Shown piece after piece: positions 1 to 64,000 of a stretch of DNA of 64,000 nt. The notes under the pieces were generated by a model. It had not been told where the DNA came from. It made no database searches and worked only from the letters and a program-made list of their open reading frames with translations. The translations under genes were made by a program, and so were the position numbers. Location: positions 326-64,325 of the forward strand of contig WJJM01000055.1 of assembly GCA_014729675.1 (NCBI GenBank). Direction: 5' to 3'. Positions within the stretch are counted from its first letter, which is position 1, and the number at the start of each line of letters is the position of its first letter. The stretch is from Candidatus Woesearchaeota archaeon (lineage in GTDB: Archaea; Nanobdellota; Nanobdellia; Woesearchaeales; WJKL01).

Positions 1-98
1 TTCTCATCCTCAACTGCTGTCTCAGTCATGCGCTAATCTCCTTAAAAAATAGGTCAGTAAACGAAAGCTATATAAGTTTTGGATGTTTCCAGAAAAGC

Positions 99-266
99 AT
101 GGCATATTTTTATGTTTGTCCTGAATGTGGAGAGTGGTATTTTCCTGATCAAGATAGGATATGTCCTAAATGTAAGGTCAGATTAATCCCGACCTGTCCT
201 TACTGTGGAGAAACTGAAAAGAATTGTTCTTGCAAAAAAGAGAAAAGGCGTATTGACAAATCTTAA
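99..266 (+). CDS. small zinc-ribbon protein (4x CxxC), 55 aa; below the 60-aa ORF-track cutoff
   Basis: ATG at 99, stop TAA 264-266. Translation MAYFYVCPECGEWYFPDQDRICPKCKVRLIPTCPYCGETEKNCSCKKEKRRIDKS has four Cys pairs. Confidence 0.4.
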   Translation: MAYFYVCPECGEWYFPDQDRICPKCKVRLIPTCPYCGETEKNCSCKKEKRRIDKS

Positions 267-532
267 AAATGATGTATGTTTAATTATAAGCCATTTCATT
301 TATTTCTAAGGGAGATGTCATGTATCAGCCCAATCAGATCCATAGGGTTTCACCAATCCATTTTTCTTCCAACGGAGTTCATGCTGATTATAACTCCGGA
401 GGTTTGAGCCAACATCACCACATTCCTTTCCAGGGGCAGACTACTCTTCCAGCATTCGGCATCGGCGGCAAGCCTTCATATCAGAATGATATGAAAATGT
501 ATGGTATGGGTGGTACGCTTCTGAATAAATGA

Positions 533-1015
533 TTAGGTGTTGAATAATTCAGGATTCTGGTTCCTGAAGCTGTAGAAGGACTCGCCTATAATGATGTGAT
601 CCTGGAATACGAGTTTGACAGCTTTGGCAGCTTCAGCGATCTCTTCTGTAATTTGAGTATCATTCCTCGAAGGGGAAGAGTTCATCGAAGGATGGTTATG
701 CGCTATGATGAATGAGACAGCGTTTGCTGTCAGCACTCTTCTCAATATTTCTGGGATATCGATGTTCGCGCATCCGTTTCCTCCAGCAAACAGTTCTACA
801 GCTGAAAGCAAAGTGTTCCCTGAATCAAGCAGAAGCAACACAAATATCTCTCTGTGGCTTTCTTTGAGCCATGACAGGCATTCTGCAGCTTCTGCCGCAG
901 AGCATACTATTTTACCTATGCCTTTTGCTCTCATCTGTTTTGTGATCTTTTTCTGTTTCCATTTCAGCTTGAGTTCACATACGTGATCCATCTTTGTCCC
1001 CGAAAAAACATTCAT
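533..1015 (-). CDS. radC: RadC-like JAB/MPN domain protein
   Basis: JAMM-like motif IIAHNHPSMNSSPSRNDTQIT (HxHPxG..S..D) at the C-terminus; size fits short RadC forms. Confidence 0.8.
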   Translation of the reverse strand: MNVFSGTKMDHVCELKLKWKQKKITKQMRAKGIGKIVCSAAEAAECLSWLKESHREIFVLLLLDSGNTLLSAVELFAGGNGCANIDIPEILRRVLTANAVSFIIAHNHPSMNSSPSRNDTQITEEIAEAAKAVKLVFQDHIIIGESFYSFRNQNPELFNT

Positions 1016-1213
1016 TGCAGTCAGAATCGAGATTATGCTGCTTGCATCTCTCGCATACAGGATTCTTGTCTATCCTGCTTAAGGCCGCCTCAAGAAAAGT
1101 GTTTGTTATAGCAGTTATAGGCTTATTCAATATTTGTTTGAGCCTGTACATGGCTCTTACATTCCTTTCGAATATCTGAGGAGAATACATATTGGCTCCT
1201 TTGTTAACTCTGG

Positions 1214-2293
1214 TTAACCTCTTAGGGGCATGAGCAGGGCTTTTCTGCCTGTCTGCTCGTCATCAAAGACAATAGGGGTTGCTTCATCAAAAAAGCGTAT
1301 CGTGTCAAAGCTCATGCTGATTATGTTTGAGAATATTCTTGAGTTCACCTTTAAAGAGATGCTAAAGCTTATGTTCTTGTCTTTCATCACAAAGAAAGCA
1401 TTGTCCTTGCCTTCAACTTTAACCTTGCCTTTGCTGAAGCTCAGCTTTATCGGATAATTTTTGTCATTCACAGGAAGGTCTTCGATGCTTTGCATAAGCA
1501 TCATTTGTGCATCTTCGATTATATCCCATGCAAGCCCATCTCCATTAGGAATGACCTTTGGATAGTCAGGATATGAGCCTAAGACTTCAGTTGAATATAT
1601 GATATTGTTGAATCTCAGATAGACTCTTTCTTCAGTCTTATTTTTATGATATGCTGCCTCAACAGGAGCCTGTGTTACAAGCTCTCTTGTCTTAAGGAAC
1701 TTTGTCAACGGAACAGCAGTCTTTTTCTTTGTGAAGCTTATTTCCATGTCAGCGATGTACATCATCTTGCCGTCTGTCGCGACAATCTTGTTATTCTTTC
1801 CGTCAAAACAGATTGTATTTTTGTTTATGGTTATATCTGAATATTCTTCTGCAAACTCTCCAGCCTGAAGCAGCAGTTCCGGAAAATAGTTATCGTCAAG
1901 ACTCTGCCAGTCCAGCTTTGCAGGAATATTTGGGATATCTTCAGGCGTGATCCTCTTCAGGCTTCTCTGCATCATGATATTATCAGAAGGCATATAGATA
2001 TTGATGTCCTCTTCATCAGACTCGAAATAAAAGATGTCCTGATTCTGCTTTGCCAATGTCTTCAATTCTTCAAGAGATATGCTGAAGCTCCCTTTTCCTT
2101 CTGAATTTTCAGGGAGGTCTTCATATATCTCGGCAAAGCAGCAGGTGTTCTTTGCAACTGCTTTTAATGATCCTTTTACGCTTTGGAAACTGATAAGCTT
2201 TTGATCATCCTTCATGCTCCTGTGTATGATCCTTGATGCAGCTTTTGAGATGTTTTTCAATGTGTCTTTGTGCGTTAATAGGCTCAGGTTCAT
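1214..2293 (-). CDS. DnaN-like sliding clamp (bacterial beta-clamp family), 359 aa
   Basis: Length matches DnaN (~366 aa). Motif KIVATDGKMMYIADM lies at the position of the DnaN LVATDGHRLA motif. The N-terminus is DnaN-like (MNLSLL...KNISKAASRIIHRSMKDDQKLISFQSVKGSLKAVAKN). The neighbour is RadC. Confidence 0.55.
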   Translation of the reverse strand: MNLSLLTHKDTLKNISKAASRIIHRSMKDDQKLISFQSVKGSLKAVAKNTCCFAEIYEDLPENSEGKGSFSISLEELKTLAKQNQDIFYFESDEEDINIYMPSDNIMMQRSLKRITPEDIPNIPAKLDWQSLDDNYFPELLLQAGEFAEEYSDITINKNTICFDGKNNKIVATDGKMMYIADMEISFTKKKTAVPLTKFLKTRELVTQAPVEAAYHKNKTEERVYLRFNNIIYSTEVLGSYPDYPKVIPNGDGLAWDIIEDAQMMLMQSIEDLPVNDKNYPIKLSFSKGKVKVEGKDNAFFVMKDKNISFSISLKVNSRIFSNIISMSFDTIRFFDEATPIVFDDEQTGRKALLMPLRG

Positions 2294-2474
2294 CCTGGAT
2301 TCCTTTCAGAAAAAGGTTGACAATTGTTTTGAGTTAATCACTTGTGCATTTATTTGAAATGTTTTATGAGATGGTGAATGCATACAGATTACAGGTCTTT
2401 CAAAAATAAGCTTGACATCGTTAATTTTGGGTGTAGATTATTCATAAAGACACTTTATTTTAGGAGGGTTTCTG

Positions 2475-2714
2475 ATGTCAAATACATGGAATAATCAGAA
2501 TCACTTTCTTCAGCAGAATCAGGCTAAGAAAGAAACATTTTATACTCATGATAGTTTGACTGGTCAGGATCTTCGGATTGTTAAATCAATACAATCCAAT
2601 CAGATTGATATGTTCATCTCTGATGCTGGAACAAATGGCAGGATTCATGATCACAGCGGAATAGATCTTGTCAATAAAAGAGCCTTCAATGTCAACCGAG
2701 GACAGCAGTTTTAA
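2475..2714 (+). CDS. hypothetical Q/N-rich small protein
   Basis: Strong SD-like taggaggg 7 nt upstream of the ATG; 79 aa; overlaps the 3' end of the convergent 2692-2991 gene. Confidence 0.35.
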   Translation: MSNTWNNQNHFLQQNQAKKETFYTHDSLTGQDLRIVKSIQSNQIDMFISDAGTNGRIHDHSGIDLVNKRAFNVNRGQQF

Positions 2715-2991
2715 GTAGCTTTTTAGCTATTGTCCTTGCGTCTTCTTCAGTTAAATCTGGATTGTCCAGTCTGGCACAACCTATTACCAGGCTGTTTATA
2801 TTTTCTCCCAGATCGAACTTCACAAAGGATTGTGCAATTTCAGCTCCTTCATCCTTGGTGGTTTTTCCATCGGATATATTAACAAGAACTTTCTTCAGAA
2901 GCGTTTTTAATTTATCAGCTTTTTCATCTGAAATATGATAGTCTGAGTTGATTTCATCGAAAAGATGCTCTGCTTGTTTTTTCAATTTCAT
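2692..2991 (-). CDS. hypothetical protein, possibly TerB-like (weak)
   Basis: 99 aa; segment VLVNISDGKTTKDEGAEIAQSF resembles the TerB ADG..E motif; last gene of the 3-gene minus-strand operon headed by the GGDEF-like gene. Confidence 0.4.
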   Translation of the reverse strand: MKLKKQAEHLFDEINSDYHISDEKADKLKTLLKKVLVNISDGKTTKDEGAEIAQSFVKFDLGENINSLVIGCARLDNPDLTEEDARTIAKKLLKTAVLG

Positions 2992-3042
2992 TTTGTAATG
3001 TAAAAAGAATCTGTATTCTCCGACCCTTATCTTTCCGGCATC

Positions 3043-3243
3043 TTATGCAAATTCGTCTCTCATAACATCATGGGAGATAAGCCTACTCTTTGATTTCTTT
3101 CTTGAATCCTCTATCTCGCTTAATACATCTTCAGAAACGATTGATTCGTCTTTGATAAGCGCTTTCAGGTCTTTCATCTCCTTTCTTAGGCCGATTAGGT
3201 CTTCATGTATCTGTTCAAGTGTGATTGCAGCCATGTGTTTCAC
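3043..3243 (-). CDS. small helical protein, 66 aa, unknown function
   Basis: Lies between the GGDEF-like gene and the TerB-like gene on the same strand with short spacers. Confidence 0.4.
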   Translation of the reverse strand: MKHMAAITLEQIHEDLIGLRKEMKDLKALIKDESIVSEDVLSEIEDSRKKSKSRLISHDVMRDEFA

Positions 3244-3290
3244 CTGTTATGTATATGTTCTGAGGGTATATAAAACTTGCTGTTTCAATC

Positions 3291-3821
3291 TTATGATGCT
3301 TTTATTACATCCTTCCTATGATCCGACTTTATTTTCAGCACCTTTTCAGCCAGCTTTGAAGCTTCTCTTTCTAAGTTTTCAGAAGTGTTCCATGTGCCCA
3401 GGGCATAAGTGAATGACAGTTCATTCTTTGTTGCTGCTCTCTTCAGTTTTTCAAGAACAGCTTCTGCATCCTGCTTTTTTGTTCCTGTCACACACAGGAT
3501 CTCGTCCCCTGAGAAGAACTTTCCTATAAAGCAGTCTGATTGCCTTGTTTCTATGGAAAACATGGCTCTGAGGCGATTATTCATGGCCTCATAGCCGTTC
3601 TGCTGGTTAAGGGCATGCAGATTGTCTATATCTATGAAGATGACATGCCTTTTGATACCTCTGGGCTGTTTCCTGGCAAAATTAAGCAGTCCTGACCTGT
3701 TCAATATGCCGTAATTCTCATCAAAACTGAGATTAAGCTCTAATTTTCTGATATCTCGTTCCAATTTCTGAATTTTCTGAGTAAACCCAAAGATTCTTCC
3801 TACTATTGTCGTGAGAGACAT
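3291..3821 (-). CDS. minimal stand-alone GGDEF-like (Palm-domain) nucleotide cyclase, 176 aa, signature SGDEI
   Basis: YGILNRSGLLNFARKQ matches D-x-LTGL-x-NRR. VIFIDIDNLHALNQQNGYEAMNNRLRAMF matches the DhFKxIND..GH..GD block. CFIGKFFSGDEILCV matches RyGGDEF with G-G-D-E-F replaced by S-G-D-E-I. No sensor or partner domain is present. Confidence 0.6.
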   Translation of the reverse strand: MSLTTIVGRIFGFTQKIQKLERDIRKLELNLSFDENYGILNRSGLLNFARKQPRGIKRHVIFIDIDNLHALNQQNGYEAMNNRLRAMFSIETRQSDCFIGKFFSGDEILCVTGTKKQDAEAVLEKLKRAATKNELSFTYALGTWNTSENLEREASKLAEKVLKIKSDHRKDVIKAS

Positions 3822-3894
3822 TCTTGCCTCCTTTCGAACAGAACAGATCGCTTTATGAGTGATTTTTTAAATAAAATCTATATTAAGCCAGATT

Positions 3895-4353
3895 ATGATG
3901 TATAATATAAATGGAGTTTCCATGATTATGACACGTAAGAATTCAGACCTTATTTTTTGCAGCGCTTCTACCAAGGAGAAGCTATATTACCTTGCTATGA
4001 TAGTGCTTAAGTTTAAAATATTGAACAACATATACGTAGCTGCATATATTGGTGGAGGAGCAAGATTGTGGGCGGAGGGATTGAGAACTCATTTCAATGA
4101 CATTGATGTTTGGCTCCCAGGATATCATACAAAGTCACGGTCTTACATTGATAATCAATTAGTTGATGGAGATCCCGATGCTGAAATCCCTCCAAGAATT
4201 CATAATTTTTGCAGGAGAACAGCAACAGAAATTTTTGCTGGTATATATGCCTCTTCCATAGAGCATTTGCTCAATATTAAACTTTTTCTTAATAGAGATA
4301 AGGATCAGAAAGATATATACTTACTCAAGAAATACCTCCAAGAAAGGTCTTAG
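3895..4353 (+). CDS. minimal nucleotidyltransferase (pol-beta fold, MNT-like)
   Basis: YIGGGARLWAEGLRTHFNDIDVW fits hG[GS]x9-13 D[IV]D; 152 aa; divergent from the GGDEF-like operon. Confidence 0.4.
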   Translation: MMYNINGVSMIMTRKNSDLIFCSASTKEKLYYLAMIVLKFKILNNIYVAAYIGGGARLWAEGLRTHFNDIDVWLPGYHTKSRSYIDNQLVDGDPDAEIPPRIHNFCRRTATEIFAGIYASSIEHLLNIKLFLNRDKDQKDIYLLKKYLQERS

Positions 4354-4380
4354 ATATTCACGATTTTTAGGTATGACAAT

Positions 4381-5343
4381 ATGATCAAGGGAATTCTTGT
4401 AGAAGGGGTTGATTGTTCTGGAAAGACAACATTGGTGACAAGACTAAAGACAGATCTCAGTTCATATGGCTGGGATTCTCAGACCTGTTGTCATCGATCA
4501 GAGGATCAATTCGATAGATACCTTCAGATTTATTGCAACTCAGATCGTATCATATTCGACAGAGGTCATTTTAGTGAGATAGTATATGGAGATTTATGGA
4601 GAAAATCTCGCCACTTTCAGCAATGGGAAATTGAATGGCTAAATGAATATGTGCTGATGCATTTCATAGTCATCTGGTGCTATGCCTCAGAAGAATGCCT
4701 GAAAAAACGTTATACCCAGCAAGGTATTAACAGGAAGATAAAGGTCGATCAACTAATTCATATACAGACAGCATTTGAGAATTTATTCCAGCACAATTCA
4801 GTAATCAAATATTGTTCGGATTCTTTCGTCTCGCTAGACAAATTAGTTGATATGATATATTATCTAATCCACCAAGACAATGAAGGGATTAACGAACATG
4901 ACATTATTCCACCATTAGCCAAAGAAGCGTATTGGGGAATTATCGTCCACAGCAATATTTCTTATTTTGAAAAACTAATTGTTGAAGAAATCAAAGTACA
5001 TTTTCCTGATATATCAATTAAGATGCTTTCTAACAAAATAACAGTTGATAGTTTTCTTAAGGAATACTCTTCGACGAAAAGAACAGTATTCATTGGATGC
5101 CTCCCTCATCTTGCCTCCAATGCAAGAACTCTTAATTCTCAAGATGCCACTTTACTTCTAAATGACCTAATAAGACATAAATTTCTATGGATAATCGATG
5201 AGACAAGTAAATGTTCAGAAAATTACCTTAAATTTTATCAAGAGTTGCCATTACATAATAAAATATCTGTCTCTTCAGACAAACCAAATTCAATAAAAAA
5301 TGTAAGAAACCAAATAGCTACGCGTATTAATAGCTTTATTTAA
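4381..5343 (+). CDS. P-loop dNMP/deoxynucleoside kinase-like protein with a ~170-aa C-terminal extension
   Basis: N-terminal GILVEGVDCSGKTTL resembles the thymidylate kinase/dNK Walker A (vFEGiDGSGKTT); 320 aa; directly downstream of the MNT-like gene. Confidence 0.5.
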   Translation: MIKGILVEGVDCSGKTTLVTRLKTDLSSYGWDSQTCCHRSEDQFDRYLQIYCNSDRIIFDRGHFSEIVYGDLWRKSRHFQQWEIEWLNEYVLMHFIVIWCYASEECLKKRYTQQGINRKIKVDQLIHIQTAFENLFQHNSVIKYCSDSFVSLDKLVDMIYYLIHQDNEGINEHDIIPPLAKEAYWGIIVHSNISYFEKLIVEEIKVHFPDISIKMLSNKITVDSFLKEYSSTKRTVFIGCLPHLASNARTLNSQDATLLLNDLIRHKFLWIIDETSKCSENYLKFYQELPLHNKISVSSDKPNSIKNVRNQIATRINSFI

Positions 5344-5398
5344 TCATATAATCGGCTCTTGAACAAGTTCGTTTCTTTCTTTATGCTCATATTAGGTC

Positions 5399-6127
5399 TT
5401 ACGACAGTACTGCACTCTTTATATAAGTGACCTCTTTTTTCAACAAATCCACTTTTGCTGGGCAAGGAACGACACACTCTAAGACAAATGGAGCATATGT
5501 ATTTTTAGACAATTGTGATATATTCCGAAGGTGTAATAAATCGTGTTGAAACAAAAAACCATGATCCGTCATATCTCTTCCCAGAAAAGATATGTGAATT
5601 TCTGAGAGCATATCACGATAATTTCTCAAATAATCTGGTACGCTCATTGACGAGACCGTTAAGGCATGAGCATAGTCGAATGTTAATCTCAAAGAAGGAT
5701 AATTGTCGACAACATTTCTAATTTTATCGATTGTCTCCCAAGGACCTTTCCAGTCATCATTTTCTAATGATGGAGAAATGTCTGGATCTATTATTGATCT
5801 AAGATTATTGATTGTATTTCTGTGAAAAACAACATTCTTTGCTTTTATCAACAAATATAATTCAATAATCTTATCCATTATTTGTTTTGTCTTTCTATTC
5901 CGTTTGTAAGTTATATCCTTCCATGGCGCATGTATCGAATTAAAATTCAATTTTTGAAGATACCTAACATTAGATTTCGATATTTTAAAATCAAGAAGGT
6001 ATTTTGAATATGCAAAAGACATCTCTATACCTTGCGGATTATATCGTTTAATTAATTTAATCATTTTATTTCGATCATCTGTGATTTGATATAGGACTCC
6101 GGTTGATATGCAAATAGGGTTTTTCAT
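5399..6127 (-). CDS. hypothetical protein, possibly a TIM-barrel (xylose-isomerase-like) fold
   Basis: 242-aa ORF with no strong motif; fold guess is weak. Confidence 0.4.
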   Translation of the reverse strand: MKNPICISTGVLYQITDDRNKMIKLIKRYNPQGIEMSFAYSKYLLDFKISKSNVRYLQKLNFNSIHAPWKDITYKRNRKTKQIMDKIIELYLLIKAKNVVFHRNTINNLRSIIDPDISPSLENDDWKGPWETIDKIRNVVDNYPSLRLTFDYAHALTVSSMSVPDYLRNYRDMLSEIHISFLGRDMTDHGFLFQHDLLHLRNISQLSKNTYAPFVLECVVPCPAKVDLLKKEVTYIKSAVLS

Positions 6128-6259
6128 ATAACTGGTAACTATGGTGCAATTTAACTAATTTTCTATTAAAATAGGCATTCACTGCTCCTTTCGCTTTAAA
6201 ATAAAAAAAGGAGCCTGCAAAGGCTCCTTGGTTGAAGATAGGCGGGAGAAACTGCTGTC

Positions 6260-6415
6260 TTATTCTATACTGTTATTGTCTTCATCCTTTATTATGTAGA
6301 TGTTCTCCGGCTGTAATGCTTCGCAGTGCTCTTTTACCTCTTGAGCTTCTGTTAGGTCATCAAATGTTTCTTCCTGCTCAGTCTCAACAGGAATGAATGA
6401 GAGAAGTTTGTACAT
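6260..6415 (-). CDS. tiny acidic protein (51 aa), paralog A
   Basis: MYKLLSFIPVETEQEETFDDLTEAQEVKEHCEALQPENIYIIKDEDNNSIE. Clear paralog of the protein encoded at 7475-7645; the shared block PVE..E..FE...EA.E.KEH.E.L.PENIYII.DED is conserved. Confidence 0.5.
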   Translation of the reverse strand: MYKLLSFIPVETEQEETFDDLTEAQEVKEHCEALQPENIYIIKDEDNNSIE

Positions 6416-6489
6416 GCATGCCTCCTTTCGTAATTACATTATCCGAATAATTGATATAATTGATGTAATGATTATGTTGGGAGATTATT

Positions 6490-7209
6490 ATGATCGAGAT
6501 TGTTCTTTATTTCGCGATATGGAAAATGATCTATGATTCGATGTTTTTGTTTGAAGTATATGCAATACATGGAAGCATCGACAGATACCAAACTCAGTAT
6601 AAAAATGAACTTGGTATTGATAAGAACTCTTTCCCACTGCCAATAAAAAAGATATTGTCGCGCTTTCTGGGATCGATAGTCTTTATTATTTTGGCTAGGG
6701 TCTTAACAATCAGCGTAAAGCAAAAAAATATCTACTCATTGCTGATTGCAGTTTCTTATGTAATGTCTGCTTTCGGTGCTGCGCTTATTACTAATAAGAA
6801 TGAAAGATCTTTGGGCATTATTGATTTCAGTTGGTATTCCATGATGGCAATTGCCTGTGGAGGCCTTATATTCTGCCAGTATCTTCCTGATTATCTCAAT
6901 GTCAATATTCCAGCAGACTTCTCAAAGGTCTATTATATTGCTTATCATAATGAGACTCAGAATCTTTTGCAAAAAACGGTTGACGCGATGTTGATTGTCG
7001 GTTCAGTCCTGGCTGTCTGCATGACAATAATATGGGGGAAAGATATTTGGAGACCAAAAGATGCAGTGGAAAGGCTTCAATATGTAAAAACAGCCTGCAT
7101 GTCAATGAGGATGGTCATAGCATATTTTTCTATATGCCTTGCTGTCTTTTATTGGCTTGGCCTTCCCTTGTACAATAAGATGGTTGTGTTAAGGGAATTT
7201 ATTAAATGA
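6490..7209 (+). CDS. polytopic membrane protein, unknown function
   Basis: 239 aa with multiple hydrophobic segments. Confidence 0.55.
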   Translation: MIEIVLYFAIWKMIYDSMFLFEVYAIHGSIDRYQTQYKNELGIDKNSFPLPIKKILSRFLGSIVFIILARVLTISVKQKNIYSLLIAVSYVMSAFGAALITNKNERSLGIIDFSWYSMMAIACGGLIFCQYLPDYLNVNIPADFSKVYYIAYHNETQNLLQKTVDAMLIVGSVLAVCMTIIWGKDIWRPKDAVERLQYVKTACMSMRMVIAYFSICLAVFYWLGLPLYNKMVVLREFIK

Positions 7210-7443
7210 TTACTTTTCATATTTCAAGATAGCTTCCAATTCAAGAAAATACTTTGAAAGCTCTTCTTTGTTTTTCTCCCATTGCTTAAAACAGTCAGTA
7301 GCTCTTCGGCCAACTCTTGAATCCATGTCAACCTCTCCTATTTCATAGATCTTTTTTGCAATTATTTCCTGGCCTTTTACAAGATGGAGGAGTATCTGAA
7401 GCATGGCTTGTTTTTCTTTTGCCTGTAGTTTGTTATCATCCAT
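7210..7443 (-). CDS. hypothetical 77-aa protein
   Basis: Immediately downstream, on the same strand, of paralog B of the tiny acidic protein. Confidence 0.4.
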   Translation of the reverse strand: MDDNKLQAKEKQAMLQILLHLVKGQEIIAKKIYEIGEVDMDSRVGRRATDCFKQWEKNKEELSKYFLELEAILKYEK

Positions 7444-7474
7444 ATTATCACCTTTCTAAAATTATGATGAAGGG

Positions 7475-7645
7475 TTATAAATAATTTTCTCTTTTACTCA
7501 GGCTGTCTTCATCCATTATTATGTAAATGTTTTCTGGATGTAATGTTTCAAGATGCTCTTTTTCTTCCTCTGCTTCCTGTATCTCCTCAAATGCTTCAGG
7601 ATTCTCAGGTTCAACAGGCATATATGGAATGATTCTGTATGGCAT
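7475..7645 (-). CDS. tiny acidic protein (56 aa), paralog B
   Basis: MPYRIIPYMPVEPENPEAFEEIQEAEEEKEHLETLHPENIYIIMDEDSLSKRENYL. Nucleotide similarity to 6260-6415 is visible. Confidence 0.5.
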   Translation of the reverse strand: MPYRIIPYMPVEPENPEAFEEIQEAEEEKEHLETLHPENIYIIMDEDSLSKRENYL

Positions 7646-7720
7646 TGATCGCTCCTTTCTATTTTAAATAAGTGAGAATTTCGCTGGCGTGGGTTTATCT
7701 ACCGAAAACGCCTGTTTGTG

Positions 7721-7895
7721 TTGAATTCAGGCAGTACACAGCCGGAATCGGCTGAATTTACTTTATCGAATCAACGATAAAGATGCTGTCTCAAATCAAT
7801 GAAACAGTTTTCAAAACATCTGCCAAATCAATGGCATTTTTGCATTGCTTTAATCAAAAAGCAGCTTTGGTTTTGAAACGATTTGTTGAAATCTA
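7721..7895. repeat. 175-bp direct repeat, copy 1 (left boundary of the candidate integrated element)
   Basis: About 95% identical to 12839-13012; the two copies start with ttgaattc[a/g]ggcagtacac and end with gatttgttgaaatcta. Confidence 0.9.
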
Positions 7896-8024
7896 TTCAA
7901 TATATGGGTGGAAAGAAGTTATAAAGATTATGGGGCATGGGTGGTGAAAGATAATGACTCATGTTCATCTAAACTTGATTTTTGACAAAATCATGTTATA
8001 ATTATTATCAAAACAAATAATCGA

Positions 8025-8627
8025 GTGTTTTATAAAGAGGTATTTCCTTCTCTGCATATGTCAGAGAGACATAATAAAGGAGTTAGAAGGCTTATGGGTG
8101 CAGCCTTTCTTGCTATACTGTCGCTTCCATTTATGGATATTCCCTTTAACTACTGCAAATTTCTTTATAACAATAATAAAGTCAGAAAAAACGACAATAA
8201 TATATCATATACTGAAGGTATCGATAAGTGGGGTTTAAAGGGCTACAAGATATTCAGGCGTGACAGCAAAAAAACAAAAGTGCAGCATTTTGAATATGAT
8301 TCATTTTTAACACCAAAAGTAGTGTATTCTGCAACAGACTGCGATAACGATGGTTTAGTGGACATTGTTGATTCTGGCAGTACTGTTCCTTATTTTAGAA
8401 GTAATTTAAATGAACGCAAAGAATATCGCAATAAATTATTAAAGATGTCAATCTTTGGGACACTAAGCAAAAACAAATATAAGAGGGAATTTGGTAAGAT
8501 CTGCCATGATGTCGCTACAGATCCTAATAGGACAAGATATATATCTGAGCTCGAAGAAATATTCAAGAAAGCTGATAATGAGCTTGAACATTTTAATAAG
8601 ATGACTTCATATTCTGATAATAACTGA
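8025..8627 (+). CDS. hypothetical protein with a DxDxDG Ca-binding-like motif
   Basis: DCDNDGLVDIVDSG motif; the true start may be an internal Met (MSERHNK or MGAAFLAIL). Confidence 0.45.
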   Translation: MFYKEVFPSLHMSERHNKGVRRLMGAAFLAILSLPFMDIPFNYCKFLYNNNKVRKNDNNISYTEGIDKWGLKGYKIFRRDSKKTKVQHFEYDSFLTPKVVYSATDCDNDGLVDIVDSGSTVPYFRSNLNERKEYRNKLLKMSIFGTLSKNKYKREFGKICHDVATDPNRTRYISELEEIFKKADNELEHFNKMTSYSDNN

Positions 8628-8659
8628 TGTTATCATTCTTCTTATAGAAAAGGAACACT

Positions 8660-9925
8660 ATGAGTAAATCTATTTTTGGTATTATCTTCCCAGGTATCTT
8701 GCTAATTTTGACTGTTTTGGTTGTTGGAGGTACAATAACAAATATGTCAATCTTTGAGCAAAGAAAAAAGATAACATGCGACCAAATTAGATTACTGATA
8801 TTGAATGTTGCTAAGAACAGATCAGGAGCATATTTTAAGATGTTGGTAGACTTACACGACAATCTTAAAGAAGAAAAAGAAAAGTTGCCAGATGAATATA
8901 AATCACTCTTGGCGGATGCAAAAAAGAATATTGAAGAATATAAGAAATATGATAAAGAAAATAAATATGCTGCCGCTAAACTTTATCGACTTCTTATAGA
9001 TCAGATTGGGCTTTTTAAAGAACGATATCATCGTCTTGGTATTTATTTAGCTGACAAAGCAAAATTAATCGAGAATGAATCAAACTGTCTTGACATAATA
9101 AATAAATCTTTGAAAAATGGTGTCTGGCCATTTGATGAAGATGGTAATATAGAGAGTTCGTTTACAGAGACACCTGAATGGATAAAAAGTATCATTAGAA
9201 AACAGACAAAAAAGTTCAATCCAAATAGCAGTTTGAAAGATGTGTTAAACAAGGAAAATAAAGAATGTAACCAATTTAATTATATGACTGGATTTGGGTG
9301 CATAACTTCTTATTTATATGCACTTGGCAAGGTTAATTTAATATTAGTTTATTACTTATTATGCAGCTTATATGGGGCGATAATTCTCGTTACCTTGGAG
9401 AACAAGAAACCCTTTATTGGGCGGATCCTATTGTATGCAATATCTGGAGGGGCTTGTATGCTATTTTATATAAAAAGCATTCAAGTATTTATTGTAGATA
9501 TGCAGGATAGCACAGGCATAGAATTAGTTTTCACACATCATTTATTGGGGTTACTTGCGTTTATCATAGTGTTGGCCAATCCATTTCAGATAATGAGGTT
9601 TAGATTGAAGAATATAATTAGTGTTTTGACAAAGAATAAAACACTAATTATCCTGTTGGCTGCTTTTTTATTGATCTGCGGATGCAACAGCAATAGGAAA
9701 TCTATACAGGTAAAGAAAAAGAAATTTATTGGCATGAAATCAAAGGAAATAGTAGACGTTGTAGTTCCAGAAAAAGGAAATGAGGATTTAAGAGACAAAA
9801 GAGATCAGGAAATAAGTGAAGAAGAAAAAGCTCTTGATAAAAAGATCGATCAGAGACTTGATGAAGATATAAATAATGCTCCCGAATGGTTGAAACCGCT
9901 CGGAAAGAGTATAAAATCAAAATGA
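8660..9925 (+). CDS. membrane protein with an N-terminal TM, a coiled-coil region and a C-terminal multi-TM domain
   Basis: 421 aa with strong hydrophobic stretches; lysine/glutamate-rich tail. Confidence 0.55.
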   Translation: MSKSIFGIIFPGILLILTVLVVGGTITNMSIFEQRKKITCDQIRLLILNVAKNRSGAYFKMLVDLHDNLKEEKEKLPDEYKSLLADAKKNIEEYKKYDKENKYAAAKLYRLLIDQIGLFKERYHRLGIYLADKAKLIENESNCLDIINKSLKNGVWPFDEDGNIESSFTETPEWIKSIIRKQTKKFNPNSSLKDVLNKENKECNQFNYMTGFGCITSYLYALGKVNLILVYYLLCSLYGAIILVTLENKKPFIGRILLYAISGGACMLFYIKSIQVFIVDMQDSTGIELVFTHHLLGLLAFIIVLANPFQIMRFRLKNIISVLTKNKTLIILLAAFLLICGCNSNRKSIQVKKKKFIGMKSKEIVDVVVPEKGNEDLRDKRDQEISEEEKALDKKIDQRLDEDINNAPEWLKPLGKSIKSK

Positions 9926-9941
9926 CTCAGGGAACAAAAAA

Positions 9942-9965
9942 AGCCCAGAAGGTTAGTTCTGGGCT
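9942..9965 (-). terminator. hairpin followed by a T7 tract on the minus strand; intrinsic-terminator-like, probably terminating the 10022-10654 gene
   Basis: agcccagaa-ggttag-ttctgggct forms a 9-bp stem; a7 on the plus strand reads as U7 on the minus transcript. Confidence 0.45.
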
Positions 9966-9975
9966 TTCAAATGAA

Positions 9976-10029
9976 GAAACTTCTATTAGAAGGGAAACTT
10001 CTATTAGAAGGGAAACTTCTATTAGAAGG
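9976..10029. repeat. 3 x 18-bp perfect tandem repeat gaaacttctattagaagg, each unit containing the palindrome cttcta-t-tagaag
   Basis: Read directly. The last unit overlaps the stop codon of the minus-strand OMP-like gene. The array lies between convergent genes. Confidence 0.9.
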
Positions 10030-10654
10030 TGTAGCCTAATCCAAGAGAAAAATAGACATTGTTTAAAGGATTCCCGATATCAGAAGTCATCGAACTGTTT
10101 GTGGCATTTTCTGACAGTTCCAGTTCAGTACCTCCGGCAGAGATGCCGTATCCCAGCCTCAGGTCAAGATAGAAACTGCTTTTATCCAGTATGGCATAAC
10201 CTGCAAAGATATCGACTGATATGGGCTTGTGCTCTCCTGTAACTGTATAGCCGCTGTTTTTAACTTCTGCTTCTATGCTGGAGCCTGAGATTCCCATGCC
10301 GGCGAATGCCCCAACAGAGAAAACATAAGATCCCCAGACGCTCCAGCTTATTACGCTTGTATCTGCATCAACACCAAATGATTCTACCTCGTCTTCAGCA
10401 TCAGAAGCGATATCTTTCATAAGAAGGCTCCCGACACCGCCGCCGAAATATATCTTGGACTCGCTTTCCATCTCATAATACATCCCTCCTGAAAGGAGGT
10501 CTTGGAGCCTTGTATCATAGCCTCCTGACAGCCAGAAGCCGTATGTTCCTGCATTTGGGTTTTTCTTTTTTTCTTTCTCATCTCCGGAAAGAAGATTTGC
10601 TGAAAAGGTAAATGCAATTAATATCACCAACAGATATCTGCTAAAATTAATCAT
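10022..10654 (-). CDS. bacterial-type outer-membrane beta-barrel-like protein (OmpA/OmpW-like) with a signal peptide
   Basis: N-terminal hydrophobic signal; Gly-rich alternating pattern; C-terminal ...YFSLGLGYTF ending in an aromatic Phe, typical of bacterial OMP beta-barrels. Confidence 0.5.
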   Translation of the reverse strand: MINFSRYLLVILIAFTFSANLLSGDEKEKKKNPNAGTYGFWLSGGYDTRLQDLLSGGMYYEMESESKIYFGGGVGSLLMKDIASDAEDEVESFGVDADTSVISWSVWGSYVFSVGAFAGMGISGSSIEAEVKNSGYTVTGEHKPISVDIFAGYAILDKSSFYLDLRLGYGISAGGTELELSENATNSSMTSDIGNPLNNVYFSLGLGYTF

Positions 10655-10668
10655 AAAGATCCTTTCAA

Positions 10669-11562
10669 TTATTCTTTGGTTAAGGTTATTTCATTGCTGT
10701 AGAACCAGCCTGAATTTCCCATAGCATCACCTGCAAAAACAGCAATCCGTACTTTTTCCCAGGTGTAATAGGCCGATGAGTCTGAATCAAATTGCCGAGA
10801 ACCGGAAAGGGAACCGCTTGATGAAGTTAGGGTGTTGTACTCATTTGCAACAGAGCCCCACTGATCCAATCCATCATAGCGTGGATAATATTGCAGATAT
10901 ACAGAAGCTTCTCCCGGTGTATCTTCCAGAGTGTAGTTAAAGCTGTAACCCAGCTCAATAGAATAATCGCTGGAAGATACAGTTGTGTCAGTTCCTGAAG
11001 CAGAAAGATTAGTGATTGAGAATGACGCTCCTCCGCCACCTCCGCCACCGCTGAAGCTGGTTATATTAAATGATCGGGATTGTTCATGATCTGCTGTTGC
11101 CGGATTTGTATCAGTGGTCTGCAGCTGGAATGTTGAAGAAGTCCACACTCCTTCATCAGGCTTCCTTATCACTTCAAGATAATATGTGGCAGAAGCTTCG
11201 TATTCAATATTCCCAAATACGCATTCATAAGTAGAGGAAGATGTAAAACGTCCTTCATCATCTGATGAAGCAGTTCTGATTCTGTAAGATTTATATAAAT
11301 TTACTCTGTAATGGTAAGTATCTGTATTGTATGAACTGTCAACATTATTCAGCAAGACGGCAAGATCAACTTCAAAGCTTGAACTGCTGCCTGAAGTGCC
11401 GCCATCGGTGGTCCAGTCTGTGCTGACGCCCGGATCTGTAGAAGCAGTTCCAGTGTATCCGCCTGAGTCCTCATCTTCTCCGCATCCAAGAAAAAGCATT
11501 ACAGTACAGCATAACAGCAAGAGAAGGCTGAAATTTACGATATAAGATGTATTTTTCTGCAT
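10669..11562 (-). CDS. secreted lipoprotein-like Ser/Thr/Gly-rich protein
   Basis: Signal peptide followed by LFLGCGED (lipobox-like), a G8 stretch and S/T-rich sequence; upstream in the same operon as the OMP-like gene. Confidence 0.55.
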   Translation of the reverse strand: MQKNTSYIVNFSLLLLLCCTVMLFLGCGEDEDSGGYTGTASTDPGVSTDWTTDGGTSGSSSSFEVDLAVLLNNVDSSYNTDTYHYRVNLYKSYRIRTASSDDEGRFTSSSTYECVFGNIEYEASATYYLEVIRKPDEGVWTSSTFQLQTTDTNPATADHEQSRSFNITSFSGGGGGGGASFSITNLSASGTDTTVSSSDYSIELGYSFNYTLEDTPGEASVYLQYYPRYDGLDQWGSVANEYNTLTSSSGSLSGSRQFDSDSSAYYTWEKVRIAVFAGDAMGNSGWFYSNEITLTKE

Positions 11563-11679
11563 AACTGCTCTCCTAAAAAAATGAGTATTTTCGACAGAAT
11601 AATTTTGAGGGGTACATGCCGGTTCAGTTTGAACTAATCTTCCTCAATCACCTCCTTAAAATAAAAATCCTTTAACAAG

Positions 11680-12435
11680 TTATGTTTGGTATAATCTTTT
11701 CATTGCCTTCTCACCGTCCTTGCTCATGACCTTTGCGTATATTTCAGTTGTTGCGATGCTTGAATGCCCAAGCTGCTGCTGGACAAATCTCAGGTTCCAG
11801 CTGCTAGCCTTGAGCAGATGGGTCGCGAACGTGTGCCTCAGACAGTGTATGCTGTAATTTCTGTTTAGTTTCGCCCTGCTCATGCTTCTCTTGACTGACG
11901 CCTGCAATGCTCTTCTTGTCATGCTCTTTCCGGTCCTGTTGGAATAAAATACAGGAGCATCTTTTCTTAACGGTTCCCCGTTGTCCTGCTTCCAGCTTTT
12001 GAAAGCTTGCAGCGGCTCCTTCAGTTGGTCTCCGCAGATAACAGTCCTTGCCTTGGAAAACTTGCCTTTCCTTACATAGATCTGTATGCAGCTGTTCTTC
12101 TCAGAGATGTCCTGCCATACGAGATTCGTTATCTCCATCACCCTCAATCCGGAATTCAGGGCCAGCTCCACCAAGAACCAGTCATAAACTCGTGATCTGA
12201 GAAGCGAGTTGTCTTTCTTTCTCAGAAGGTTTCTCCTGAGCTTTTTTACCTCTTTGCTGTCCAGATATTTGTCCTGCTGAAGGGTCCACCTGAAGCCTTT
12301 TTTTGTTTTGCTCTGTTTGGGATTGATGCCTGAAACTGCTTCAGCCACCTTACTTCTGATAGATTCAGGAGTGGCTTCATTTCCAATAACAAAAACATTT
12401 ACAGATATCCTGTTTGAAGATTCTTGGTGCAGCAT
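11680..12435 (-). CDS. tyrosine recombinase / integrase (XerC/D-like, short form)
   Basis: C-terminal RHTFATHLL...LGHSSIATTEIYAKV matches the R..H-x-x-R...Y catalytic box. Confidence 0.85.
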   Translation of the reverse strand: MLHQESSNRISVNVFVIGNEATPESIRSKVAEAVSGINPKQSKTKKGFRWTLQQDKYLDSKEVKKLRRNLLRKKDNSLLRSRVYDWFLVELALNSGLRVMEITNLVWQDISEKNSCIQIYVRKGKFSKARTVICGDQLKEPLQAFKSWKQDNGEPLRKDAPVFYSNRTGKSMTRRALQASVKRSMSRAKLNRNYSIHCLRHTFATHLLKASSWNLRFVQQQLGHSSIATTEIYAKVMSKDGEKAMKRLYQT

Positions 12436-12838
12436 TTTTTACCGATTCTGAAACTGGTAGCGGACAGGATTTGCATATTTCATGAGTTATGTGTAATCAC
12501 CCACGCCATGCTGAATTAGCAATACAGCTCTTCATCCTCTTGTCAAAGAACAGATGGGAAATAGAATCATTCCCAACAAATCAGAAATTTGATTTGTGTT
12601 TCCATCTATCAAAAAATATTTATATCAAACCATCTATCCCTAAATATCTCTGAGATCAGAGGTTCAATCCTGCGAAATATATTTGCACATTTCTCATGAA
12701 ATGTGAAAAGGTTATGTAGTTATATTAATCTGTTTTGGGGATTTGTCAACTGTTTTTTATGATCACAAAGTATCATTTCAGGCAAAATAACAGAAATCTG
12801 TATGTTATGGGTGCTTCTATCCAAAATACCCTTCATTT

Positions 12839-13012
12839 TTGAATTCGGGCAGTACACGGCTGGAATCAGCCGAATTTGCTTTATCGAATCAACGATAAAG
12901 ATGCTGTCTCAAATCAATGAAACAGTTTTCAAAACATCTGCCAAATCAATGGCATTTTTGCATGGCTTTAATCAAAAAGCAGCTTTGTTTTGAAACGATT
13001 TGTTGAAATCTA
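12839..13012. repeat. 175-bp direct repeat, copy 2 (right boundary)
   Basis: See copy 1. The ORF-track call 12802-12993 lies inside this repeat and is probably not coding. Confidence 0.9.
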
Positions 13013-13832
13013 ATAAATATTTTAGGTATGAGAATTTATAAAGATGATGAAGCACACATGCATGAATCTATTTCCAGATAAATGCCGAATAAATTAATCT
13101 CCCCCAAACTCGACAAGCGAGTTTTTAGAGTTAATTTAATCCCTTCGCTTTGCTCAGGCTTCGGGCTGTATTCTGCTGCGTGAGTATTGATTTTTGTATT
13201 TTGAAAGAGATAATCATTGCTCTTTCGTGCTTTACGGAATATGACCATCAAAACTTATAATCCTCTTATCTTTCCCCCAAAAATAGGCAGGGGGGATAAG
13301 ATAAGAGGGAGTTGCGACAGCCAGGAAAGAGAAAAGAGGGCATCCTCAGTGTGTTAACGCAGGTTAACTTATCATTCATTTTGCTTATTTAATCATTTGA
13401 AAACAAGCTCATAAACCTTCTTTAATTTCTGAGAACAAAAACTTTCAAGCTGCAAGATCTGAGATGGATTGACATCAGTAAGTGATTGACGTTTGTTTTC
13501 AGACAAAATATCGACGACAAACACATTGCCCACTGTTCAATCACCGTCGATAAATTTATATATATGAGGGTATTTCTATAATAAAGAATGAGCCAATGGG
13601 CGGTTAGACCCAAAGGCTCGGAGAAAACCAAAAATGCCCGACAAAAGACAAATCAGCTCCCCAGAGAGTAATAATTCTGGGAGATATAAAAAGATTTCGG
13701 AAGCAGAGACCAGACAACTACGCGAAGAAAAGATCAACGTAGATCAATGCTGGAGTGATTATCATGCTATCGGCATTGAACTGGACTCAGGAGAGATAGA
13801 TCCAGATAAAACATATTTGGAGGTGTGATGAA

Positions 13833-13997
13833 ATGGAAGAATTAACAGAACGTATGGAATGCGTTGAAGTATGGGTCTGCAGAGTTAATGGAAAAAGATA
13901 TTGCTGCGACTGCGGCAGAGAGATTGCCGAGGAGGATATCGTGGGAAAATCCGGGACATACAGAAAATCGATAAATATATTAAGGGGTGTGCCTTAG
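13833..13997 (+). CDS. possible small Cys-rich (zinc-ribbon-like) protein, 54 aa
   Basis: MEELTERMECVEVWVCRVNGKRYCCDCGREIAEEDIVGKSGTYRKSINILRGVP. Weak; lies in an otherwise non-coding 1.2-kb stretch. Confidence 0.25.
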   Translation: MEELTERMECVEVWVCRVNGKRYCCDCGREIAEEDIVGKSGTYRKSINILRGVP

Positions 13998-14189
13998 ATA
14001 AAAATAAAAACAAAGAAACAGAGTATGGCACTGAAGCCGACTTCTGACGTTATGAATAGGATCTAAGAATTTTAAGCTTAGATATCCATAAGATGGATTA
14101 GATGATACCTTGGATGACATATATATATGCCAATATAAATATAATTTTTAGAAAGATATATAAACCAATATTTACTCATATTTTTTACA

Positions 14190-14774
14190 ATGGATATAAA
14201 AGAAAAACTGGAAAAAGGGTATTTGTCTGCGAGAGCTATTATAGAGGTTGCAGGAAAGCCAAAAGAACATATTGAGAAAGCTATAAAAAGTTATGTTGAA
14301 AAGATAAAGAACGACCCAGATATAGACATCTTAAAATCAGATTTTGCAGAGGTCACAGAAAATGAAGGGATGTTCTCAACTTTTGTAGAGATGGACATAG
14401 TTGTGAAGGACATGCCAAGGTTGATAAGCTTTTGCTTCAATTATATGCCTAGTTCTATAGAAATAAGTGAGCCGCAAGAGATGAAGCTAAACAGCGCAGA
14501 ATTAAGCACAATATTTTCTGACCTGCAGGCAAAGCTGCATGAGGTTGATGTTATAGCAAAGAAGCTAAGGAACGAGAACACAATGCTCAGCAACAATGTC
14601 AACGTTCTTCTTGAGAATATAGTCAGGATAATCATAGCTAATGGGCCAAGGACTACAGAAGAGCTGGCAAGATATACAGGGCTGGAAAAAAATAAGATGC
14701 AGGTTTTCCTGGACAAGTTAGAGAAAGCAGAAAAGCTTGCCAAAGAAGGGGAAAAATACTCCATCAAAAAATGA
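14190..14774 (+). CDS. hypothetical coiled-coil protein upstream of scpB
   Basis: 194 aa; stop overlaps the scpB start (ATGA); no kleisin motif recognised. Confidence 0.5.
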   Translation: MDIKEKLEKGYLSARAIIEVAGKPKEHIEKAIKSYVEKIKNDPDIDILKSDFAEVTENEGMFSTFVEMDIVVKDMPRLISFCFNYMPSSIEISEPQEMKLNSAELSTIFSDLQAKLHEVDVIAKKLRNENTMLSNNVNVLLENIVRIIIANGPRTTEELARYTGLEKNKMQVFLDKLEKAEKLAKEGEKYSIKK

Positions 14775-15628
14775 ATGAAAAGAACAAGATTGAAGCTCTG
14801 CTTTTCAGTTCTGGAAAAAGGATGAGTCTTAAAGAGATAAGCGAGCTTACAGGGATAAATCAATCAGATAACATAAAATCTGCATTGACAGAGCTTAAGC
14901 AGGATTATGAAAACAGGGGCGGAAGCCTATGTCTTGAAGAAGAGGACGGATTCTGGAAGCTGGGAGTAAAGGATCATTATATGACTATTGCACAGAAGCT
15001 TGTCACAAAGACAGAGCTGGACAAGCCGCTGATGGAAACTCTGGCTGTGATAGCATGGAAGTATCCTTTGCTGCAGGCAGAGGTTGTCCGCATCAGACAT
15101 AACAAGGCTTATGATCATCTAAAGCAACTAGAAGAGATGGGATTTATCTCAAGAAACGTTTATGGGAGAACAAGGAAGATAACTCTGACTCAGAAGTTTT
15201 TTGAGTATTTTGACCTGCCTTCAAAAGAGCAAAGAAAAGAGGCTTTCAAGGCGATGGTTCCAGGCGAGACACAGGAAAAGATAGAGGGCATGGAGAAAGA
15301 TATAGATGAAGGCGAGAAGAAGATATCTCAATATGAACAGAAGAAAGAGGAGATGAGAAAGCAGAAAGAAGAAGAGCTGAAAAAAGACAAGGAAAAGAAA
15401 CTAAAGAAAGAAGATAATAATGATCAGGATAAGGAAGATCTGGAAGAATCTCAAGAGAAGGAAGATAAGGAGATAGATGAGATGGAAAAAGAAGAAGAAG
15501 AGCTGGATGAAGAGATGAAAGATGTTGGGGGGTTTGTAAATCCCCTGGGGGAGAAAGATGAGACTGGTTCTGAGATGTCCTCAGTGCAAGCAGAGGATGA
15601 AGTATCAAAGCCTGACAAAGGGGATTGA
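14771..15628 (+). CDS. scpB: segregation and condensation protein B (ScpB) with an acidic KE-rich tail
   Basis: N-terminal IEALLFSSGKRMSLKEISELTG winged-helix signature, then a second wHTH. Confidence 0.75.
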   Translation: MNEKNKIEALLFSSGKRMSLKEISELTGINQSDNIKSALTELKQDYENRGGSLCLEEEDGFWKLGVKDHYMTIAQKLVTKTELDKPLMETLAVIAWKYPLLQAEVVRIRHNKAYDHLKQLEEMGFISRNVYGRTRKITLTQKFFEYFDLPSKEQRKEAFKAMVPGETQEKIEGMEKDIDEGEKKISQYEQKKEEMRKQKEEELKKDKEKKLKKEDNNDQDKEDLEESQEKEDKEIDEMEKEEEELDEEMKDVGGFVNPLGEKDETGSEMSSVQAEDEVSKPDKGD

Positions 15629-15828
15629 AGGCAAGAGCAAGAGATGCGTCTATTGCGGCAGGAGTTTTTCTATAAATAGAGATAATATTGTTAAGAAAGA
15701 ATAGTGAGTCTATCATTTTATATGTTGAGGGTAAAGATTCCTGGATATAAGAGAGCATTTTGTATTTTTTCAATATTAGAAATAATTAAATCAAAATCAA
15801 TATATAGTTTAAACTTAGGTAATAGATG

Positions 15829-15943
15829 GCTTCTAACCTTAAAATTCAATCTAAGGTATTTCACTTTGTTCAGGACTTTCGATTAAAATTGTCAAATACT
15901 TGAATTCAGACAATACAGAGCCTCTAACCTTAAAATTCAATCG
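15829..15943. repeat. two 23-bp direct repeats (g/c)cttctaaccttaaaattcaatc, 92 bp apart, upstream of gyrA
   Basis: 15829-15851 and 15921-15943 are 21/23 identical. 15899-15921 also resembles the first 23 nt of the 175-bp element repeat (ttgaattcag[a/g]ca[a/g]taca[g/c]agcc). Confidence 0.7.
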
Positions 15944-16015
15944 AAAGTTTTATAAATGAGCTCTAATTCTTTTTATCAAGGAAATTTTCTAAATTTCTGT
16001 TTAATTTACTGAAAA

Positions 16016-18457
16016 ATGGCTGAAGATACAGAAAAAACTGAAGAAAAAAAAGAGAAGCTCACACAGAATATAATTGAAGATGAGATGAAGAGCTTTTATC
16101 TTGATTATTCTATGAGTGTTATAGTGGGAAGGGCCTTGCCTGATGTTAAGGACGGACTGAAGCCAGTACACAGAAGGATACTTTATGCGATGTATAAGAT
16201 GGGCATGTTCCATAACAAGCCTTTCAAGAAGTCAGCAAGGATAGTCGGAGAGGTACTTGGAAAATACCACCCTCATGGAGATATGGCTGTCTATGATGCG
16301 ATGGTAAGGATGGCTCAGGAATGGAGTCTAAGATATACGCTAGTAAAAGGCCAGGGAAATTTTGGAAGTATTGATGGGGATAGTCCGGCAGCCATGAGGT
16401 ATACAGAAGCAAAGCTGAACAAACTGTCAGAAGAGATGCTTGAGGATATCGAAAAGAATACTGTAGAATGGAAGGATAATTTTGACGGAAGTTTGAAAGA
16501 GCCAGTATTTTTGCCTTCAAAAGCTCCTAATCTTTTGCTTAATGGAAGTGCTGGAATCGCAGTAGGTATGGCTACAAACATTCCTCCCCATAACATGACT
16601 GAACTTTGCGACGGTATCATAAATACCATAGACAACCCAGAGATAGGCACTGACGAGCTTATGGATTCTATAAAAGGCCCTGACTTTCCTACTGGGGGGA
16701 TTATATGCGGAAACAAGGGAATAAAGGATGCTTTCTCAACCGGAAGAGGGAAGGTAATAGTAAGGGCAAGGACAGAGGTAGAGGAAGGAAAGAAAGGAGA
16801 CAGCATAATCATAAATGAGATACCTTACATGGTCAACAAGAGTATGCTTATAGAGGAAATAGCCAATCTTGTGAAAAATGAGAAGATATCAGGGATAAAA
16901 GATATAAGAGATGAGTCAGACAGGAAAGGCATGAGGGTAGTGATAATGTTGAAGAAAGAGGTGAATCCTGGGATAATACTTAACCAGCTTTTCAAGCATA
17001 CAAGGATGCAGACCACATTCGGTATAAACACTCTTGCACTTGTGGATAACGAACCAAAGGTACTGAACCTTAAAGAGCTGATATATCATTATCTTGAACA
17101 TAGGAAGCTGATGGTAAGGAAGAGAACAGAGTTTGACCTTGCAAAGGCTGAGAAAAGAGCCCATGTTCTTGAAGGGCTGTTGATAGCTTTGAAAGACATA
17201 GACAAGACAGTTGAGCTTATCAAAAAAAGCAAATCTGTCGATGAAGCGAAACAGGCATTAACATCTAATTTTGATCTTACTGAAGTGCAGGCTGAATCTA
17301 TACTTGATATGAAACTTCAGAGATTGACAGGCCTGGAGCAGGACAATATCAAATCAGAGCATTCAGATCTTATCGAACTTATCAAAAGATTAAAGGATAT
17401 ATTGGGGGATGAGAAGAACATACTTGATATAATCAAGAAAGAGCTTCTTGAGCTGAAGGAGAAATACGGAGATGAAAGGAAGACAGAGATAATAGAGGAA
17501 GAGATAGAGAAGTTTGAGGCTGAGGAGCTTATAGAAGAAGAGAATGTTGTCGTTACCTTCAGCAGAAAAGGTTATATCAAAAGACTGCCTGTGGATACAT
17601 ATAAGAAACAGAAAAGAGGGGGAAAAGGGGTAAAGGCTGCTGCTACAAAAGACGAGGATTTTATAGAGCACCTGTTTGTGTCAAGCACCCACAGCTATAT
17701 ATTGTTCTTTACAGATAAAGGGACAGTTAGATGGTTGAAAGTGCATGAGATACCTTCTGCTTCAAGGACAGCAAGAGGGACTGCTATAGTTAATCTTCTT
17801 AAGCTAAATGAAGACGAGAGAGTTACAACTTACGTGCCTGTAAAGGATCTTGAAGAAGGCTATCTTGTCATGGCTACAAGAAAGGGAACAGTAAAGAAGA
17901 CACCTCTTAAGGCTTTCAGTAGGCCAAGGAAAGGAGGAATAAAAGCCATAAATCTCGATGATAATGACAGGCTCGTGAATGTGCTTTGGACTGACGGAGA
18001 CAGGCAGCTTATAATCGCGACCAAAAAAGGGATGACTGTGAAATTTGACGAGAAAGATATCAGGGCCATGGGAAGGACTGCAAGAGGAGTGAAAGGCATC
18101 AACCTGAGAAAAGAAGATAGGGTTATATGGATGGTCATAGCTTATGACGAGCAGACATTGCTTACCCTTACTGAGAATGGATATGGAAAGAGAACCCCTA
18201 TATCTGATTACAGGCTTATCTCAAGAGGAGGAAAAGGGGTAAAGAATATCAATCTTAATGAGAGGAACGGGGATGTTGTTTCTGTAATGTGTGTTGTAGA
18301 TTCAGACCAGCTGATGCTGATAAGCAGGAAAGGCATAGGGATCAGGGTCAGTGCAAAAGACATAAGCGTGATGGGAAGAGCTACACAGGGAGTCAGGATC
18401 ATGAGGCTTGGTGATGGAGACAGGGTTTCAGGATTGGCTAAGATCCTCAGCGAATAA
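16016..18457 (+). CDS. gyrA: DNA gyrase subunit A
   Basis: 813 aa. Active-site region AMRYTEAKL, GyrA-box-like QRRGGKG, C-terminal beta-pinwheel repeats. No gyrB is adjacent. Confidence 0.95.
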
Positions 18458-18494
18458 GAATAGTTTTTTATAGTTCTTGATTTAACTTTAATCT

Positions 18495-19565
18495 ATGAAA
18501 GGATTAGCTGTTTGTTTTGAAGGTGTAGAAAACATCGCTGCAAAAGAGATAGAAGAGATAATTGGAGTGAAGGCTGAAGCAAAGAAGAATTCTGTTGTCT
18601 TTGAGATCGAGGAGCTAGATGACCTTTGTCTTCTTAGCTATAAGGCTCAGAGTGTGAATAAGATATTGCTCCTGATGGGAAATTTTGAGATCAAGGAGAT
18701 CGAGGAGCTTAAGAAAATTGAAGAGATTGATTTTTCGGATTTTATGGAAGGGAAAAGGTTTGCTGTAAGGACTTTAGTCTTAGATGATCTTAACAGCCAG
18801 GAAGTTGCGAGCGAGACAGGAAGATACATAGATGGAAAGGTGAATCTTGATAGGCCAGATGTTGTGGTGTTCAATCTGATCGTTGAAGGGATGTGCTATA
18901 TAGGCATAGATTTTTCAGGAGACATAAGCAAAAGAGGATACAAGAACTTCAGCCATTATTCTGACCTGAAAGGACCTATAGCTTACAGTTTGCTTCGGAA
19001 AGTTGGTTTTACAGGGAAGGAATCTTTATTGGATCCTTTCTGCAGCAACGGCACTATCGTGCTTGAAGCAGGTTACATGGGCGGAAAGATCCCTATAACT
19101 TATTTTGAGAGAGAAGAATTTCCTTTCTTGAAGTTTATGGACTATGATTTTGAGGAGAAAAAAGAAGTTGAGAAGCTTAAGATATTTGGGATCGATGATC
19201 AGTTAAAGAACATAAGGGCTGCTTCTGCAAATGCGAAGATCGGAGGCATAGACAATGCTGTCGAATTTTCCAAGGCTGAAGTTGACATGGTAGATACACT
19301 GTTCAAGAAAAAAGAGATAGATCTTATAGCTTCTAACCCTCCAAGGCTGAGCAAAAAGGTGGATGAAAAAAGGCTTGAAAGATTGTATAAAGAATTTTTT
19401 CATCAGGCTGAGTATGTTCTTAAGGGGAAGATAGGATTGATATCTGATGAAAGGACTGCTGAATTTTTTAGGAAGATAGGCTCAGAATATTTTAAGGTTG
19501 AAGAAGAGCATGATGTGAAGCAGGGGAAGGAAGTTTTGAAGATTGTTGTTTTTGGGAAAGGTTGA
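18495..19565 (+). CDS. THUMP-domain tRNA (guanine-N2)-methyltransferase, Trm11/Trm14 family
   Basis: DPFCSNGT (DPFCGSG motif I) and SNPPRL (NPP motif IV) after an N-terminal THUMP-like region. Confidence 0.75.
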   Translation: MKGLAVCFEGVENIAAKEIEEIIGVKAEAKKNSVVFEIEELDDLCLLSYKAQSVNKILLLMGNFEIKEIEELKKIEEIDFSDFMEGKRFAVRTLVLDDLNSQEVASETGRYIDGKVNLDRPDVVVFNLIVEGMCYIGIDFSGDISKRGYKNFSHYSDLKGPIAYSLLRKVGFTGKESLLDPFCSNGTIVLEAGYMGGKIPITYFEREEFPFLKFMDYDFEEKKEVEKLKIFGIDDQLKNIRAASANAKIGGIDNAVEFSKAEVDMVDTLFKKKEIDLIASNPPRLSKKVDEKRLERLYKEFFHQAEYVLKGKIGLISDERTAEFFRKIGSEYFKVEEEHDVKQGKEVLKIVVFGKG

Positions 19566-19650
19566 GGTTGATTCTGTGATATATACAAAAATCACAGTTT
19601 CCCTGGGCATGTTATCACAACCTTTTTAAACGCTTAAATGTTCTTTTTTA

Positions 19651-20067
19651 GGGTAGGGGGGAGCTTAACTCACGGTGAATATAAGAAAGGCTTTTAACAG
19701 CCTGTCTTAATGCTGAGGAAAGTCCGCCCACCATCAAAGGCCGCTTCCATAAGGAAGATGGAGAGATCCATGGCTCTGGCTAAGAAACGGAACAGCTTTT
19801 GGATAAGATGAAAATGGTGAAGCTTTGCTGCGAAGCAAGTGAGACCCCATAGATGTTTCCAAAAGTGCTGGTGAAACGGCGAAACCCTGTCGAAAGCCTG
19901 ACTTTCGGAAGGTCCAAGGAACTTTGTTCCTGAGGAGCTGGCTGGTGCAAGTATCGAGGATACGCTAAGTCGAATGTTAAGGAAGGCTGCTTATGGCAGC
20001 GAATGCAAATTATCGTTCGCTTGATCGTAAAGCCTTACAGAAGGCGGCTTATATCTTCCCTACACCT
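19651..20067 (+). ncRNA. rnpB: RNase P RNA
   Basis: P4 hallmarks GAGGAAAGTCCGCCCACC and ACAGAAGGCGGCTTAT. The 5' GTAGGGGGG pairs with the 3' CTTCCCTAC (P1). No ORF in the region. Confidence 0.8.
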
Positions 20068-20114
20068 TTTAATAACCACAATATTTTTAAATGAGATTGT
20101 AATGATGATAGAAA

Positions 20115-20288
20115 ATGGCAAACAATAAGATACAGATGCCCAGTTCCATGGGCGGACTTATAAGATATTTTGACGAATATAAGAGCAAGCTTACATTTAA
20201 ACCAGGGCACGTCATAGTGCTTTGCGTCGTAGTGATGATGCTGATAATTCTTCTTCATATATACGGCCCGGCGGTGTTAGGTCGATAA
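20115..20288 (+). CDS. secG: preprotein translocase subunit Sec61beta (SecG), 57 aa; missed by the ORF track
   Basis: MANNKIQMPSSMGGLIRYFDEYKSKLTFKPGHVIVLCVVVMMLIILLHIYGPAVLGR. The GLIRYFDE motif followed by a C-terminal TM is typical of archaeal Sec61beta. Confidence 0.7.
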   Translation: MANNKIQMPSSMGGLIRYFDEYKSKLTFKPGHVIVLCVVVMMLIILLHIYGPAVLGR

Positions 20289-20289
20289 G

Positions 20290-20631
20290 ATGATGCCCGG
20301 AATGAATCCCAAGATGATGAAGCAGGCCATGAAAAAGATGGGCATGCAACAAGAAGACATAGATGCTGTTGAAGTCATAATCAAATGTCCGGACAAGGAG
20401 CTGGTCATCACTGATCCCACTGTGGCTAAAGTCAAGGCTATGGGAACAGAGCAGATAACTGTGAGCGGAGAGATTACTGAAAGGGAATTATCTTCAGAGC
20501 CTGAGATAAGCGAAGAAGACATAAATACAGTTGTTGAGCAGACAGGAGCTTCTGAAGAAGAGGCTGAAAAAGCATTGGAAGAAGTGGAAGGAGACATCGC
20601 TGCAGCCATAATCAACCTTAAGAGCGAGTGA
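20290..20631 (+). CDS. nac: nascent polypeptide-associated complex protein (NAC alpha, NAC + UBA domains)
   Basis: MGM...DAVEVIIKCPDKELVI NAC domain plus a C-terminal UBA-like EEEAEKALEEVEGDIAAAIINL. Confidence 0.8.
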   Translation: MMPGMNPKMMKQAMKKMGMQQEDIDAVEVIIKCPDKELVITDPTVAKVKAMGTEQITVSGEITERELSSEPEISEEDINTVVEQTGASEEEAEKALEEVEGDIAAAIINLKSE

Positions 20632-20686
20632 TTCTTATATTGTTTTTAGCACAAGATTTTTATATGCTTAGAGCTATTATCGGGGT

Positions 20687-21172
20687 ATGGAACAGTTCCA
20701 GTCAGCAAGAGAGGATGCGAAGAAGAATATAAAGCTGGCAGACCATATGATCACTATTACATATCCCCTTATAAAGGATTCGAAGCTTCTATTGGCTGTG
20801 ATGGAGAATCTTTTTCTTGCATATACGAACGCTATGAATTCTATACTGTATTATGACCGACTTTTCAAGAGGATACCTGCATTTCCAGACACTTTTGAAT
20901 GTAAGCTGAGGATGTTCAGGCAGAAATGCATGTTAAAACACAACCTTTCAAAGAATTTTGCCAATGAGATACAGGAGATAAAGGAAATAATGGAAGAGCA
21001 CAGGAAAAGTCCAGTAGAGTTCAGCAGGAAGGACAAGTTTGTAATATGCTCTGACAACTACAATATGAGGTCCTTAAGCCCTGGAGACATAAGAAGATAC
21101 ATAGAGAAAGCAAAACTTTTTATACAAGCCATGGATAATATAGTGGGTAAGAATGACAGATTATTTAGATAA
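20687..21172 (+). CDS. hypothetical protein, paralog 1 of a tandem pair upstream of minD
   Basis: Shares the N-terminal pattern K.aDHm..ityPli.dskLLlaVMENlflaytNaMnsiL with the next ORF. Confidence 0.5.
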   Translation: MEQFQSAREDAKKNIKLADHMITITYPLIKDSKLLLAVMENLFLAYTNAMNSILYYDRLFKRIPAFPDTFECKLRMFRQKCMLKHNLSKNFANEIQEIKEIMEEHRKSPVEFSRKDKFVICSDNYNMRSLSPGDIRRYIEKAKLFIQAMDNIVGKNDRLFR

Positions 21173-21602
21173 TGCCAAGGATGAGATGAAAAGAGTGGAT
21201 CACCTTCTTTTTGTAAGCCTGAAATATACAAGGACAGTTGACGTAATAATAAGCGTTATGGAGAGGATGATCAGCTGTATAGACAACTGCATGGATGCTC
21301 TTCTTGAAAAGGTTAAAAGAAGAAGAAAGACACTGGAAGTGCCTACAACTCCAAGACAGAAAGCAGATCTTGTGAGAGATATATTTTCAGATGATGAGAT
21401 TATAACAAGCATGATGGATTTTTATCTTCATCTAAGAAATCTAGTGCAGGCAAAATACACAAAAAGAGAGGAATACAGAAGACACGTTACTATGATCGCT
21501 GAGGTAAAAGGAAGAACAGTGGAAGTGGAGATAGATGACCTTAATGAGTTCTATCTTAAACTGAAAGATTTTCTTGAATACATCCAAAGGGAGAAATTAT
21601 GA
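21153..21602 (+). CDS. hypothetical protein, paralog 2 (overlaps the previous gene by 20 nt and minD by 4 nt)
   Basis: KRVDHLLFVSLKYTRTVDVIISVMERMISCIDNCMDALL parallels paralog 1; REEYRRH is a possible R-x5-H motif. Confidence 0.5.
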   Translation: MTDYLDNAKDEMKRVDHLLFVSLKYTRTVDVIISVMERMISCIDNCMDALLEKVKRRRKTLEVPTTPRQKADLVRDIFSDDEIITSMMDFYLHLRNLVQAKYTKREEYRRHVTMIAEVKGRTVEVEIDDLNEFYLKLKDFLEYIQREKL

Positions 21603-22345
21603 CCAAGTTTATCGCTGTAACAGGGGGAAAAGGCGGAGTAGGAAAGACTACAACTGCATTGAATCTAGGTACAGCCCTTAATGGATTTGGAAGAGATGTG
21701 ATAGTTCTTGACGGCAACCTGAACAATCCGGATATAGGCCTCCATCTTGGGCATTCCAATGTTGAAGTTACTTTTCATGATGCATTGTCGGGAGATGCAG
21801 ATATAAGGGATGCAATATACAGGCATACTTCAGGCGTGAGGGTCATCCCCGGAGACATAAGAGGCAGGAAAGTCAAGGTCAAAGGGATGGACAAGATATG
21901 CAAAAGGCTTGAAGGCATCAGCGAAGTAGTGGTTATGGACTGTCCTGCAGACATGGGTCTGAGCAAATATGCTGAAGAGGCTCTTGTTGTGGCTGTTCCT
22001 GAGACAACATCAGTTACTGCTGCGATGAGGACGATAAAAAAGCTTGAAGATAAGAACATAACTGTATTGGGAGTTGTACTCAATAGGGTCAATGGAGACG
22101 AGCATGAGATGTCTGTAGACAATGTCGAAGCATTATTAGAAAAGCCAGTTATAGGAGTAATACCTGAGAGCGATGATGTCAGGGAATCACAGTCTATAAA
22201 ATATCCTGTTGCATATTCTCATGCTGATTCAGAAGCCACTACAGGATTTAAGTCCTTGGCTGCACACCTTATAGGAGAAAGATACAATATCAAAAGCGAG
22301 AAAGGGATATATAATTCTTTTCTTAGAAAGATGGGCTATAAATGA
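21599..22345 (+). CDS. minD: MinD/ParA-family P-loop ATPase (archaeal MinD-like)
   Basis: Deviant Walker A GGKGGVGKTTTA; ~250 aa. Confidence 0.85.
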   Translation: MTKFIAVTGGKGGVGKTTTALNLGTALNGFGRDVIVLDGNLNNPDIGLHLGHSNVEVTFHDALSGDADIRDAIYRHTSGVRVIPGDIRGRKVKVKGMDKICKRLEGISEVVVMDCPADMGLSKYAEEALVVAVPETTSVTAAMRTIKKLEDKNITVLGVVLNRVNGDEHEMSVDNVEALLEKPVIGVIPESDDVRESQSIKYPVAYSHADSEATTGFKSLAAHLIGERYNIKSEKGIYNSFLRKMGYK

Positions 22346-22842
22346 ATGACCTCAGGAAAAAGTGGAGCGAGAAAGAGATTTCTGAAGCCAAGAAGATAAT
22401 AGATTCAAGACATCTTAAAGATAAGAGCAGGTCACTGGCTCACATGAACAAGGTGATATACTGGACAGTCCTCCTTGTTATGATCATAGGGAATTTTATA
22501 GTTTCAATGGCATTGATACCTTTCCTGCTGCTGATAGATAAGCTTACATTAAATGTTGTGATAGTCTTTATAGGGCTTGGGATGGGGTTGCTGTTCAATC
22601 TTCTGATAAATGATATAGAGCATATTGATGAGAAGCATCATTATATTGCAGCAATAATGCTTCCTTTGTTAGCTGTTGTTAATTTTTTCCTTATGATGGA
22701 AGTTTCTGAATATATAGGAAACAAATTGGAGCTGCCAGTAGTGAGAGAAAGTGCATTGTTGATAGGATTGCTATATGCTGCTGCATTCCTGCTGCCTTAT
22801 CTTAGAAATGTTTTCTTTAGCGGCAAGCTTAAGTATAAATGA
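22342..22842 (+). CDS. membrane protein (about 4 TM), last gene of the minD operon
   Basis: 4-nt overlap with the minD stop; hydrophobic segments. Confidence 0.55.
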   Translation: MNDLRKKWSEKEISEAKKIIDSRHLKDKSRSLAHMNKVIYWTVLLVMIIGNFIVSMALIPFLLLIDKLTLNVVIVFIGLGMGLLFNLLINDIEHIDEKHHYIAAIMLPLLAVVNFFLMMEVSEYIGNKLELPVVRESALLIGLLYAAAFLLPYLRNVFFSGKLKYK

Positions 22843-22886
22843 TAGTTTTAAAATTGCTCTGCAATTAATATTCAAAAATAATAATC

Positions 22887-23020
22887 TCTAAGTCAGATAA
22901 ACTGCCTTGCGATTAAGATTATTCAATAATAATAATCTATAGGTCAACAAGTTGTCTGAAATCAGGATTTTCAATCTTAATCTCTAAGTAAGCATAGCCG
23001 CCTTGCAATTATTATCTAAT
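22887..23020. repeat. dispersed intergenic repeat, A-type, two tandem degenerate copies (aataataatctctaagt.ag...gccttgc.att)
   Basis: Similar to 54237-54300. Confidence 0.6.
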
Positions 23021-23189
23021 AATAATTTATAATGCTCGCTTTGCTCGCTACTATACCCAAAGAAGACTGCCTATCGGCAGTTAGCTCCTCCCCTTTTGGT
23101 GCAGAATTATCTTTCTTTTTCCCACCCAAGTTTTAGTGCTCTGTGCTTCACTAAGATTGGATTTAGTGTAAGTCGTTAATTTCTGGCTT

Positions 23190-23285
23190 CGATTAAACTA
23201 ACTGAGCAGTCAGATTATCTGCGGAGTGAGACTGTACACAAGCGCAGCGAGTGCCATGGATGGGATCAAATATCTTTAAGCTTAA
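23190..23285. repeat. dispersed intergenic repeat, B-type, inverted relative to the copy at 54300-54385
   Basis: The reverse complement tccatggcactcgctgcgcttgtgtacagtctcactccgcagataatctgactgctcagttagtttaatcgaagcc aligns with 54301 ctatggcactcacagcttcgctgttcgtgcacagtctctcacttcagataatctgactgctaagttcgttcaatctaagcc. Confidence 0.7.
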
Positions 23286-23368
23286 ATCCGGCATATTTTT
23301 TATTATTATGCAGAAATCTTTTTCTGAAAAGTAAGTTTTATAAGTTATCAGTTAATTCTTTGGCCCAT

Positions 23369-23445
23369 GGTGGCTGTGGTGTAGTCCGGCAGCACATAAG
23401 ACTGTGGATCTTATAGCCCGGGTTCAAATCCCGGCAGCCACCCCA
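23369..23445 (+). tRNA. tRNA-His (GTG) with G-1 and an encoded CCA
   Basis: Acceptor GTGGCTG/CAGCCAC, extra 5' G paired to discriminator C, anticodon loop CTGTGGA, T-loop TTCAAAT, then CCA. Confidence 0.8.
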
Positions 23446-23593
23446 TCTAAATCAAAAATAATAATAGTTTTTGGAGGTCTGGAATCTTTAGATTTCCAAA
23501 ACCTTTATAAACAACCTATTGATATTCAGTGTAAAAAGCCCGAGTTCATTTGAGCGCAGAGGGTTCAGATGATTTAATTCTCTGGCTTTTACT

Positions 23594-24085
23594 ATGCATA
23601 AAATGACAGAAAACAAAGAAAATAAAGATTATAGGCATCTGGTAAGGGTAGCCAACACAGATATAGAAGGAACAAGACCCATAGGCTATGGCCTTAGGAA
23701 GATAAAAGGAGTAGGATTTCATCTTGCTGATTCTGTGTGCAATATAAACGGGATAGACAAGAACAAGAAAGCAGGAGACCTTACAGATGAGGAAGTCAAA
23801 AAACTGGATGATGCTGTAAAGAACCCAAGAAAATACAACATCCCTGTTTGGATGGTGAACAGGAGGAAAGATCCTGAGTCAGGAGAAGATAAGCACCTGA
23901 TAATGGGGGACATGGATTTTGTCCAGGATAACGATATAAAACTGATGAAGAAGATCAAAAGCTACAGAGGAATAAGGCACATGTCTGGGTTGCCTGTTAG
24001 GGGGCAGCGGACAAAGGCTAATTTCAGGAAGAGTAAGGGAAAAGTGACAGGAGTAAAGAAAAAAGGAAAGAAAGGAAAGGTATAA
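23594..24085 (+). CDS. rps13: 30S ribosomal protein S13
   Basis: Archaeal S13 family; start of the conserved S13-S4-S11-RpoD cluster. Confidence 0.9.
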   Translation: MHKMTENKENKDYRHLVRVANTDIEGTRPIGYGLRKIKGVGFHLADSVCNINGIDKNKKAGDLTDEEVKKLDDAVKNPRKYNIPVWMVNRRKDPESGEDKHLIMGDMDFVQDNDIKLMKKIKSYRGIRHMSGLPVRGQRTKANFRKSKGKVTGVKKKGKKGKV

Positions 24086-24086
24086 A

Positions 24087-24767
24087 ATGGGAGACCCTAA
24101 AAGAAGAAGAAAAAGATATAACACGCCTGTAAGCCCATGGGAAGGGGAAAGGATAGAAGAAGAGAAACAGTTGACTAAGGAATATGGGTTTAAGAACAAG
24201 GAAGAGATATGGAAGATGGATTCCATACTTAAGAACTTTTTTCTGCAGGCGAAAAAACTCATAGCAGAAGATCAGGAAAAGGAGAGAGGGCAACTGATCA
24301 ACAGGCTAAAGCATCTTGGGCTTATCTCAGGAGCAGCAGATACAGATGACATACTTAACTTAAAACTTAAAGATATACTTGAAAGGAGGCTGCAGACACT
24401 TGTAGTAAGAAAAGACAAAGCAAGAAGCATGAAGCAGGCAAGGCAGTTTATCACACATGGACACATAACTGCAGGAGGAAAGAAGATAACCTCTCCTGGT
24501 GCATTGATAGCAAAAGATATTGAAGATTCTATAGAATTTGTACAGAAATCATCTTTGGCAAACCCTGAGCATCCAGAAAGAGCCGTTCCTGAGGAAGAGG
24601 AAAAGCTTCCTAAGAAGCCGAAGAAGACAGAAAAGAAAGAAGACAAGAAAGAAGCTCCAAAAGCAGAGAAAACAGAAAAGAAAGAAAAACCTGCTGAAAA
24701 TAAAGAAGATAAAAAAGAAGCCTCTGAATCTGAAGATAAAAAGGAAAATAAAGAAGATAAAAAATGA
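24087..24767 (+). CDS. rps4: 30S ribosomal protein S4 with a long C-terminal K/E-rich tail
   Basis: S4 domain ([27 protein letters not shown]); tail [20 protein letters not shown]... Confidence 0.9.
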
Positions 24768-25189
24768 GAAGAGATAATCCAAGGCCGGACACAAGAAGAG
24801 GAAATCTAAGATGGGGAATAGCTTACATCTACAGCAGCTATAATAATACCATAATCCATATAACTGATATCACAGGAACTGAGACTATCGGAAGAGCAAG
24901 CGGAGGGCAAATGGTAAAAGCAGACAGGCTTGAAAGCTCCCCTACTGCTGCGATGAATGCTGCAAAAAAGGTTGCAGAGATAGCGAAAGACAAAGGCATA
25001 AATGGAATACATGTAAAGATAAGAGCACCTGGAGGACACAACGGACCGATGAATCCAGGACCTGGAGCACAGGCTGCAGTAAGAGCATTAAGCAGGATGG
25101 GACTCAAGATAGGGATAATCGAGGATACAACACCTATACCTCATGGAGGCTGCAGGCCGAAAGGAGGAAGAAGGGGGAGAAGAGTATAA
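24764..25189 (+). CDS. rps11: 30S ribosomal protein S11
   Basis: [32 protein letters not shown] matches the S11 signature. Confidence 0.9.
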
Positions 25190-25190
25190 G

Positions 25191-25970
25191 ATGAAGATCG
25201 AGACCATAAACCAGGACAAGGAAAAGAACAGGATACAGTTCATAGTAAAAGACAGTTCAGCTTATTTTGTAAATACACTGAGAAGAGTTTTTATGGAAGA
25301 GGTGCCTGTCATGGCTATAGAAGACGTAGAGTTCAGGGACAATTCCTCTGCACTATATGATGAGATGATCGCATTGAGGCTGGGCTTATTGCCTATAACA
25401 ACTGACCTGAAAAGCTATAATATCCCTGAAGAATGCACATGCAAGGGGAAAGGATGCAGCAAATGCACACTAAAACTTATATTAAGCGTGAAGAAATCAG
25501 GGATTGTCTATGCAAAAGACCTTAAAAGCAAAGATCCCAAATGCAAGCCAGTATTTCCAGATACGCCAATAGTCAAGCTGCTGAAAGGACAGAGCCTTGA
25601 GCTTGAAGCGACAGCTGTGTTGGGAAAAGGCAAAGAGCATGCAAAATGGAATCCTGGATTGTTCTTCTATCAGCAATATCCAAATATAGAGATAAGCAAA
25701 GAAGGAGAACAATGCGAAGAAGCAGCTATAAAATGCCCTGTAGATGTATATCAGTTCAAAGATGGAAGGCTGAACATAGTAAACCAGAACAACTGTCACC
25801 TGTGCCAGGCTTGTACAGAAGCATGCTCTGGAATAAAAGTCAAAGGGAGTGACAAAGATTTTATATTTACAATAGAGAGCTGGGGACAGCTTGAGCCAAA
25901 AGATATAGTAAAAACAGGAGTTGAAGAGTTCAACAAGAAGCTTGATGAGTTTACAAAGCTCCTCAAGTAG
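25191..25970 (+). CDS. rpoD: DNA-directed RNA polymerase subunit D (Rpo3) with a Cys-rich insert
   Basis: MKIETI start with an RBS. RpoD follows S11, as is usual in archaea. Cys clusters CTCKGKGCSKC and CHLCQACTEAC are present. Confidence 0.85.
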   Translation: MKIETINQDKEKNRIQFIVKDSSAYFVNTLRRVFMEEVPVMAIEDVEFRDNSSALYDEMIALRLGLLPITTDLKSYNIPEECTCKGKGCSKCTLKLILSVKKSGIVYAKDLKSKDPKCKPVFPDTPIVKLLKGQSLELEATAVLGKGKEHAKWNPGLFFYQQYPNIEISKEGEQCEEAAIKCPVDVYQFKDGRLNIVNQNNCHLCQACTEACSGIKVKGSDKDFIFTIESWGQLEPKDIVKTGVEEFNKKLDEFTKLLK

Positions 25971-25995
25971 GCATTCTTGCCCGATAAATTTCATT

Positions 25996-26127
25996 GCGAG
26001 GATGCCGGAGTGGCCAATTGCGTGCTGTTCAACAGCACCAGACCAAACGGGCTAGGTTGAGGTTGTTGAAAAACATCAGAAGCCTAGTAGCTTAGTGCTT
26101 GCGCGGGTTCGAAACCCGTTCCTCGCA
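25996..26127 (+). tRNA. intron-containing tRNA, probably tRNA-Leu(GAG) with two introns (132 nt)
   Basis: Acceptor GCGAGGA/TCCTCGC with discriminator A; T-arm GCGGG-TTCGAAA-CCCGT; helix ctagg/cctag with loop starting TTGAGG (U33, anticodon GAG, G37); long variable arm; extra 29 nt containing the hairpin GTGCTGttcaaCAGCAC in the D region. Overlaps the ORF-track start of L18e. Confidence 0.5.
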
Positions 26128-26139
26128 TCAAATAAAAAA

Positions 26140-26496
26140 ATGAAAACAGGACCTACAAACAAGGTTTTGAAAGACCTGATACAGGAATTAAGGAAAAAAT
26201 CCAGAGAGAATGACATAAAACTCTGGAAACGTGTAGCTGATGATCTGGAAAAGCCTACAAGGAAGAGAAGGATAGTCAACTTATACAATATAAACCAGAA
26301 TACTAAAGATAATGAGATAGTCATAGTTCCTGGAAAGGTCCTTGCTACAGGGGAGATAGATCATGCAGTCACAGTAGCAGCATTTTCATTTTCAGGCTCT
26401 GCTGAAGACAAGATAAACAGAGTAGGGAAGGCGATACCTATAACTGAACTGATGAAAGAGAGTCCTGCTGGAAAGAAGATAAGGATATTGGGTTAA
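26140..26496 (+). CDS. rpl18e: 50S ribosomal protein L18e
   Basis: Start moved to the internal Met (MKTGPTNKVLKDLIQEL) to clear the tRNA. Confidence 0.8.
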   Translation: MKTGPTNKVLKDLIQELRKKSRENDIKLWKRVADDLEKPTRKRRIVNLYNINQNTKDNEIVIVPGKVLATGEIDHAVTVAAFSFSGSAEDKINRVGKAIPITELMKESPAGKKIRILG

Positions 26497-26497
26497 A

Positions 26498-26911
26498 ATG
26501 ATAATAAACGCAGAAGATGCAATTGTTGGAAGAATGGCGACAGTGGTCGCCAAGAAAGCTTTAGCTGGAGAAGAGATAAATATAGTCAACTGTGAAAAAG
26601 CGATAATCACAGGAAACAAGAGAAGGACAATAGAAAAATACAAGCAAAGGCTGGAAAGAGGGCAGGTCGGAAAAGGTTACTATGTTTTCAGAAAGCCGGA
26701 AATGATAGTAAAAAAGATAATAAGGGGCATGCTTCCATACAAGCAGGAAAAAGGATTGAAAGCCTTTAAAAGAATAAAGTGTTATAAGGGAGTTCCCGAA
26801 GAGTTCAAAGAAGGAAAAATGGAAAAGGTTAAAAATGCTGATATGAGCAGACTTAACAATTATAGTTTTTTGACTGTAGAAAAGCTTTGCAAAGAGTTAG
26901 GAGTAGAATAA
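26498..26911 (+). CDS. rpl13: 50S ribosomal protein L13
   Basis: Position and size in the conserved cluster. Confidence 0.9.
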   Translation: MIINAEDAIVGRMATVVAKKALAGEEINIVNCEKAIITGNKRRTIEKYKQRLERGQVGKGYYVFRKPEMIVKKIIRGMLPYKQEKGLKAFKRIKCYKGVPEEFKEGKMEKVKNADMSRLNNYSFLTVEKLCKELGVE

Positions 26912-26912
26912 G

Positions 26913-27311
26913 ATGCCAAAGATAATAAATTCAAGCGGAAAAAGGAAAAGGGCAATAGCAAGAGCCACACTAAAGCCAGGAAAAGGTATCGTAAAGATAA
27001 ACAACCAGCTTCTCGACACTTATCAGCCTGAGCTTTATAAGATGAGGATACAGGAACCTTTGATACTTGCGGGAGAGGATGCCGGCAAGGTAGATATTAT
27101 AGTAAATATCCATGGCGGAGGCATAGCTTCACAGGCAGATGCTGCAAGGCTTGCTATCGGAAGAGCCTTGGTCAGGCAGTCAAAGAAGCTTGAAAAAATA
27201 TTCCTTAACTATGACAGGCAGCTTCTTGTCGCTGATGTAAGAAGAAAAGAAATGAGAAAGCCTAACAGGCATGGAAAAGCAAGAGCTAAAAGACAGAAAA
27301 GTTACAGGTAA
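26913..27311 (+). CDS. rps9: 30S ribosomal protein S9
   Basis: C-terminal RRKEMRKPNRHGKARAKRQKSYR is the S9 signature. Confidence 0.9.
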   Translation: MPKIINSSGKRKRAIARATLKPGKGIVKINNQLLDTYQPELYKMRIQEPLILAGEDAGKVDIIVNIHGGGIASQADAARLAIGRALVRQSKKLEKIFLNYDRQLLVADVRRKEMRKPNRHGKARAKRQKSYR

Positions 27312-27333
27312 ACAAACAACAGGTGAAATAAAA

Positions 27334-27531
27334 ATGATGATTCCAATAAGATGTTTAAGCTGCGGCAAACCAGTTGCACAGTTATGGGAAGAGTTTAAGG
27401 AAAGATCTGGGGCAGGAGAAGACAAGAAGAAGCTTATGGATGAATTAGGCCTGGAAAGGTATTGTTGCAGGGCATTATTTTTAGGGCATGTGGACCTTAT
27501 AGATACGGCTGCAGAGTTCAAAAAATTCTAG
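27334..27531 (+). CDS. rpoN: DNA-directed RNA polymerase subunit N (Rpo10)
   Basis: MMIPIRCLSCGK...CCR zinc-binding motif; RBS aggtga upstream of the internal Met. Confidence 0.85.
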   Translation: MMIPIRCLSCGKPVAQLWEEFKERSGAGEDKKKLMDELGLERYCCRALFLGHVDLIDTAAEFKKF

Positions 27532-27638
27532 ATATTTTTATATTGATAAATTTTATAAATAAACTGCATTTCTTATCATACTATGGCTGACAATGAAAAA
27601 CAAAAAGTTTTTCAAGCCTACAATCTTAACAAGTCAAA

Positions 27639-30326
27639 ATGGCAGATTTTAGGAAGATACAGGATAAATGGCAGGAGAAGTGGGAGAAAGAGAATATATT
27701 TAAGGTAAAGAAAGACTCAAAGCTTCCCAAGTATTATGTTCTCGAGATGTTTCCTTATCCTTCTGGCTATCTTCATATGGGCCATGTAAGAAATTATTCT
27801 ATTGGAGATGCATTTGCCAGGTACAAAAGGATGCAGGGATTTAATGTGCTTTACCCTATGGGGTATGATTCTTTTGGATTGCCTGCAGAGAATGCAGCTA
27901 TAAAGAAAAAAGCAGACCCTGCTGAATGGACCAAGGAGAACATCGAGGGAATAAAAGCCCAGCAGAAGATGATGGGGCTGAGCTATGACTGGAGCAGGGA
28001 GATAGCAACATGCGATCCTGATTATTACAGATGGAACCAGTGGATATTTCTGAAGTTTCTGGAAAAAGGCCTTGCTTATAAGAAGAAGGCTCTTGTAAAT
28101 TGGTGTCCGGAATGCAATACTGTATTGGCGAATGAACAGGTACATGACGGAAAATGCTGGAGATGTTCTTCTGATGTAGATCAAAGATACCTGGAGCAGT
28201 GGTTCTTGAAGATAACAGACTATGCAGAAGAACTTCTTGAAGATATAAAGAAACTGGAACACTGGCCTGAAAGGGTAAAGATAATGCAGGAGAACTGGAT
28301 CGGAAGAAGCGAAGGAGTTACATTAACTTTTGATATTGTGGATGAAAAAGGCAAGAAGGTGGATGATATAGAGACATATACGACAAGAGTCGATACTGTT
28401 TATGGAATAACATACCTTGTTCTTGCTGCTGAGCATCCAAAAGTAAAAGAACTTACAAAAGGAACTGACAAGGAAAAAGAAGTCAATGATTTTGTTGAAA
28501 AGGTAAAGAAGCAGAGCATCATAGAACGAACTGCAGAAGGAAAGGAAAAAAACGGAGTATTTTTGGGAAAATATTTTATCAACTCATTTACAGGAGAGAA
28601 ATGCCCTTTATGGGTTGCAGATTATGCCCTGTATGATTATGGGACAGGAGCTGTCATGGCTGTGCCTACACATGATCAGAGAGATTTTGAGTTTGCAAAG
28701 AAATATGGTCTGCCTATGAAGATAGTAATCTCACCTAATTCTTATGAGCTGGATGCTGAGAAGATGAGCAGAGCATATGCAGAAGATGGTGTGATGACAA
28801 ACTCAGGGGATTTTGATGGCATGAGCAACAGAGATGCGATGGGAGCGATAGCTGATCTGGCAGAGGAGAATGGTTGGGGAAAAAGAACAGTAAACTATAA
28901 GCTTAAGGACTGGCTGATATCAAGACAAAGATACTGGGGAACTCCAATTCCAGTTGTTTACTGCGATAAATGCGGAACAGTGCCTGTTCCTGAAGAAGAG
29001 CTGCCTGTGGTGCTTCCAAAGGATGTCGAGTTTACAGGAACTGGAAACCCTCTTGAAACATCCAACTCCTTTTTGAGTGAAAAATGCCCTAAATGCAGAG
29101 GAAATGCAAAAAGAGAGACAGATACAATGGATACTTTTGTGGACAGTTCATGGTATTTTCTGAGATACTGCAGCCCTGATTCTGAAAAGATAATTGAAAA
29201 GGACAAGGCAAAATACTGGATGCCTGTTGACCAATATATAGGAGGGATAGAACATGCGTGCATGCATCTGATATATGCAAGGTTTTTTACAAAGGCATTA
29301 AGAGATCTGGGTCTGTTGAAGATAGATGAGCCTTTTACAAGATTATTATGCCAGGGAATGGTCATAAAGGACGGAGCAAAGATGAGCAAGTCAGTAGGCA
29401 ATGTAGTTGATCCTGCAAAGATAATTGACAGATATGGGAGCGATACAGCAAGGCTTTTCATACTTTTTGCAGCTCTGCCTGAGAAAGAGCTTGACTGGAA
29501 TGATGAAGGTGTTGCGGGCTGTTATCGGTTCCTGAATAGGGTGTGGAGTCTGGCTGAGAAAGAGCCTGTATATTCAAATGAAAAAGAGCTCAACACTACG
29601 GACAAGAACACCATAGGAAATATGCACAGGACCATAAGAAAAGTCACTAACCTTATCGAAGAGTTCAAGCTAAGCCTGGCGATTGGAGGAATAATGGAAT
29701 TTGTGAACGATCTTAACAAGTACAGGGAAAAGGAAGTCAACAAGATAACTTATAATGAATGCATAAAGAATATTGCTTTGCTGATATCCCCTTTTGCTCC
29801 GCATCTTGCTGAGGAGATATGGGAAAAAATAAAGGGGAAAGGTTTTATATCCCTGGCAGGCTGGCCCAAGTACGATGAGAGTAAGATAGATGAGAAAGCC
29901 GAAGCAGCAGAAAAGATTGTGGGAGATACAGCTGGAGACATCAATCATGTTCTTGAACTGACAAAGAAAGAAAAAGTGGATAAGATAACATTGTTTGTTG
30001 CAGATGAATGGAAGTATGGTTTTTTTAAAGGCCTGAAGAAAGAGATGGAAGATACATTTAATGTTGGAAAGCTTATGAAAAAAGTAATGATAAAAGAGCA
30101 TGGCAAAGAGATATCAAAACTTGTTCCGAAGATAGTGAAGGATCCTTCAAAGCTTCCTGAAAAGGTGTTGAGTCAGGAAGATGAGATAGAAGCTTTAAAG
30201 AATGCAAAAGATGAGTTCATGGAAGAATTCAAAGCTGAAATCATAGATATAGTGAAAGCAGAAGAGAGCAAAGAGGCTAAAGCCAGGCAGGCAATGCCTG
30301 GAAAGCCTGCTATAATTGTTGAGTGA
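27639..30326 (+). CDS. leuS: leucyl-tRNA synthetase
   Basis: HMGH and KMSKS motifs; 895 aa. Confidence 0.95.
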   Translation: MADFRKIQDKWQEKWEKENIFKVKKDSKLPKYYVLEMFPYPSGYLHMGHVRNYSIGDAFARYKRMQGFNVLYPMGYDSFGLPAENAAIKKKADPAEWTKENIEGIKAQQKMMGLSYDWSREIATCDPDYYRWNQWIFLKFLEKGLAYKKKALVNWCPECNTVLANEQVHDGKCWRCSSDVDQRYLEQWFLKITDYAEELLEDIKKLEHWPERVKIMQENWIGRSEGVTLTFDIVDEKGKKVDDIETYTTRVDTVYGITYLVLAAEHPKVKELTKGTDKEKEVNDFVEKVKKQSIIERTAEGKEKNGVFLGKYFINSFTGEKCPLWVADYALYDYGTGAVMAVPTHDQRDFEFAKKYGLPMKIVISPNSYELDAEKMSRAYAEDGVMTNSGDFDGMSNRDAMGAIADLAEENGWGKRTVNYKLKDWLISRQRYWGTPIPVVYCDKCGTVPVPEEELPVVLPKDVEFTGTGNPLETSNSFLSEKCPKCRGNAKRETDTMDTFVDSSWYFLRYCSPDSEKIIEKDKAKYWMPVDQYIGGIEHACMHLIYARFFTKALRDLGLLKIDEPFTRLLCQGMVIKDGAKMSKSVGNVVDPAKIIDRYGSDTARLFILFAALPEKELDWNDEGVAGCYRFLNRVWSLAEKEPVYSNEKELNTTDKNTIGNMHRTIRKVTNLIEEFKLSLAIGGIMEFVNDLNKYREKEVNKITYNECIKNIALLISPFAPHLAEEIWEKIKGKGFISLAGWPKYDESKIDEKAEAAEKIVGDTAGDINHVLELTKKEKVDKITLFVADEWKYGFFKGLKKEMEDTFNVGKLMKKVMIKEHGKEISKLVPKIVKDPSKLPEKVLSQEDEIEALKNAKDEFMEEFKAEIIDIVKAEESKEAKARQAMPGKPAIIVE

Positions 30327-30328
30327 GA

Positions 30329-30589
30329 TCAATCTTTTTTCCTGAACAAAGGAGATCCATAATTTCCACTTTTAGGCCTATATCCAGGGAAGCTAACATA
30401 ACCAGGGATATATTCTTCAGGGATCTGAGACCATCCGTTTTTGCTCCCTTCAGGCTTATGTCCTTCATAGAAATTTACGTTTCCTTTTATTGTCCTTAAC
30501 AGATTAGAGCCTTCTGGAATCTCTATATCTCTGCAATGGTCTGATATCTCTGTTTTTGATATAAATTCGGGTTGTCTTGTTTTTTCCAT
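30329..30589 (-). CDS. hypothetical 86-aa protein
   Basis: Convergent with leuS; no recognised motif. Confidence 0.35.
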   Translation of the reverse strand: MEKTRQPEFISKTEISDHCRDIEIPEGSNLLRTIKGNVNFYEGHKPEGSKNGWSQIPEEYIPGYVSFPGYRPKSGNYGSPLFRKKD

Positions 30590-30782
30590 CTTTTACCTCT
30601 CTGTTTCCAGAGCTCTGTCAAGAATAATTTTTCCTGCAAAGCCCAGAAACAATATTTTTGGCTTTACAGCACAGATATCACCAGCACTACGACTACCAGA
30701 ATGTTCAACAGTCTTTTTGCTGATGATGTTATCATAATAAGAAGTATGGGATAAATAGTTTATAAAGATTATGTTTTTGAAG

Positions 30783-31065
30783 AAAATAAGCAGGCGAGCA
30801 CGCCCGAAAATGGACACACTTCAAGCTTATTGGTTAACCCTGGAGTATTCTCGGTTCCGCTACCCTATGAGCATCGACACATATAGTTAGCGCTGCTCCC
30901 GTCAGGGCCTGACGCGGTTCCTATGAGCATCGATCCCATAGGACAGAACTTCATTGGCAACTCCAAGACCAACAGACTTGAAATATGCCTCTTTCCAGGC
31001 TTTGACTCCATCATAAAGCCCATTTATGGTTACAGTACAGGGCTAATGCACCAGCCTAGCTCGCC
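30783..31065 (-). ncRNA. ffs: signal recognition particle RNA (7S/SRP RNA), minus strand
   Basis: The minus-strand sequence GCGUCAGGCCCUGACGGGAGCAGCGC matches the helix-8 pattern GUCAGG-stem-tetraloop-stem-AGCAGC, with tetraloop UGAC instead of GNRA. The 5' GGCGAGC pairs with the 3' end. About 283 nt with no ORF; the 30593-30817 ORF call is probably spurious. Confidence 0.6.
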
Positions 31066-31163
31066 TAAAAAAAGTAAATTTTAGCATTTTAAAAAGGTTG
31101 TGATTTTGAATCGGGAGAATTATCAGAAAAATCTTAGGATATTGCATTTACTTTATTATATGG

Positions 31164-31520
31164 TTATAAGGAAAGATAGATCAGGAAATAATTTATTATC
31201 GGGAACATTACAAAGGAGATTATAATATTAAAATTTAGCAAAAACGGGTTGACAAAAAATATGATGGGAAATAATCCTATCAAGAAGAGTTGAAATATGT
31301 AGGCTATGTTTTTAATCTTTATCCTGCTGAAAATCAAATCTCTTTTTTTATGACAATACATAGAATAAAGATAAACAATGATAAGATTGATTAAAATTCC
31401 TATGAAAAAAGGCCTAATCTTTCCAATTACCCAATATATGATTCCATTTATTATCAGATTACTAAATATGAAGACAATAAAAAGATACAATCCATATTTA
31501 TTGTAGTCAAATCCAAACAT
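31164..31520 (-). CDS. small membrane protein
   Basis: 118 aa, hydrophobic. Confidence 0.4.
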   Translation of the reverse strand: MFGFDYNKYGLYLFIVFIFSNLIINGIIYWVIGKIRPFFIGILINLIIVYLYSMYCHKKRDLIFSRIKIKNIAYIFQLFLIGLFPIIFFVNPFLLNFNIIISFVMFPIINYFLIYLSL

Positions 31521-31634
31521 CAGAGTTTATGTTTATTAAATCTTATTTAAACATTTAAATTCTTTTTTCATCCATTTTATAGAAATATTTATTAATGCAG
31601 GCTACATTTACTATTCCTGAGGAGATAATATAAT

Positions 31635-32651
31635 ATGGCAAATAAGATAACTTTTCTTGGAACTGGAGGAGATAGTTTTGTTGTGGGGAAGAATATGAGG
31701 TCTAATGGGGGCATAATCTTTCAGATAGACGAAAGTCAGTTCCACATAGATCCCGGAATAGGTGCAGTTGTCAGGGCTGCAGAGAACAGGATAAATCTAA
31801 GAGGAAACACCGCAGTGCTATTGAGCAGCAGCAATATACTTAACAGCAATGATGTGAATGCAGTCATAGATGCTATGACTTATGGGGGGTTTGACAAGAG
31901 CGGAATATTGGTCGCGAACAGCACGATTGTAAATGGAAACGAAAGCACAAATCCAATCCTTTCTAATTATCATAAGAGATGCCTTGAGAAGATAGTTATA
32001 CTTAATCCAGGACAGAAGCTGGGCATAGAAGATACAGAGATAAATGCTGTTCCTGTAGAAAATGAAGATGAAAAAGGGATAGGATTCAAGATATATGCTC
32101 CAGACTTTACAGCAGGATATGTTCCGGATACAAAATACAACAAAGACCTTTACAAACATTTCCAGGGATGCGACATGCTTATAGTCAATGTAAATTCCCC
32201 TCATGGAGAAAAAGAAAAAAACAAGCTAAATTCTGATGAAGCTGCAAAGCTTATAGAGAAATCACAGCCCAAGCTTGCAGTAATAACCGGATTTGGGATA
32301 AAGATGATAAGAGCTGACCCACTATACGAAGGAAGGGAAATACAAAAAAAGACAGGGATCCAGGTTCTCGTTGCGAAAGACGGCATGTCTTTGGCACCAA
32401 GTTCTTATTCTGCAAAATCAGACCAGAAAAGACTAAGTACATTTTCAAGAGAAGAACGTGCAAAACAACAGGAAGAGGCAAAGGAGCTAGAGAAAGAGCT
32501 AGAGAAAGAGCCAGAGAAAGAGCCAGAGAAAGAGTCTGAAAAGGAAAACATAATACAAAGAACAGGAAAAGAACAAAAAGACAATGAGAAAATAATCTCT
32601 GAAGAAAAACAGGAATACAAGCAGGAAGAGCTTAATTTCTTTGATTTTTAG
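31635..32651 (+). CDS. MBL-fold-like protein with a degenerate metal-binding motif and a C-terminal E/K repeat
   Basis: N-terminal ITFLGTGG; FHIDPG in place of HxHxDH; tail ELEKELEKEPEKEPEKE. Confidence 0.5.
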   Translation: MANKITFLGTGGDSFVVGKNMRSNGGIIFQIDESQFHIDPGIGAVVRAAENRINLRGNTAVLLSSSNILNSNDVNAVIDAMTYGGFDKSGILVANSTIVNGNESTNPILSNYHKRCLEKIVILNPGQKLGIEDTEINAVPVENEDEKGIGFKIYAPDFTAGYVPDTKYNKDLYKHFQGCDMLIVNVNSPHGEKEKNKLNSDEAAKLIEKSQPKLAVITGFGIKMIRADPLYEGREIQKKTGIQVLVAKDGMSLAPSSYSAKSDQKRLSTFSREERAKQQEEAKELEKELEKEPEKEPEKESEKENIIQRTGKEQKDNEKIISEEKQEYKQEELNFFDF

Positions 32652-33640
32652 ACAAAAATATTCACTAAAAGAACGAGCAGATAACCTAATATGCATCCTG
32701 CCGAAAGGAACGGCATTGCAGGATAAAATTTATCTTTTTTGCTTTTTAACAATAGGAATAGTAAAGCTACAGCGACACAAACAGGGATTATCAAAGTTTT
32801 TAAGAAAGCAAGCCATTCTGGATTAGATAATGCAAGGTCATGCATAACAATGCCTGCAAATATCAAAGGGAAGCCTATATCTCCCCCTCCAAGGATTGCA
32901 CTTTTAACTTTTTTCATCCTGGTCTTGCCTTTTGGCTTCTTTAGTTTGGGTATCTCATAAGGGATAAGAAGACCTGCAAATATCTTTGAATTTGTCTGGA
33001 ATTTTGCAAGGCTTATCATATGTTTTATCTTCCAGACAGCAATCATATCATAGATAGATATTGCGGCAAGTATAAGAAATCCCCAGATTATGTGATCCAG
33101 AATAGGAACAAATATTGCTGCAAGACCTCCGTACATGAAAATTTCTGTTATGTTCTGGGTTATGATGCCTGGCCTGAATATCTTGAACAAAGCGAGTATC
33201 AATGCGACCACCAATGCTATCAGCTGAGGAAGAAAAGCATTAAAAGCCACTGTCAGTGTCAGGAATACAGCTACAAGGAACCATAACTTCCAGAGCAGCA
33301 ACTTATTGAACTTGATTATCAGCAACGCTATGACTGTGCCTACGAGAATCGCTGCTATGATAGTTATTACAGCATCCATTCCCCTTACAGGAGGCCTTTC
33401 TACATCATAGGGAAGTTCATCATATACTGGCTCGCCTGTCTCAGCTGTCTTTCCAAAGTCAAGATATTCCTTTACTATCGACAATCCGACAAATTGAGAC
33501 AGGAGAAATATTGCAAAAAGTATCAATGTTATCTTTGGCGTGTGCTTCATAATAAAGCGTAAAATCAAAAACTTATTTAAATATATTGTTTTCATCCAAT
33601 AAAATGATTGCACATTCGATAAATATAACAGTATTTGCAA
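32648..33640 (-). CDS. presenilin / signal-peptide-peptidase-family intramembrane aspartyl protease (archaeal PSH)
   Basis: The catalytic YD (ISIYDMIAV), the LGGGD variant of the GxGD motif, and PAM (a PAL-like motif) are present; ~9 TM. Confidence 0.75.
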   Translation of the reverse strand: MQILLYLSNVQSFYWMKTIYLNKFLILRFIMKHTPKITLILFAIFLLSQFVGLSIVKEYLDFGKTAETGEPVYDELPYDVERPPVRGMDAVITIIAAILVGTVIALLIIKFNKLLLWKLWFLVAVFLTLTVAFNAFLPQLIALVVALILALFKIFRPGIITQNITEIFMYGGLAAIFVPILDHIIWGFLILAAISIYDMIAVWKIKHMISLAKFQTNSKIFAGLLIPYEIPKLKKPKGKTRMKKVKSAILGGGDIGFPLIFAGIVMHDLALSNPEWLAFLKTLIIPVCVAVALLFLLLKSKKDKFYPAMPFLSAGCILGYLLVLLVNIFV

Positions 33641-34050
33641 AAGAAGGGGAAGACAAAGAAAGAATCATTTCTGCCCTTAAAGAGTTCATCCCTTTTGATA
33701 TTGAAAAAGAGAAGATAGAGTTCAACCAAAAGAAAACTCTTGGTTTTGATGATAAAAAGATAACAGTTCTTGAAATTTTACTTGAAAAAGAGAAGCACAT
33801 AAAGGGGCTCTTAGATAACCTGAAAGAGAAACTTTCTGAAGAAGCGAAATATCTTATCCTGAAACAGAAAGAGAGCAGGCTTGATCAGGAACTTAATTTC
33901 TTTCTGAGGTTCAGCAAACAGAGATGGATCGAAAAAAAAGAACTATGGCTTACTGATAAGGGCAAGTGTTTTCATATAAAGATAAAGCTAGCTGTATTTC
34001 CGAAGAAAAGAGAAAAAGCAATAAAAAAAATAGAAAAAATGTTCAGTTAG
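33586..34050 (+). CDS. hypothetical protein (possibly COG1325-like RNA-binding)
   Basis: 154 aa; the 5' end overlaps the presenilin gene start on the opposite strand. Confidence 0.4.
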   Translation: MFSSNKMIAHSINITVFAKEGEDKERIISALKEFIPFDIEKEKIEFNQKKTLGFDDKKITVLEILLEKEKHIKGLLDNLKEKLSEEAKYLILKQKESRLDQELNFFLRFSKQRWIEKKELWLTDKGKCFHIKIKLAVFPKKREKAIKKIEKMFS

Positions 34051-35503
34051 GCTTTATCCTTGTATGCAGCCAGTGATTAAGTATTGTGAAGAATCCTACT
34101 ACCAATGGAATTGCCCATGTAAGTATCCACATGCTTGCTATTGGTTTCCCTAATAAGGAAGTAATAACTATGAATACTATGAAACCTATCACGACCAAAG
34201 TTATTCCTGTTATTGTCTGATAATCCATGAATTTTACATTTTTCTTGAAAGTCTTGCCCATATAATATGTTTTCTTCAGTCTCCTTTCTATGATCAATGC
34301 TATTATCAGTATGCCAAGTACAACCTGCCAGATTATATCTCTTACAGGGGATTGGAATATTATCGATACAAAAAATGCAGTCGCTACAGCGTATAATATG
34401 TATGCCCATTGCTTGAATGCTATCAATAAGTTAGGGCTTGGTGAAACTCCTGCAAGAGATTTCATGTTCCAGAATACTGTAGCAGTTACACTCATGAACA
34501 ATGCAAGGAAGATAGCAAAAATTATAGCTACGAAATTTGATGGCTTTATGAACATTATCCTCATGAAATGGACTATGCCTACGAGAAGCCCAAGATTTAT
34601 GAAAGTCATTATAGTGAATTGGTTCCCCTTGGGTTCTGCAAGTTCAAATGACCTGAAATAAAGATACCAGAGGATAGATATCAAAAGGAATATCTTTCCA
34701 AATATTATGACTGGATTAAGGACATCTTCAACTGTAGAGAACGAATTCATCTGGAAAAGAGGAGTAGCAGCGAGAACAATGACCAGTCCAAACACCAATA
34801 TACAGAACAGGCCTATCCTTTCTGTCTTGTGTGTCTTGTTTTCAGGAGGGATATTAACAAGTTCAGGAGGCAGGGTTGTCTGTTTTTTTGGATTAAAGTA
34901 AGTTTCAAAAGGGTATCTGTTAAAGTATATGTATACGATTATCAGCATGAAAGGTACGACGGTAGGGCTTATCCAGCCAAGAGCAAGAACGAACCATATA
35001 GCAAGATAGCCTGAAGCTTCAAGAGCCATATGCTTTGCTGAAAATCCAGCCCATTTTTTCTCGTTTTCTCCTCCGATAGTTATCTTTTTTGAATAATAGA
35101 AATAAAGCGCGGCCAACGAGAAAACACCTAATGCCATGGATATTGTGGCAAGATAGCTTCCCAAGGGAGCATCTATCCTCCATATCCTGATGAATTGTGT
35201 AAGGCCTATGACAATAAATCCTATAAATAGTGTCATTAGTGAGTTTGAGAAAGACACGTAATCAAATCTATTTACAAGGACCATATGCCTATACCAAAAA
35301 GTTATAAGGAATATGAATATAAGTATGAACTCTCCCAATGCAAGCCAGGATGATCTTGAGAGGTCATTTACATGCTCAAGAGATTTTGCAGACATCGCCA
35401 ATGCTAATGCAAAGATAGTGTCAAAGAAAAGCTCAAGCCAGCTGACTTTTTTTACCTGCAACTCAGGATTTGCAGCTGCTTTGGATGGATCTGATTGCGG
35501 CAT
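34043..35503 (-). CDS. large polytopic membrane protein, unknown function
   Basis: 486 aa, more than 10 hydrophobic segments. Confidence 0.6.
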   Translation of the reverse strand: MPQSDPSKAAANPELQVKKVSWLELFFDTIFALALAMSAKSLEHVNDLSRSSWLALGEFILIFIFLITFWYRHMVLVNRFDYVSFSNSLMTLFIGFIVIGLTQFIRIWRIDAPLGSYLATISMALGVFSLAALYFYYSKKITIGGENEKKWAGFSAKHMALEASGYLAIWFVLALGWISPTVVPFMLIIVYIYFNRYPFETYFNPKKQTTLPPELVNIPPENKTHKTERIGLFCILVFGLVIVLAATPLFQMNSFSTVEDVLNPVIIFGKIFLLISILWYLYFRSFELAEPKGNQFTIMTFINLGLLVGIVHFMRIMFIKPSNFVAIIFAIFLALFMSVTATVFWNMKSLAGVSPSPNLLIAFKQWAYILYAVATAFFVSIIFQSPVRDIIWQVVLGILIIALIIERRLKKTYYMGKTFKKNVKFMDYQTITGITLVVIGFIVFIVITSLLGKPIASMWILTWAIPLVVGFFTILNHWLHTRIKPN

Positions 35504-35620
35504 ATTCTATAATAACCTCTTTTTTTGATATTATCTATAATTTCTGTTTTAAGATATTTAAATCTTTCTAATTTGATTTTTAGTAAGGAAAGGTTTTTAA
35601 AGTTAAAGGGTAAGATAGAT

Positions 35621-36715
35621 ATGATGGCAGGGAAAATAATAGACCCATGGGGTTCGGAACTGGTAGAGGATTATGGAAAGATTATAGATGATTTTGGACT
35701 AGATATATTTAGTCCTGAAATATTTCCAGAGCCGAACAGAATAATGAGGCGAGGAGTTGTTTTTGCAGGCCGAGACCTGAAGCAGATATCAAATGCCGTA
35801 AAAAACAAGAAAAAATTTTATGCATTGTCAGGAATAATGCCTACGTCTGAAAAGATACATTTCGGCAATAAGATGGTTGTCGAGAATCTTAGATATTTTC
35901 AGGAGCATGGGGCAGAAACATACATATTGGTAGCTGATCTTGAGTCTGCAGCTGCAAGAGGTGTTGAGCTTGAAGAGGCAAGGAAAAGAGCTCTTGGGTT
36001 TCATATCCCTGCATACATCTCCCTCGGGCTTGATCCAAAGAAGACCATATTTTATTTTCAGTCAGAAAATATGGGGGTCGTGAGACTCGCAAGTGAAGCA
36101 AGCAAGAGGATAACTGAAAATGAATTTAAGGCAGTATATGGGAATGCAGACCCAGGAAGAGTCTATTCAGCAACAACACAGGTAGGAGATATCCTTTTTC
36201 CACAGCTAAAAGAGAGGATGCCTGGCATAATCCCTGTAGGGATAGACCAGGATCCACATATAAGATTAACAAGAGATGTTGCAAGGAGGCTAAAGCAGAA
36301 ATACAAATTTTTCCTTCCTTCAGGCCTTTATCATAAATATACTCCAAGTCTGGATGGCGGGCTTAAGATGAGCAAGAGCAAGCCGGAGAGTGTTATAGAG
36401 CTGCCTGAAGATATGAAGTCTGTAAAAAAGAAGATAATGAGAGCAAAGACAGGAGGAAGAGATACAGTAGAAGAGCAGAGGGAAAAAGGTGGAGAGCCAG
36501 AGAAGTGCGTGATATTTGAACTTTACAAGCAACATCTTATCGATGATGACAAAGAACTGCAGAGGATCTACGATGACTGCAAATCAGGAAAACTGATATG
36601 CGGAGAGGATAAGCAGAACTGCTGCAAGCTTATGGAAAAATTCATGAAGAATTTTTTAGAGGGTGTAGAAAAATCAAAAAAAGATATAAGCAAACTAAAA
36701 TTTATCATAAAATAA
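35621..36715 (+). CDS. trpS: tryptophanyl-tRNA synthetase (archaeal/eukaryotic type)
   Basis: N-terminal DPWGS...EDYGKIIDDFG, HIGH-like EKIHFGN, KMSKS. Start taken at MMAGK. Confidence 0.85.
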   Translation: MMAGKIIDPWGSELVEDYGKIIDDFGLDIFSPEIFPEPNRIMRRGVVFAGRDLKQISNAVKNKKKFYALSGIMPTSEKIHFGNKMVVENLRYFQEHGAETYILVADLESAAARGVELEEARKRALGFHIPAYISLGLDPKKTIFYFQSENMGVVRLASEASKRITENEFKAVYGNADPGRVYSATTQVGDILFPQLKERMPGIIPVGIDQDPHIRLTRDVARRLKQKYKFFLPSGLYHKYTPSLDGGLKMSKSKPESVIELPEDMKSVKKKIMRAKTGGRDTVEEQREKGGEPEKCVIFELYKQHLIDDDKELQRIYDDCKSGKLICGEDKQNCCKLMEKFMKNFLEGVEKSKKDISKLKFIIK

Positions 36716-36729
36716 AAGAGGTGAAAGAA

Positions 36730-36909
36730 TGGTAAAGATAGCTCCTTTGAAGCCAAGCCTGATGGTAGTGAGTATATTAGGATTTATAGTCTCTGCATTC
36801 CTGGTAAACAATCTTGACTGGAAGATAACGCTGCTGATATTCTTTGCAGTGATGTTTATCGCAAGCTTTATATCTATGCACTATTCTTCAGTAATCCCGA
36901 AAAAATAGG
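36730..36909 (+). CDS. possible small membrane protein (59 aa)
   Basis: MVKIAPLKPSLMVVSILGFIVSAFLVNNLDWKITLLIFFAVMFIASFISMHYSSVIPKK has two TM segments; below the ORF-track cutoff. Confidence 0.3.
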
Positions 36910-36944
36910 CAAGTTTTTTAAATTGTTTTTTGTCCTGAGTTTTT

Positions 36945-37991
36945 ATGAGTCTGGAAAATAAGCTAATAGCAGTGGATGCCATGACACTAGAGGCAGGTAC
37001 GAAATATCTTGTCGATTCTTTATCAGCCTGTCTTGATAAATATGATAACCTTAGAATAGTCTTGGCAGGGAACAAAAAAAATAAAGAATTAAGATCACTG
37101 AAAAATGAAAGGATATCAATAGAGCATTCTTCTGAAATAGTAGGGTCTGAAGATTCTATAAGGACAGTGCTGAAAAAGAAAGATTCATCCACACTTCTTA
37201 CTGCAAAGATTGTAGGGGAGGGAAGGGCAGATGCAGGTATTTCTTTTGGGAATACTAAAGGTGTAGCTTATGCAGTTTATAGGCATCTTAATCCTCTGAA
37301 CAATCTTAAAAAGATGCCTTTAGCAGTTAAGATTCCTGTCATCAGAGGAGAAAAGAGCACATATGCTCTTATCCTTGATGTTGGAAGCACAGGATTTGAT
37401 GACTGCGAATCAAAAAATCTCCTTGAGTTTGGGATAGTTGCAAAAAACTATGCTTTAAGGGAAGGTATTGCATGTCCAAAGATAGGGATACTTAACAACG
37501 GAAAAGAGCCTAAGAAAGGAACTGAGATGACAAGGAACGCAGATAGATTATTTAGGGAATACTCAAAAAAAGATAATTCATTTACATATACAGGATTTGC
37601 AGAAGGAAGAGAGATATTTTATGGAAATGAATCATGTCCTGATGTAATCGTGACTGACGGATTTTCAGGGAACATATGTCTTAAAATGATGGAAGGGGAA
37701 GCTCTTCTTTTCAAAAAAGCTATAGAAGACAGTTTTAATAAGAACATACTTACAAGGATAGTTGGCGCTGCTGCAAAATATCTGGGGATATTTGATGATC
37801 TGAAAAACAGGCTGAATCCTGACCAGTATGGGGGCGCTTATTTTTTAGGATTGGAAAAGCCATTTATCAAAGGCCATGGAGCTGCAAACAAAAAAGCAAT
37901 ATGCACTGCAGTGGATGCAGCTTACAGGGCAGCATCTTACAAGAACAACGATAATATAATAAGTGATCTTGAGAAAGCAGATATATTATAG
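36945..37991 (+). CDS. plsX: phosphate acyltransferase PlsX (bacterial-type)
   Basis: IAVDAM..., GISFGNTKG, ILDVGSTGFDDCES, VIVTDGFSGNICLKMMEG, and NPDQYGGAYFLGLEKPFIKGHGAANKKA match conserved PlsX blocks one for one. Confidence 0.8.
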   Translation: MSLENKLIAVDAMTLEAGTKYLVDSLSACLDKYDNLRIVLAGNKKNKELRSLKNERISIEHSSEIVGSEDSIRTVLKKKDSSTLLTAKIVGEGRADAGISFGNTKGVAYAVYRHLNPLNNLKKMPLAVKIPVIRGEKSTYALILDVGSTGFDDCESKNLLEFGIVAKNYALREGIACPKIGILNNGKEPKKGTEMTRNADRLFREYSKKDNSFTYTGFAEGREIFYGNESCPDVIVTDGFSGNICLKMMEGEALLFKKAIEDSFNKNILTRIVGAAAKYLGIFDDLKNRLNPDQYGGAYFLGLEKPFIKGHGAANKKAICTAVDAAYRAASYKNNDNIISDLEKADIL

Positions 37992-39305
37992 CTTAAACTC
38001 TTCTTTAACTTCTTTAAGTGCTGTCGGAGCTTCTCCGCCGTGCCAGGTAATTCTTGGTCTTACACGCATAGGGTACATTTTCTCATTCATATCGTCAAAG
38101 ACAATGGCTGCTCCCTTTACTCTTGGAAGAACATTAAGCTCCTCATCAAGCCCTTTTCTCATATAGCTCTGCATAAGCTGACCCAGAGCTTCAACGTCTA
38201 TCTTTGCTGTCAATCTATGGGAAAGAACAGTGTCTGACTGAGTCATCACATCAGTGTGAATCTTTCCTGGCTGCTGGGATGCCAGTATCAAAGATATTCC
38301 TGGTTGTCTTCCTTCCCTTAGTATGGTAATCAGAGGGTCTGAAGCAGTTGTTTTTCCTTTATTGGGGAGAAATTCATGAGCCTCATCTATCACAAGCCAT
38401 ACGAGGGGCATCTCTTTTTCAGATTTTTTTTCTGCAAAATAGGATTCTGATTTCTTCACTGCAGAATATTCCTCCATCTTTCTTGAAAGCATTCTCTGGA
38501 TGAAAAGTTTTTCTGCAGTCAGGCCAATAACCAAAGATTTTATATCCCATGCTCCTGGCATCGTCGCGTAGCAGCTTACATCAAGTATCGTAACCTGTCC
38601 AGGAGCGACAATATCCTTAAGCCTTGTCCCTTTTACAGAGAATAGACCCCAATCTCTTGTCTTCCTGAACTGGTTCTCTACAACATCTTTGGTGTTTTGG
38701 TCGGAGCGCTTGTCGGAATGAACAGTCTTTATAATATCATTTATAGAAAATTCTTTTTTTTCTTTTTTTAGGCTGTGGATAATACGCTCGATGAGGACAC
38801 CTGGCTGTGAATTTGGGTCTATGGAAAAGGTCATGCACCAATCTGATGATGCAAGTTCAGAAGGCTTTATAGAAAAAGGATAGTCAGTAGGAATGCCTTT
38901 ATCTTTGTATTCTTTGAAATATCCTGTAGGCGTATATATCTTCACATCAAGCCCTTTTGGTTCCATACCCCACTCCTTAAGCAGACCTTCATCTTTCTTA
39001 TTGGGGTATTTCATCGTCCAATATATCCCCATAGTGTCCAGTATAACAACTGCAATGTTCTTAGATACATCTTTTGGGAGGTCTGATATACCTTCTGCTA
39101 TAGTTCCAAGAGTATAAGATTTTCCAGAGCCCCGTTTACCACAGACAAATACAACATGAGAACGGTTAACATCTAGACGTATCTCACTGGATAATGAAGT
39201 TGTCTGACCCATCTTTACATAATGCTTTCCCAGAAGTATAGTTCCTTTAAGGCCGAACTTTTCCCTGTCTTTTTTGCTTCTTCCAACCACTATTTCATAA
39301 GCCAT
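37986..39305 (-). CDS. HerA/VirB4-like DUF87 P-loop ATPase
   Basis: Walker A GKRGSGKSYT, Walker B LVIDEAHEF, and ASQQP sensor-like motif; no NurA gene adjacent. Confidence 0.7.
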   Translation of the reverse strand: MAYEIVVGRSKKDREKFGLKGTILLGKHYVKMGQTTSLSSEIRLDVNRSHVVFVCGKRGSGKSYTLGTIAEGISDLPKDVSKNIAVVILDTMGIYWTMKYPNKKDEGLLKEWGMEPKGLDVKIYTPTGYFKEYKDKGIPTDYPFSIKPSELASSDWCMTFSIDPNSQPGVLIERIIHSLKKEKKEFSINDIIKTVHSDKRSDQNTKDVVENQFRKTRDWGLFSVKGTRLKDIVAPGQVTILDVSCYATMPGAWDIKSLVIGLTAEKLFIQRMLSRKMEEYSAVKKSESYFAEKKSEKEMPLVWLVIDEAHEFLPNKGKTTASDPLITILREGRQPGISLILASQQPGKIHTDVMTQSDTVLSHRLTAKIDVEALGQLMQSYMRKGLDEELNVLPRVKGAAIVFDDMNEKMYPMRVRPRITWHGGEAPTALKEVKEEFKL

Positions 39306-39414
39306 TGATTTAAACTATGGTTAAGTAGTATAAATCTATTTAGTTTTACTCTAGAGTGGGAAAAATAGAAAGATTTATAAGAGAAATGCTCCTGAAAACA
39401 ACTATCATAATATA

Positions 39415-40470
39415 ATGGGTGAGCCTATGGCAAAAAACAAGAAAACAAAAAACAACAAAAAAACAACCAAGAATAACAATAAGACAAAAAAAGGCAAAAA
39501 AACATCAAACAATAAATTTTTGATATCTATCATCGTGATAGCAGCGATAGCTGTTATAGCTACTTTGGCAGTCAAATACAATAACACAGAGGAAATTTCT
39601 GACAAGGAAATAGTATCTGTGGATGGAAATGTAATTACACAAAACCAGCTAGACAGAGAATATTCGCTTTTCTTTTTTCTTACTGGATATCCTGAAGAAT
39701 ACAAGCAGGTCCTGACAAAGGATATATACCTTGAGCAGATGATAAACGAGCACCTTATACTTCAGGATGCATCTGAAAACGGATTTGAGCTTAGCAAGGA
39801 AGAGACTGATTCAAAACTTGAAGAGATTATAGAGAAAAGTAATGTTTCTGATTTTGGAGAAGATCTGACAGAGGCAGGATATTCCAGGGAAGAACTCTCA
39901 GGATATTACAACAAGCAGGCAACCATAGCGGCATACATAAATCAATCAGTAGTGGGCAATATCAATGTCAGCAACAAAGAAGCCTATGAACTTTACAAGG
40001 CAAATGAAGCTGCTTTTAATTCATCTTTCTCAGAATCCAAAGAAGACATAAAGCAATATATAGCCTCAGAGAAGCAAAAGCAGCTGGTTAATGGTTATGT
40101 TGAAAGCCTTAAAATGGCAGCAGAGATAGAGCTGCTGGAAGAAGCACAAGAGGAGGTCGAGCCAAGCGAACCTGAAGATGAATGCTTAAGCCAATATGGG
40201 GTAGGGGCAGATGCTGTTGTGTTCTATCATGCAAACTGGTGCCCTCATTGCCAGAACATGCAGCCTATAGTGCAGCAGCTTATAGACGAAGGTTACAAGT
40301 TTGTTTGGATAGAGACAACTGAAGGGGTCAATACAGAGCTTTCTGAATGCTTTGAGGATGTTATCCAAGGGGCTGTCCCTCAGTTCATCTGCGCAGGAAC
40401 AAAAGCAAGCCAGCTTGGAGAGATGAGCAAGGAAAACCTTAAGGAATTTGCTGACAAGTGCGCAGCATAG
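39415..40470 (+). CDS. membrane-anchored protein with a chaperone-like domain and a C-terminal thioredoxin-fold domain (CPHC)
   Basis: K/N-rich N-terminus, one TM, WCPHC active-site motif. Confidence 0.6.
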   Translation: MGEPMAKNKKTKNNKKTTKNNNKTKKGKKTSNNKFLISIIVIAAIAVIATLAVKYNNTEEISDKEIVSVDGNVITQNQLDREYSLFFFLTGYPEEYKQVLTKDIYLEQMINEHLILQDASENGFELSKEETDSKLEEIIEKSNVSDFGEDLTEAGYSREELSGYYNKQATIAAYINQSVVGNINVSNKEAYELYKANEAAFNSSFSESKEDIKQYIASEKQKQLVNGYVESLKMAAEIELLEEAQEEVEPSEPEDECLSQYGVGADAVVFYHANWCPHCQNMQPIVQQLIDEGYKFVWIETTEGVNTELSECFEDVIQGAVPQFICAGTKASQLGEMSKENLKEFADKCAA

Positions 40471-40603
40471 ATTTTCTTTTTTTATTATATATTTTGCAGA
40501 TAGGCCTTTATATATATTCAATATCAATATTTGAAAGATAGAAAATCTTAGTTACTAGAATAATCAATCGGGCAGTTAAAAAAAGAAAAATAAAAAAATA
40601 AAA

Positions 40604-41863
40604 TTATAATTGGTCTATTGTAAGGACGTTTGTTCTTGTGTCTCCTGAGCTTATCTTGCTGTCCATGCCGATGAGGTGGGCTATATTTGTCTTTTCTGCT
40701 ATCTCTGTAAGAGTCTTGTCTATAGGGCCGTCCAGGACTATAGCATATACCCCTGTGCTTAGGCTTTTGACTGTTGTTGAGAGTTCGCTGATAGGGACTT
40801 TTCCAAGGATGTTAAGGCTTTCATCCAGAATATATGCGCCTCTTGTGCCTATAAGATCCTCAAGCATTGACTTGAACTTTGTCTTCTCTTCTTGTGTTGC
40901 AGGTTTTCCTTTCTTGACAAATCCTTTTGAAGATTGAGGTTTCTTGTACTGTGTCCTTCTATCCTGCTTGTTAGGCTGGCGGTTTTGCTGCCTCGATAGG
41001 GGCTTTTTTAAGTTTCCACTGTCTTTGAGTTCCATCTTGACCTGTTCTGCAGATGTTTTGCTCCTTATAGCCTTATGGATCTCTTTTTTTGTTATCTCTT
41101 CTATCTCTTTTCCATCAGGGGCTTTTGATACAAAGTCAAGTTCACCCACACTTGAAAGCTCTTTTATTATCAGATCTCCGCCTCTGTCTCCGTCAACCAA
41201 TGCTGTAACGATCTTTTTCTTGCTCAGTTCTTTTATTGTTTCTGGGCAGGAAGTTCCGTTCATAGCTATAGCGTTCTTTATCCCATGCTTCAGAAGATTA
41301 AGTACGTCTGCTCTGCCTTCTACTACAAGAATTTCATCAGAATCATCTATAGCAGGGCCTGCAGGAAGCCTGTCTTTTCCGTAGGATTTTATCTCCATCA
41401 TCCTTACTGAATGAGCGACTTCGTCTGCTATCTCTTGTGAATCAGGAAGTACACCTTCTGTAAGATTCTTAAGCAGTGCTTTTGCCCTTTCGATGACAAA
41501 ATTTCTCTTGCTTATCCTTACATCTTCTATCTTTTGGGCCTTTATCTTGGCATTGCAGGGACCTATCCTCTGGATAACTTCTAATGCTGCAGCTACTATG
41601 CTTGTCTCTGCTTTGTCTAAAGAAGAAGGTATTATTATGGTTCCCTGGGTCTTGCCGCTTCTTGTGTCAACATTAACTTCGATCCTTCCTATCCTTCCAG
41701 ACCTTTGAAGTTCCCTTAATTCCAACTCTGAGCCTAACAGGCCTTCTGTCTGGCCGAAAATAGCTCCGATAACATCGGGTCTTTCTACTACTCCTTCTAT
41801 GTCTATTGTTGCATGAACAATATATTTTGCTGATACAGGGGATATTTTTCCCATTTTTCTCAC
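40604..41863 (-). CDS. dnaG: archaeal DnaG primase (Toprim), exosome-associated type
   Basis: N-terminal AKYIVHATIDIEGVVERPDVIGAIFGQTEGLLG is the archaeal DnaG signature; Toprim ILVVEGRADV...DGDRGGD. Confidence 0.85.
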   Translation of the reverse strand: MRKMGKISPVSAKYIVHATIDIEGVVERPDVIGAIFGQTEGLLGSELELRELQRSGRIGRIEVNVDTRSGKTQGTIIIPSSLDKAETSIVAAALEVIQRIGPCNAKIKAQKIEDVRISKRNFVIERAKALLKNLTEGVLPDSQEIADEVAHSVRMMEIKSYGKDRLPAGPAIDDSDEILVVEGRADVLNLLKHGIKNAIAMNGTSCPETIKELSKKKIVTALVDGDRGGDLIIKELSSVGELDFVSKAPDGKEIEEITKKEIHKAIRSKTSAEQVKMELKDSGNLKKPLSRQQNRQPNKQDRRTQYKKPQSSKGFVKKGKPATQEEKTKFKSMLEDLIGTRGAYILDESLNILGKVPISELSTTVKSLSTGVYAIVLDGPIDKTLTEIAEKTNIAHLIGMDSKISSGDTRTNVLTIDQL

Positions 41864-42466
41864 ACTCCTTGTATAAGAACATAGAACAAGTTAATTTAAC
41901 TATTTAGCCAGTTAGTTCTTACTTCTTCTTAAATAAAGGCTAATAAGTGAAATTAAAGGATAATAATGGTGCTAAAATGCCCATTTAGGGCATTTGGCAC
42001 CGCTTTAAACGATTTTAATTGTTCTATGTTCTTTTTAATCTTAAATAATTGGTTGTAGCCCGTTACACTAACTCTCAAGCTCATTGCTTGAATTTATCGT
42101 AAGCTCCGTTGAGTACTCTCGTGACGGGCTTTATTATACAAATTTTAGGGCTTTTAGAGCCTTTTTTTGTATAATATGTGTAAGAATAAGAATGATCTTA
42201 TTATTTATAAAGATAATGAAAAAACCCCAGCTTTCAACAGAATGTTGAAGCCAGGGAAAAGGGGGTTTTATCCGAATTTATCGAATAATATGATAAACCC
42301 AGACAAACGTCTCAAAAAGACATTTGCCTGGGAAAAGATGTGTTTAGTTTTATGTGTTACTATTGTATAGAAGTAATACTTTATAAATCTTTCGGTTTTT
42401 AGTACTTCTAGGTAGTTAAATTATATAAGAAATACTTTTATAAACTTGTGCTTTTTCCTGAATCTA

Positions 42467-43012
42467 ATGAAATACATACATGAGCTTAAAATCCCTAAAG
42501 AAAGGATTGCTGTTTTAGTAGGGACAAAAGGAAAAATAAAAAGAAAGATAGAAGAAGAGACAAAGACTAAGATGAATGTAGACAGCAATGAGGGCAATGT
42601 GACCATCTCAGGAGAAGATGGGCTTGGATTGTATACAGCAAAGGAAGTTACTCTTGCGATAGGAAGAGGTTTTAATCCTGAGTATGCTTTTCTTCTTCTT
42701 AAGGGAGATTATATGTTTGAGCTTTTAAATATAGAAGAGCACGCTCCAGTAAAAAGCAAGAATGATTTTAAAAGGCTGAAGGGAAGAGTTATAGGAAAAG
42801 AAGGCAGGAGCAGAAGACTTATAGAAGAATATACTCACTGCTATATGAGTGTTTATGGAAAAACTATTGGGTTGATAGGAAAGCCAGAAGATATTGAAGA
42901 TGCAAGAAAAGCGGTTCTTGACCTGTTAAGAGGTGCGCCGCATGGAAATGTTTATAAATGGTTGGAGAAAAACAAAAAAGAAAAGAGAAAAGAATCAATG
43001 CTGAGTGAGTGA
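42467..43012 (+). CDS. KH-domain RNA-binding protein (aDim2/Pno1-like)
   Basis: Two KH-like units ([13 protein letters not shown] and [14 protein letters not shown]); start taken at the internal MKYIHEL. Confidence 0.65.
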
Positions 43013-44745
43013 TGATGGCTAAAAAGAAACAGAAAAAGAGGACAAAGGTCGATGCTAAGACCCTGGCGAAAAAACAAAGGGAAATAAGTGTCGCTGAATT
43101 CTTCCAGAAGAACAGGCATCTTCTTGGATTTGATAATAAGAAAAAAGCTTTGCTTACAACGATAAAGGAAGCTGTAGATAACAGCCTTGATGCATGCGAG
43201 GAAGCAGGAATACTTCCAGAGATAAATGTAGAGATAATAGATATGAACAAGAAGCAGGGGATGAAGAAAGAGATATCAGAGCAGCAGACAACACTTGTTA
43301 CAGAAGAGATAAAAGAAGAAGATTCGGGCAGTAAGGATAGATTTAGAGTAATAATAGAAGACAACGGACCAGGCATAGTAAAAAAGCAGATTCCAAAGAT
43401 ATTTGCAAAACTTCTATATGGGAGCAAATTCCATACATTAAAGATGTCAAGAGGCCAGCAGGGGATAGGCATCTCTGCCGCTGTGTTATATGGACAATTA
43501 ACAACAGGAAGACCTACAAGGATCATGAGCAAGACAGATGCAAAAAGCAAGGCCAACTATTATGAGCTTAAAGTAGACACAAGGACCAATGAGCCAAACA
43601 TAATGGCTGAAAAGACAGTGGAATGGAACAAGGAGCATGGTATAAGGATAGAGATAGATCTTGAAGCAACATACCAAAAAGCAGGACAAAGCGTGGACAA
43701 TTACCTCAAGCAGACTGCAGTCGTAAATCCTCATGTGACTTTGATATATACTTCACCTGATGCTGAACAAAGAGTGTTCCCGAGAGTGATCGAAGATGTT
43801 CCTGAGGAGACAAGAGAGATAAGGCCGCATCCATATGGTGTTGAGGTCGGTATGCTTATGGAGATGCTTGGCACTACAGAAGCAAGGACTCTGCAGAGTT
43901 TTTTGATGAAGGATTTTAGCAGGGTAGGTGCAGGCACAGCCAAAAATATATGCGAGAATGCAGGATTACTTCCAAAGGTTAAGCCAAAGAAAGTGACCCG
44001 TGAGATGACAGAGAAACTCAACAAAGGCATACAGAAAACAAGAATATCCTCTCCCCCTACTGACTGCATAGCTCCTATCGGAGCAGAGGAACTTGAAAAA
44101 GGACTCAAAAAAGAGATAAAAGCAGAATTTTACACTTCTATAACAAGACCTCCTGCTGTCTACAGAGGAAATCCATTTATAGTGGAAGCAGGGATAGCTT
44201 TTGGGGGAGAACAGAATTCTGAAAACTCTGTAAGATTACTGAGATTTGCAAACAGGGTTCCTTTATTATACCAGCAGAACTCATGTGCGACAGCGCAGTC
44301 TGTCATGAAGACCAACTGGAGATCATACGGGCTCAGCCAGAGCAGAAATTCTTTGCCTATAGGTCCTGCCACAATAGTGATACATATCGCTTCAGTTTGG
44401 GTGCCTTTTACTTCAGAATCAAAAGAGGCTATAGCTCACTATCCTGAGATAATAAAAGAGATAAAGTTAGCACTGCAGGAATGCGGAAGAAAGCTTGCAT
44501 CTTATGTAAACAAGAAAAAGAGAATTGTTGCAGAAGGAAAGAAAAGAGACTACATAGAAACATATATACCTCATGTTGCTGAAGCGCTAAAAGGGCTGCT
44601 TGGACTCAATGAAAAGGATGAGAAAAATATCCAAGGCATGCTGAAGAGCTTATTGGAGAAACAGAGAGGAAAACTTGAGCAGATAAAAGTAGAGGCCTCT
44701 GAATTTGACGAGTCATATGCTCTTGCAGATACTGAAGAGGAATAA
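43009..44745 (+). CDS. top6B: DNA topoisomerase VI subunit B
   Basis: GHKL ATPase motifs ([38 protein letters not shown]). Confidence 0.9.
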
Positions 44746-44747
44746 AT

Positions 44748-45860
44748 ATGCCAGACAACAAAAAAAGCGAAAAAACCAGAAAAGACATACTCCCTTTAAT
44801 AAGAAATATTGCCAGAGACATATACAGCAAAGTTCTAAAGAAAAAAAGCCCTGATCTTGTATTTCCTTTAAGGAGTCTCAGCAATGTGAAATATGATTCC
44901 AAAGACGGTTATTTTGAGCTCAAGGGAAAGAAGAAAAAAAGAAGCCTTACTGCTGCGACTGTAAAGACCTTCGCGCAGACCCTGAGAATGATGGGGTTAA
45001 GCAAGGAACTTGTAGAAAGCGATGATATAGCTTCCAAGAGGGAAGCGTATTATATAAGCAAGAATTGGGGAGAATCTAAATTCAAGGAACAGCCTGAATC
45101 AGATTCAGCTATGGATGATATAGAATCAATGCTAATGGTGAATAGGGAACAGCTGGGATTTATCCCTGAAGAGAAAGGGGGAGAGGTTGCAGGGAAGCTG
45201 ACCGTAGTTGATAGAGACCAGGATACTGGAAAACAGATAAAAATAGACTGTACAAAATTTGGATCAGGAGCTTATTCTATCCCTATCTCTGTGGAACATC
45301 TTAAGTTTGAAACAAATGCAAAATTTATACTTACTATAGAGACTGCAGGTATGTTCCAGAGGCTTGTAAAACACAAATACTGGAAAAAATCAAACTGTAT
45401 CCTTGTTTCTATGGGAGGGGTCCCTACAAGAGCATGCAGGAGATTTATAAGAAGACTATCTGATGAAAAAAAGCTTCCTGTCTATGTATTCACTGACGGG
45501 GATCCCTATGGGTTTGGATCAATATATAGGACATTGAAGGTAGGTTCTGGAAATTCTGCACATATAAATGAATTTTTCTGTGTACCAAAGGCAAAGTTCA
45601 TAGGCATAACACCTAAAGACATAGTGGATTACAAGCTGCCCACCCATCCTCTTAAGGATGTTGATATCAAGAAGATAAAAGACCTTATCAAAAATGACCC
45701 TTTTGTACACCATCATAAGGAATGGCAGAAAGCTCTGAAACAGATGAACAAGATGAAGGTAAGGGCAGAACAGCAGAGCCTTGCAAAATGGGGACTGAAT
45801 TTTGTTATATCGGATTACCTTCCAAAGAAACTAAAGGATAAGAAAAACTGGCTGCCTTAG
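44748..45860 (+). CDS. top6A: DNA topoisomerase VI subunit A (Spo11-like)
   Basis: Winged-helix region with a YY motif and a Toprim domain (FTDGDPYGF); directly follows top6B. Confidence 0.9.
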   Translation: MPDNKKSEKTRKDILPLIRNIARDIYSKVLKKKSPDLVFPLRSLSNVKYDSKDGYFELKGKKKKRSLTAATVKTFAQTLRMMGLSKELVESDDIASKREAYYISKNWGESKFKEQPESDSAMDDIESMLMVNREQLGFIPEEKGGEVAGKLTVVDRDQDTGKQIKIDCTKFGSGAYSIPISVEHLKFETNAKFILTIETAGMFQRLVKHKYWKKSNCILVSMGGVPTRACRRFIRRLSDEKKLPVYVFTDGDPYGFGSIYRTLKVGSGNSAHINEFFCVPKAKFIGITPKDIVDYKLPTHPLKDVDIKKIKDLIKNDPFVHHHKEWQKALKQMNKMKVRAEQQSLAKWGLNFVISDYLPKKLKDKKNWLP

Positions 45861-45905
45861 ATTTTTAATAAAGTTTATAAATAGTTGATTTTAATCTTTT
45901 TCTAT

Positions 45906-46035
45906 GGCCCTGTAGCCTAGTCTGGAGAGCTTATCCAGCTTGGACAAATAAGGCGACAAAAAAACAGATAAAATCTGTTTTATTCGCTAGAGCCTTCTAA
46001 GCTGTAGATCAGGGGTTCGAATCCCCTCAGGGCCG
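45906..46035 (+). tRNA. tRNA-Arg(TCT) with a ~54-nt intron
   Basis: Acceptor GGCCCTG/CAGGGCC with discriminator G; T-arm AGGGG-TTCGAAT-CCCCT; anticodon loop CTTCTAA. The 5' half TAGCCTAGTCTGGAGAGC resembles M. jannaschii tRNA-Arg(TCT) as recalled from memory. The intron holds the hairpin AGATAAAAtctgTTTTATTC. A T-rich stretch follows. Confidence 0.6.
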
Positions 46036-46091
46036 TTTTATTTTTTTTATCAGTAAATTTTATAAAGAAAACAGATTCTTTTAAGGATATT

Positions 46092-46192
46092 GCGGGCGTG
46101 GCCAAGCGGCTAAGGCAAGAGGCTGCAACCCTCTGATCATGGGTTCGAGTGGATGCGAACAATTTTGCATTGCGGAATTCCCATCGCCCGCT
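46092..46192 (+). tRNA. tRNA-Cys(GCA) with a ~28-nt intron inside the T-loop
   Basis: Acceptor GCGGGCG/CGCCCGC; D-arm GCC-AAGCGGCTAA-GGC; anticodon stem AGAGG/CCTCT with loop CTGCAAC; T-stem ATGGG/CCCAT with its TTCG...AAT(T) loop interrupted by gagtggatgcgaacaattttgcattgcgg. A T7 run follows. Confidence 0.6.
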
Positions 46193-46246
46193 TTTTTTAT
46201 CTTTTTAATGCAAATATTTTTATACTAACCTGCATACAATATAATT

Positions 46247-46459
46247 ATGGCAGATATATCTGATAAAGTATATGAGAGAATAATGGGTGTTGCTTTTATC
46301 ATATCAGCGATAGGGATATTTCTTTCACAGAGAAGGATGGGCATAACAGGGATGGCTATAGACAGCAGTGAAAAAAGTGTTAATCTAATAGTGGCTTATT
46401 TATTGATAGCATCAGCTTTGATAGTCGTTTTGGTATATATCTTCAGGAAGAGAAAGTAA
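46247..46459 (+). CDS. small membrane protein (70 aa)
   Basis: Two hydrophobic segments. Confidence 0.4.
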   Translation: MADISDKVYERIMGVAFIISAIGIFLSQRRMGITGMAIDSSEKSVNLIVAYLLIASALIVVLVYIFRKRK

Positions 46460-46461
46460 AA

Positions 46462-46875
46462 ATGAACAAGAACCATAAACTGATTACATGGTCAGTAATG
46501 ATCATATTGATATTATCCGGGTTAACTGCACTGATTTATTCTTCTTATATCACTTATTCTGTTGAGGAAATAGATGTAATGCTTGATGTGGGAGACAGCA
46601 TCAAACAGGGCAAGGAGAATGGTTTAAACTTAGGAACAATTCCTCCGGGAAGCAGGGTTGAAAGAACATTGAGACTATCTCATGAGTACAGCAAACCTTT
46701 GATAGCACATGTATCTGCCTATAGGGATATAGCAGATTGGGCAAGTATGGAAAAAAATGATATTTTAATTGAGCCAGGAGACTCTGTAAAATCAAAGATA
46801 ATTTTCCATATACCTCCAGATATAGAAAAAGGCAGTTATAGTGGAAAGATAAAGATATATTTCAAAAGAACTTAA
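46462..46875 (+). CDS. membrane-anchored protein, unknown function
   Basis: N-terminal TM followed by a soluble domain. Confidence 0.5.
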   Translation: MNKNHKLITWSVMIILILSGLTALIYSSYITYSVEEIDVMLDVGDSIKQGKENGLNLGTIPPGSRVERTLRLSHEYSKPLIAHVSAYRDIADWASMEKNDILIEPGDSVKSKIIFHIPPDIEKGSYSGKIKIYFKRT

Positions 46876-46876
46876 G

Positions 46877-47653
46877 ATGAGATTGTTGATACTTAAACCT
46901 AAGAAAAAGTTTGTAAAAGAGCTGGATAGGGAGGTAGTTCTTGCAAAGCTTAAGAAGATGTATGTTGATGATATCTCTAAAGATTTTTCCACAAAATACG
47001 GGATCATATCAAAGAAAGACCTGAAGAAGAAAAGCGGATCAGTTGTAAAGAGCAGTATGGGAAAAGAGTTTGTAATTCTTGATCCAGATTTTATAGACCT
47101 GTATAAGAGGATAAAAAGGACTTCCCAGATAATGACCCTAAAAGATATAGGGTATATTGCAGCTGCTGCAGGAATAAACAAAAAAAGCAAAGTTGTAGAT
47201 GCAGGGACAGGTCCCGGAGGGAATGCAATCTACCTTGCACATATATGCAAAGAGGTTTACAGCTATGATATAAATGAAGAGAATGTAAATGTTGCCAGAG
47301 AGAATGCAAAAGCACTAGGTATGAAGAACTTAAAGATAAGGAACAAAAGTATATTTTCAGGGATTGAAGAGAAAGATATTGATCTTGTTGTTCTTGATCT
47401 GCCTACTCCATGGAATGCTGTAAAGTCGGTTGAGAAAAGTCTGAAGACAGGAGGCTATCTTGTAGTGTACAATCCCCAGATAACACAGACAGCTGAATTT
47501 GTGAATACCATCTCAGAAAATAAAAAGTTTATACATGAGAAGACTACCGAGCTTATAGAGAGAAACTGGAAGATAGACGGGAAAGTCGTGAGGCCAAGAA
47601 GCGGAGGGATAGGGCATACTGGTTTTTTGAGTTTTGTGAGAAAAGTTCAATAG
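46877..47653 (+). CDS. trmI: tRNA (adenine-N1)-methyltransferase TrmI/GCD14 family
   Basis: SAM motif VVDAGTGPGGNAIYLA and DLVVLDLPTPW. Confidence 0.8.
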   Translation: MRLLILKPKKKFVKELDREVVLAKLKKMYVDDISKDFSTKYGIISKKDLKKKSGSVVKSSMGKEFVILDPDFIDLYKRIKRTSQIMTLKDIGYIAAAAGINKKSKVVDAGTGPGGNAIYLAHICKEVYSYDINEENVNVARENAKALGMKNLKIRNKSIFSGIEEKDIDLVVLDLPTPWNAVKSVEKSLKTGGYLVVYNPQITQTAEFVNTISENKKFIHEKTTELIERNWKIDGKVVRPRSGGIGHTGFLSFVRKVQ

Positions 47654-48348
47654 CTTTCTTTGATAAAAGATTCAACTTTAGGGATATCTTCTTTGCAGCC
47701 AAGGTCTAGCCAGTAATCTTCAAGTTTTAGAGCTTTTACTTTTCCTTTTTCTGCAAGGATATTTACTGCATCAGTCAGCTCATATTCCCCTCTTTCAGAA
47801 AGCTCTATGCTGTCCAGGGCAGGCCAAATGTCTGGAGTGAATTTGTACAATCCTATGTTTATTATATCGCTTGGAGGGATCTTGGGCTTTTCTTCTATCT
47901 TCTCAAGCATACTGTCATTGATCCTGAAAACACCATACCTGCTTATATCTCCCTGCATCTGCTTTCCTATAACATAGCAAAGTTTATCATCTTTGTTTAT
48001 AGACTTAAGATCATCTACTGAGAAAAGATTGTCTCCTCCAAGAACTATGAAAGGGTCATCACCTGTAAACTCTTTTGCCTGCATAACTGCATGGCCTGTC
48101 CCCATCTGTTCTTTTTGCTCTATGATGGTTGCGTTGATATTGTTTTGTTTTACAAACTCTTCAACTTTTTCCCTGAGGTAGCCCGCTATTATGCCGAATT
48201 CTTCAAAACCTGATTTTTTAAGATTTGCAATGACATAATGCAGGAAAGGTTTTCCATTGATGTCTATAAGAACTTTTGGAGTGGTTTTTGTAAGAGGAAG
48301 CATCCTTGTGCCTTTTCCTGCTGCCATGATAACTGCTTTTTTTACCAT
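47647..48348 (-). CDS. sugar-phosphate nucleotidyltransferase (NTP-transferase family)
   Basis: AVIMAAGKGTRMLPLTKTTPK motif. Confidence 0.8.
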   Translation of the reverse strand: MVKKAVIMAAGKGTRMLPLTKTTPKVLIDINGKPFLHYVIANLKKSGFEEFGIIAGYLREKVEEFVKQNNINATIIEQKEQMGTGHAVMQAKEFTGDDPFIVLGGDNLFSVDDLKSINKDDKLCYVIGKQMQGDISRYGVFRINDSMLEKIEEKPKIPPSDIINIGLYKFTPDIWPALDSIELSERGEYELTDAVNILAEKGKVKALKLEDYWLDLGCKEDIPKVESFIKESY

Positions 48349-48349
48349 A

Positions 48350-49825
48350 TTATTCTTTCTCTAGATATGCGTCTACAGATTCAAGTTCAACATCTGTTAC
48401 ACAGTCATTGAAAGCTTTTTCTCCCATGCCGAGAAGCTTGTCTGCATACTCTCTTTGTTTTGCGTCAGAGATTATCCTGAATTTTCCTTTTTCTGTCTTT
48501 GAAGCCCTGTACCAGATCCAGCCAGGACCTTCTTTAGTGGGCTTTCTTATAATCTTAAGGCCGCCAGTCTCGTCTCCTGTTGTCCTGATCTCTTTTATAT
48601 GTTCCTGATTTTCCCAATATTCTTTGAGCTTTTCTTTTATCTTAACTGCAATATCAGGGTTGCATTCAATAGCAGCCCTTTCATTGTAATATTCTGGAAA
48701 TTCTTCTAAAATCTCGGTTATCCTCTGTTTTCTTTTTGCCATGAGATGCAGGATCTGTACAAGTGAAAGTATACCATCTCTGCATCTTGAGGGAGGGGTT
48801 ATTCCTCCTGATGAAGAGCCTTCTCCGCCTACAGGAGCATTAAGTTCTTCCATCTTCTCTACAACATTGATCTCTCCCACCTCAACCTCAACTGTTTCTG
48901 CATCGTGTTTTTGAGCAATGTCTTTTATCAGGTCAGATGTAGCATCATTTACTACAACATATTTATTATTTCCATCATATTCTGAGAGAATCGCTTCTAC
49001 TATCAGGCCAAGGATATAATGTCCTGAAAGCATCCTGCCTCTTTTTTTTGAGAATTCCGAGCTGTTGGGAATGACGAGCTCAACACGATCTCCGTCGCAG
49101 TCCCATCCAGCTCCGATATCAGCATCAAGATCCTCTACATAATAAGCAAGGTATGCCAGTGATTTTTCATTTGGCTCGACAAGCCTGTTAAAGACTCCAA
49201 GCTCCATGTTTTTTTCTACTATCCTTATATTTAGTTTTTCAAGTATATCTCTTATGACAGTTGCAGCTGCTCCCCCGTTTGGATCTACAACAACCTTAAG
49301 TTTGGCATCCTGGATCGCTATTATGCCTTTTTCTCCTATCATCTCCATTATGAAATCAACATAAGCATTCCTTAGTTCAGAGCCTCTGTCTTCTGACTTT
49401 CCTCTTGTTTTTGAATCTGGGTTTTCAGGAGACTTGCTGTTTTCTATGACCTCTTTTATCTCTTCAGGCTTCAATACAGAGCCTGTTTCTCTAAGAAATT
49501 TCCAACCATTCCACATAGGCTCGTTATGTGAAGCAGAGATTATTACTCCTCCATCTGCATTGTAATGCCTTACTCCATGCTGTATGGATGGAGTTGTGTT
49601 GAAGCCCACATCATGAACATCTATTCCCTGTCTTAGAAATATCTTTTTCATGTATTCTTTTATTATAGGGGAAGAAGGTCTGGTGTCCATGCCAAGTATG
49701 ACAAGAGGATTTGGTTTTTTATTCTTCAGAAAGGACGCATAACTGAGAGCATAGTTCTCTATAACTTCTTTAGTCAGGTCTTTATTAAAGATTCCACGTA
49801 TCCCTGAGAATGATTCTGTAAGCAT
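48350..49825 (-). CDS. phosphoglucomutase/phosphomannomutase family protein
   Basis: Active-site block ISASHNEPMWNGWKF (SASHNP), metal-binding GWDCDGDR. Confidence 0.85.
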   Translation of the reverse strand: MLTESFSGIRGIFNKDLTKEVIENYALSYASFLKNKKPNPLVILGMDTRPSSPIIKEYMKKIFLRQGIDVHDVGFNTTPSIQHGVRHYNADGGVIISASHNEPMWNGWKFLRETGSVLKPEEIKEVIENSKSPENPDSKTRGKSEDRGSELRNAYVDFIMEMIGEKGIIAIQDAKLKVVVDPNGGAAATVIRDILEKLNIRIVEKNMELGVFNRLVEPNEKSLAYLAYYVEDLDADIGAGWDCDGDRVELVIPNSSEFSKKRGRMLSGHYILGLIVEAILSEYDGNNKYVVVNDATSDLIKDIAQKHDAETVEVEVGEINVVEKMEELNAPVGGEGSSSGGITPPSRCRDGILSLVQILHLMAKRKQRITEILEEFPEYYNERAAIECNPDIAVKIKEKLKEYWENQEHIKEIRTTGDETGGLKIIRKPTKEGPGWIWYRASKTEKGKFRIISDAKQREYADKLLGMGEKAFNDCVTDVELESVDAYLEKE

Positions 49826-49907
49826 AAGGTATATTTTTCTAACCTCATTTATAAATCTTTATGATTTTGACAGGAAATCTTCTAAACCGGCAAACCCTCT
49901 TAACAGC

Positions 49908-50468
49908 ATGAAGAAAGAAATCAGAATATTGTCTGTTGATGATGCTCCTTTTGATAAGTTTAAGGATAGGGATGTCTTGGTCGTTGGGGTGATGATGAGA
50001 AGAGGACAATGGGTCGATGGGGTGATGTCAACCAGAGTCAGGGTCGATGGCAGAAATTCTACTGCTAAGTTAGTTAGTATGATAAACAAAAGCAAGTTCA
50101 AGCCCCAGCTGCAGGCTGTCATATTGGATGGGATAGCCTTTGGAGGATTTAATATTGTTGATATCGAGAGATTGAACCTAGAGACTAATCTTCCTGTCAT
50201 AGTTGTGATAAGAAGGATGCCTGATTTCAGGAAGATAAAAAAGACTTTGAAGAAATTAGGGAAAGAGGAGAAGTACAAACTGATCGAGAAAGCAGGAGAC
50301 GTTGTTGAGGTCAAAGGGATATATGTGCAGTTCAAGGGCGTAGGGATTGATGCAGTTAAAGGCATATTAGATGCTGCATGCACGAGAAGCTTATTGCCGG
50401 AATCTCTCAGGGTTTCGCATATGGTGGGTGCAGGGATTATCAGGGGAGAGAGTAAGGGGAATGCTTGA
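49908..50468 (+). CDS. DUF99/UPF0215-like archaeal protein (from memory)
   Basis: N-terminal ILSVDDAPF as recalled for the family; 186 aa. Confidence 0.4.
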   Translation: MKKEIRILSVDDAPFDKFKDRDVLVVGVMMRRGQWVDGVMSTRVRVDGRNSTAKLVSMINKSKFKPQLQAVILDGIAFGGFNIVDIERLNLETNLPVIVVIRRMPDFRKIKKTLKKLGKEEKYKLIEKAGDVVEVKGIYVQFKGVGIDAVKGILDAACTRSLLPESLRVSHMVGAGIIRGESKGNA

Positions 50469-50580
50469 TTGTGACTGGGAGATAGAATTATTTAAAAAGT
50501 CTGCGTATTTCCGAATCAATTATAGCAATATTTATAAATAAACTCATCAACACCATTATATAAAAACCGGGGGTTACAAA

Positions 50581-51297
50581 GTGGGTTTTGAAGAAGTTAA
50601 AGAGAGGTTTCAAATATTTGAAAAGAAGCATGGTAAAAATGCGTTCTTGAAAGTAGATGAATTCTTAGAAGAAATTAAAGCTGAATATCTTAAACAAAGA
50701 ACTAAAGAATATATGGATCAGGGTATTATCCAAAATGAAGCCCACAACAAAGCTAGACAATCATGGAGACCAAAAGTAGGTTCTTTTCTTGAAAGCCTTG
50801 TCAAATACATGATTGAAGAATTTTGTGGTGATTCAGATATAAAAATCTCTTCTGATAAAAAACTTAAGAAGCGAGAGCTTAGTAAAGAATTATCACTTTT
50901 ACGTAGTATGATGGAAGTTCACTTTAATGAATATTCCTTATTACCAGATGCCGATTTAGTTTTGTATAAATACAATGAGAAATTAGAAAAAGTAAAAGTT
51001 CTTTGTATTCTTTCTTTGAAAACTTCTTTTAGAGAAAGATTTACTGAAACTCCTTATTGGAAATTGAAATTAAAACAAGACCCCCGTACTGAAAAAATTA
51101 AAGTATTTATGGTTACTCCAGACAATACAGACGAGATAAGTTATTCTGGAAGCAATGGCCCAAGAAAAGCACGTATTATCATGGAATATGAGCTTGATGG
51201 GATTTACATGGCTAGAGAAGAATTTGACGAATCAAAAAAAATAAAGGGCCTTCATGATTTATTTGAGAACCTTGAAGAAATAATCAAAGAAAAATGA
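50581..51297 (+). CDS. putative type II restriction endonuclease (partner of the following MTase)
   Basis: 4-nt overlap with the MTase gene; possible PD...(D/E)xK-like stretch LPDADLVLYK...CILSLK; noticeably AT-rich relative to its neighbours. Confidence 0.4.
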   Translation: MGFEEVKERFQIFEKKHGKNAFLKVDEFLEEIKAEYLKQRTKEYMDQGIIQNEAHNKARQSWRPKVGSFLESLVKYMIEEFCGDSDIKISSDKKLKKRELSKELSLLRSMMEVHFNEYSLLPDADLVLYKYNEKLEKVKVLCILSLKTSFRERFTETPYWKLKLKQDPRTEKIKVFMVTPDNTDEISYSGSNGPRKARIIMEYELDGIYMAREEFDESKKIKGLHDLFENLEEIIKEK

Positions 51298-52148
51298 AAC
51301 ACTTAAACAAAATCATTAACGGAGATGTATTGAAAGTAATGAAAAAGATACCTAGTAATAGCGTTCATCTTGCCATAACGTCGCCACCTTACAACGTTGG
51401 AAAAAATTATGATGCTCATAACGACGAAATGGACTATCAGGAATATCTTAATTGGCTCAATAAGGTCTGGAAAGAAGTTAAAAGAGCTTTAGTTCCAGGA
51501 GGAAGATTTTGTTTAAACATTGCTCCAACAGGGATCAAAGAATTTGTTCCAATCCATCATGATTTTACAGACCAATTTAGAAAATTGGGTATGATTTTCA
51601 GAACAGAGATAATTTGGTATAAACAAACAATGTTGAAAAGAACAGCATGGGGAAGTTTTAAGAGCCCTTCCAATCCTCACATAGTTCCATCATGGGAATA
51701 TGTTTTAGTTTTCTCTAAAAAACAAAACAAACTAGAGGGAGACTCAAAAGTCGCAGACATAACTAAAGAGGAGTTTATGAAATTCTCTGATGGATTTTGG
51801 CACATAGCACCAGAGAGAAAAAGAAATGGCCATCCAGCTCCATTTCCAGAAGAACTAATTTACCGTCTCATTAAATTTTACAGTTTTAGAGGAAATACAG
51901 TTTTGGATATGTTTGGTGGAACTGGAACAGTTGCCTTAGTCTCTTCTAAAACAAAAAGAAATTTTATTCATATTGACGTCTCTGAAGAGTACTGTGGAAC
52001 AGCAGAACAAAGACTAAAAAATTACTTTACACAATCAAAATTATCTAATCTAAGAAAAAATGGAAACGCTAAATCAAATGGAATTTCTAAAAAGTTAGTG
52101 ATATCGCATGAAGAACTAAGCGAAGTTAAAGCTCATTCTACAACTTAA
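51294..52148 (+). CDS. beta-class DNA methyltransferase, probably N4-cytosine (SPPY)
   Basis: Motif IV TSPPYN precedes motif I DMFGGTGTV; SPP[YF] is typical of N4C MTases. Confidence 0.85.
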   Translation: MKHLNKIINGDVLKVMKKIPSNSVHLAITSPPYNVGKNYDAHNDEMDYQEYLNWLNKVWKEVKRALVPGGRFCLNIAPTGIKEFVPIHHDFTDQFRKLGMIFRTEIIWYKQTMLKRTAWGSFKSPSNPHIVPSWEYVLVFSKKQNKLEGDSKVADITKEEFMKFSDGFWHIAPERKRNGHPAPFPEELIYRLIKFYSFRGNTVLDMFGGTGTVALVSSKTKRNFIHIDVSEEYCGTAEQRLKNYFTQSKLSNLRKNGNAKSNGISKKLVISHEELSEVKAHSTT

Positions 52149-52374
52149 GATTGAAAATTATTAATTGAGATTTTGTCCCTTAATGTATGTTCTTGAAGAC
52201 TCTTCGAGCTTAAAGGAACGGAAACTCTCCGGTGCTATGCATATATACACTCCTTGCAGTAGAATTGATTTGAAATGGAAATTTTACTTTTCGGAACGAA
52301 ATTTCCCAGAACTCCGCTTCGTTAGTAACAGAAAACGTATTTAACACTCATCTTATCAAACAAAACATAATAAT

Positions 52375-54132
52375 CTAAACATAATAATATTTTTCTTCTG
52401 CTTTTTGTTCGCGGTCTTTTACTGATTCTTCTTTGTTGGCTCTTGGTCTGTTGGATTCAGGGTCTCGCCTGAATGTCATGTTTAAGTCTTCAAGGAAAAC
52501 ATTCATCCCTTTTTCCATAATGAAAGGGCCTTTTGCTTCTCCTTTTACAGCAGGCTGTCCGTCAAATACAAGAAGCTTTTGGGAGAGATAGTCTATGAAC
52601 AACAGGTCATGGTCAACTATCAATGCAGTCTTTCCTTTGTCTTCCATCAGCTCTTTTATTATCTTTGATATAACCAATCTTTGTTCTACGTCAAGATATG
52701 CAGAAGGCTCGTCAAGAAGATAAAGGTCTGCTTCTTTTGAAAGGCAAAGTGCTATAGATACTCTCTGCAATTCTCCTCCAGACAACTGGTTAAGCTGTTT
52801 TGTTATCAGAGGCTTTATGTTAAGAGGATTTATTATCGTCTTTGAGTACTTGTCGATGGCTTGCTTAAGGACTGTTGCTACAAGCTCATCTGATTCTGAT
52901 TTGAGGTATTGCGGCTTGTAGCTTACCTTTATGCCTTCAGAGATATTTCCTTTGTCGGGTTCTATCTCTCCTGCAAGCATCTTTATGAAGGAGGTCTTAC
53001 CGATTCCATTTTCACCAAGGATGCCTATGACATCTTTTCTGCAGATATTTCCTTCAGGAGCTTTCAGCTTAAAATTACCAAGCTTTTTCTCTATCTCTTT
53101 CCATCCTGTAATTATGTTTTGAGATGTTGATTTTAAAGGAGGGCCGGATCCGAATTTTATGGTGTGGTCACGGAAACGGATATTTTCTTCTCTTAAGAAT
53201 CCTTCAAGATAAGAATTGATGGCAGTCCTTGTGGCCTTTACAGTGGAGACAATACCATAGGCATCTTCTTTTCCATACATTATATGGATGAGGTCTGTGA
53301 GGTAATCAAGCACTATAAGATCGTGCTCAACCAGAAGTATTGCAGTGTCTTTGTCTGCTAAGGACCTTATGAATCTGGAAATTTTGATTCTCTGCTTTAT
53401 GTCAAGATAAGAAGATGGCTCATCAAAGATGTAAAGGTTGGCTTTTTTCAGGACAGTCGCCGCAATAGCAACACGCTGAAGTTCTCCTCCAGATATCTTT
53501 TTTATGTCATTCTCAAGTATATTTTCAATATCAAGCTTTTTTGCTATGGCTTCTAATTGCCCTTTTTCATCAACCTTCTCAAGAAGCTGTTTTACTGTCC
53601 CTTTTTCTGCTTTTGGGATCAGGTCAACCTGCTGAGGCTTGTATGCTATGTTTATCTTTTTCTGTTTTAGCTTTTCAAAAAATAACTGGGATTCTGTGCC
53701 TTTGAAGTATTCAATAAGATCATCATAGGAGGCTTCCTTGTTCTCTTTCCAGTCTCCAAGGTTGGGCTTTAGAAGACCTGAAAGGATCTTCAATGCAGTG
53801 GATTTTCCTATTCCGTTTCTTCCTAATATTCCTACAACCTTTCCAAAGATAGGTGTAGGAAGATTATAGAGATGGAACCCGTTTCGCCCATATTGATGTA
53901 TAGGATTCTCAAGCTCTTCAGGTAAGTTGATTATATCTATAGCCTCAAAAGGGCATTTGTTTACGCAGATTCCGCAGCCGATACAAAGACCTTCATCTAT
54001 TCCAGCCTTGCCTTCATTTTTGTATATGCAGTTTTCTCCTTTCCTGTTGACAGGGCATACCCTCATGCAGAGATAATTTCCGCAGCTTGTAGGATTGCAT
54101 TTTTCCCTGTCTACTATAGCTATCCTTGGCAT
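52375..54132 (-). CDS. abcE1: ABCE1 (RNase L inhibitor homolog) ribosome-recycling ATPase
   Basis: N-terminal CxxC/4Fe-4S ferredoxin motifs plus two ABC cassettes; 585 aa. Confidence 0.95.
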   Translation of the reverse strand: MPRIAIVDREKCNPTSCGNYLCMRVCPVNRKGENCIYKNEGKAGIDEGLCIGCGICVNKCPFEAIDIINLPEELENPIHQYGRNGFHLYNLPTPIFGKVVGILGRNGIGKSTALKILSGLLKPNLGDWKENKEASYDDLIEYFKGTESQLFFEKLKQKKINIAYKPQQVDLIPKAEKGTVKQLLEKVDEKGQLEAIAKKLDIENILENDIKKISGGELQRVAIAATVLKKANLYIFDEPSSYLDIKQRIKISRFIRSLADKDTAILLVEHDLIVLDYLTDLIHIMYGKEDAYGIVSTVKATRTAINSYLEGFLREENIRFRDHTIKFGSGPPLKSTSQNIITGWKEIEKKLGNFKLKAPEGNICRKDVIGILGENGIGKTSFIKMLAGEIEPDKGNISEGIKVSYKPQYLKSESDELVATVLKQAIDKYSKTIINPLNIKPLITKQLNQLSGGELQRVSIALCLSKEADLYLLDEPSAYLDVEQRLVISKIIKELMEDKGKTALIVDHDLLFIDYLSQKLLVFDGQPAVKGEAKGPFIMEKGMNVFLEDLNMTFRRDPESNRPRANKEESVKDREQKAEEKYYYV

Positions 54133-54236
54133 GGTTTTTTGGATAGATCTGTTGTTTTTAAATGTAATGTTTTAATCTGGTTATCTTTTGATTTTCCATC
54201 AAAAACCATTCTTTTTTAATAAACTAAGATTTAATT

Positions 54237-54385
54237 ATATCTCTAAGTCAGACTTTAATCTGTATAATTGAAAGCCTGCTTTGCGATCAGGATTTAAAAA
54301 TCCAATCTATGGCACTCACAGCTTCGCTGTTCGTGCACAGTCTCTCACTTCAGATAATCTGACTGCTAAGTTCGTTCAATCTAAG
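54237..54385. repeat. second locus of the dispersed intergenic repeat family (A-type plus B-type segments, contiguous)
   Basis: See 22887-23285. Confidence 0.65.
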
Positions 54386-54641
54386 CCAAAAGATTACTAA
54401 TCGTTTTTGTTTCAGCAGTAGAATTTATGCGAATGCAGTGAGAATACTTATAGACTATTATAGATTATGGTTAAACCATCTTATGCAAAAAATTTCCTAA
54501 CCTAAAGAGTAAGATCGAATAAACTTTATCTATAGAGCATTTCTTCTAATTCATAAAATCATATTGCTAATAAGAATAAATGCTTAACTTAAAAACAAAA
54601 CTTAATCAATAACTTTTTAAAGCATATCTATTACATGGTTA

Positions 54642-55214
54642 TTGATGGCATTTATAACAATAAGCGAAATTATAGCGATAATAGCTATGATTTTTGGGAT
54701 AGGGTATATTTTTTCTGACTATTTCAGGAAAGAGCCTGAGGATGCAGACGAGATGCTGAAATACTATTCCAGGAGGAGCAATGCCTGGGAGAACACGAAA
54801 TTTGCAGCCATGGTAACTGCTCCACCTCTAGTCCTGCATGAGTTTGCCCATAAGATAGCTGCTATGTCTTTCGGTGCAACAGCCGTGCTTAAGGCTCCTT
54901 ATTTTATGTATCTTATAGTTATACTTCTTAAGATGATGCATTTTCCTTTGTTGTTCTTTGTGGGGGGATATGTAAGCCACAGCCCTTTGGCTGCAGGACC
55001 TTCTGCTGTTGTTGCAGTTGCAGGACCTTTGACCAATTTTCTTATCTGGGGCGTCTGTGTATTGATAGTTAAATATAACTGGCTTGACAGCAGATACAAC
55101 AAGATAATCATACCTATGGGCAAGATAAGTATGTTCTTAGGGATATTCAATATGCTTCCCATACCTGGCTTTGACGGACATCATTTTTTTACTTCATTGA
55201 TAAGCCTTTTCTGA
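54642..55214 (+). CDS. small polytopic membrane protein with an HExxH motif (putative zinc metalloprotease)
   Basis: LHEFAHKIAAM within a TM-rich 190-aa protein. Confidence 0.45.
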   Translation: MMAFITISEIIAIIAMIFGIGYIFSDYFRKEPEDADEMLKYYSRRSNAWENTKFAAMVTAPPLVLHEFAHKIAAMSFGATAVLKAPYFMYLIVILLKMMHFPLLFFVGGYVSHSPLAAGPSAVVAVAGPLTNFLIWGVCVLIVKYNWLDSRYNKIIIPMGKISMFLGIFNMLPIPGFDGHHFFTSLISLF

Positions 55215-55298
55215 AACAATTGCAGTTAAGTGCATAGGTTATAAAATATATTTTGAGTCATAACAATCATTAATAAGTGAAGCATATTCTTAAGGGTC

Positions 55299-57020
55299 AT
55301 GGGGAGTGAAGAAGTATTGAAGAAGATAGCAGGAAGTTCAGGTGATGAGTTTTTTTCTCCTGTTCCTGAAGGCTATGAAAAAGGGAAGACAAAATTCATA
55401 ATAATCGCAGGCAGTGTGATGTCTGGAGTAGGCAAGGGAATATTTGCATCTTCTCTGGCAAAACTGCTGAAATATTACGGCTTAAATGTAGCTCCTATAA
55501 AGATAGACGGATATCTTAATCAAGATGCAGGAACATTAAATCCGTTCAGGCATGGAGAGGTATTTGTGCTTGATGACGGGCTTGAATGCGACATGGACCT
55601 TGGCAGTTATGAGAGATTTCTTATGCAGCCATTAAGCAGGGAAAATTATCTTACTGCAGGCATGATATTTGACAAGATATTGAAAAGAGAAAGAAAAGGG
55701 GATTATCTTGGAAGAGATGTTCAGTTCATACCTCATGTTACAGGAGAAGTAAAGCAGGCTTTAAGAAAGCTTGCAGTCAAATCAAAAGCAGATGTTGTGC
55801 TGGTAGAGATAGGGGGGACTGTAGGAGATTTTGAGAATGCTTATGTTATAGAAGCTATGAGGGAGATGATATATGAAGAAGGAAAGAACAATACTTGTTT
55901 TATAAATATCAGCTATATACTAGAGCCGCCAAACTTAGGGGAGCAGAAAAGCAAGCCTGCACAGTTAGGCATAGAAAGACTAAGGGGATTAGGGATACAG
56001 CCAGATATAATGGTCTGCAGGTCAAGCAATCCTATAGCTGATAAGATAAAGGAAAAGATAAGTGTCTATTCTAATGTAGAAGTTGAGAATGTAATAGGCT
56101 TGCATAATACTGATACAGTATACAAGGCTCCGTTTCTTCTTAAGGATCTGAAAGCAGATGAGAGAGTCGTAAGCCTGCTCAATCTAAATTCAAAGATAAG
56201 CAACAGGATGCAGAAAAAAGAGCTGGAGAGATGGAACAAGTTTGTAGAAAAATATACAAATATAGATGAAAAGGTCACTATAGGGATAGCCGGCAAATAT
56301 ACAGGGCTTAATGATTCTTATGCCTCTATATTGAAGGCACTGGAGCATGCAGGAACGCATAACAACCTAAGGATAAAGATAAAGTATATAGAGACAACTG
56401 CTGTAGAGGAAGGGAAACTTTCTGAAAAAGAAGCTTTAGAGGATGTTGACGGGTTGATAGTTCCAGGTGGATTCGGGAAGAGGGGTGCTGAAGGAAAGAT
56501 AAAATGCATAAGATATGCAAGAAGGAAAAAGATACCTTTCCTGGGGCTTTGTTTCGGGTTTCAGATGGCTGTTATAGAATTTGCAAGAGTTAAGGCTGGG
56601 ATGGAAAATGCAGATTCAACTGAATTGGAACCTGAAGCACAAGAGCCTGTAATAGATATCCTTCCTGAGCAGAAGAAAATAGAAGGACTTGGAGGAAATA
56701 TGAGGCTTGGAGGCCAGGATGTTGAGATAAAAAGGGGGACAAAATCTTATGAACTGTATGGAAAAGAGAACATAAGATTGAGGTTCAGGCACAGGTATGA
56801 AGTAAACCCCAAATATATATCCAAGCTTGAAGAAAGCGGGATAGTTTTCAGTGGAAAGCATCCAAAATATAATATAATGCAGGTATTAGAACTGAAAGAC
56901 CATCCTTATTTTTTGGCTACACAAGCACATCCTGAGTTCAATTCAAGACCTTTGGAGCCAGAGCCTCTTTTTAATGGATTTATATCTGCTGCAAGGAATT
57001 CTAGAGACAAGTTTGTTTGA
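55299..57020 (+). CDS. pyrG: CTP synthase
   Basis: GSVMSGVGKG P-loop-like motif and C-terminal glutamine amidotransferase (GLCFGFQ, HPEF). Confidence 0.95.
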   Translation: MGSEEVLKKIAGSSGDEFFSPVPEGYEKGKTKFIIIAGSVMSGVGKGIFASSLAKLLKYYGLNVAPIKIDGYLNQDAGTLNPFRHGEVFVLDDGLECDMDLGSYERFLMQPLSRENYLTAGMIFDKILKRERKGDYLGRDVQFIPHVTGEVKQALRKLAVKSKADVVLVEIGGTVGDFENAYVIEAMREMIYEEGKNNTCFINISYILEPPNLGEQKSKPAQLGIERLRGLGIQPDIMVCRSSNPIADKIKEKISVYSNVEVENVIGLHNTDTVYKAPFLLKDLKADERVVSLLNLNSKISNRMQKKELERWNKFVEKYTNIDEKVTIGIAGKYTGLNDSYASILKALEHAGTHNNLRIKIKYIETTAVEEGKLSEKEALEDVDGLIVPGGFGKRGAEGKIKCIRYARRKKIPFLGLCFGFQMAVIEFARVKAGMENADSTELEPEAQEPVIDILPEQKKIEGLGGNMRLGGQDVEIKRGTKSYELYGKENIRLRFRHRYEVNPKYISKLEESGIVFSGKHPKYNIMQVLELKDHPYFLATQAHPEFNSRPLEPEPLFNGFISAARNSRDKFV

Positions 57021-57073
57021 AAGCAGAAAGATTTTTAAATAAATTGAAGTTTTTGAGATGAAAGGGAAGGTCT

Positions 57074-57952
57074 ATGAATATAATAAAAAAGATATATGAA
57101 AAGCACTACAAGAAACTATTAGTGATTCCGATAGTCTTATTGATTCTTGCATTTGTCCAGATTACTGTCCAGGGAATAAGTACTGGAGATTTTATCAATA
57201 AAGGTGTGAGTCTGAAAGGCGGGTTAAGCATAACTATAGAGAAAAATGCAGATGTAGCTGTTTTGCAGGACAAGCTGGATTCTAAGTTCTCAGGGGCAGA
57301 CATACATGTCAGAGCATTGTCAGAAGCAGGGATACAGGTAGGTACAATTGTTGAGGCTACTGGTGTTGAATCAGATAAGCTTATAGATGAATTGAGCTCA
57401 GAGATGGAGCTGGAAAAAGAAGAGTACAGCATAGAGATCATGGGGAGCAGCCTTGGAGAGAGCTTTTTCCAGGAGACTGTGAAAGCTATGCTCATAGCGT
57501 TTATATTCATGGGGATAGTAGTCTTTTTTTATTTCAGGACAGTTGTGCCAAGTTTTGCAGTAATACTTGCTGCTTTTTCTGATATTGTCGTTACGATGTC
57601 CATAGTCAACCTAATGGGGATGAGATTGAGCACTGCAGGCATAGCTGCATTTTTGATGCTTATAGGTTATAGCGTAGATACAGATATATTATTGACAACA
57701 AGACTGCTGAAAAGAAGGCAGGGAACAGTAATGGAAAGGGTATATGGGGCTATGAAAACTGGGCTTACAATGAATATAACCACTATGACTGCTATATTGG
57801 TCGCTTTGTTTTTGGCACAGTCGGATGTGATAAAACAGATAATGATCATATTGCTCATAGGATTGATCGTAGATATGATAAATACATGGATACAAAATGT
57901 AGGAATACTAAGGATATATCTGGGAAAGAAGGGAGTAAAAGATGAAAGCTAA
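57074..57952 (+). CDS. secF: protein-export membrane protein SecF
   Basis: 292 aa; single N-terminal TM, periplasmic domain and a 5-TM C-terminal block; overlaps the secD start. Confidence 0.75.
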   Translation: MNIIKKIYEKHYKKLLVIPIVLLILAFVQITVQGISTGDFINKGVSLKGGLSITIEKNADVAVLQDKLDSKFSGADIHVRALSEAGIQVGTIVEATGVESDKLIDELSSEMELEKEEYSIEIMGSSLGESFFQETVKAMLIAFIFMGIVVFFYFRTVVPSFAVILAAFSDIVVTMSIVNLMGMRLSTAGIAAFLMLIGYSVDTDILLTTRLLKRRQGTVMERVYGAMKTGLTMNITTMTAILVALFLAQSDVIKQIMIILLIGLIVDMINTWIQNVGILRIYLGKKGVKDES

Positions 57953-59651
57953 GGCTAAAAAGATATTTACGAATGTAAGGATAATAATAGCATTGATATT
58001 TATAGTGCTGGCTTTAGTAGCCATCCATCCAAATCCATGGGCCAGTGGAGCAACTATAAGAAATGTTGCTGTAAACAGCTCTGCTTCTTTAGCAGGAATA
58101 GAAAGCCCTGAGCCAAATTCTCCGCCAATGGGCAGGGAAAGGATAATCGCCATAAACAGCAAGCCTGTAGAGAGCGAAGCAGATTATCATCATATAGTTT
58201 CAGGATTGGAGCCAAACAGGACAGTACATATAAAGACAGATGAAGGCCTTTATAAGCTAAAGACAAGGGCATTGACAGAGACCATAATCCTGGATGAGAT
58301 CGAGACTGTGGAAGTTGTTGAAGAAGTTTTTGATGAAGAGACCAATACAACAAAGAATGTCACTAAGAAAGTCACAAGGAACAAGACAAGGACAATTGTT
58401 AAAGGTACAGAGGATCTGGGATTAAGTGTCTACGATTCTCCCAGCACAAATATAAGAAAAGGCCTTGAGCTGCAGGGGGGAACAAGAGTGCTTCTTCAGC
58501 CTGAAGAAGAGCTTACTGAAGAAGAGATGAGCATGCTTATAGACAATATGAGATACAGGCTCAATATATACGGGCTTAGTGATGTCATAGTCAGGGAAGC
58601 AGGCGACCTTAGCGGAAACCAATATGTAGTGGCTGAGATAGCAGGAGCAAAAGAAAGTGAAGTAAAAGAACTGCTTTCAAGACAGGGAAAATTTGAAGCA
58701 AAAGTAGGAAATGAGACAGTTTTCAGAGGAGGAAATGACATCACATATGTATGCAGGAGCGCTGACTGCTCTGGAATAGACCCTATGTCTGGCTGCGGAA
58801 AGGCAGCAGAAAACCAGTGGGTCTGCAAGTTTAGATTTTCAATATCATTAACACCAGAAGCAGCCGAAAGGCAGGCTGAAGCTACAGATGATCTTGAAGT
58901 TATAACTGATAATAATGACCAGTATCTGAGTGAGAAACTATATCTCTATCTTGACAACAAACAGGTTGATGAGCTTAACATAGGAGCTGATCTTAAAGGC
59001 CATGCAGCTACAGAGATAGCGATATCAGGATCAGGTGTAGGTGCAACGCAGCAGGAAGCTGTATACAATTCACTTGACAACATGAAAAGGATGCAGACCA
59101 TCCTTATAACAGGAAGCCTTCCTGTAAGTCTCGAGATAGTAAAAACAGATTCTATAAGCCCTGTATTTGGAGCTGAGTTCATAAGCAATTCTTTGATGAT
59201 AGGGCTTGCAGCTATAGCTGCTGTAGTTATTGTGATATTCTTGAGATACAGGAGACTGAAAGTAGCAGTGCCTATGTTATTTACTTCTATAACAGAAGTC
59301 ATAATTCTTTTGGGAGTTGCTTCTCTTATAGGCTGGAATCTTGACCTTGCTGCTATCGCAGGAATAATCATAGCAGTAGGAACTGGAGTAGACCATCAGG
59401 TCGTTATCACTGATGAGACATTGGAAGGCAGTTCAGGTGAGATACATGACTGGAAAAAGAGGATAAAAAAGGCATTTGGAATAATCATGGGAGCTTATTT
59501 CACTACATTTGTAGCGATGATACCATTATGGTTTGCAGGAGCAGGTTTGCTTAAAGGGTTTGCATTGACTACTATAATAGGAATAAGCGGTGGTGTTTTG
59601 ATAACAAGGCCTGCTTATGCTTCAGTTATTGAGATACTTTTGAAAGAATGA
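57942..59651 (+). CDS. secD: protein-export membrane protein SecD
   Basis: 569 aa with a large extracytoplasmic domain and a C-terminal 5-TM block homologous to SecF. Confidence 0.75.
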   Translation: MKAKAKKIFTNVRIIIALIFIVLALVAIHPNPWASGATIRNVAVNSSASLAGIESPEPNSPPMGRERIIAINSKPVESEADYHHIVSGLEPNRTVHIKTDEGLYKLKTRALTETIILDEIETVEVVEEVFDEETNTTKNVTKKVTRNKTRTIVKGTEDLGLSVYDSPSTNIRKGLELQGGTRVLLQPEEELTEEEMSMLIDNMRYRLNIYGLSDVIVREAGDLSGNQYVVAEIAGAKESEVKELLSRQGKFEAKVGNETVFRGGNDITYVCRSADCSGIDPMSGCGKAAENQWVCKFRFSISLTPEAAERQAEATDDLEVITDNNDQYLSEKLYLYLDNKQVDELNIGADLKGHAATEIAISGSGVGATQQEAVYNSLDNMKRMQTILITGSLPVSLEIVKTDSISPVFGAEFISNSLMIGLAAIAAVVIVIFLRYRRLKVAVPMLFTSITEVIILLGVASLIGWNLDLAAIAGIIIAVGTGVDHQVVITDETLEGSSGEIHDWKKRIKKAFGIIMGAYFTTFVAMIPLWFAGAGLLKGFALTTIIGISGGVLITRPAYASVIEILLKE

Positions 59652-59655
59652 AAAG

Positions 59656-60039
59656 ATGGCTACAAAGAGATGGGCAATAGGACTTGTATTGATATGTACC
59701 TTATTCACTTCTTCTGCACAGGTGTTTTTCAAGTTTGGAGCAGAGATACTTGAATTTGATATATTGAAGATAATCACAAACTATTATCTTATTGGAGGAT
59801 TAATGCTTTATGCTCTTGGAGCTGTGCTGCTGATAACTGCGCTTAAAGGAGGAGAACTTAGTGTGCTTTATCCAATAATCTCTACAAGCTATATATGGGT
59901 AGCATTGTTGTCCAGTTATTTTTTTGGGGATTCCCTTAATATGTTCAAATGGGCAGGAATATTTTTGATAGTGTTTGGAGTGAGTTTTGTAGGATTTGGA
60001 AGCAGGGACGGAAGCATGACATATACAGAGGCGATATGA
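59656..60039 (+). CDS. 4-TM EamA/DMT-like half-transporter
   Basis: 127 aa; paralogous to the next gene (ALKGGELSVLYPI...YIWVALLS vs ALKGGDLSVLYPL...YIWVSLLS). Confidence 0.6.
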   Translation: MATKRWAIGLVLICTLFTSSAQVFFKFGAEILEFDILKIITNYYLIGGLMLYALGAVLLITALKGGELSVLYPIISTSYIWVALLSSYFFGDSLNMFKWAGIFLIVFGVSFVGFGSRDGSMTYTEAI

Positions 60040-60386
60040 TGACAACAGAACTATGGTCGATAGGACTTGTAATATTTGCTTCTGCAATAGGGAGCCTTGG
60101 ACCTATATTTCTTAAGAAAGCGTCAGCTAATGTTTCTTTTAGTGTCAGATCTTTATTTGACAAGAAGCTGATAGCAGGCATATTTTTTTATGGGATGGCC
60201 ACTATATTTTTTATCCCTGCTCTGAAAGGAGGAGACCTAAGCGTGCTCTATCCATTGGTAGCTACCATGTACATATGGGTAAGCCTTTTATCTGTAAACT
60301 TTTTAAATGAGAAAATGAATAAATTTAAATGGATAGGCATATTATCTATAATATTAGGTGTTGCATTCATAGGATTAGGAAGTTAA
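60036..60386 (+). CDS. 4-TM EamA/DMT-like half-transporter, paralog 2
   Basis: Start taken at MMTTELW (ATGATG overlapping the upstream TGA). Confidence 0.6.
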   Translation: MMTTELWSIGLVIFASAIGSLGPIFLKKASANVSFSVRSLFDKKLIAGIFFYGMATIFFIPALKGGDLSVLYPLVATMYIWVSLLSVNFLNEKMNKFKWIGILSIILGVAFIGLGS

Positions 60387-60530
60387 ACTTGTTTAATCCG
60401 ATGCATTCCATTAGATGGTCCATAAAGTGATTGTAATTCCTTATGGAAGGTATTTCAACATATACCTGAGAAAATAGAATGATAAAAAAAGAGATTGTTA
60501 GATGTGGTATAGTATGGTAAAGAAAAAAGT

Positions 60531-60660
60531 GATTGTCATCTCTGGGACTATAATGCGCTCTGTGCATCATAGAACCACCCCATCAGTAGAAGAAATACAT
60601 GATTGTCCCACCCCATCAGGTGATACAGTATGGTAAAGAAAAAGGTGATTATCATCTCTG
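60531..60660. repeat. 34-bp duplication of the pyrH 5' end (agtatggtaaagaaaaa[a/g]gtgatt[g/a]tcatctctg) at 60531-60564 and 60627-60660; plus ccaccccatcag twice
   Basis: 31/34 identical. The upstream copy opens a 40-codon uORF (MVKKKVIVISGTIMRSVHH...) that ends overlapping the pyrH ATG. Confidence 0.8.
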
Positions 60661-61307
60661 TTGGAGGAAGCGTCATTGTCCCAGATGATATAGATGTTGG
60701 CTTTCTTAAGGAACTGAACAAGCTTGTTAGAGATTACAAGGATAAATATAAATTCATACTCATAACCGGTGGAGGAAGTACTGCAAGAGAATATCAAAAA
60801 GCTGCTGATTCTGTCGCTGAATTGGATGCTGAAGACCTAGACTGGCTGGGAATACATGCAACAAGGCTTAATGCACACCTGCTTAGAACTATATTCAAGG
60901 ATATTGCGTACAGTAGATTTATAAAGAATCCTGGGAAAAAGGTGAAATTTGACAATGTGCTTATAGCAGCAGGATGGAAGCCAGGGTTCTCTACTGATTA
61001 TGATGCTGTTAAGCTGGCAGAAACATACAATTCTGAAACAGTGGTAAACATGACAAATATAGAGTATCTTTATGAGAAAGACCCTACTATCTATAAGAAT
61101 GCAAAAAAGATAGAGAAGACAGATTGGGAAGGGTTAAAAAGCATTGTAGGAGAAAAATGGGTCCCTGGTATGAACACACCTTTTGATCCAGAAGCTGTAA
61201 AAAAAGGAGTCAAACTCGGCCTGAAACTTGTGCTTGTAGGGAATAATCTGCATAATTTCAGGAAATTTTTAGATGGAAAAAAATTCAAAGGGAGTATTGT
61301 CGAATGA
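60630..61307 (+). CDS. pyrH: UMP kinase (archaeal amino-acid-kinase family)
   Basis: KVIIISVGGSVI ... ILITGGGSTAREY. Confidence 0.85.
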   Translation: MVKKKVIIISVGGSVIVPDDIDVGFLKELNKLVRDYKDKYKFILITGGGSTAREYQKAADSVAELDAEDLDWLGIHATRLNAHLLRTIFKDIAYSRFIKNPGKKVKFDNVLIAAGWKPGFSTDYDAVKLAETYNSETVVNMTNIEYLYEKDPTIYKNAKKIEKTDWEGLKSIVGEKWVPGMNTPFDPEAVKKGVKLGLKLVLVGNNLHNFRKFLDGKKFKGSIVE

Positions 61308-61322
61308 TGGGATTTTTTAAAA

Positions 61323-61823
61323 ATGATACTAACTAAAGATAAAATATTGGACGAAATAAAGAAAAAAAACATCATCGTAACACCTTTTTCTAGGAAGAAT
61401 GTCGGACCTGCTTCTGTGGATCTGACATTGGATGGTAAGTTCAGGCTGTTCAAAAAAGGGCTTGATGTAAATGTTGATGAAAGAAAGGATTACAAGAAAA
61501 TAAGCAGTTTGAGAAAGACAAATGAACTAGTGCTTGAACCGGGTGATTTTGCATTAGGAATAACTAAAGAGGAGATAAAGCTTTCTGAAAACATCTGCGG
61601 ATGGCTGGGGGGAAGGAGCAGGTTTGCAAGATTGGGCATGCTTATCCATTCAACTGCAGCATTTGTGCAGCCAGGGGTGGACAACAGACAAGTTTTGGAG
61701 ATAAAAAACCTAAGTGAGAACAGGCTTATATTAAAGGCAGGGATTAAGATATGCCAGATGATGTTTGAAAGGACAGAAGGAAAAGCAAGATATAAAGGCA
61801 AGTTCAACAAGCAGGAACTTTAG
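61323..61823 (+). CDS. dcd: dCTP deaminase / dUTPase-fold protein
   Basis: GPASVDLTL and other dCTP-deaminase blocks; 166 aa. Confidence 0.8.
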   Translation: MILTKDKILDEIKKKNIIVTPFSRKNVGPASVDLTLDGKFRLFKKGLDVNVDERKDYKKISSLRKTNELVLEPGDFALGITKEEIKLSENICGWLGGRSRFARLGMLIHSTAAFVQPGVDNRQVLEIKNLSENRLILKAGIKICQMMFERTEGKARYKGKFNKQEL

Positions 61824-62164
61824 ATCTCGATAACTTCTTCTTTTTTATCTTTTTCAGGCTTTTCTTTGCTATCGGATTTTTTTTCTTTTGAAGATTCTTT
61901 GTCTTCTTTAGAATACTTTCCTTTTTTTTTCTTATATTTTGAGACTGTTGTATTGAAGAATGTTTTTGTTCCCCAGATTATAAGAAATATAGATATCAAT
62001 ATAACTAAAAACCATATCAATATCTGGATCAGGAACTGTGAAAATGAGCATATTGAAGGGTTTAGTCCGCAGGCAAATCCCCCTATAATGACAGAATCTC
62101 TTATCTTGAAGAACAATGCCAGAATCAGGCTTGCCAACAGTTTGAACTTTAACAGCTTTTTCAT
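61820..62164 (-). CDS. small membrane protein with a K/E-rich tail
   Basis: 2 TM plus KKKGKYSKEDKESSKEKKSDSKEKPEKDKKEE. Confidence 0.4.
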   Translation of the reverse strand: MKKLLKFKLLASLILALFFKIRDSVIIGGFACGLNPSICSFSQFLIQILIWFLVILISIFLIIWGTKTFFNTTVSKYKKKKGKYSKEDKESSKEKKSDSKEKPEKDKKEEVIEI

Positions 62165-62480
62165 GTTATGTTATTTGTTTTGTTTTATATAAAAAGTTTT
62201 GTATTTATTGCAGGGTTATTTTTAAGGCACACTAGAAAATCTTATTGATAAATATCTTCTATAGATTGCTCAATAGGGTGGTGGAACGGACTCACCACAT
62301 GAAATAAGAAGTCAATAAACTTAAGAGTTTGATGTGCAGAATTGGATGTCCAAGGTGGCTGCATCAATTTGGACCAAAGAAATCTGTCTTTTGGCAGCGT
62401 AATTAAAAAAAAGTTTTTATACTATTAATCATCTATAAGGTTATAATCGTAAAATCATATAAAAAAATGAGGTGTAAACA

Positions 62481-64000
62481 ATGAAGAAAACAGTTTTAAT
62501 ATTAAGCTTGATACTTGTTCTTTTTTCTGGTCAAGTTTTTGCAGCAGATTATGTTGGAAAGATCCTTTACGGTTCTGAAACATCTTTTTATGAAGTAACT
62601 AACGACGGACTTATTGAAAAGATAGATGGTGCACAAGATAGTGAAGCAAAAGACATACAATCAGCAGACTTTGACAATGATGGAAATATAGATTACATTG
62701 TTTCTTATCTGGATTCAACTAAGATCTATTTTGGGGATGGATCTGGAAATTTTGTCTATTCTGGAAGTCCAAGCAATACAAACACTGAAATAGTTAACTT
62801 AGCAGTTGGCGATTTTGACAAGGATAATGATGTTGATTATGCTGCTATTGGTATTAGCAGTTCTTCAGTATATCTTAATGACGGCACAGGTACATTTACC
62901 CAATCAAGCACATTTGCAGGAGGATATTATACACCTGAAGTGAGAGATTTTGACAATGACGGCGATGTTGACATTTTGATGGGGAATTCTTACTCAGCTA
63001 TAGGTTTATTCTTAAATGACGGCACAGGTACATTTACCCAAGGAGCATACAACAAATCTATTATTTTTATCTCTGGAAATATCATAACTGATGATTTTGA
63101 TGGAGACAATAATCTTGACTATGCTATTGTTGAATACACCACTGCATTAAGTATCTCTTTATATATGGGGGATGGTGCAGGCAACTTTAGTCCAGGATGG
63201 TCATATGCACTTTCTGGTTTTTACAATTCAGTTATTGCATCAGGAGACCTTAATGGTGATGGTTATCCAGAAATTGTTTATGGGCGCGATTTTGACTATT
63301 TAGGAGATGGAGGTACAACCCAGATATTTATCAATAATCAAGATGGCACATTCACTTTAGATACTCAGTCAGTGATGTACCCTTCAGCAACAGCAGATCT
63401 ATTGATTTTGGATGTAGATGGAGATGATGATCTTGATATACTTGAAGGTGATACATATGGCGGCAATGGTAATCATCCTGAAGAATCAAAAGGAGATATT
63501 GACAAGATATATCTTAATGATGGAAACGGAGTTTTTACTGTTGACCCAAGGACTGCATTCTTTCCAGGAGCGACAATAAGCATACATGCAGAAGATTTCA
63601 ACAATGACGGCTATGCAGATTATTTTGAAGCAAACAGTCCTTATGATAGCGGGCATTTTAAGAATGAAAAGATGTACACAAATGATGGGTCAGGCGAATT
63701 TTCTTTAGAATGGTATTCAGAATTTGAGAAACTTCTTGATTTAACATCTGCTGTTGGAGATTTTGATGGTGACGGGGATATCGATGTTGTGGCTGCTTAT
63801 GAAGAACCTTCTGACTGGACGCTGCATCCTCTCATCTTGCTGAAGAATGACGGATCAGGCCAATTTTCTGAACAGTTGATCAAAACACATACTTCAGACC
63901 AGGCCATAAGAGATATAGCTACAGGAGACATAGACAATGACGGAGATCTTGATTTTGTTATTAACCAAGGCTCCCAGGGTTTTTATATCTTCAAGAACAA
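62481..64000 (+). CDS. secreted FG-GAP/VCBS-like repeat protein (beta-propeller), 3'-partial at the window end
   Basis: Signal peptide MKKTVLILSLILVLFSGQVFA; repeated DFDNDG/DFDGDG/DVDGDDD Ca-binding motifs; runs off the window end. Confidence 0.7.
   Translation, partial: MKKTVLILSLILVLFSGQVFAADYVGKILYGSETSFYEVTNDGLIEKIDGAQDSEAKDIQSADFDNDGNIDYIVSYLDSTKIYFGDGSGNFVYSGSPSNTNTEIVNLAVGDFDKDNDVDYAAIGISSSSVYLNDGTGTFTQSSTFAGGYYTPEVRDFDNDGDVDILMGNSYSAIGLFLNDGTGTFTQGAYNKSIIFISGNIITDDFDGDNNLDYAIVEYTTALSISLYMGDGAGNFSPGWSYALSGFYNSVIASGDLNGDGYPEIVYGRDFDYLGDGGTTQIFINNQDGTFTLDTQSVMYPSATADLLILDVDGDDDLDILEGDTYGGNGNHPEESKGDIDKIYLNDGNGVFTVDPRTAFFPGATISIHAEDFNNDGYADYFEANSPYDSGHFKNEKMYTNDGSGEFSLEWYSEFEKLLDLTSAVGDFDGDGDIDVVAAYEEPSDWTLHPLILLKNDGSGQFSEQLIKTHTSDQAIRDIATGDIDNDGDLDFVINQGSQGFYIFKN

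What the first reader, a model, noticed from the sequence alone, without database searches (positions are those of the whole stretch)
2692..5343. Minimal stand-alone GGDEF-like cyclase (SGDEI) operon placed divergently from a nucleotidyltransferase plus dNMP-kinase-like pair: candidate nucleotide-signalling or defence module
The 176-aa protein is essentially a bare GGDEF/Palm domain. It has the conserved NR, DxD and RyGGDEF-equivalent blocks, but the signature is S-G-D-E-I and there is no sensor domain. It heads a 3-gene operon with a 66-aa helical protein and a 99-aa possibly TerB-like protein. On the other strand, sharing a ~70-bp promoter region, lie a minimal pol-beta-type nucleotidyltransferase and a 320-aa thymidylate/deoxynucleoside-kinase-like P-loop protein with an unknown C-terminal half. 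GGDEF domains are rare in archaea. Minimal Palm cyclases of the mCpol/GGDEF type with small partners are known as conflict-system components in bacteria. The combination here (cyclase + TerB-like + MNT + dNK-like) does not correspond to a described system. RadC and a DnaN-like clamp sit immediately upstream, reinforcing a mobile or defence-island context.
Basis: partly seen in the sequence, partly recalled or inferred. Interest (0 to 1): 0.7.

Follow-up and report, generated by a model that had tools for sequence, protein, structure and literature searches.

The report
Stand-alone stalk-GGDEF cyclase in a Woesearchaeota genome
The 176-aa protein is a genuine minimal GGDEF-type nucleotide cyclase from a widespread but uncharacterised stand-alone clade, and the proposed five-gene signalling or defence module around it is not conserved anywhere else we could look.

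Summary

It belongs to a large clade of about 170-aa stand-alone proteins (339 cluster representatives): a short N-terminal coiled-coil stalk plus GGDEF. The clade has a near-invariant S-G-D-E signature and keeps the metal Asp, the base-contacting Asn, the RxxD site and the phosphate Lys.

Clade members occur on bacterial chromosomes, in temperate-phage-like and viral contigs, and on a few archaeon-labelled contigs. In 49 such loci no homologue of the 66-aa, 99-aa, 152-aa or 320-aa neighbours occurs. Homologues of the 320-aa kinase sit in a different cassette (DCD-kinase-DCD).

So the cyclase call is right and the "module" is not supported. The TerB call fails. The NTase call has only motif and transitive support. 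The kinase's "unknown C-terminal half" is a decayed second kinase domain.

Verdict: new member of a known kind, modest interest.

The parts
3291..3821 (-). 176-aa stand-alone stalk-GGDEF protein (NCBI GF336_05640, annotated there as 157 aa). The 176-aa start is preferred because the N-terminal GRIFGF motif and the heptad helix are conserved in homologues, and an AGGAGG Shine-Dalgarno sequence sits 5 nt upstream.
3729..3815 (-). N-terminal helix (residues 3-31) with a/d heptad I17-L20-I24-L27-L31. Predicted to be a coiled-coil dimerisation stalk leading directly into the GGDEF domain.
   Evidence: helices 3-11 and 13-31, pLDDT 82-95; sequence; top Foldseek hit is the GCN4 zipper-WspR GGDEF fusion 3i5c; also SiaD and DgcB coiled-coil-GGDEF
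3498..3545 (-). RQSD-CFIGKFF-SGDEI: an RxxD (I-site-like) motif followed by the active-site signature S104-G105-D106-E107-I108.
   Evidence: family conservation (S 212/226, G 224, D 225, E 224; R93 186; D96 160 D plus 34 E)
3043..3243 (-). 66-aa ORF (63 aa from the ATG at 3234), helical and charged, 47 nt downstream of the cyclase gene. It has its own TTTATATA box about 30 nt upstream of the ATG. No significant family and alone in its 90%-identity cluster.
2692..2991 (-). 99-aa ORF, 51 nt downstream of the 66-aa ORF. No TerB or other significant profile hit, and alone in its 90%-identity cluster.
3822..3894 (.). 73-bp AT-rich divergent intergenic region with TATA-like runs and the Shine-Dalgarno sequence of the cyclase gene.
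3895..4353 (+). 152-aa protein with a pol-beta-type hGGx13DhDh motif (IGGGARLWAEGLRTHFNDIDVW) and a C-terminal LNRDKDxxDI motif. Probably a DUF6036-like minimal nucleotidyltransferase.
   Evidence: phrog_12854 E 5e-6; 34% identity over 101 aa to RSL2 gp094; gp094 vs PF19502 DUF6036, E 0.0018, below cut-off
4381..5343 (+). 320-aa P-loop kinase. The N-terminal dNMP/dNK-like kinase domain is intact (residues 1-165: EGVDCSGKTT, DRGHFSE). The C-terminal half is a decayed copy of the same domain, with the P-loop and DRGHFSE lost.
   Evidence: phrog_761 thymidylate kinase E 3.6e-15; SPbeta YorR E 7.7e-5
1214..2293 (-). 359-aa bacterial/phage-type beta-clamp-like protein (neighbour, not shown to be functionally linked).
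533..1015 (-). 160-aa RadC-like JAB protein (neighbour).

Best explanation
The 176-aa gene encodes a self-sufficient, minimal GGDEF nucleotide cyclase. A roughly 30-residue N-terminal heptad helix would hold two chains together as a parallel coiled coil. This is the role the stalk plays in WspR, SiaD and DgcB, and the role of the GCN4 zipper in the constitutively active WspR fusion. Each GGDEF domain would bind one purine NTP-Mg2+ using D64, D106/E107, N72 and K165. The two half-sites would condense the NTPs into a 3',3'-cyclic dinucleotide. The conserved RxxD (R93-D96) would give product feedback inhibition. With no sensor domain, output would be set mainly by expression level.

The most likely product is c-di-GMP. 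However, the residue that reads the Watson-Crick face of the base (PleD D344, GacA S348) is Asn81 here, so relaxed or altered purine specificity is possible.

The protein belongs to a large clade (S-G-D-E-[I/F/L], about 170 aa) that travels alone. Clade members are found on bacterial chromosomes, in the early or accessory regions of temperate-phage-like elements, and on viral contigs. In this Woesearchaeota contig the gene sits in an ORFan-rich accessory stretch together with other genes of mobile-element type: a beta-clamp-like protein, RadC, a phage-type dNMP kinase and a DUF6036-like NTase. It is best read as horizontally acquired cargo, not as the head of a conserved five-gene system.

Shown here: the fold, family membership, residue conservation and the lack of conserved partners. 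Inferred: dimerisation, catalysis, product identity and feedback inhibition. Unknown: any biological role in the archaeon.

For: Sequence: a family profile against the PDB gives 41 hits, all GGDEF, best E 1.6e-11. TIGR00254 scores E 5.5e-6.

Family: 339 representatives at E<=1e-3, almost all 150-190 aa. Among 226 aligned members, D64 is kept in 223, N72 in 223, S104 in 212, G105 in 224, D106 in 225, E107 in 224 and K165 in 174 of 177 non-gap positions; R93 is kept in 186 and position 96 is D or E in 194. This pattern indicates selection on an active site.

The heptad stalk is conserved. A natural SGDEF enzyme, ECA3270, is an active diguanylate cyclase (PMC3974145).

Stand-alone nature: there is no conserved partner in the phage-like or viral loci, and no homologue of the window's neighbours in any of 49 loci. 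Phage GGDEF proteins of similar size exist, for example Bacillus phage SP-15 (183 aa) and Bordetella phage CN1 (152 aa). One of the nearest relatives with context, L015, sits next to an ECF sigma factor, which marks that contig as bacterial.
Against: The single sequence is below the Pfam and TIGRFAM curated cut-offs. The signature departs from GG[D/E]EF at two positions. The PleD K332 equivalent is His and the D344 equivalent is Asn, so activity and product are unproven. The RxGGDEF Arg is Lys here.

No c-di-GMP receptor or phosphodiesterase is known for DPANN archaea, and the genome was not searched for one. The nearest relatives (45-57% identity) are on contigs of 0.7-2.5 kb, so neighbourhood conservation among close relatives is only weakly sampled. 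No boundary of a mobile element enclosing the gene was found, and GC content does not differ from the rest of the contig (0.373 vs 0.381).
Confidence: 0.6

Rival explanations
1. The cyclase, the 66-aa and 99-aa proteins, the NTase and the kinase form one nucleotide-signalling or anti-virus module, in which a cyclase signal activates or is processed by the neighbouring proteins.
For: Tight spacing (47 and 51 nt between the three minus-strand genes, 27 nt between the NTase and the kinase) and a shared 73-bp divergent region. The neighbouring 242-aa protein hits a PADLOC candidate-defence model, PDC-M70B, at E 1.8e-14. The surrounding genes are of mobile-element type.
Against: No co-occurrence of any of the four partners with cyclase homologues in 49 loci, or with kinase homologues in 6 loci. 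The cyclase, the 99-aa protein and the NTase have no PADLOC hit at E<=1; the 66-aa protein and the kinase have only weak hits (E 0.015 and 0.0025). The kinase family has its own, different conserved cassette, DCD-kinase-DCD. The 66-aa ORF has its own TATA-like box. The 66-aa, 99-aa and 152-aa proteins are alone in their 90%-identity clusters. TerB similarity is absent.
Confidence: 0.1
2. The protein is a catalytically dead or re-purposed GGDEF domain. It could be a nucleotide-binding receptor or scaffold, or an NTPase like the degenerate GGDEF domain of YybT, rather than a cyclase.
For: The signature SGDEI is non-canonical. His replaces the PleD K332 equivalent, Asn replaces D344 and Lys replaces R366. 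About a quarter of GGDEF proteins are degenerate, and some have other activities (PMC3974145).
Against: The metal and catalytic carboxylates (D64, D106, E107), N72 and K165 are nearly invariant across 226 divergent members. Degenerate receptor-type GGDEFs normally lose these residues. An SGDEF enzyme is an active cyclase.
Confidence: 0.15
3. It has the same fold and mechanism, but the Asn81 sub-clade makes a product other than c-di-GMP (3',3'-cGAMP, c-di-AMP or a mixed purine dinucleotide), by analogy with Hypr GGDEFs.
For: The Watson-Crick-face residue decides specificity: Asp gives GTP only, Ser accepts A or G (PMC6456294). The clade splits 157 Asn to 69 Asp at this position. Asp predominates in the loci on bacterial MAG contigs with conserved synteny, and Asn occurs in the window and in phage-like loci. 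The third signature residue is always Asp, never Glu (225/226), as the Goldilocks model in that paper requires for non-Asp specificity residues.
Against: No Asn variant has been characterised as far as I found. Close relatives switch between N and D (P0021 has D; P0002 and P0022 have N), which suggests the two may be functionally equivalent. Asn could still pair with guanine.
Confidence: 0.2

Closest known systems
Coiled-coil (stalk)-GGDEF diguanylate cyclases: the WspR stalk and the GCN4-WspR fusion (3i5c), SiaD (7e6g), Caulobacter DgcB (6ttr), SadC (4wxo)
   Different: Those proteins carry receiver, transmembrane or partner-binding modules that regulate the stalk; this one is only stalk plus domain. 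The signature is SGDEI rather than GG[D/E]EF, and there are His, Asn and Lys substitutions at the PleD K332, D344 and R366 positions. Sequence identity is 13-21%.
Pectobacterium atrosepticum ECA3270, an active diguanylate cyclase with an SGDEF motif
   Same: Ser replaces the first Gly of the signature and is compatible with c-di-GMP synthesis (PMC3974145).
   Different: ECA3270 was not compared here. The point taken from the paper concerns the motif only. In this clade the Ser is a family-wide feature (212/226).
Hypr GGDEF enzymes (Geobacter GacA, Bdellovibrio Bd0367)
   Same: GGDEF enzymes in which a non-Asp residue at the Watson-Crick-face position changes nucleotide choice and co-occurs obligatorily with Asp at signature position 3 (PMC6456294).
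   Different: Hypr enzymes have Ser where this protein has Asn. They also carry receiver domains, and their signature cross-dimer residue was not examined here.
Phage-encoded small GGDEF proteins (Bacillus phage SP-15 'diguanylate cyclase' 183 aa, Bacillus phage G gp350, Bordetella phage CN1 GGDEF protein 152 aa)
   Same: Small GGDEF proteins carried by viruses. Foldseek E 1e-4 to 8e-9 against the predicted viral structures.
   Different: Only 17-21% identity. tblastn of the window protein against 50,697 phage records finds nothing. To my knowledge their functions are also untested.
mCpol / Cas10 Palm minimal cyclases of conflict systems
   Same: Distantly related Palm/cyclase fold. Small size and occasional mobile-element context.

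Membership tests
GGDEF domain (PF00990 / TIGR00254 diguanylate cyclase) | GGDEF alpha/beta fold (beta-alpha-alpha-beta-beta-alpha-beta core) | tested here: met
GGDEF domain (PF00990 / TIGR00254 diguanylate cyclase) | Score above the curated profile cut-off | tested here: not met
   Pfam 16.6 bits against a gathering score of 23.8 (E 0.007). TIGR00254 26.2 bits against 37.4 (E 5.5e-6). The family profile does reach solved GGDEFs at E 1.6e-11, and some clade members carry a precomputed PF00990 hit. It is therefore a divergent member, not a non-member.
GGDEF domain (PF00990 / TIGR00254 diguanylate cyclase) | GG[D/E]EF active-site signature | tested here: not met
   The sequence is S-G-D-E-I. The catalytic D-E pair and the second Gly are kept, while the first Gly is Ser and Phe is Ile. 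The Ser variant is family-wide (212/226) and is known to be compatible with activity in ECA3270.
GGDEF domain (PF00990 / TIGR00254 diguanylate cyclase) | Metal-binding Asp (PleD D327), base-binding Asn (N335) and phosphate Lys (K442) | tested here: met
   D64, N72 and K165 are present and nearly invariant in the clade. The mapping to PleD numbering rests on my knowledge of that enzyme plus the HMMER alignments.
GGDEF domain (PF00990 / TIGR00254 diguanylate cyclase) | Guanine-specifying Asp (PleD D344 / GacA position 348) | tested here: not met
   It is Asn81 in the window protein. The clade has 157 Asn and 69 Asp at this position.
GGDEF domain (PF00990 / TIGR00254 diguanylate cyclase) | RxxD inhibitory site five residues before the signature region | tested here: met
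   R93-Q-S-D96. In the clade R is kept in 186/226 and D or E in 194/226.
GGDEF domain (PF00990 / TIGR00254 diguanylate cyclase) | Synthesis of c-di-GMP from two GTP by a dimer | not testable with these tools
   Needs an enzyme assay and determination of the oligomeric state. The heptad stalk only predicts a dimer.
mCpol / Cas10-Palm conflict-system cyclases | Closer in profile or fold to Cas10/mCpol than to GGDEF | tested here: not met
mCpol / Cas10-Palm conflict-system cyclases | Conserved linkage to a sensor/effector partner (CARF, SAVED, transmembrane effector) | tested here: not met
   There is no conserved neighbour in phage-like or viral loci. In Latescibacterota and Gemmatimonadota MAG loci the conserved neighbours are sugar-activation genes.
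Known anti-phage defence systems (PADLOC-DB v2) | Any component matching a defence model | tested here: not met
   The cyclase, the 99-aa protein and the 152-aa protein have no hit at E<=1. The 66-aa protein and the kinase have only weak hits: PDC-M14B E 0.015, and VakA E 0.0025 to the P-loop only. Only the adjacent 242-aa ORF, which is outside the proposed module, hits candidate PDC-M70B.
Pol-beta-superfamily minimal nucleotidyltransferase (DUF6036, PF19502) for the 152-aa protein | hG[GS]x9-13Dh[DE]h motif and a significant profile match | tested here: inconclusive
   The motif IGGG-x13-DIDVW is present by inspection. There is no direct Pfam, NCBIfam or PDB hit. Support is transitive: 34% identity over 101 aa to RSL2 gp094, which hits DUF6036 at E 0.0018, below the cut-off.
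Thymidylate/deoxynucleoside(-monophosphate) kinase for the 320-aa protein | P-loop kinase domain matching dNMP-kinase profiles | tested here: met
   phrog_761 thymidylate kinase at E 3.6e-15 over residues 3-164. SPbeta YorR (2axp) at E 7.7e-5 over residues 5-162. Pfam and TIGR hits match the P-loop only and fall below cut-off. Substrate is unknown.
TerB for the 99-aa protein | Match to the TerB profile | tested here: not met
   No TerB hit at E<=1 in Pfam. Only chance-level hits were returned.

The most novel reading that the evidence does not exclude
The Asn81/S-G-D-E clade is a mobile, sensor-less cyclase that viruses and other mobile elements of both bacteria and archaea use to flood the host with a cyclic purine dinucleotide, possibly not c-di-GMP. 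In this Woesearchaeota genome it would then be the first handle on cyclic-dinucleotide signalling, or on virus-driven host manipulation or exclusion, in a DPANN archaeon, possibly acting together with the adjacent ORFan proteins.
Probability: 0.12. Interest if true: 0.6.

Novelty: new member of a known kind. Interest (0 to 1): 0.3.

Why it matters
If the enzyme is active, it would show that a DPANN archaeon carries a working cyclic-dinucleotide synthase. GGDEF signalling is essentially unstudied in archaea. It would also define a compact, constitutively dimeric GGDEF clade of about 170 aa, which would be useful as a minimal model or tool enzyme. Its natural Asn/Asp variation at the specificity position could extend the rules learned from Hypr GGDEFs. 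As it stands, the finding is a well-supported annotation of a hypothetical protein, together with a negative result on the proposed module.

Tried and rejected
- megablast of window 1-12000 against phage records found nothing.
- tblastn of the cyclase against phages found nothing. Against plasmids it found only three ordinary multidomain GGDEF genes at about 30% identity.
- The search for related loci with alignments A1 and A2 failed because no stretch was conserved enough. With the single protein it found nothing in genome or metagenome contigs. It worked only with a motif-restricted sub-alignment, A3, so the 33 genome and 7 viral loci are biased towards the RWYSGDE subgroup.
- The 152-aa protein had no PDB hit, no plasmid hit, no close relative on viral contigs, and only E about 0.01 tblastn hits in jumbo phages.
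- A single-sequence AF2 model was poor (pLDDT 60.6) and was replaced.
- The afdb50 library was unavailable.
- The top hits P0023 and P0024 are repeat artefacts (GTWNSSES repeats) and were excluded.
- I first took the tyrosine integrase at 11680-12435 as evidence that the cyclase lies in an integrated element. I rejected this because the integrase belongs to a separate segment of about 5 kb, bracketed by direct repeats, that does not include the cyclase.
- The bacterial-type promoter and terminator scan was uninformative for an archaeal contig.
Full report
SOURCE AND OBSERVATION

The window is a contig of a Candidatus Woesearchaeota MAG (NCBI locus tags GF336_056xx). Archaeal housekeeping genes further along the contig confirm this: Topo VI B, RLI/ABCE1, ScpB, LeuRS and GyrA.

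- 99 aa at 2692-2991(-)
- 66 aa at 3043-3243(-); NCBI starts it at the ATG at 3234, giving 63 aa
- 176 aa at 3291-3821(-)
- 152 aa at 3895-4353(+)
- 320 aa at 4381-5343(+)

The two divergent gene sets are separated by a 73-bp AT-rich spacer. An AGGAGG sequence lies 5 nt before the cyclase ATG. RadC (Pfam E 3.8e-30) and a beta-clamp-like protein (phrog_947 E 6e-14; TIGR00663 E 1.7e-4) lie next door on the minus strand.

IS THE 176-aa PROTEIN A GGDEF/PALM CYCLASE?

On its own the sequence is sub-threshold:
- Pfam PF00990: 16.6 bits against 23.8, E 0.007
- TIGR00254: 26.2 bits against 37.4, E 5.5e-6
- best PDB hit 5euh: E 0.015

An exhaustive phmmer search of 1.84 billion cluster representatives found 339 relatives at E<=1e-3 (48 at E<=1e-10). 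Nearly all are 150-190 aa long. Two high-scoring giant hits are repeat artefacts.

A profile built from 60 of these relatives (A1) hits 41 distinct solved sequences. All are GGDEF proteins, and the best E-value is 1.6e-11 (SadC).

With A1 as the alignment, AlphaFold2 gives pLDDT 94.6 and pTM 0.86. The single-sequence model had given only 60.6.

Foldseek against the PDB returns only GGDEF proteins in its top 50. The list is led by the GCN4-zipper-WspR fusion, SiaD, the PadC phytochrome cyclase, SadC, PleD and DgcB.

There is no PADLOC hit and no Pfam hit to an mCpol or Cas10 family at E<=1.

ANATOMY OF THE PROTEIN AND ITS CLADE

Residues 3-31 form a helix with a clean a/d heptad: I17, L20, I24, L27, L31. 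The helix runs straight into the GGDEF domain. This is the 'stalk' arrangement that dimerises WspR, SiaD and DgcB, and the best structural matches align across it. The protein is therefore not quite a 'bare' domain.

Across 226 aligned clade members, the following positions are conserved:
- D64: 223/226 (PleD D327 equivalent by alignment and my knowledge of PleD)
- N72: 223/226 (N335 equivalent)
- S104: 212
- G105: 224
- D106: 225
- E107: 224
- K165: 174 of 177 non-gap (K442 equivalent)
- R93: 186, with D or E at position 96 in 194 (the RxxD I-site motif)

Clade-specific departures from canonical GGDEF are:
- Ser for the first Gly of the signature
- Ile/Phe/Leu at signature position 5
- His at the K332 position (166 His, 21 Lys)
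- Asn or Asp at the guanine-specifying D344 position (157 N, 69 D); the window protein has Asn81
- Arg or Gln at position 101, where the window protein has Lys

This pattern looks like an active site under selection, not a decayed receptor domain.

Published work shows that a natural SGDEF enzyme is an active cyclase (PMC3974145). It also shows that the D344-equivalent residue sets base choice, with Asp giving GTP only and Ser accepting A or G, and that non-Asp variants require Asp rather than Glu at signature position 3 (PMC6456294). The clade obeys this rule: 225 of 226 members have Asp there.

WHERE THE CLADE LIVES

A profile search of the 5.8-billion-sequence set returned 90 further members. 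Some are annotated 'GGDEF domain-containing protein' or 'diguanylate cyclase', in cyanobacteria among others. Many sit on contigs of 35-46 kb.

Contexts examined:
- L007-L011 are temperate-phage-like: serine recombinase, HTH repressor, a run of small ORFs including the cyclase, tyrosine integrase, Dam methylase and primase.
- L012 is a 372-kb contig. The gene lies among a giant helicase, methylases and ParG.
- A motif-restricted scan gave 33 genome loci (Latescibacterota, Gemmatimonadota, Planctomycetota, Spirochaetota, Chloroflexia, cyanobacteria and one 'uncultured archaeon') and 7 IMG/VR viral loci.
- In Latescibacterota and Gemmatimonadota the gene sits in conserved synteny: a sugar nucleotidyltransferase, a GHMP/galactokinase-like kinase, the cyclase, then a lipoprotein-like ORF or a GlcNAc-2-epimerase-like gene.
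- In viral and phage-like loci it lies among unrelated small ORFs with no recurring partner.
- One viral contig (L049, 112 kb) and the 'archaeon' contig (L039) carry it just downstream of a eukaryote-type topoisomerase IB.
- The window protein's nearest relatives (P0002 57%, P0021 52%, P0022 46% identity) are on contigs of 0.7-2.5 kb. One has 25% GC. Another sits beside an ECF sigma factor, which marks it as bacterial.

THE FIVE-GENE MODULE

BLASTP of the 66-aa, 99-aa, 152-aa, 320-aa, RadC and clamp-like proteins against all ORFs of 49 cyclase-bearing loci found no hit at E<0.01. The 6 kinase-bearing loci contain no cyclase homologue. This includes the immediate flanks of the nearest relatives.

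The 66-aa, 99-aa and 152-aa proteins are each alone in their 90%-identity clusters. The 66-aa and 99-aa proteins have no significant family hit.

The 66-aa ORF has its own TTTATATA box about 30 nt upstream of its ATG. Co-transcription with the cyclase is therefore not a given.

The caveat is that close relatives are poorly sampled.

THE NEIGHBOURS THEMSELVES

The 320-aa protein:
- Its N-terminal domain is a phage-type dNMP/dNK-like kinase (phrog_761 E 3.6e-15; SPbeta YorR E 7.7e-5).
- Its homologues of about 360 aa are tandem duplications, with two P-loops and two DRGHFSE motifs.
- In the window protein the second copy has lost both motifs. The 'unknown C-terminal half' is therefore a decayed kinase domain.
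- In all five independent contexts examined (six loci) those homologues sit between two DCD (dCTP deaminase/dUTPase-like) genes. These are often accompanied by a methyltransferase, a dCMP deaminase, a ThyA-like gene or an ABC transporter. None of that is present in the window.

The 152-aa protein:
- It has the pol-beta NTase motif by inspection.
- It is 34% identical over 101 aa to Ralstonia phage RSL2 gp094, which weakly hits DUF6036 'nucleotidyltransferase' at E 0.0018.
- It has no direct profile or PDB hit, so the NTase call is plausible but unproven.

The 99-aa protein shows no TerB similarity.

IS THE REGION A MOBILE ELEMENT?

The genes have a mobile-element flavour: a beta-clamp-like protein in an archaeon, RadC, a phage-type kinase and PHROG-only families.

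I found no boundary, however. The contig ends at the left, and GC content matches the rest of the contig (0.373 against 0.381).

The tyrosine integrase at 11680-12435 belongs to a different segment of about 5.1 kb. That segment is bracketed by 250-nt direct repeats (7690-7937 and 12808-13054) and does not include the cyclase.

MECHANISM AND VERDICT

Best-supported model (confidence about 0.6 overall). The protein is a sensor-less, coiled-coil-dimerised GGDEF cyclase that makes a 3',3'-cyclic purine dinucleotide. c-di-GMP is the most likely product, with Asn81 leaving specificity open. RxxD-mediated product inhibition is expected. The gene was acquired horizontally and acts without dedicated neighbours.

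Fold, family membership, residue conservation and the absence of conserved partners are shown here. Dimerisation, catalysis, product and feedback inhibition are inferred. Any role in the archaeon is unknown.

GGDEF hits in DPANN and Asgard MAGs have already been remarked on in the literature (PMC8646023). Small GGDEF proteins are annotated in phages. This is therefore a new, divergent member of a known kind rather than a new system.

Noticed in passing
window 7690-7937 and 12808-13054 (bracketing 7938-12807): A direct repeat of about 250 nt (89% and 79% identity over two adjoining blocks) flanks a segment of about 5.1 kb. The segment holds a tyrosine integrase (11680-12435, minus strand; Pfam E 2.3e-32), two ORFans (10669-11562 and 10022-10654, minus strand) and two ORFs at 8025-8627 and 8660-9925 (plus strand) without a family hit; the larger looks membrane-rich by eye. 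It looks like a small integrated plasmid- or virus-like element with att duplication. The cyclase lies outside it.
   Followed up: partly
window 9976-10029: Three perfect tandem copies of the 18-mer GAAACTTCTATTAGAAGG lie between convergent genes inside the 5.1-kb element. They look like iterons or a binding-site array (D4).
   Followed up: no
window 6260-6415(-) and 7475-7645(-): Two paralogous small acidic ORFs (51 and 56 aa; about 72% nucleotide identity over 136 nt) share the motif PENIYII-DED. They have no family hit (D2). The 19-nt region ending just inside the start codon of the first ORF (CGAAAGGAGGCA...) closely matches that of the cyclase gene (D10).
   Followed up: no
window 5399-6127(-): A 242-aa ORF with no Pfam hit matches the PADLOC candidate-defence model PDC-M70B (E 1.8e-14, covering 5-221 of 238). 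It abuts the kinase gene tail to tail.
   Followed up: no
loci L001-L006 (homologues of the 320-aa kinase): Tandem-duplicated dNMP-kinase-like proteins of about 360 aa are flanked on both sides by DCD (dCTP deaminase/dUTPase-like) genes in all five independent contexts examined (six loci). They are often accompanied by a SAM methyltransferase, a dCMP deaminase, a ThyA-like gene, a radical SAM gene or an ABC exporter. This is a conserved nucleotide-modification or nucleotide-depletion cassette that I could not name.
   Followed up: partly
L049:1785-3503 and L039:202-1020: A eukaryote-type DNA topoisomerase IB (Pfam E 4e-63) lies just upstream of an S-G-D-E GGDEF gene. This occurs on a 112-kb IMG/VR viral contig and on a 2.1-kb contig labelled 'uncultured archaeon'. 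It could be a virus of Nitrososphaeria-type archaea; that lineage guess is from my own knowledge and was not tested.
   Followed up: partly
L016-L047 (Latescibacterota and Gemmatimonadota loci): The small S-G-D-E GGDEF gene is syntenic with a sugar-1-phosphate nucleotidyltransferase, a GHMP/galactokinase-like kinase and a GlcNAc-2-epimerase-like gene. All of these members have Asp at the guanine-specifying position, whereas phage-like loci and the window have Asn.
   Followed up: partly
L034, L041, L043: In three bacterial loci the S-G-D-E gene is immediately followed by, or overlaps, a second GGDEF gene with a canonical GGEEF/GGDEL signature. These are tandem paralogues.
   Followed up: no
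window 1214-2293(-): A bacterial/phage-type DNA polymerase beta-clamp-like gene sits in an archaeal (PCNA-using) genome, next to RadC and a 71-aa Cys-rich ORF (975-1190). This suggests a foreign replication-associated cassette.
   Followed up: no

What the first reader, a model, noticed from the sequence alone, without database searches (positions are those of the whole stretch)
7721..13012. Integrase-bearing ~5.3 kb element bounded by 175-bp direct repeats whose two copies differ by a double compensatory hairpin change
Two ~175-bp direct repeats (7721-7895 and 12839-13012, ~95% identical) flank a tyrosine recombinase and four cargo genes. Inside the repeat, copy 1 has CAGCCG-GAAT-CGGCTG and copy 2 has CGGCTG-GAAT-CAGCCG. 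Two base pairs have covaried (A:T to G:C and C:G to T:A) so that a perfect 6-bp hairpin is kept in both copies. That suggests selection on a structured RNA or DNA hairpin, perhaps a recombination site or small RNA, rather than a passive target-site duplication. 175 bp is unusually long for an att duplication. A third, partial copy of the repeat's first ~23 nt lies at 15899-15921 upstream of gyrA. It could be a secondary att-like core.
Basis: seen in the sequence. Interest (0 to 1): 0.75.

Follow-up and report, generated by a model that had tools for sequence, protein, structure and literature searches.

The report
Duplicated structured small-RNA gene beside a recombinase
The two 175-bp repeats are real, but they look like two copies of an undescribed, highly folded small RNA gene (each with its own promoter) in a DPANN archaeon, and the neighbouring "integrase" appears to use a different pair of sites, so the repeats are probably not its attachment sites.

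Summary
Copies at 7721-7895 and 12839-13012 are about 95% identical. The hairpin CAGCCG-GAAT-CGGCTG versus CGGCTG-GAAT-CAGCCG shows two true compensatory pair changes. The window comes from a Woesearchaeota-type archaeon.

The repeated unit is longer than reported, about 230 bp. It carries a TATA box placed exactly as in this genome's SRP RNA, RNase P RNA and tRNA-His genes, followed on the minus strand by a roughly 190-nt sequence. That sequence folds into seven helices, four of them hairpins with different stems and the same loop, UUGAUU. A T-run follows.

The closest available genome has two more copies. Between genomes the unit is 92-98% identical while its flanks are 42-46%. No Rfam family or any searched collection matches it.

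The recombinase is a Xer-like catalytic domain without the N-terminal DNA-binding domain. It has its own two 28-bp dif-like sites in inverted orientation, 212 bp apart, just upstream of its gene. This layout recurs in distant homologues, with spacers that covary. Neither repeat contains such a site.

Best reading: paralogous copies of a new structured small RNA. Integration into that RNA gene remains a live rival. The third partial copy is weak.

The parts
7705..7895 (-). Copy 1 of the candidate small RNA, about 190 nt. The 5' end lies near 7893-7895, the conserved body ends at GAATTC 7723-7728, and the T-run is at 7705-7708.
   Evidence: Seven helices; 98% of pair cells are canonical on this strand.
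7918..7925 (-). TATA box TTTATAAC of copy 1, 22 nt upstream of the conserved 5' end. Unit homology extends to about 7946.
   Evidence: same geometry as the SRP RNA, RNase P RNA and tRNA-His promoters of this window; conserved in all four copies.
12823..13012 (-). Copy 2 of the candidate small RNA. GAATTC is at 12841-12846 and the T-run at 12823-12826.
   Evidence: covariance model 217.6 bits; 92-98% identical to L021 copy A.
13035..13042 (-). TATA box TTTATAAA of copy 2. The surrounding promoter region has diverged from the other three copies.
7739..7754 (-). 3' hairpin H1 of copy 1 (CAGCCG/CGGCUG). The copy 2 equivalent is 12857-12872, with both variable pairs swapped.
   Evidence: A-U to G-C and C-G to U-A. 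Both routes can pass through G.U.
7761..7865 (-). Four hairpins with different stems and the same hexaloop UUGAUU (AATCAA on the plus strand): 7761-7782, 7786-7807, 7821-7836, 7842-7865. The last two are enclosed by the long-range stem 7809-7819 / 7868-7878.
   Evidence: Eight of the 9 TTGATT-loop hairpins in the whole window lie in the two copies; shuffled windows give 1.3 on average.
11680..12435 (-). Tyrosine recombinase, 251 aa. It is a Xer-like catalytic domain only, with no core-binding domain and a 40-50 aa N-terminal extension of its own.
   Evidence: It scores below the cut-off for XerA, XerC/D, integron integrase and invertase models. More than 580 homologues were found, most 205-215 aa.
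12682..12709 (.). S1, a dif-like 11-6-11 site. Read in the sense of the recombinase gene it is TTTTCACATTT CATGAG AAATGTGCAAA.
   Evidence: I2; top score in the window, 28.0; the matrix included this site; 86% conserved in L021.
12470..12497 (.). S2, the second dif-like site, in inverted orientation (spacer CTCATG). It lies 212 bp from S1 and 35 nt upstream of the recombinase start codon.
   Evidence: second score in the window, 17.2; shuffled maxima 8.2-15.5. Same pair and spacing in L021.
15900..15922 (+). Third partial copy (20/23 identical to the repeat's first 23 nt), upstream of the gyrA promoter. Probably chance or a decayed remnant.

Best explanation
The repeat is a self-contained gene for an undescribed structured small RNA of about 190 nt, transcribed from the minus strand.

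Each unit contains:
- an archaeal TATA box about 22 nt upstream of the conserved 5' end;
- a 5' hairpin;
- a three-way junction;
- four hairpins that all display the hexaloop UUGAUU, which contains a YUNR U-turn-type motif;
- a G+C-rich 3' hairpin (H1) that can alternatively pair with the tail;
- a T-run.

The window holds two paralogous copies inside a variable, ORFan-rich region. The double compensatory change in H1 reflects selection on RNA pairing.

Inferred, not shown: the RNA acts through its four identical loops. It would either titrate an RNA-binding protein or form loop-loop contacts with RNAs carrying AAUCAA.

The adjacent recombinase most likely works on its own two inverted dif-like sites (S1 and S2), flipping the roughly 184-bp segment upstream of its gene. 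It probably does not work on the repeats. The two copies therefore arose by duplication or recombination of the unit, not as attL and attR made by this enzyme.
For: Shown:
- Folding z-scores are -4.2 (plus strand) and -4.8 (minus strand).
- A consensus structure of 49 pairs is 98.0% canonical on the minus strand and 95.4% on the plus strand. One pair is G.U in all copies and another in two copies on the minus strand; both are C.A on the plus strand.
- The two H1 pairs changed on both sides.
- The distance from TATA box to 5' end matches the SRP RNA, RNase P RNA and tRNA-His genes of the same window, and a T4 run follows all copies.
- Hairpins with a TTGATT loop are confined to the units.
- Two further copies, A and B, occur in the closest genome (L021).
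- Between genomes the unit is 92-98% identical, flanks 42-46%, and the recombinase gene 50-90%.
- The three substitutions fixed between the genomes fall in linkers or give G.U.
- No S1/S2-like site lies in or near the repeats, and S1 and S2 are the only outliers in 64 kb.
- The inverted S1/S2 layout recurs in L021, L023, L025, L022 and L162. Spacers differ between loci but stay reverse-complementary within each locus. Only 1 of 300 shuffles gave such a pair.
Against: - There is no expression data.
- Only four copies from two related genomes are known, so covariation rests on one hairpin. The shuffle control is weak (34/500).
- The strand call rests on 6 pair cells plus promoter geometry. The TATA box is nearly palindromic and also resembles a sigma-70 -35 box.
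- A T5 run lies inside the RNA.
- The alternative tail helix has an A.C mismatch in copy A on the minus strand.
- All four copies lie within 6 kb of the recombinase gene, and copies c2 and A sit directly upstream of it. That is the classical layout of an RNA gene followed by an integrase.
- Copy A looks like the left part of c2 joined to the right part of c1, as an attP would.
- No homologue was found anywhere else, so function is pure inference.
Confidence: 0.55

Rival explanations
1. Classical integration into an RNA gene. A 5.1-kb element (recombinase module, four genes and its own copy of the unit) integrated into a resident copy of the small-RNA gene, as elements do at tRNA genes. c2 would combine the host promoter side with the element's 3' side. 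c1 would combine the element's promoter side with the displaced host 3' side.
For: - The recombinase gene lies directly downstream of a complete unit in both genomes.
- The c2 and A left flanks are orthologous and share G at the two tail positions where c1 has A.
- The promoter side of c1 resembles A and B, whereas that of c2 does not.
- All copies share a sharp 3' boundary at GAATTY.
- An identical bacterial homologue (P0049) is found in at least 3 different upstream contexts, so this family can be mobile.
Against: - No empty site was found.
- No recombinase-type site lies in the unit.
- Each hairpin is self-consistent, so the crossover cannot be in its loop.
- H1 of A is of the c1 type.
- In L021 two copies bracket a block without a recombinase.
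- The presumed host flank 13060-14146 is itself not syntenic with the closest genome.
- The repeat includes a whole promoter, which an att duplication does not need.
Confidence: 0.25
2. A DNA-level structured site. The unit would work as folded single-stranded DNA or as a cassette-associated recombination site, like an integron attC or a single-strand origin. Gene blocks would be gained and lost at the GAATTC end of each unit.
For: - Units separate different gene blocks in both genomes and all point toward the recombinase.
- The common boundary is at GAATTY.
- B is flanked by AAATTCCC on both sides.
- Hairpins with conserved loops are typical of attC and sso elements (background knowledge).
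Against: - The recombinase lacks the integron-integrase insertion and scores 94.5 against a cut-off of 265.
- There is no inverse-core pair.
- There is no Rep gene.
- The unit carries a well-placed promoter and T-run, which an ssDNA site does not need.
- Copies are 92-98% identical rather than conserved in structure only.
Confidence: 0.08
3. Ordinary duplicated intergenic DNA or a promoter region with no function of its own. The hairpin swap would be a chance or template-switch event.
For: - Only two genomes are available.
- The shuffle control for covariation is not decisive.
Against: - The unit is far more conserved than its flanks and than the neighbouring coding gene.
- Four hairpins with different stems share one loop.
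- The fold z-score is below -4.
- All five clustered changes keep pairing.
Confidence: 0.07

Closest known systems
tRNA/tmRNA-gene integration sites of genomic islands and archaeal integrative elements
   Same: A structured RNA gene lies immediately upstream of a tyrosine recombinase gene. Direct repeats of RNA-gene sequence bracket the recombinase and its cargo.
   Different: - The repeat is the whole gene plus promoter (about 230 bp), not a 3' fragment.
- The RNA is not a tRNA or any Rfam family.
- The recombinase has separate cognate-looking sites.
- No empty site is known.
Protein-titrating small RNAs with repeated hairpin loops (CsrB/RsmZ type), and antisense RNAs with YUNR U-turn loops
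   Same: Several hairpins with unrelated stems display one identical short loop motif. UUGA fits YUNR.
   Different: - The loop motif is UUGAUU, not GGA.
- No partner protein or target is known.
- CsrA is not an archaeal protein.
- This is a resemblance in design only.
FimB/FimE-type tyrosine invertases and invertible promoters (invertons)
   Same: A short recombinase without the N-terminal domain sits next to a short segment bounded by inverted recombination sites. Downstream genes encode secreted or surface proteins.
   Different: - Sequence similarity to the invertase models is weak (45.7 bits against a cut-off of 221).
- The sites are 28-bp dif-like 11-6-11 sites.
- The segment lies upstream of the recombinase gene itself.
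- Inversion was not observed.
Xer/dif (XerA in archaea)
   Same: XerA gives the best family similarity of the catalytic domain. The site architecture is 11-6-11.
   Different: - There is no core-binding domain.
- The score is 122.8 against a cut-off of 220.
- There are two inverted sites next to the gene rather than one chromosomal dif.
Integron attC cassettes; IS110 bridge RNA
   Same: A structured repeat of about 175 nt lies next to a recombinase, and gene blocks are separated by the repeat.
   Different: - It is not an IntI-type enzyme and has no attC core pair.
- It is not a DEDD/IS110 recombinase.
- The RNA is separated from the recombinase module by a non-conserved spacer and a separate promoter-like region.

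Membership tests
Integrated element bounded by att repeats of its own integrase | Tyrosine recombinase with catalytic residues inside the repeat-bounded segment | tested here: met
   Pfam PF00589, E=2e-32. The HxxR and GHSSIATTEIY motifs are present.
Integrated element bounded by att repeats of its own integrase | Recombinase core-type sites inside the repeats | tested here: not met
   The only sites of the family type in 64 kb are S1 and S2, outside the repeats.
Integrated element bounded by att repeats of its own integrase | Empty site or excised form in related genomes or reads | tested here: inconclusive
   The closest genome (L001, L021) gives no empty site. Synteny starts at 14146. L021 has two units around a block without a recombinase. 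Read data are not available.
Rfam RNA families | Match to a covariance model | tested here: not met
   There was no hit at gathering threshold. At E up to 5 only noise appeared.
Structured non-coding RNA gene (generic) | Promoter and terminator signals in the right place | tested here: met
   TATA 8-mer plus 22 nt, as for SRP RNA, RNase P RNA and tRNA-His. A T4-5 run lies 13-45 nt after the unit.
Structured non-coding RNA gene (generic) | Structure conserved with covariation | tested here: inconclusive
   98% of cells are canonical and two pairs changed on both sides, but there are only 4 sequences; 34 of 500 shuffles reach the score.
Structured non-coding RNA gene (generic) | Transcript detected | not testable with these tools
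   No expression data.
Integron (IntI + attC) | IntI-type integrase | tested here: not met
   TIGR02249 scores 94.5 against a cut-off of 265. The protein is 251 aa and only the C-terminal stretch matches.
Integron (IntI + attC) | attC with inverse core RYYYAAC and core GTTRRRY at opposite ends | tested here: not met
   GTTGAAT occurs at the left end and GTTGAAA near the right end in direct, not inverted, orientation.
Tyrosine DNA invertase with inverton | Short recombinase lacking the N-terminal domain, with inverted sites bounding a short adjacent segment | tested here: met
   Spacers covary in 5 independent loci.
Tyrosine DNA invertase with inverton | Both orientations present in a population | tested here: inconclusive
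   Window and L021 have the same orientation. L023 equals L024 and L162 equals L163. Several contigs break at the site.
Tyrosine DNA invertase with inverton | Sequence membership in FimB/FimE models | tested here: not met
   NF007370 scores 45.7 against 221. NF007371 scores 34.4 against 222.
XerA/dif | Full-length XerA with core-binding domain | tested here: not met
   NF040815 scores 122.8 against 220. The match starts at model position 88.
IS110 bridge RNA | DEDD/RuvC-like IS110 recombinase next to the RNA | tested here: not met
   The only recombinase is PF00589.

The most novel reading that the evidence does not exclude
The unit is not just a neighbour but a working partner of the short recombinase, which lacks a DNA-binding domain. 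It could be a structured att or cassette site at which gene blocks are exchanged, an archaeal analogue of attC. Alternatively it could be an RNA cofactor or regulator of the S1/S2 switch. For example, antisense read-through from the invertible segment across copy 2 would create four loop-loop pairing partners.
Probability: 0.08. Interest if true: 0.85.

Novelty: new member of a known kind. Interest (0 to 1): 0.42.

Why it matters
If transcribed, this is a new structured small RNA family in DPANN archaea, a group in which almost no regulatory RNAs are known. Its unusual design of four identical UUGAUU loops points to a multivalent binding function.

The result also corrects a tempting annotation. 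The "integrase" here is a domain-reduced Xer-like enzyme with its own inverted dif-like sites. It belongs to a large family of more than 580 relatives. That family may be self-contained DNA switches placed in front of surface-protein genes, and here one has apparently been carried into an archaeon.

Tried and rejected
- **Rfam.** The gathering-threshold scan and two relaxed scans found no family.
- **tRNA/tmRNA at the repeats.** None.
- **Metagenome scan.** The 4x AATCAA loop pattern was too unspecific. 
- **Genome scan with ScpB.** It returned 19 DPANN loci, none with the unit except the sister contig L021, which was reached through the recombinase.
- **Other collections.** Viral contigs, phage and plasmid collections gave nothing.
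- **Spurious-ORF search.** Searching the protein database with the spurious ORF that lies over the repeat, to catch miscalled homologues, found nothing.
- **Exact look-ups and left-flank search.** Two exact look-ups of window proteins (left-flank 6490-7209 and right-flank 14190-14774) were not on record. A homologue search with the left-flank 239-aa protein returned only itself, so it is an ORFan and gave no empty-site comparison.
- **Cargo annotation.** PHROGs and Pfam gave no virus or plasmid hallmark for the cargo ORFs.
- **DGR template/variable repeat.** Rejected: the differences are not adenine-specific and there is no reverse transcriptase.
- **Crossover in the H1 loop.** Rejected: it would make non-pairing chimeras.
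- **Direct repeat at the synteny break.** A search near 14100 found none.
- **Literature.** Searches for RNA-guided tyrosine recombinases, DPANN small RNAs and archaeal invertons found nothing matching.
Full report

Yes. The sequence at 7721-7895 recurs at 12839-13012 with 7 substitutions and one 1-nt indel. Six of the substitutions lie in the first 40 nt. Copy 1 has CAGCCG-GAAT-CGGCTG and copy 2 has CGGCTG-GAAT-CAGCCG, so two of six base pairs are changed on both sides. The repeats bracket four ORFs without family matches and a PF00589 tyrosine recombinase at 11680-12435, minus strand. Homology continues more weakly for about 50 nt to the right of each copy (D3). The whole window has only these two copies.

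**2. What organism and setting?**

The window carries archaeal SRP RNA and archaeal RNase P RNA. Its ScpB and recombinase match MAGs labelled Woesearchaeota or Nanoarchaeota.

The closest available genome (GCA_964464955.1) is collinear with the window only from 14146 rightwards (L001). Everything to the left of 14146 is ORFan-rich and has no counterpart there. The repeats therefore sit inside a larger variable region. They do not lie at the borders between an island and conserved host DNA.

**3. Anatomy of the repeat.**

Both strands fold much better than shuffles, with z = -4.2 and -4.8.

The consensus fold on the minus strand has seven helices:
- a 5' hairpin;
- a long-range stem enclosing two hairpins;
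- two further hairpins;
- the G+C-rich hairpin H1.

Four hairpins have unrelated stems of 5-8 bp but the same hexaloop, UUGAUU. Eight of the nine such hairpins in 64 kb lie in the two copies; shuffled windows give 1.3 on average. Different stems with one loop argue for a folded single strand, not for repeated double-stranded protein sites.

The minus strand is favoured for two reasons:
- One pair is G.U in all copies and another is G.U in two copies on the minus strand. Both are C.A on the plus strand. Canonical cells are 98.0% on the minus strand against 95.4% on the plus strand.
- A TATA 8-mer (TTTATAAC or TTTATAAA) lies 22 nt upstream of the first conserved base in all copies. This is the geometry of the SRP RNA, RNase P RNA and tRNA-His genes of the same window. 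A T4-5 run follows every copy.

This evidence is modest. The TATA box is nearly palindromic, and a T5 run lies inside the unit.

**4. More copies and conservation.**

The recombinase's closest homologue (70% identity, P0002) lies on another contig of the same sister MAG (L021). That contig has two more units. Copy A is directly upstream of the recombinase, as c2 is. Copy B is 1 kb further away, with a dCTP-deaminase-like gene and a 66-aa gene between them.

Between the two genomes the unit is 92-98% identical. The DNA on either side is 42-46% identical and the recombinase gene is 50-90% identical.

The three differences fixed between the genomes lie in two linkers and in one pair that becomes G.U.

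In copy 2, five transitions cluster in the 3' domain. Four of them swap two H1 pairs. The fifth (U to C in the tail) restores pairing with the same changed base in an alternative helix, AAUUCAG/CUGAAUU. That helix carries an A.C mismatch in copy A, so the evidence for a two-state 3' domain is suggestive only.

Copy B has a 13-nt deletion that removes half of H1.

All copies end at GAATTY on the 3' side. c1, A and B start about 50 nt upstream of the 5' end. The repeated unit is therefore a complete promoter-plus-RNA module.

No homologue was found in any of the following:
- Rfam;
- 19 other DPANN loci;
- 120 metagenome loci;
- viral, phage and plasmid collections;
- the protein database, searched with a spurious ORF that lies over the repeat.

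**5. The recombinase.**

It consists of a Xer-like catalytic domain only. It scores below every curated cut-off (XerA 122.8 against 220, integron integrase 94.5 against 265, invertase 45.7 against 221), and the matches start after the core-binding domain. It has more than 580 relatives, mostly 205-215 aa.

Between copy 2 and its start codon lie two 28-bp sites of 11-6-11 dif-like architecture:
- S1 at 12682-12709: TTTTCACATTT CATGAG AAATGTGCAAA.
- S2 at 12470-12497: the same register in inverted orientation, with spacer CTCATG.

The sites are 212 bp apart. L021 has the same pair at the same spacing. More distant homologues have the same layout with different spacers: L023 CCTACG/CGTAGG, L025 CGTCTG/CAGACG, L022 CTTGGG/CCCAAG, L162 GGTGTG/CACACC. 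In every locus the two spacers are reverse complements of each other. Only one of 300 shuffles gave such a pair.

A position matrix built from these half-sites finds only S1 and S2 in the 64-kb window, and nothing in or beside the repeats. The matrix includes S1 and S2 themselves, so their top ranks are partly circular; the informative result is that no other site exceeds the shuffled maxima.

I infer that the enzyme acts on S1 and S2, most simply by inverting the segment between them. Inversion itself was not observed.

Bacterial relatives can be mobile. One identical 213-aa protein sits behind three different promoter contexts joined at its S1-like site, and several contigs break there.

Genes downstream of the recombinase in the window and in homologous loci encode secreted or surface-type proteins. 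That would fit a phase-variable operon, but this is inference.

**6. Weighing the explanations.**

The RNA-gene reading explains the promoter, the T-run, the fold, the identical loops, the strand asymmetry, the conservation peak and the pattern of substitutions.

The att reading explains why a unit sits directly upstream of the recombinase in both genomes. It also explains why copy A resembles the left part of c2 joined to the right part of c1. It is weakened by four points:
- No recombinase-type site lies in the unit.
- Both junction copies carry a full promoter.
- The A-B pair brackets no recombinase.
- There is no empty site and no syntenic host flank.

The two readings are not exclusive. 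The RNA gene could be an integration target, as tRNA genes are.

I put 0.55 on paralogous RNA genes that are not made by this enzyme, 0.25 on integration into the RNA gene, 0.08 on a DNA-level structured site, and 0.07 on functionless duplication.

**7. The third partial copy.**

The match at 15900-15922 is 20/23 identical. It is at chance level (E = 0.048 in the window; covariance model E about 0.9 over 330 kb). It lies just upstream of the gyrA TATA box and is only weakly kept in the orthologous region of L001. I do not regard it as a secondary att site.

**8. Novelty.**

This is a candidate new small-RNA family of unknown function in a poorly studied archaeal group. It belongs to a known kind of thing. 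It becomes remarkable only if the link to the recombinase proves functional.

Noticed in passing
window 12470-12497 and 12682-12709; L021 6238-6265 and 6450-6477; L023, L025, L022 and L162 upstream of the recombinase genes: A short Xer-like recombinase without a core-binding domain is preceded by two inverted 28-bp dif-like sites, 209-491 bp apart. The 6-bp spacers differ between loci but are always reverse complements within a locus. This looks like a widespread self-contained inversion module with more than 580 relatives.
   Followed up: partly
L148, L149, L151, L153 (and contig ends of L150, L152, L163): One identical 213-aa bacterial homologue (P0049) is joined at its S1-like site to at least three different upstream sequences. 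Each has a sigma-70 promoter about 20 nt before the site. Several contigs stop exactly there, which suggests recombination heterogeneity or mobility.
   Followed up: partly
window 16401/16402 versus L001 7183-8484: gyrA of the sister genome carries a 1.3-kb in-frame insertion (ORF 1247 aa against 813 aa here). It is probably an intein that this genome lacks.
   Followed up: no
window 19553-19619 versus L001 11989-12903: The sister genome has an extra block of about 0.9 kb, with a 272-aa ORF, inserted just upstream of the RNase P RNA gene.
   Followed up: no
window 6260-6415 and 7475-7645 (minus strand); also 6176-6193, 6413-6430, 7643-7660: Two paralogous small acidic proteins (51 and 56 aa, 72% DNA identity) are present. 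A shared upstream motif is repeated three times. The second gene lies directly downstream of repeat copy 1.
   Followed up: no
window 9950-12450: The block holding the recombinase, a lipoprotein-like ORF (10669-11562) and a signal-peptide ORF ending in ...GLGYTF (10022-10654) has 42-43% G+C against 31-36% around it. The C-terminal aromatic motif resembles a bacterial outer-membrane beta-barrel signal, and the recombinase's relatives sit behind sigma-70 promoters. The block may be of bacterial origin.
   Followed up: partly
window 9976-10029: Three perfect tandem copies of an 18-bp unit (GAAACTTCTATTAGAAGG) lie between the convergent gene sets.
   Followed up: no
window 15809-15860 and 15900-15951: Two 52-nt tandem units (77% identical) lie upstream of gyrA. 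Each has a hairpin whose loop contains AUUGAAUU on the minus strand. They give weak hits of the repeat's covariance model (12 and 7 bits).
   Followed up: partly
window 1-14146: The whole left part of the window has no counterpart in the closest genome. It consists mostly of ORFans plus a RadC-like gene (533-1015). It is probably one large variable or acquired region whose left end lies outside the window.
   Followed up: partly

What the first reader, a model, noticed from the sequence alone, without database searches (positions are those of the whole stretch)
10022..11562. Bacterial-type outer-membrane beta-barrel-like protein and lipoprotein carried as cargo in an archaeal genome
The 210-aa protein has a signal peptide, a Gly-rich amphipathic pattern and a C-terminal ...GLGYTF ending in Phe. 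That is the classic signature recognised by the bacterial BAM machinery. Its upstream partner has a lipobox-like LFLGCGED and a G8/ST-rich region. Archaea normally lack outer membranes, so this pair is either a recent bacterial transfer riding on the integrase element or evidence of an unusual envelope, for example in a host-associated DPANN-like cell.
Basis: partly seen in the sequence, partly recalled or inferred. Interest (0 to 1): 0.6.

Follow-up and report, generated by a model that had tools for sequence, protein, structure and literature searches.

The report
Bacterial-style membrane barrel in DPANN archaeon
A 5-kb integrase-carrying element in the genome of a DPANN (Woesearchaeota) archaeon carries a gene for a protein that looks like a small bacterial outer-membrane beta-barrel, next to a lipoprotein gene; this is unusual cargo for a cell type not known to build such barrels, but it is a single case with no evidence yet that it works there.

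Summary
ORFs 10022-10654(-) (210 aa) and 10669-11562(-) (297 aa) are real and form an operon downstream of a tyrosine recombinase.

- **Host:** the contig is archaeal. It carries archaeal SRP RNA, archaeal RNase P RNA, Topo VI and RLI, and NCBI names it Candidatus Woesearchaeota.
- **Barrel:** the 210-aa protein has a signal peptide, amphipathic beta-strands and a C-terminal Y-x-F. With an 8-sequence alignment AlphaFold gives a ~10-strand all-beta model (pLDDT 76). All top-50 PDB matches are bacterial outer-membrane barrels or designed transmembrane barrels (OmpA, OprF, Ail, TtoA). It matches no Pfam or NCBIfam family.
- **Family:** it belongs to a tiny unannotated family of about 7 members among billions of proteins. 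The two relatives with assignable context lie on bacterial contigs, and two relatives sit beside serine-recombinase modules. Identity to the window protein is at most 33-40%, so no recent donor is visible.
- **Element:** the pair lies in a 5.1-kb segment flanked by a ~250-nt direct repeat. A second archaeal contig has the same integrase and repeat with different cargo.
- **Lipoprotein:** lipobox proteins are reported as native to DPANN, so this gene is not a bacterial signature.

Best reading: foreign surface-protein cargo on an archaeal integrative element. Function in the archaeon is unproven.

The parts
7690..7937 (.). Left copy of the ~250-nt direct repeat (attL-like). It holds four palindromes centred on AATCAA.
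   Evidence: the repeat finder D1+D4; pairwise alignment with ~130 nt identical; four-copy alignment with L011; palindrome scan
8025..8627 (+). Cargo ORF of 200 aa with one hydrophobic segment (residues 23-41). No family match; GC 0.33.
8660..9925 (+). Cargo ORF of 421 aa, a multi-pass membrane protein. An in-frame internal start at 9593 would give a 110-aa lipobox protein (…LLICGC…). GC 0.32.
9939..9968 (-). Terminator-like hairpin (12-bp stem) followed by a T-run, ending the lipoprotein-barrel operon.
   Evidence: sequence
9976..10029 (.). Three perfect tandem copies of an 18-nt unit, each containing the palindrome CTTCTATTAGAAG. The array overlaps the stop codon of the barrel gene and sits at the junction between the low-GC and high-GC halves of the element.
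   Evidence: 0.26 matches expected by chance; it occurs nowhere else in the window
10022..10654 (-). 210-aa secreted protein with an outer-membrane beta-barrel-like fold, from a new small family (MBD3249513.1).
10669..11562 (-). 297-aa orphan lipobox protein (signal peptide, Cys27, acidic S/T/G-rich mature part, G7 linker) (MBD3249514.1).
11680..12435 (-). 251-aa Xer-like tyrosine recombinase with a short N-terminal domain. Candidate catalytic residues R98, H197-x-x-R200, H224 and Y233 are present.
   Evidence: 76%-identical 251-aa homologue in L011
12808..13054 (.). Right copy of the direct repeat (attR-like), 370 nt upstream of the integrase start. Repeat and integrase are also contiguous in L011.

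Best explanation
A ~5.1-kb integrative element sits in the chromosome of a Woesearchaeota (DPANN) archaeon. It consists of a Xer-like tyrosine recombinase plus four membrane or secreted cargo genes, bounded by a ~250-nt direct repeat.

Two of the cargo genes form an operon: a lipobox protein followed by a small secreted protein that folds like a bacterial outer-membrane beta-barrel (~10 amphipathic strands, C-terminal Y-x-F). The barrel gene belongs to a very rare, unannotated family. Its relatives with assignable context lie in bacteria, two of them beside recombinase modules. The most likely history is therefore cross-domain capture of a bacterial mobile-element surface gene.

Inferred mechanism in the ancestral bacterial setting: Sec export, recognition of the C-terminal beta-signal by BAM, and insertion into the outer membrane as a surface-modifying accessory protein (adhesion, exclusion or receptor masking), comparable to the barrel proteins carried by phages.

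In the archaeon, the signal peptides should still direct Sec export, and the lipobox protein can probably be processed by the native DPANN lipoprotein pathway. No assembly route for the barrel is known, so it is most likely an unadapted passenger, or at best a self-inserting or surface-associated protein.

Shown here: gene structure, archaeal host, repeat-flanked integrase module with variable cargo, barrel-like fold, bacterial relatives, atypical codon usage. Inferred: direction of transfer, mobility, export, and function.
For: - Archaeal host: archaeal SRP RNA and RNase P RNA; Topo VI, RLI, RpoD and archaeal-type SecDF; NCBI name Candidatus Woesearchaeota, all on one 65,250-nt contig.
- Element: a direct repeat at 7690-7937 and 12808-13054 with exactly two copies in the window.
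- Sister element: L011, an independent archaeal MAG contig, has a 251-aa integrase about 76% identical, preceded by the same repeat. It also has a homologue of the window's right flank (13500-14051). Similarity ends at the integrase stop codon, where a different lipobox-like gene follows.
- Foreign composition: barrel, lipoprotein and integrase genes have GC 0.43-0.455 against a mean of 0.385 (sd 0.027) for the window's other ORFs. Each fits core synonymous codon usage worse than all 32 core genes (z = -2.6, -3.5, -3.0).
- Barrel fold: AF2 with an 8-sequence MSA gives pLDDT 76.4 and pTM 0.67, with about 10 long strands. All top-50 Foldseek PDB hits are bacterial outer-membrane barrels or designed transmembrane barrels (OmpA E = 1.7e-4, OprF TM 0.57, Ail, TtoA, NspA, CarO). 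BFVD hits are phage-encoded OMP barrels. Strand faces alternate hydrophobic and polar, with z = 3.3. The C-terminal aromatic-x-F is kept in 6 of the 7 full-length sequences.
- Bacterial relatives: P0004 is from a Puniceicoccaceae bacterium, seen on 41 contigs, in an island with a large serine recombinase, DUF2924, OLD-TOPRIM/UvrD and Abi_alpha genes. P0007 is adjacent to a DUF2924 gene. P0005 is next to a YkuD L,D-transpeptidase.
- Gene order: the closest relative, P0003, has a canonical lipoprotein gene directly upstream.
Against: - No curated OMP family is matched, and the profile finds no solved OMP by sequence.
- The MSA has only 8 sequences.
- The direction of transfer rests on about 6 relatives, only two with an assignable taxonomic context. 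The organism of the closest one (P0003, a 1.36-kb contig) is unknown.
- No empty integration site was found, so mobility is inferred.
- Both ORFs are intact, and the operon has good translation and termination signals. That fits a functional gene as well as a passenger.
- Whether BAM-like or other assembly genes are absent from the rest of the genome was not testable.
Confidence: 0.6

Rival explanations
1. The barrel is a working envelope component of the archaeon itself. In this reading the Woesearchaeote has a second (outer) membrane or a bacterial-like lipid layer, into which the barrel inserts with the lipoprotein as partner.
For: Both ORFs are intact, with SD motifs and a terminator. Double membranes have been reported for some archaea, including DPANN-affiliated ARMAN (PMC4243693). 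The core genome in the window encodes a bacterial-type PlsX and a membrane-anchored SurA_N/PrsA-like chaperone domain fused to a thioredoxin. SecDF is present.
Against: The gene sits on a variable-cargo mobile element with non-host codon usage. It is the only archaeal member of its family among billions of proteins. The sister element lacks it. No Omp85-type gene was seen in the ORFs scanned in the window. The SurA_N-like protein has a monoderm PrsA/PpiD-type architecture.
Confidence: 0.1
2. The barrel, with or without the lipoprotein, is an effector aimed at a partner cell. The episymbiotic archaeon would secrete it, and it would insert into the outer membrane of a diderm bacterium (or another host) as a pore or anchor.
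For: DPANN are largely host-dependent (general knowledge). All four cargo proteins are secreted or membrane proteins. Small 8-10-strand barrels can fold into bilayers without BAM in vitro (general knowledge of OmpA, OmpX and PagP).
Against: There is no direct evidence. Relatives in bacteria look like ordinary self-targeted OMPs with signal peptides. No toxin, delivery or adhesion domain was detected. The partner of this archaeon is unknown.
Confidence: 0.07
3. The protein is not a transmembrane barrel but a secreted soluble or surface beta-rich protein. In this reading the OMP matches reflect generic up-and-down beta-meander similarity in a model built from a shallow alignment.
For: TM-scores are only 0.35-0.57 with rmsd 6-8 Å. 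There are no profile hits to OMP families. Two family members weakly hit streptavidin, a soluble 8-strand barrel (E = 0.11). Several central strands (96-142) lack a clean hydrophobic face.
Against: Every one of the top 50 PDB hits is a membrane barrel, none soluble. Strands 37-47, 67-75, 145-155, 161-171 and 200-209 have one face that is 75-100% hydrophobic. The C-terminal aromatic-x-F and the Cys-free, Gly/Ser/Tyr-rich composition are typical of OMPs.
Confidence: 0.12
4. Assembly or binning artefact: the barrel-lipoprotein segment comes from a bacterium and was joined in silico to archaeal sequence.
For: The source is a metagenome-assembled genome. GC and codon usage of the three-gene block differ from the core. 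The segment is flanked by a repeat that could mislead an assembler.
Against: The block is bracketed on both sides by sequence also found in an independent archaeal contig: the integrase plus repeat on one side and the second repeat copy on the other. The two repeat copies differ (89% and 79% in their outer parts), so they are not a collapsed repeat. The integrase itself is GC-richer than its host in L011 too (0.429 against 0.36).
Confidence: 0.05

Closest known systems
Small bacterial outer-membrane beta-barrels (OmpA transmembrane domain, OprF N-domain, Ail/OmpX/Lom, NspA, Thermus TtoA, CarO)
   Same: Signal peptide, size of about 185 mature residues, antiparallel amphipathic strands, Gly/Ser/Tyr-rich and Cys-free, C-terminal aromatic-x-Phe. 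These are the best structural matches.
   Different: No sequence-profile membership in any of these families. The model has about 10 strands plus an acidic helix in one loop rather than 8 strands. TM-scores are only 0.35-0.57. The gene is encoded in an archaeon.
Outer-membrane and lipoprotein accessory genes ('morons') carried by phages and other mobile elements (for example lambda lom and bor; phage-encoded OMP barrels in BFVD)
   Same: A small OMP-type barrel, and here also a lipoprotein, carried as non-essential cargo next to a recombinase. Structural hits to phage-encoded OMP barrels at E ~ 1e-4. Two family relatives lie beside serine-recombinase/DUF2924 modules. The lambda comparison is from general knowledge.
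   Different: No sequence relationship. No family member was found in viral contigs, phage records or plasmid records. The host here lacks a known outer membrane.
[quoted passage not shown] 2022, PMC9668308)
   Same: A tyrosine recombinase next to repeat-bounded variable cargo in a DPANN archaeon. Cargo is enriched in signal-peptide proteins, and bacterial-to-archaeal transfer is proposed.
   Different: The integrase lacks the IntI-specific extra domain. R-to-HxxR spacing is 99 aa, as in Xer proteins. TIGR02249 scores 94.5 bits against a cut-off of 265, and only the C-terminal 70 aa align to IntI4. The repeats are 185-250 nt and near-identical, unlike 60-140-nt variable attC sites. The integrase lies inside the repeat-bounded unit.
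Xer/dif-type site-specific recombination (XerA, XerC/D, XerH) and elements that integrate at dif-like sites
   Same: The best sequence matches of the integrase are XerA, XerC/D and XerH. The repeat contains palindromes with a 6-nt central spacer, for example ctttatcgAATCAAcgataaag, which resembles arm-spacer-arm core sites.
   Different: All scores are below the equivalog cut-offs (XerA_Arch 122.8 bits against 220). The N-terminal domain is about 40 aa shorter. There are four different palindromes sharing one spacer within an ultra-conserved 185-nt block, which is not known for dif. Recombination was not tested.
Archaeal lipobox lipoproteins (AliA/AliB pathway; PMC12462473)
   Same: The 297-aa protein has a Sec-type signal peptide with a lipobox-like FLGC. 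DPANN are reported to be rich in predicted lipoproteins and to encode AliA.
   Different: The mature part is an orphan. F at position -3 is non-canonical. AliA presence in this genome was not checked.

Membership tests
Bacterial outer-membrane beta-barrel proteins (BAM substrates; OmpA-like TM PF01389, OMP_b-brl PF13505, OmpW, Ail/Lom) | N-terminal Sec signal peptide with a type-I cleavage site | tested here: met
   Basic n-region (R6), hydrophobic segment in residues 8-23, and a probable cleavage after LLSG24 that aligns with ASA/YA/SG sites in the homologues. Judged by inspection; no SignalP run.
Bacterial outer-membrane beta-barrel proteins (BAM substrates; OmpA-like TM PF01389, OMP_b-brl PF13505, OmpW, Ail/Lom) | An even number of amphipathic antiparallel strands forming a closed barrel with a hydrophobic outer face | tested here: inconclusive
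Bacterial outer-membrane beta-barrel proteins (BAM substrates; OmpA-like TM PF01389, OMP_b-brl PF13505, OmpW, Ail/Lom) | C-terminal beta-signal ending in an aromatic residue (usually Phe), with an alternating hydrophobic pattern | tested here: met
   The protein ends in ...VYFSLGLGYTF. Six of the 7 full-length family sequences end in (Y/W/F)-x-F.
Bacterial outer-membrane beta-barrel proteins (BAM substrates; OmpA-like TM PF01389, OMP_b-brl PF13505, OmpW, Ail/Lom) | Significant profile match to a curated OMP family | tested here: not met
   No Pfam hit for any of the 8 family sequences. The best NCBIfam hit is NF049866 (TDE1717 outer-membrane barrel) at 15.7 bits against a cut-off of 135, in 1 of 8 members. 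The PDB profile search finds no OMP.
Bacterial outer-membrane beta-barrel proteins (BAM substrates; OmpA-like TM PF01389, OMP_b-brl PF13505, OmpW, Ail/Lom) | Host has an outer membrane and an Omp85/BamA insertase; the protein localises to the outer membrane | not testable with these tools
   Only 64 kb of the genome is available. None of the ~37 larger ORFs scanned with Pfam matched an Omp85 or POTRA family. Localisation needs experiments.
Lipobox lipoproteins (bacterial Lgt/Lsp or archaeal AliA/AliB substrates) | Signal peptide with a lipobox and an invariant Cys at 15-35 (PROSITE PS51257-style rule) | tested here: met
   The rule, coded from memory, matches MLFLGC with Cys27 and K3. Position -3 is F rather than L/V/I, so the match to the narrow consensus quoted in PMC12462473 (abstract) is imperfect.
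Lipobox lipoproteins (bacterial Lgt/Lsp or archaeal AliA/AliB substrates) | A lipidation and signal-peptidase pathway encoded in the genome | not tested
   No AliA (arCOG02177) profile was available and only 64 kb was visible. The literature reports AliA in DPANN 'with some gaps'.
Integron (IntI + attI + attC cassettes) | Integrase with the IntI-specific additional domain around patch III | tested here: not met
   The protein is 251 aa. R98 to H197-x-x-R200 spacing is 99 aa, as in Xer proteins (my count from the sequence). TIGR02249 scores 94.5 bits against a cut-off of 265. Only residues 172-241 align to IntI4.
Integron (IntI + attI + attC cassettes) | Cassettes bounded by short, variable, hairpin-forming attC sites upstream of intI | tested here: not met
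   The boundaries are ~250-nt repeats with a 185-nt core that is 97-100% conserved even between genomes. In the window the integrase lies between the two copies. IntegronFinder was not run.
Tyrosine-recombinase integrative element (Xer-like) | Catalytic R-K-H-R-H/W-Y residues and a Phage_integrase domain | tested here: met
   PF00589 at 112.6 bits; phrog_216 integrase at 4e-42. R98, H197, R200, H224 and Y233 are read from the sequence.
Tyrosine-recombinase integrative element (Xer-like) | Direct repeats (attL and attR) flanking the element, and an empty site in related genomes | tested here: inconclusive
   Flanking repeats are present, and a sister element has the same integrase and repeat but different cargo. 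No empty site was found. The only other genome hit also carries two repeat copies.

The most novel reading that the evidence does not exclude
The Woesearchaeote actually uses the barrel. It would be exported and assembled into a membrane without BAM, either in an outer layer of the archaeon's own envelope or in the outer membrane of a partner cell, with the co-transcribed lipoprotein as its partner. That would be the first functional bacterial-type transmembrane beta-barrel in an archaeon.
Probability: 0.1. Interest if true: 0.85.

Novelty: new member of a known kind. Interest (0 to 1): 0.4.

Why it matters
Transmembrane beta-barrels assembled by Omp85/BAM are a hallmark of diderm bacteria and their organelle descendants, and to my knowledge none is established in Archaea. 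An intact, signal-peptide-bearing, beta-signal-bearing barrel gene on an archaeal mobile element gives a concrete test case for two questions. The first is how far cross-domain gene flow into DPANN archaea reaches. The second is whether an archaeal cell, or a cell it attaches to, can take up such a protein without BAM.

If the gene is only a passenger, it still documents a small Xer-like integrase element that shuttles surface-protein cargo in DPANN. It also defines a new, very rare family of OMP-like barrels that travels with recombinase modules in bacteria.

Tried and rejected
- **Single-sequence AF2:** pLDDT 33, useless.
- **Word-indexed homology searches:** both proteins found only themselves. 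The exact-sequence contig look-up for the barrel found nothing.
- **Curated profile libraries:** Pfam, NCBIfam, PHROGs and PADLOC gave no family for the barrel, the lipoprotein, ORF200 or ORF421. The PDB sequence-profile search gave only chance hits, such as a Fab heavy chain at E = 0.9.
- **Collection scans with the family profile:** Genome contigs gave nothing. Viral contigs gave nothing. Metagenome contigs only re-found the Puniceicoccaceae locus.
- **tblastn of the barrel** against plasmid and phage records: no match.
- **Integrase and repeat core in viral contigs:** nothing.
- **Rfam on the element:** only a sub-threshold hit on the terminator.
- **Internal duplication in the lipoprotein:** none.
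- **Homology among the three lipoproteins** (window, L011, L012): limited to the signal peptide.
- **Integron interpretation:** considered and rejected; see the membership tests.
- **P0006** (958 aa, repetitive) was treated as a spurious low-complexity hit.
Full report
**1. The observation**

They lie 14 nt apart. Each has a Shine-Dalgarno-like motif, and the pair ends in a 12-bp hairpin plus T-run at 9968-9939. A 251-aa tyrosine recombinase gene (11680-12435, PF00589 E = 2.3e-32) lies 117 nt upstream on the same strand.

NCBI holds the three proteins as MBD3249513.1, MBD3249514.1 and MBD3249515.1, from a 65,250-nt contig of 'Candidatus Woesearchaeota archaeon'.

**2. Is the genome archaeal?**

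Yes. Rfam finds archaeal SRP RNA (152.5 bits, gathering 96.5) and archaeal RNase P RNA (115.3 bits, gathering 84) at 30.8 kb and 19.7 kb. The core of the window encodes the following:
- topoisomerase VI A and B
- RLI/ABCE1
- an Rpb3-type RNA polymerase subunit
- a Toprim-domain protein (DnaG-like) and HerA
- a presenilin-type protease
- archaeal-type SecD and SecF

**3. What the 210-aa protein is**

It has one N-terminal hydrophobic segment and no other TM helix. The mature part has no Cys and is Gly/Ser/Tyr-rich. Its beta-type hydrophobic moment exceeds shuffles (z = 3.3; 3 of 2000).

No Pfam family matches. The best NCBIfam hit is a spirochaete outer-membrane barrel family at 15.7 bits, against a cut-off of 135.

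The word-indexed search of 5.8 billion proteins returned only the protein itself. An exhaustive phmmer search of 1.84 billion representatives found three full-length relatives: P0003, P0004 and P0005, at E = 5e-12 to 5e-7. A profile search added P0007, P0008 and a fragment.

The family members share:
- a signal peptide
- the motifs GGYDxRLGD and DxR(L/I)GYG
- an (aromatic)-x-F C-terminus, in 6 of the 7 full-length sequences

A single-sequence AlphaFold run was useless (pLDDT 33). With the 8-sequence alignment the model reaches pLDDT 76.4 and pTM 0.67, with about 10 long antiparallel strands and one acidic helix in a loop.

Foldseek against the PDB returns only bacterial outer-membrane barrels or designed transmembrane barrels in the top 50. 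These include OmpA TM (E = 1.7e-4), OprF (TM 0.57), Ail, Thermus TtoA, NspA and CarO. Against viral models it returns phage-encoded OMP barrels.

**4. Where the relatives live**

- **P0004** is annotated from a Puniceicoccaceae bacterium (Verrucomicrobiota) and is seen on 41 contigs. It sits in an island with DUF2924, a large serine recombinase, an Xre-type HTH protein, an OLD-TOPRIM ATPase plus UvrD helicase pair, and Abi_alpha.
- **P0007** is adjacent to a DUF2924 gene.
- **P0005** neighbours a YkuD L,D-transpeptidase, a peptidoglycan enzyme.
- **P0008** comes from a sponge metagenome.
- **P0003**, the closest relative (40% in the local phmmer match, 33% over the alignment), is on a 1.36-kb contig of unknown organism. 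A canonical lipoprotein gene (…VISGCGGEQ…) lies 72 nt upstream of it.

The lipoprotein-then-barrel gene order therefore recurs in the nearest relative, but the mature lipoproteins are not detectably homologous. No other element protein has a relative in any of these loci.

The window protein is at most 33% identical to any member over the alignment. The family is old and sparse, and no recent donor is visible.

**5. The element**

A ~250-nt direct repeat (7690-7937 and 12808-13054, with about 130 nt identical) brackets 5.1 kb. That segment contains ORF200, ORF421, the barrel, the lipoprotein and the integrase.

A 22-nt palindrome from the repeat core found one other record among 185,579 species genomes. 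This is L011, a 9.8-kb contig binned as 'Methanosarcinales archaeon' with GC 0.36. L011 carries:
- a 251-aa integrase about 76% identical to the window's
- the same repeat directly upstream of that integrase, contiguous with it as in the window
- a second repeat copy 1.25 kb away, with a dCTP-deaminase-like gene between the two copies
- a homologue of the window's right flank (13500-14051)

Similarity stops at the integrase stop codon. The next gene in L011 is a different lipobox-like protein (…SIFCVGCGSGGG…). The integrase and repeat therefore form a conserved module with variable cargo.

The integrase is Xer-like and lacks the IntI-specific insertion, so this is not an integron in the sense of PMC9668308.

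The barrel, lipoprotein and integrase genes have GC 0.43-0.455, against 0.385 ± 0.027 for the window's other ORFs. Each fits core synonymous codon usage worse than all 32 core genes (z = -2.6, -3.5, -3.0). ORF200 and ORF421 are AT-rich (0.32-0.33), so the element is mosaic. No empty site was found, so integration is inferred rather than shown.

**6. The lipoprotein**

It satisfies a PROSITE-style lipobox rule with Cys27 and is otherwise an orphan. It has a single hydrophobic segment, net charge -25 and no internal duplication.

Lipobox proteins and the candidate lipidation enzyme AliA are reported as prevalent in DPANN (PMC12462473), and the sister element has a lipobox-like gene in the same slot. 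The lipoprotein is therefore not evidence of bacterial origin.

**7. Interpretation**

The best-supported reading (confidence about 0.6) is that a bacterial mobile-element surface gene was captured as cargo by a Xer-like integrative element resident in Woesearchaeota. That gene encodes an OMP-type barrel of a new small family and is now paired with a lipobox protein.

In bacteria the expected pathway is Sec export followed by BAM-dependent insertion signalled by the C-terminal Y-x-F. This is an inference from established OMP biology.

In the archaeon, Sec export is plausible, but no barrel-assembly route is known. The gene is therefore most likely an unadapted passenger.

Rivals, with my confidence in each:
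- a functional component of an unusual double envelope (0.1; double membranes are reported in ARMAN and a few other archaea, PMC4243693)
- an effector for a diderm partner (0.07)
- a non-membrane beta protein (0.12)
- an assembly chimera (0.05; argued against by archaeal-type sequence on both sides of the block)

**8. Novelty and score**

Mobile-element-borne OMP barrels and bacterial-to-DPANN gene transfer are both known, so this is a new member of a known kind. The unusual point is the host domain. Evidence for function in the archaeon is absent, and the case is a singleton from a MAG. Interest is 0.4.

The most novel reading not excluded is that the barrel is actually assembled and used by the archaeon (probability about 0.1). 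That would be highly interesting (0.85).

Noticed in passing
window 7743-7925 and 12861-13042; L011 4637-4838 and 5874-6108: The ~185-nt core of the element-flanking repeat is 97-100% identical between two genomes whose adjacent integrase genes are only 74% identical at the nucleotide level. It contains four consecutive palindromes that all share the 6-nt centre AATCAA. Hairpins with that centre and perfect arms of at least 5 bp occur nowhere else in the 64 kb. A fifth hairpin (CAGCCGgaatCGGCTG against CGGCTGgaatCAGCCG) differs between the copies by two compensatory double changes. RNA folding gives z = -3.5 and -4.65, and there is no Rfam match. It could be a set of Xer-type core sites or an unknown structured RNA that serves as the integration target.
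   Followed up: partly
window 9976-10029: Three perfect tandem copies of an 18-nt unit, each containing the palindrome CTTCTATTAGAAG. The array overlaps the barrel gene's stop codon, so each copy repeats '...TTC TAA'. It sits exactly where the AT-rich and GC-richer halves of the element meet and is unique in the window. It may be a protein-binding array or a cassette junction.
   Followed up: partly
window 36945-37991 (+): A bacterial-type phosphate acyltransferase PlsX (Pfam FA_synthesis 185.6 bits; TIGR00182 206 bits, just under its cut-off) lies in the archaeal core region with host-like composition. It hints at fatty-acid phospholipid metabolism in this DPANN archaeon.
   Followed up: no
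window 39415-40470 (+): A core-genome protein with a Lys/Asn-rich tail, one TM helix, a SurA_N/PrsA-like chaperone domain (37.1 bits, above the cut-off) and a C-terminal CPHC thioredoxin. It looks like a membrane-anchored extracytoplasmic foldase of bacterial flavour.
   Followed up: partly
window 1-7650: The whole left flank looks like a variable island. It holds RadC (533-1015), a PADLOC candidate defence protein PDC-M70B (5399-6127, E = 1.8e-14) and a P-loop protein (4381-5343). Codon usage is atypical throughout (z -1 to -3). Two paralogous small acidic ORFs (6260-6415 and 7475-7645, minus strand) lie just outside the left repeat.
   Followed up: partly
window 50581-52148 (+): A BsaWI-like restriction endonuclease plus an N6/N4 DNA methylase pair with low GC (0.31-0.34) sits inside the core region. 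It is probably another acquired module.
   Followed up: no
L011 4940-5614 (between the two repeat copies): In the sister contig, the 1.25-kb segment between two repeat copies next to the integrase carries a dCTP-deaminase-like gene with a C-terminal hydrophobic tail, so it may be a defence-type cassette. The contig is binned as Methanosarcinales but has GC 0.36. It shares intergenic motifs with the Woesearchaeota window, so the binning may be wrong.
   Followed up: partly
window 9593-9925 (+), inside ORF 8660-9925: An in-frame internal ATG would give a 110-aa protein with a second lipobox-type signal peptide (MRFRLKNIISVLTKNKTLIILLAAFLLICGCNSN). The 421-aa ORF may therefore be two genes, or a membrane protein with a chance motif.
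   Followed up: no
L001/L002 8777-12834: In the Puniceicoccaceae island, the barrel homologue P0004 sits between an Xre-type HTH gene and an OLD-TOPRIM ATPase plus UvrD-helicase pair (Gabija-like). A large serine recombinase with DUF2924 lies upstream and Abi_alpha downstream.
   Followed up: no
window 13634-13997 (+); L011 2478-2871 (-): Two small ORFs, one a CxxC...CxxC zinc-ribbon protein, lie just outside the right repeat. They are conserved (77% nt) next to the integrase-repeat module in L011. They may belong to the element rather than to the host flank.
   Followed up: no
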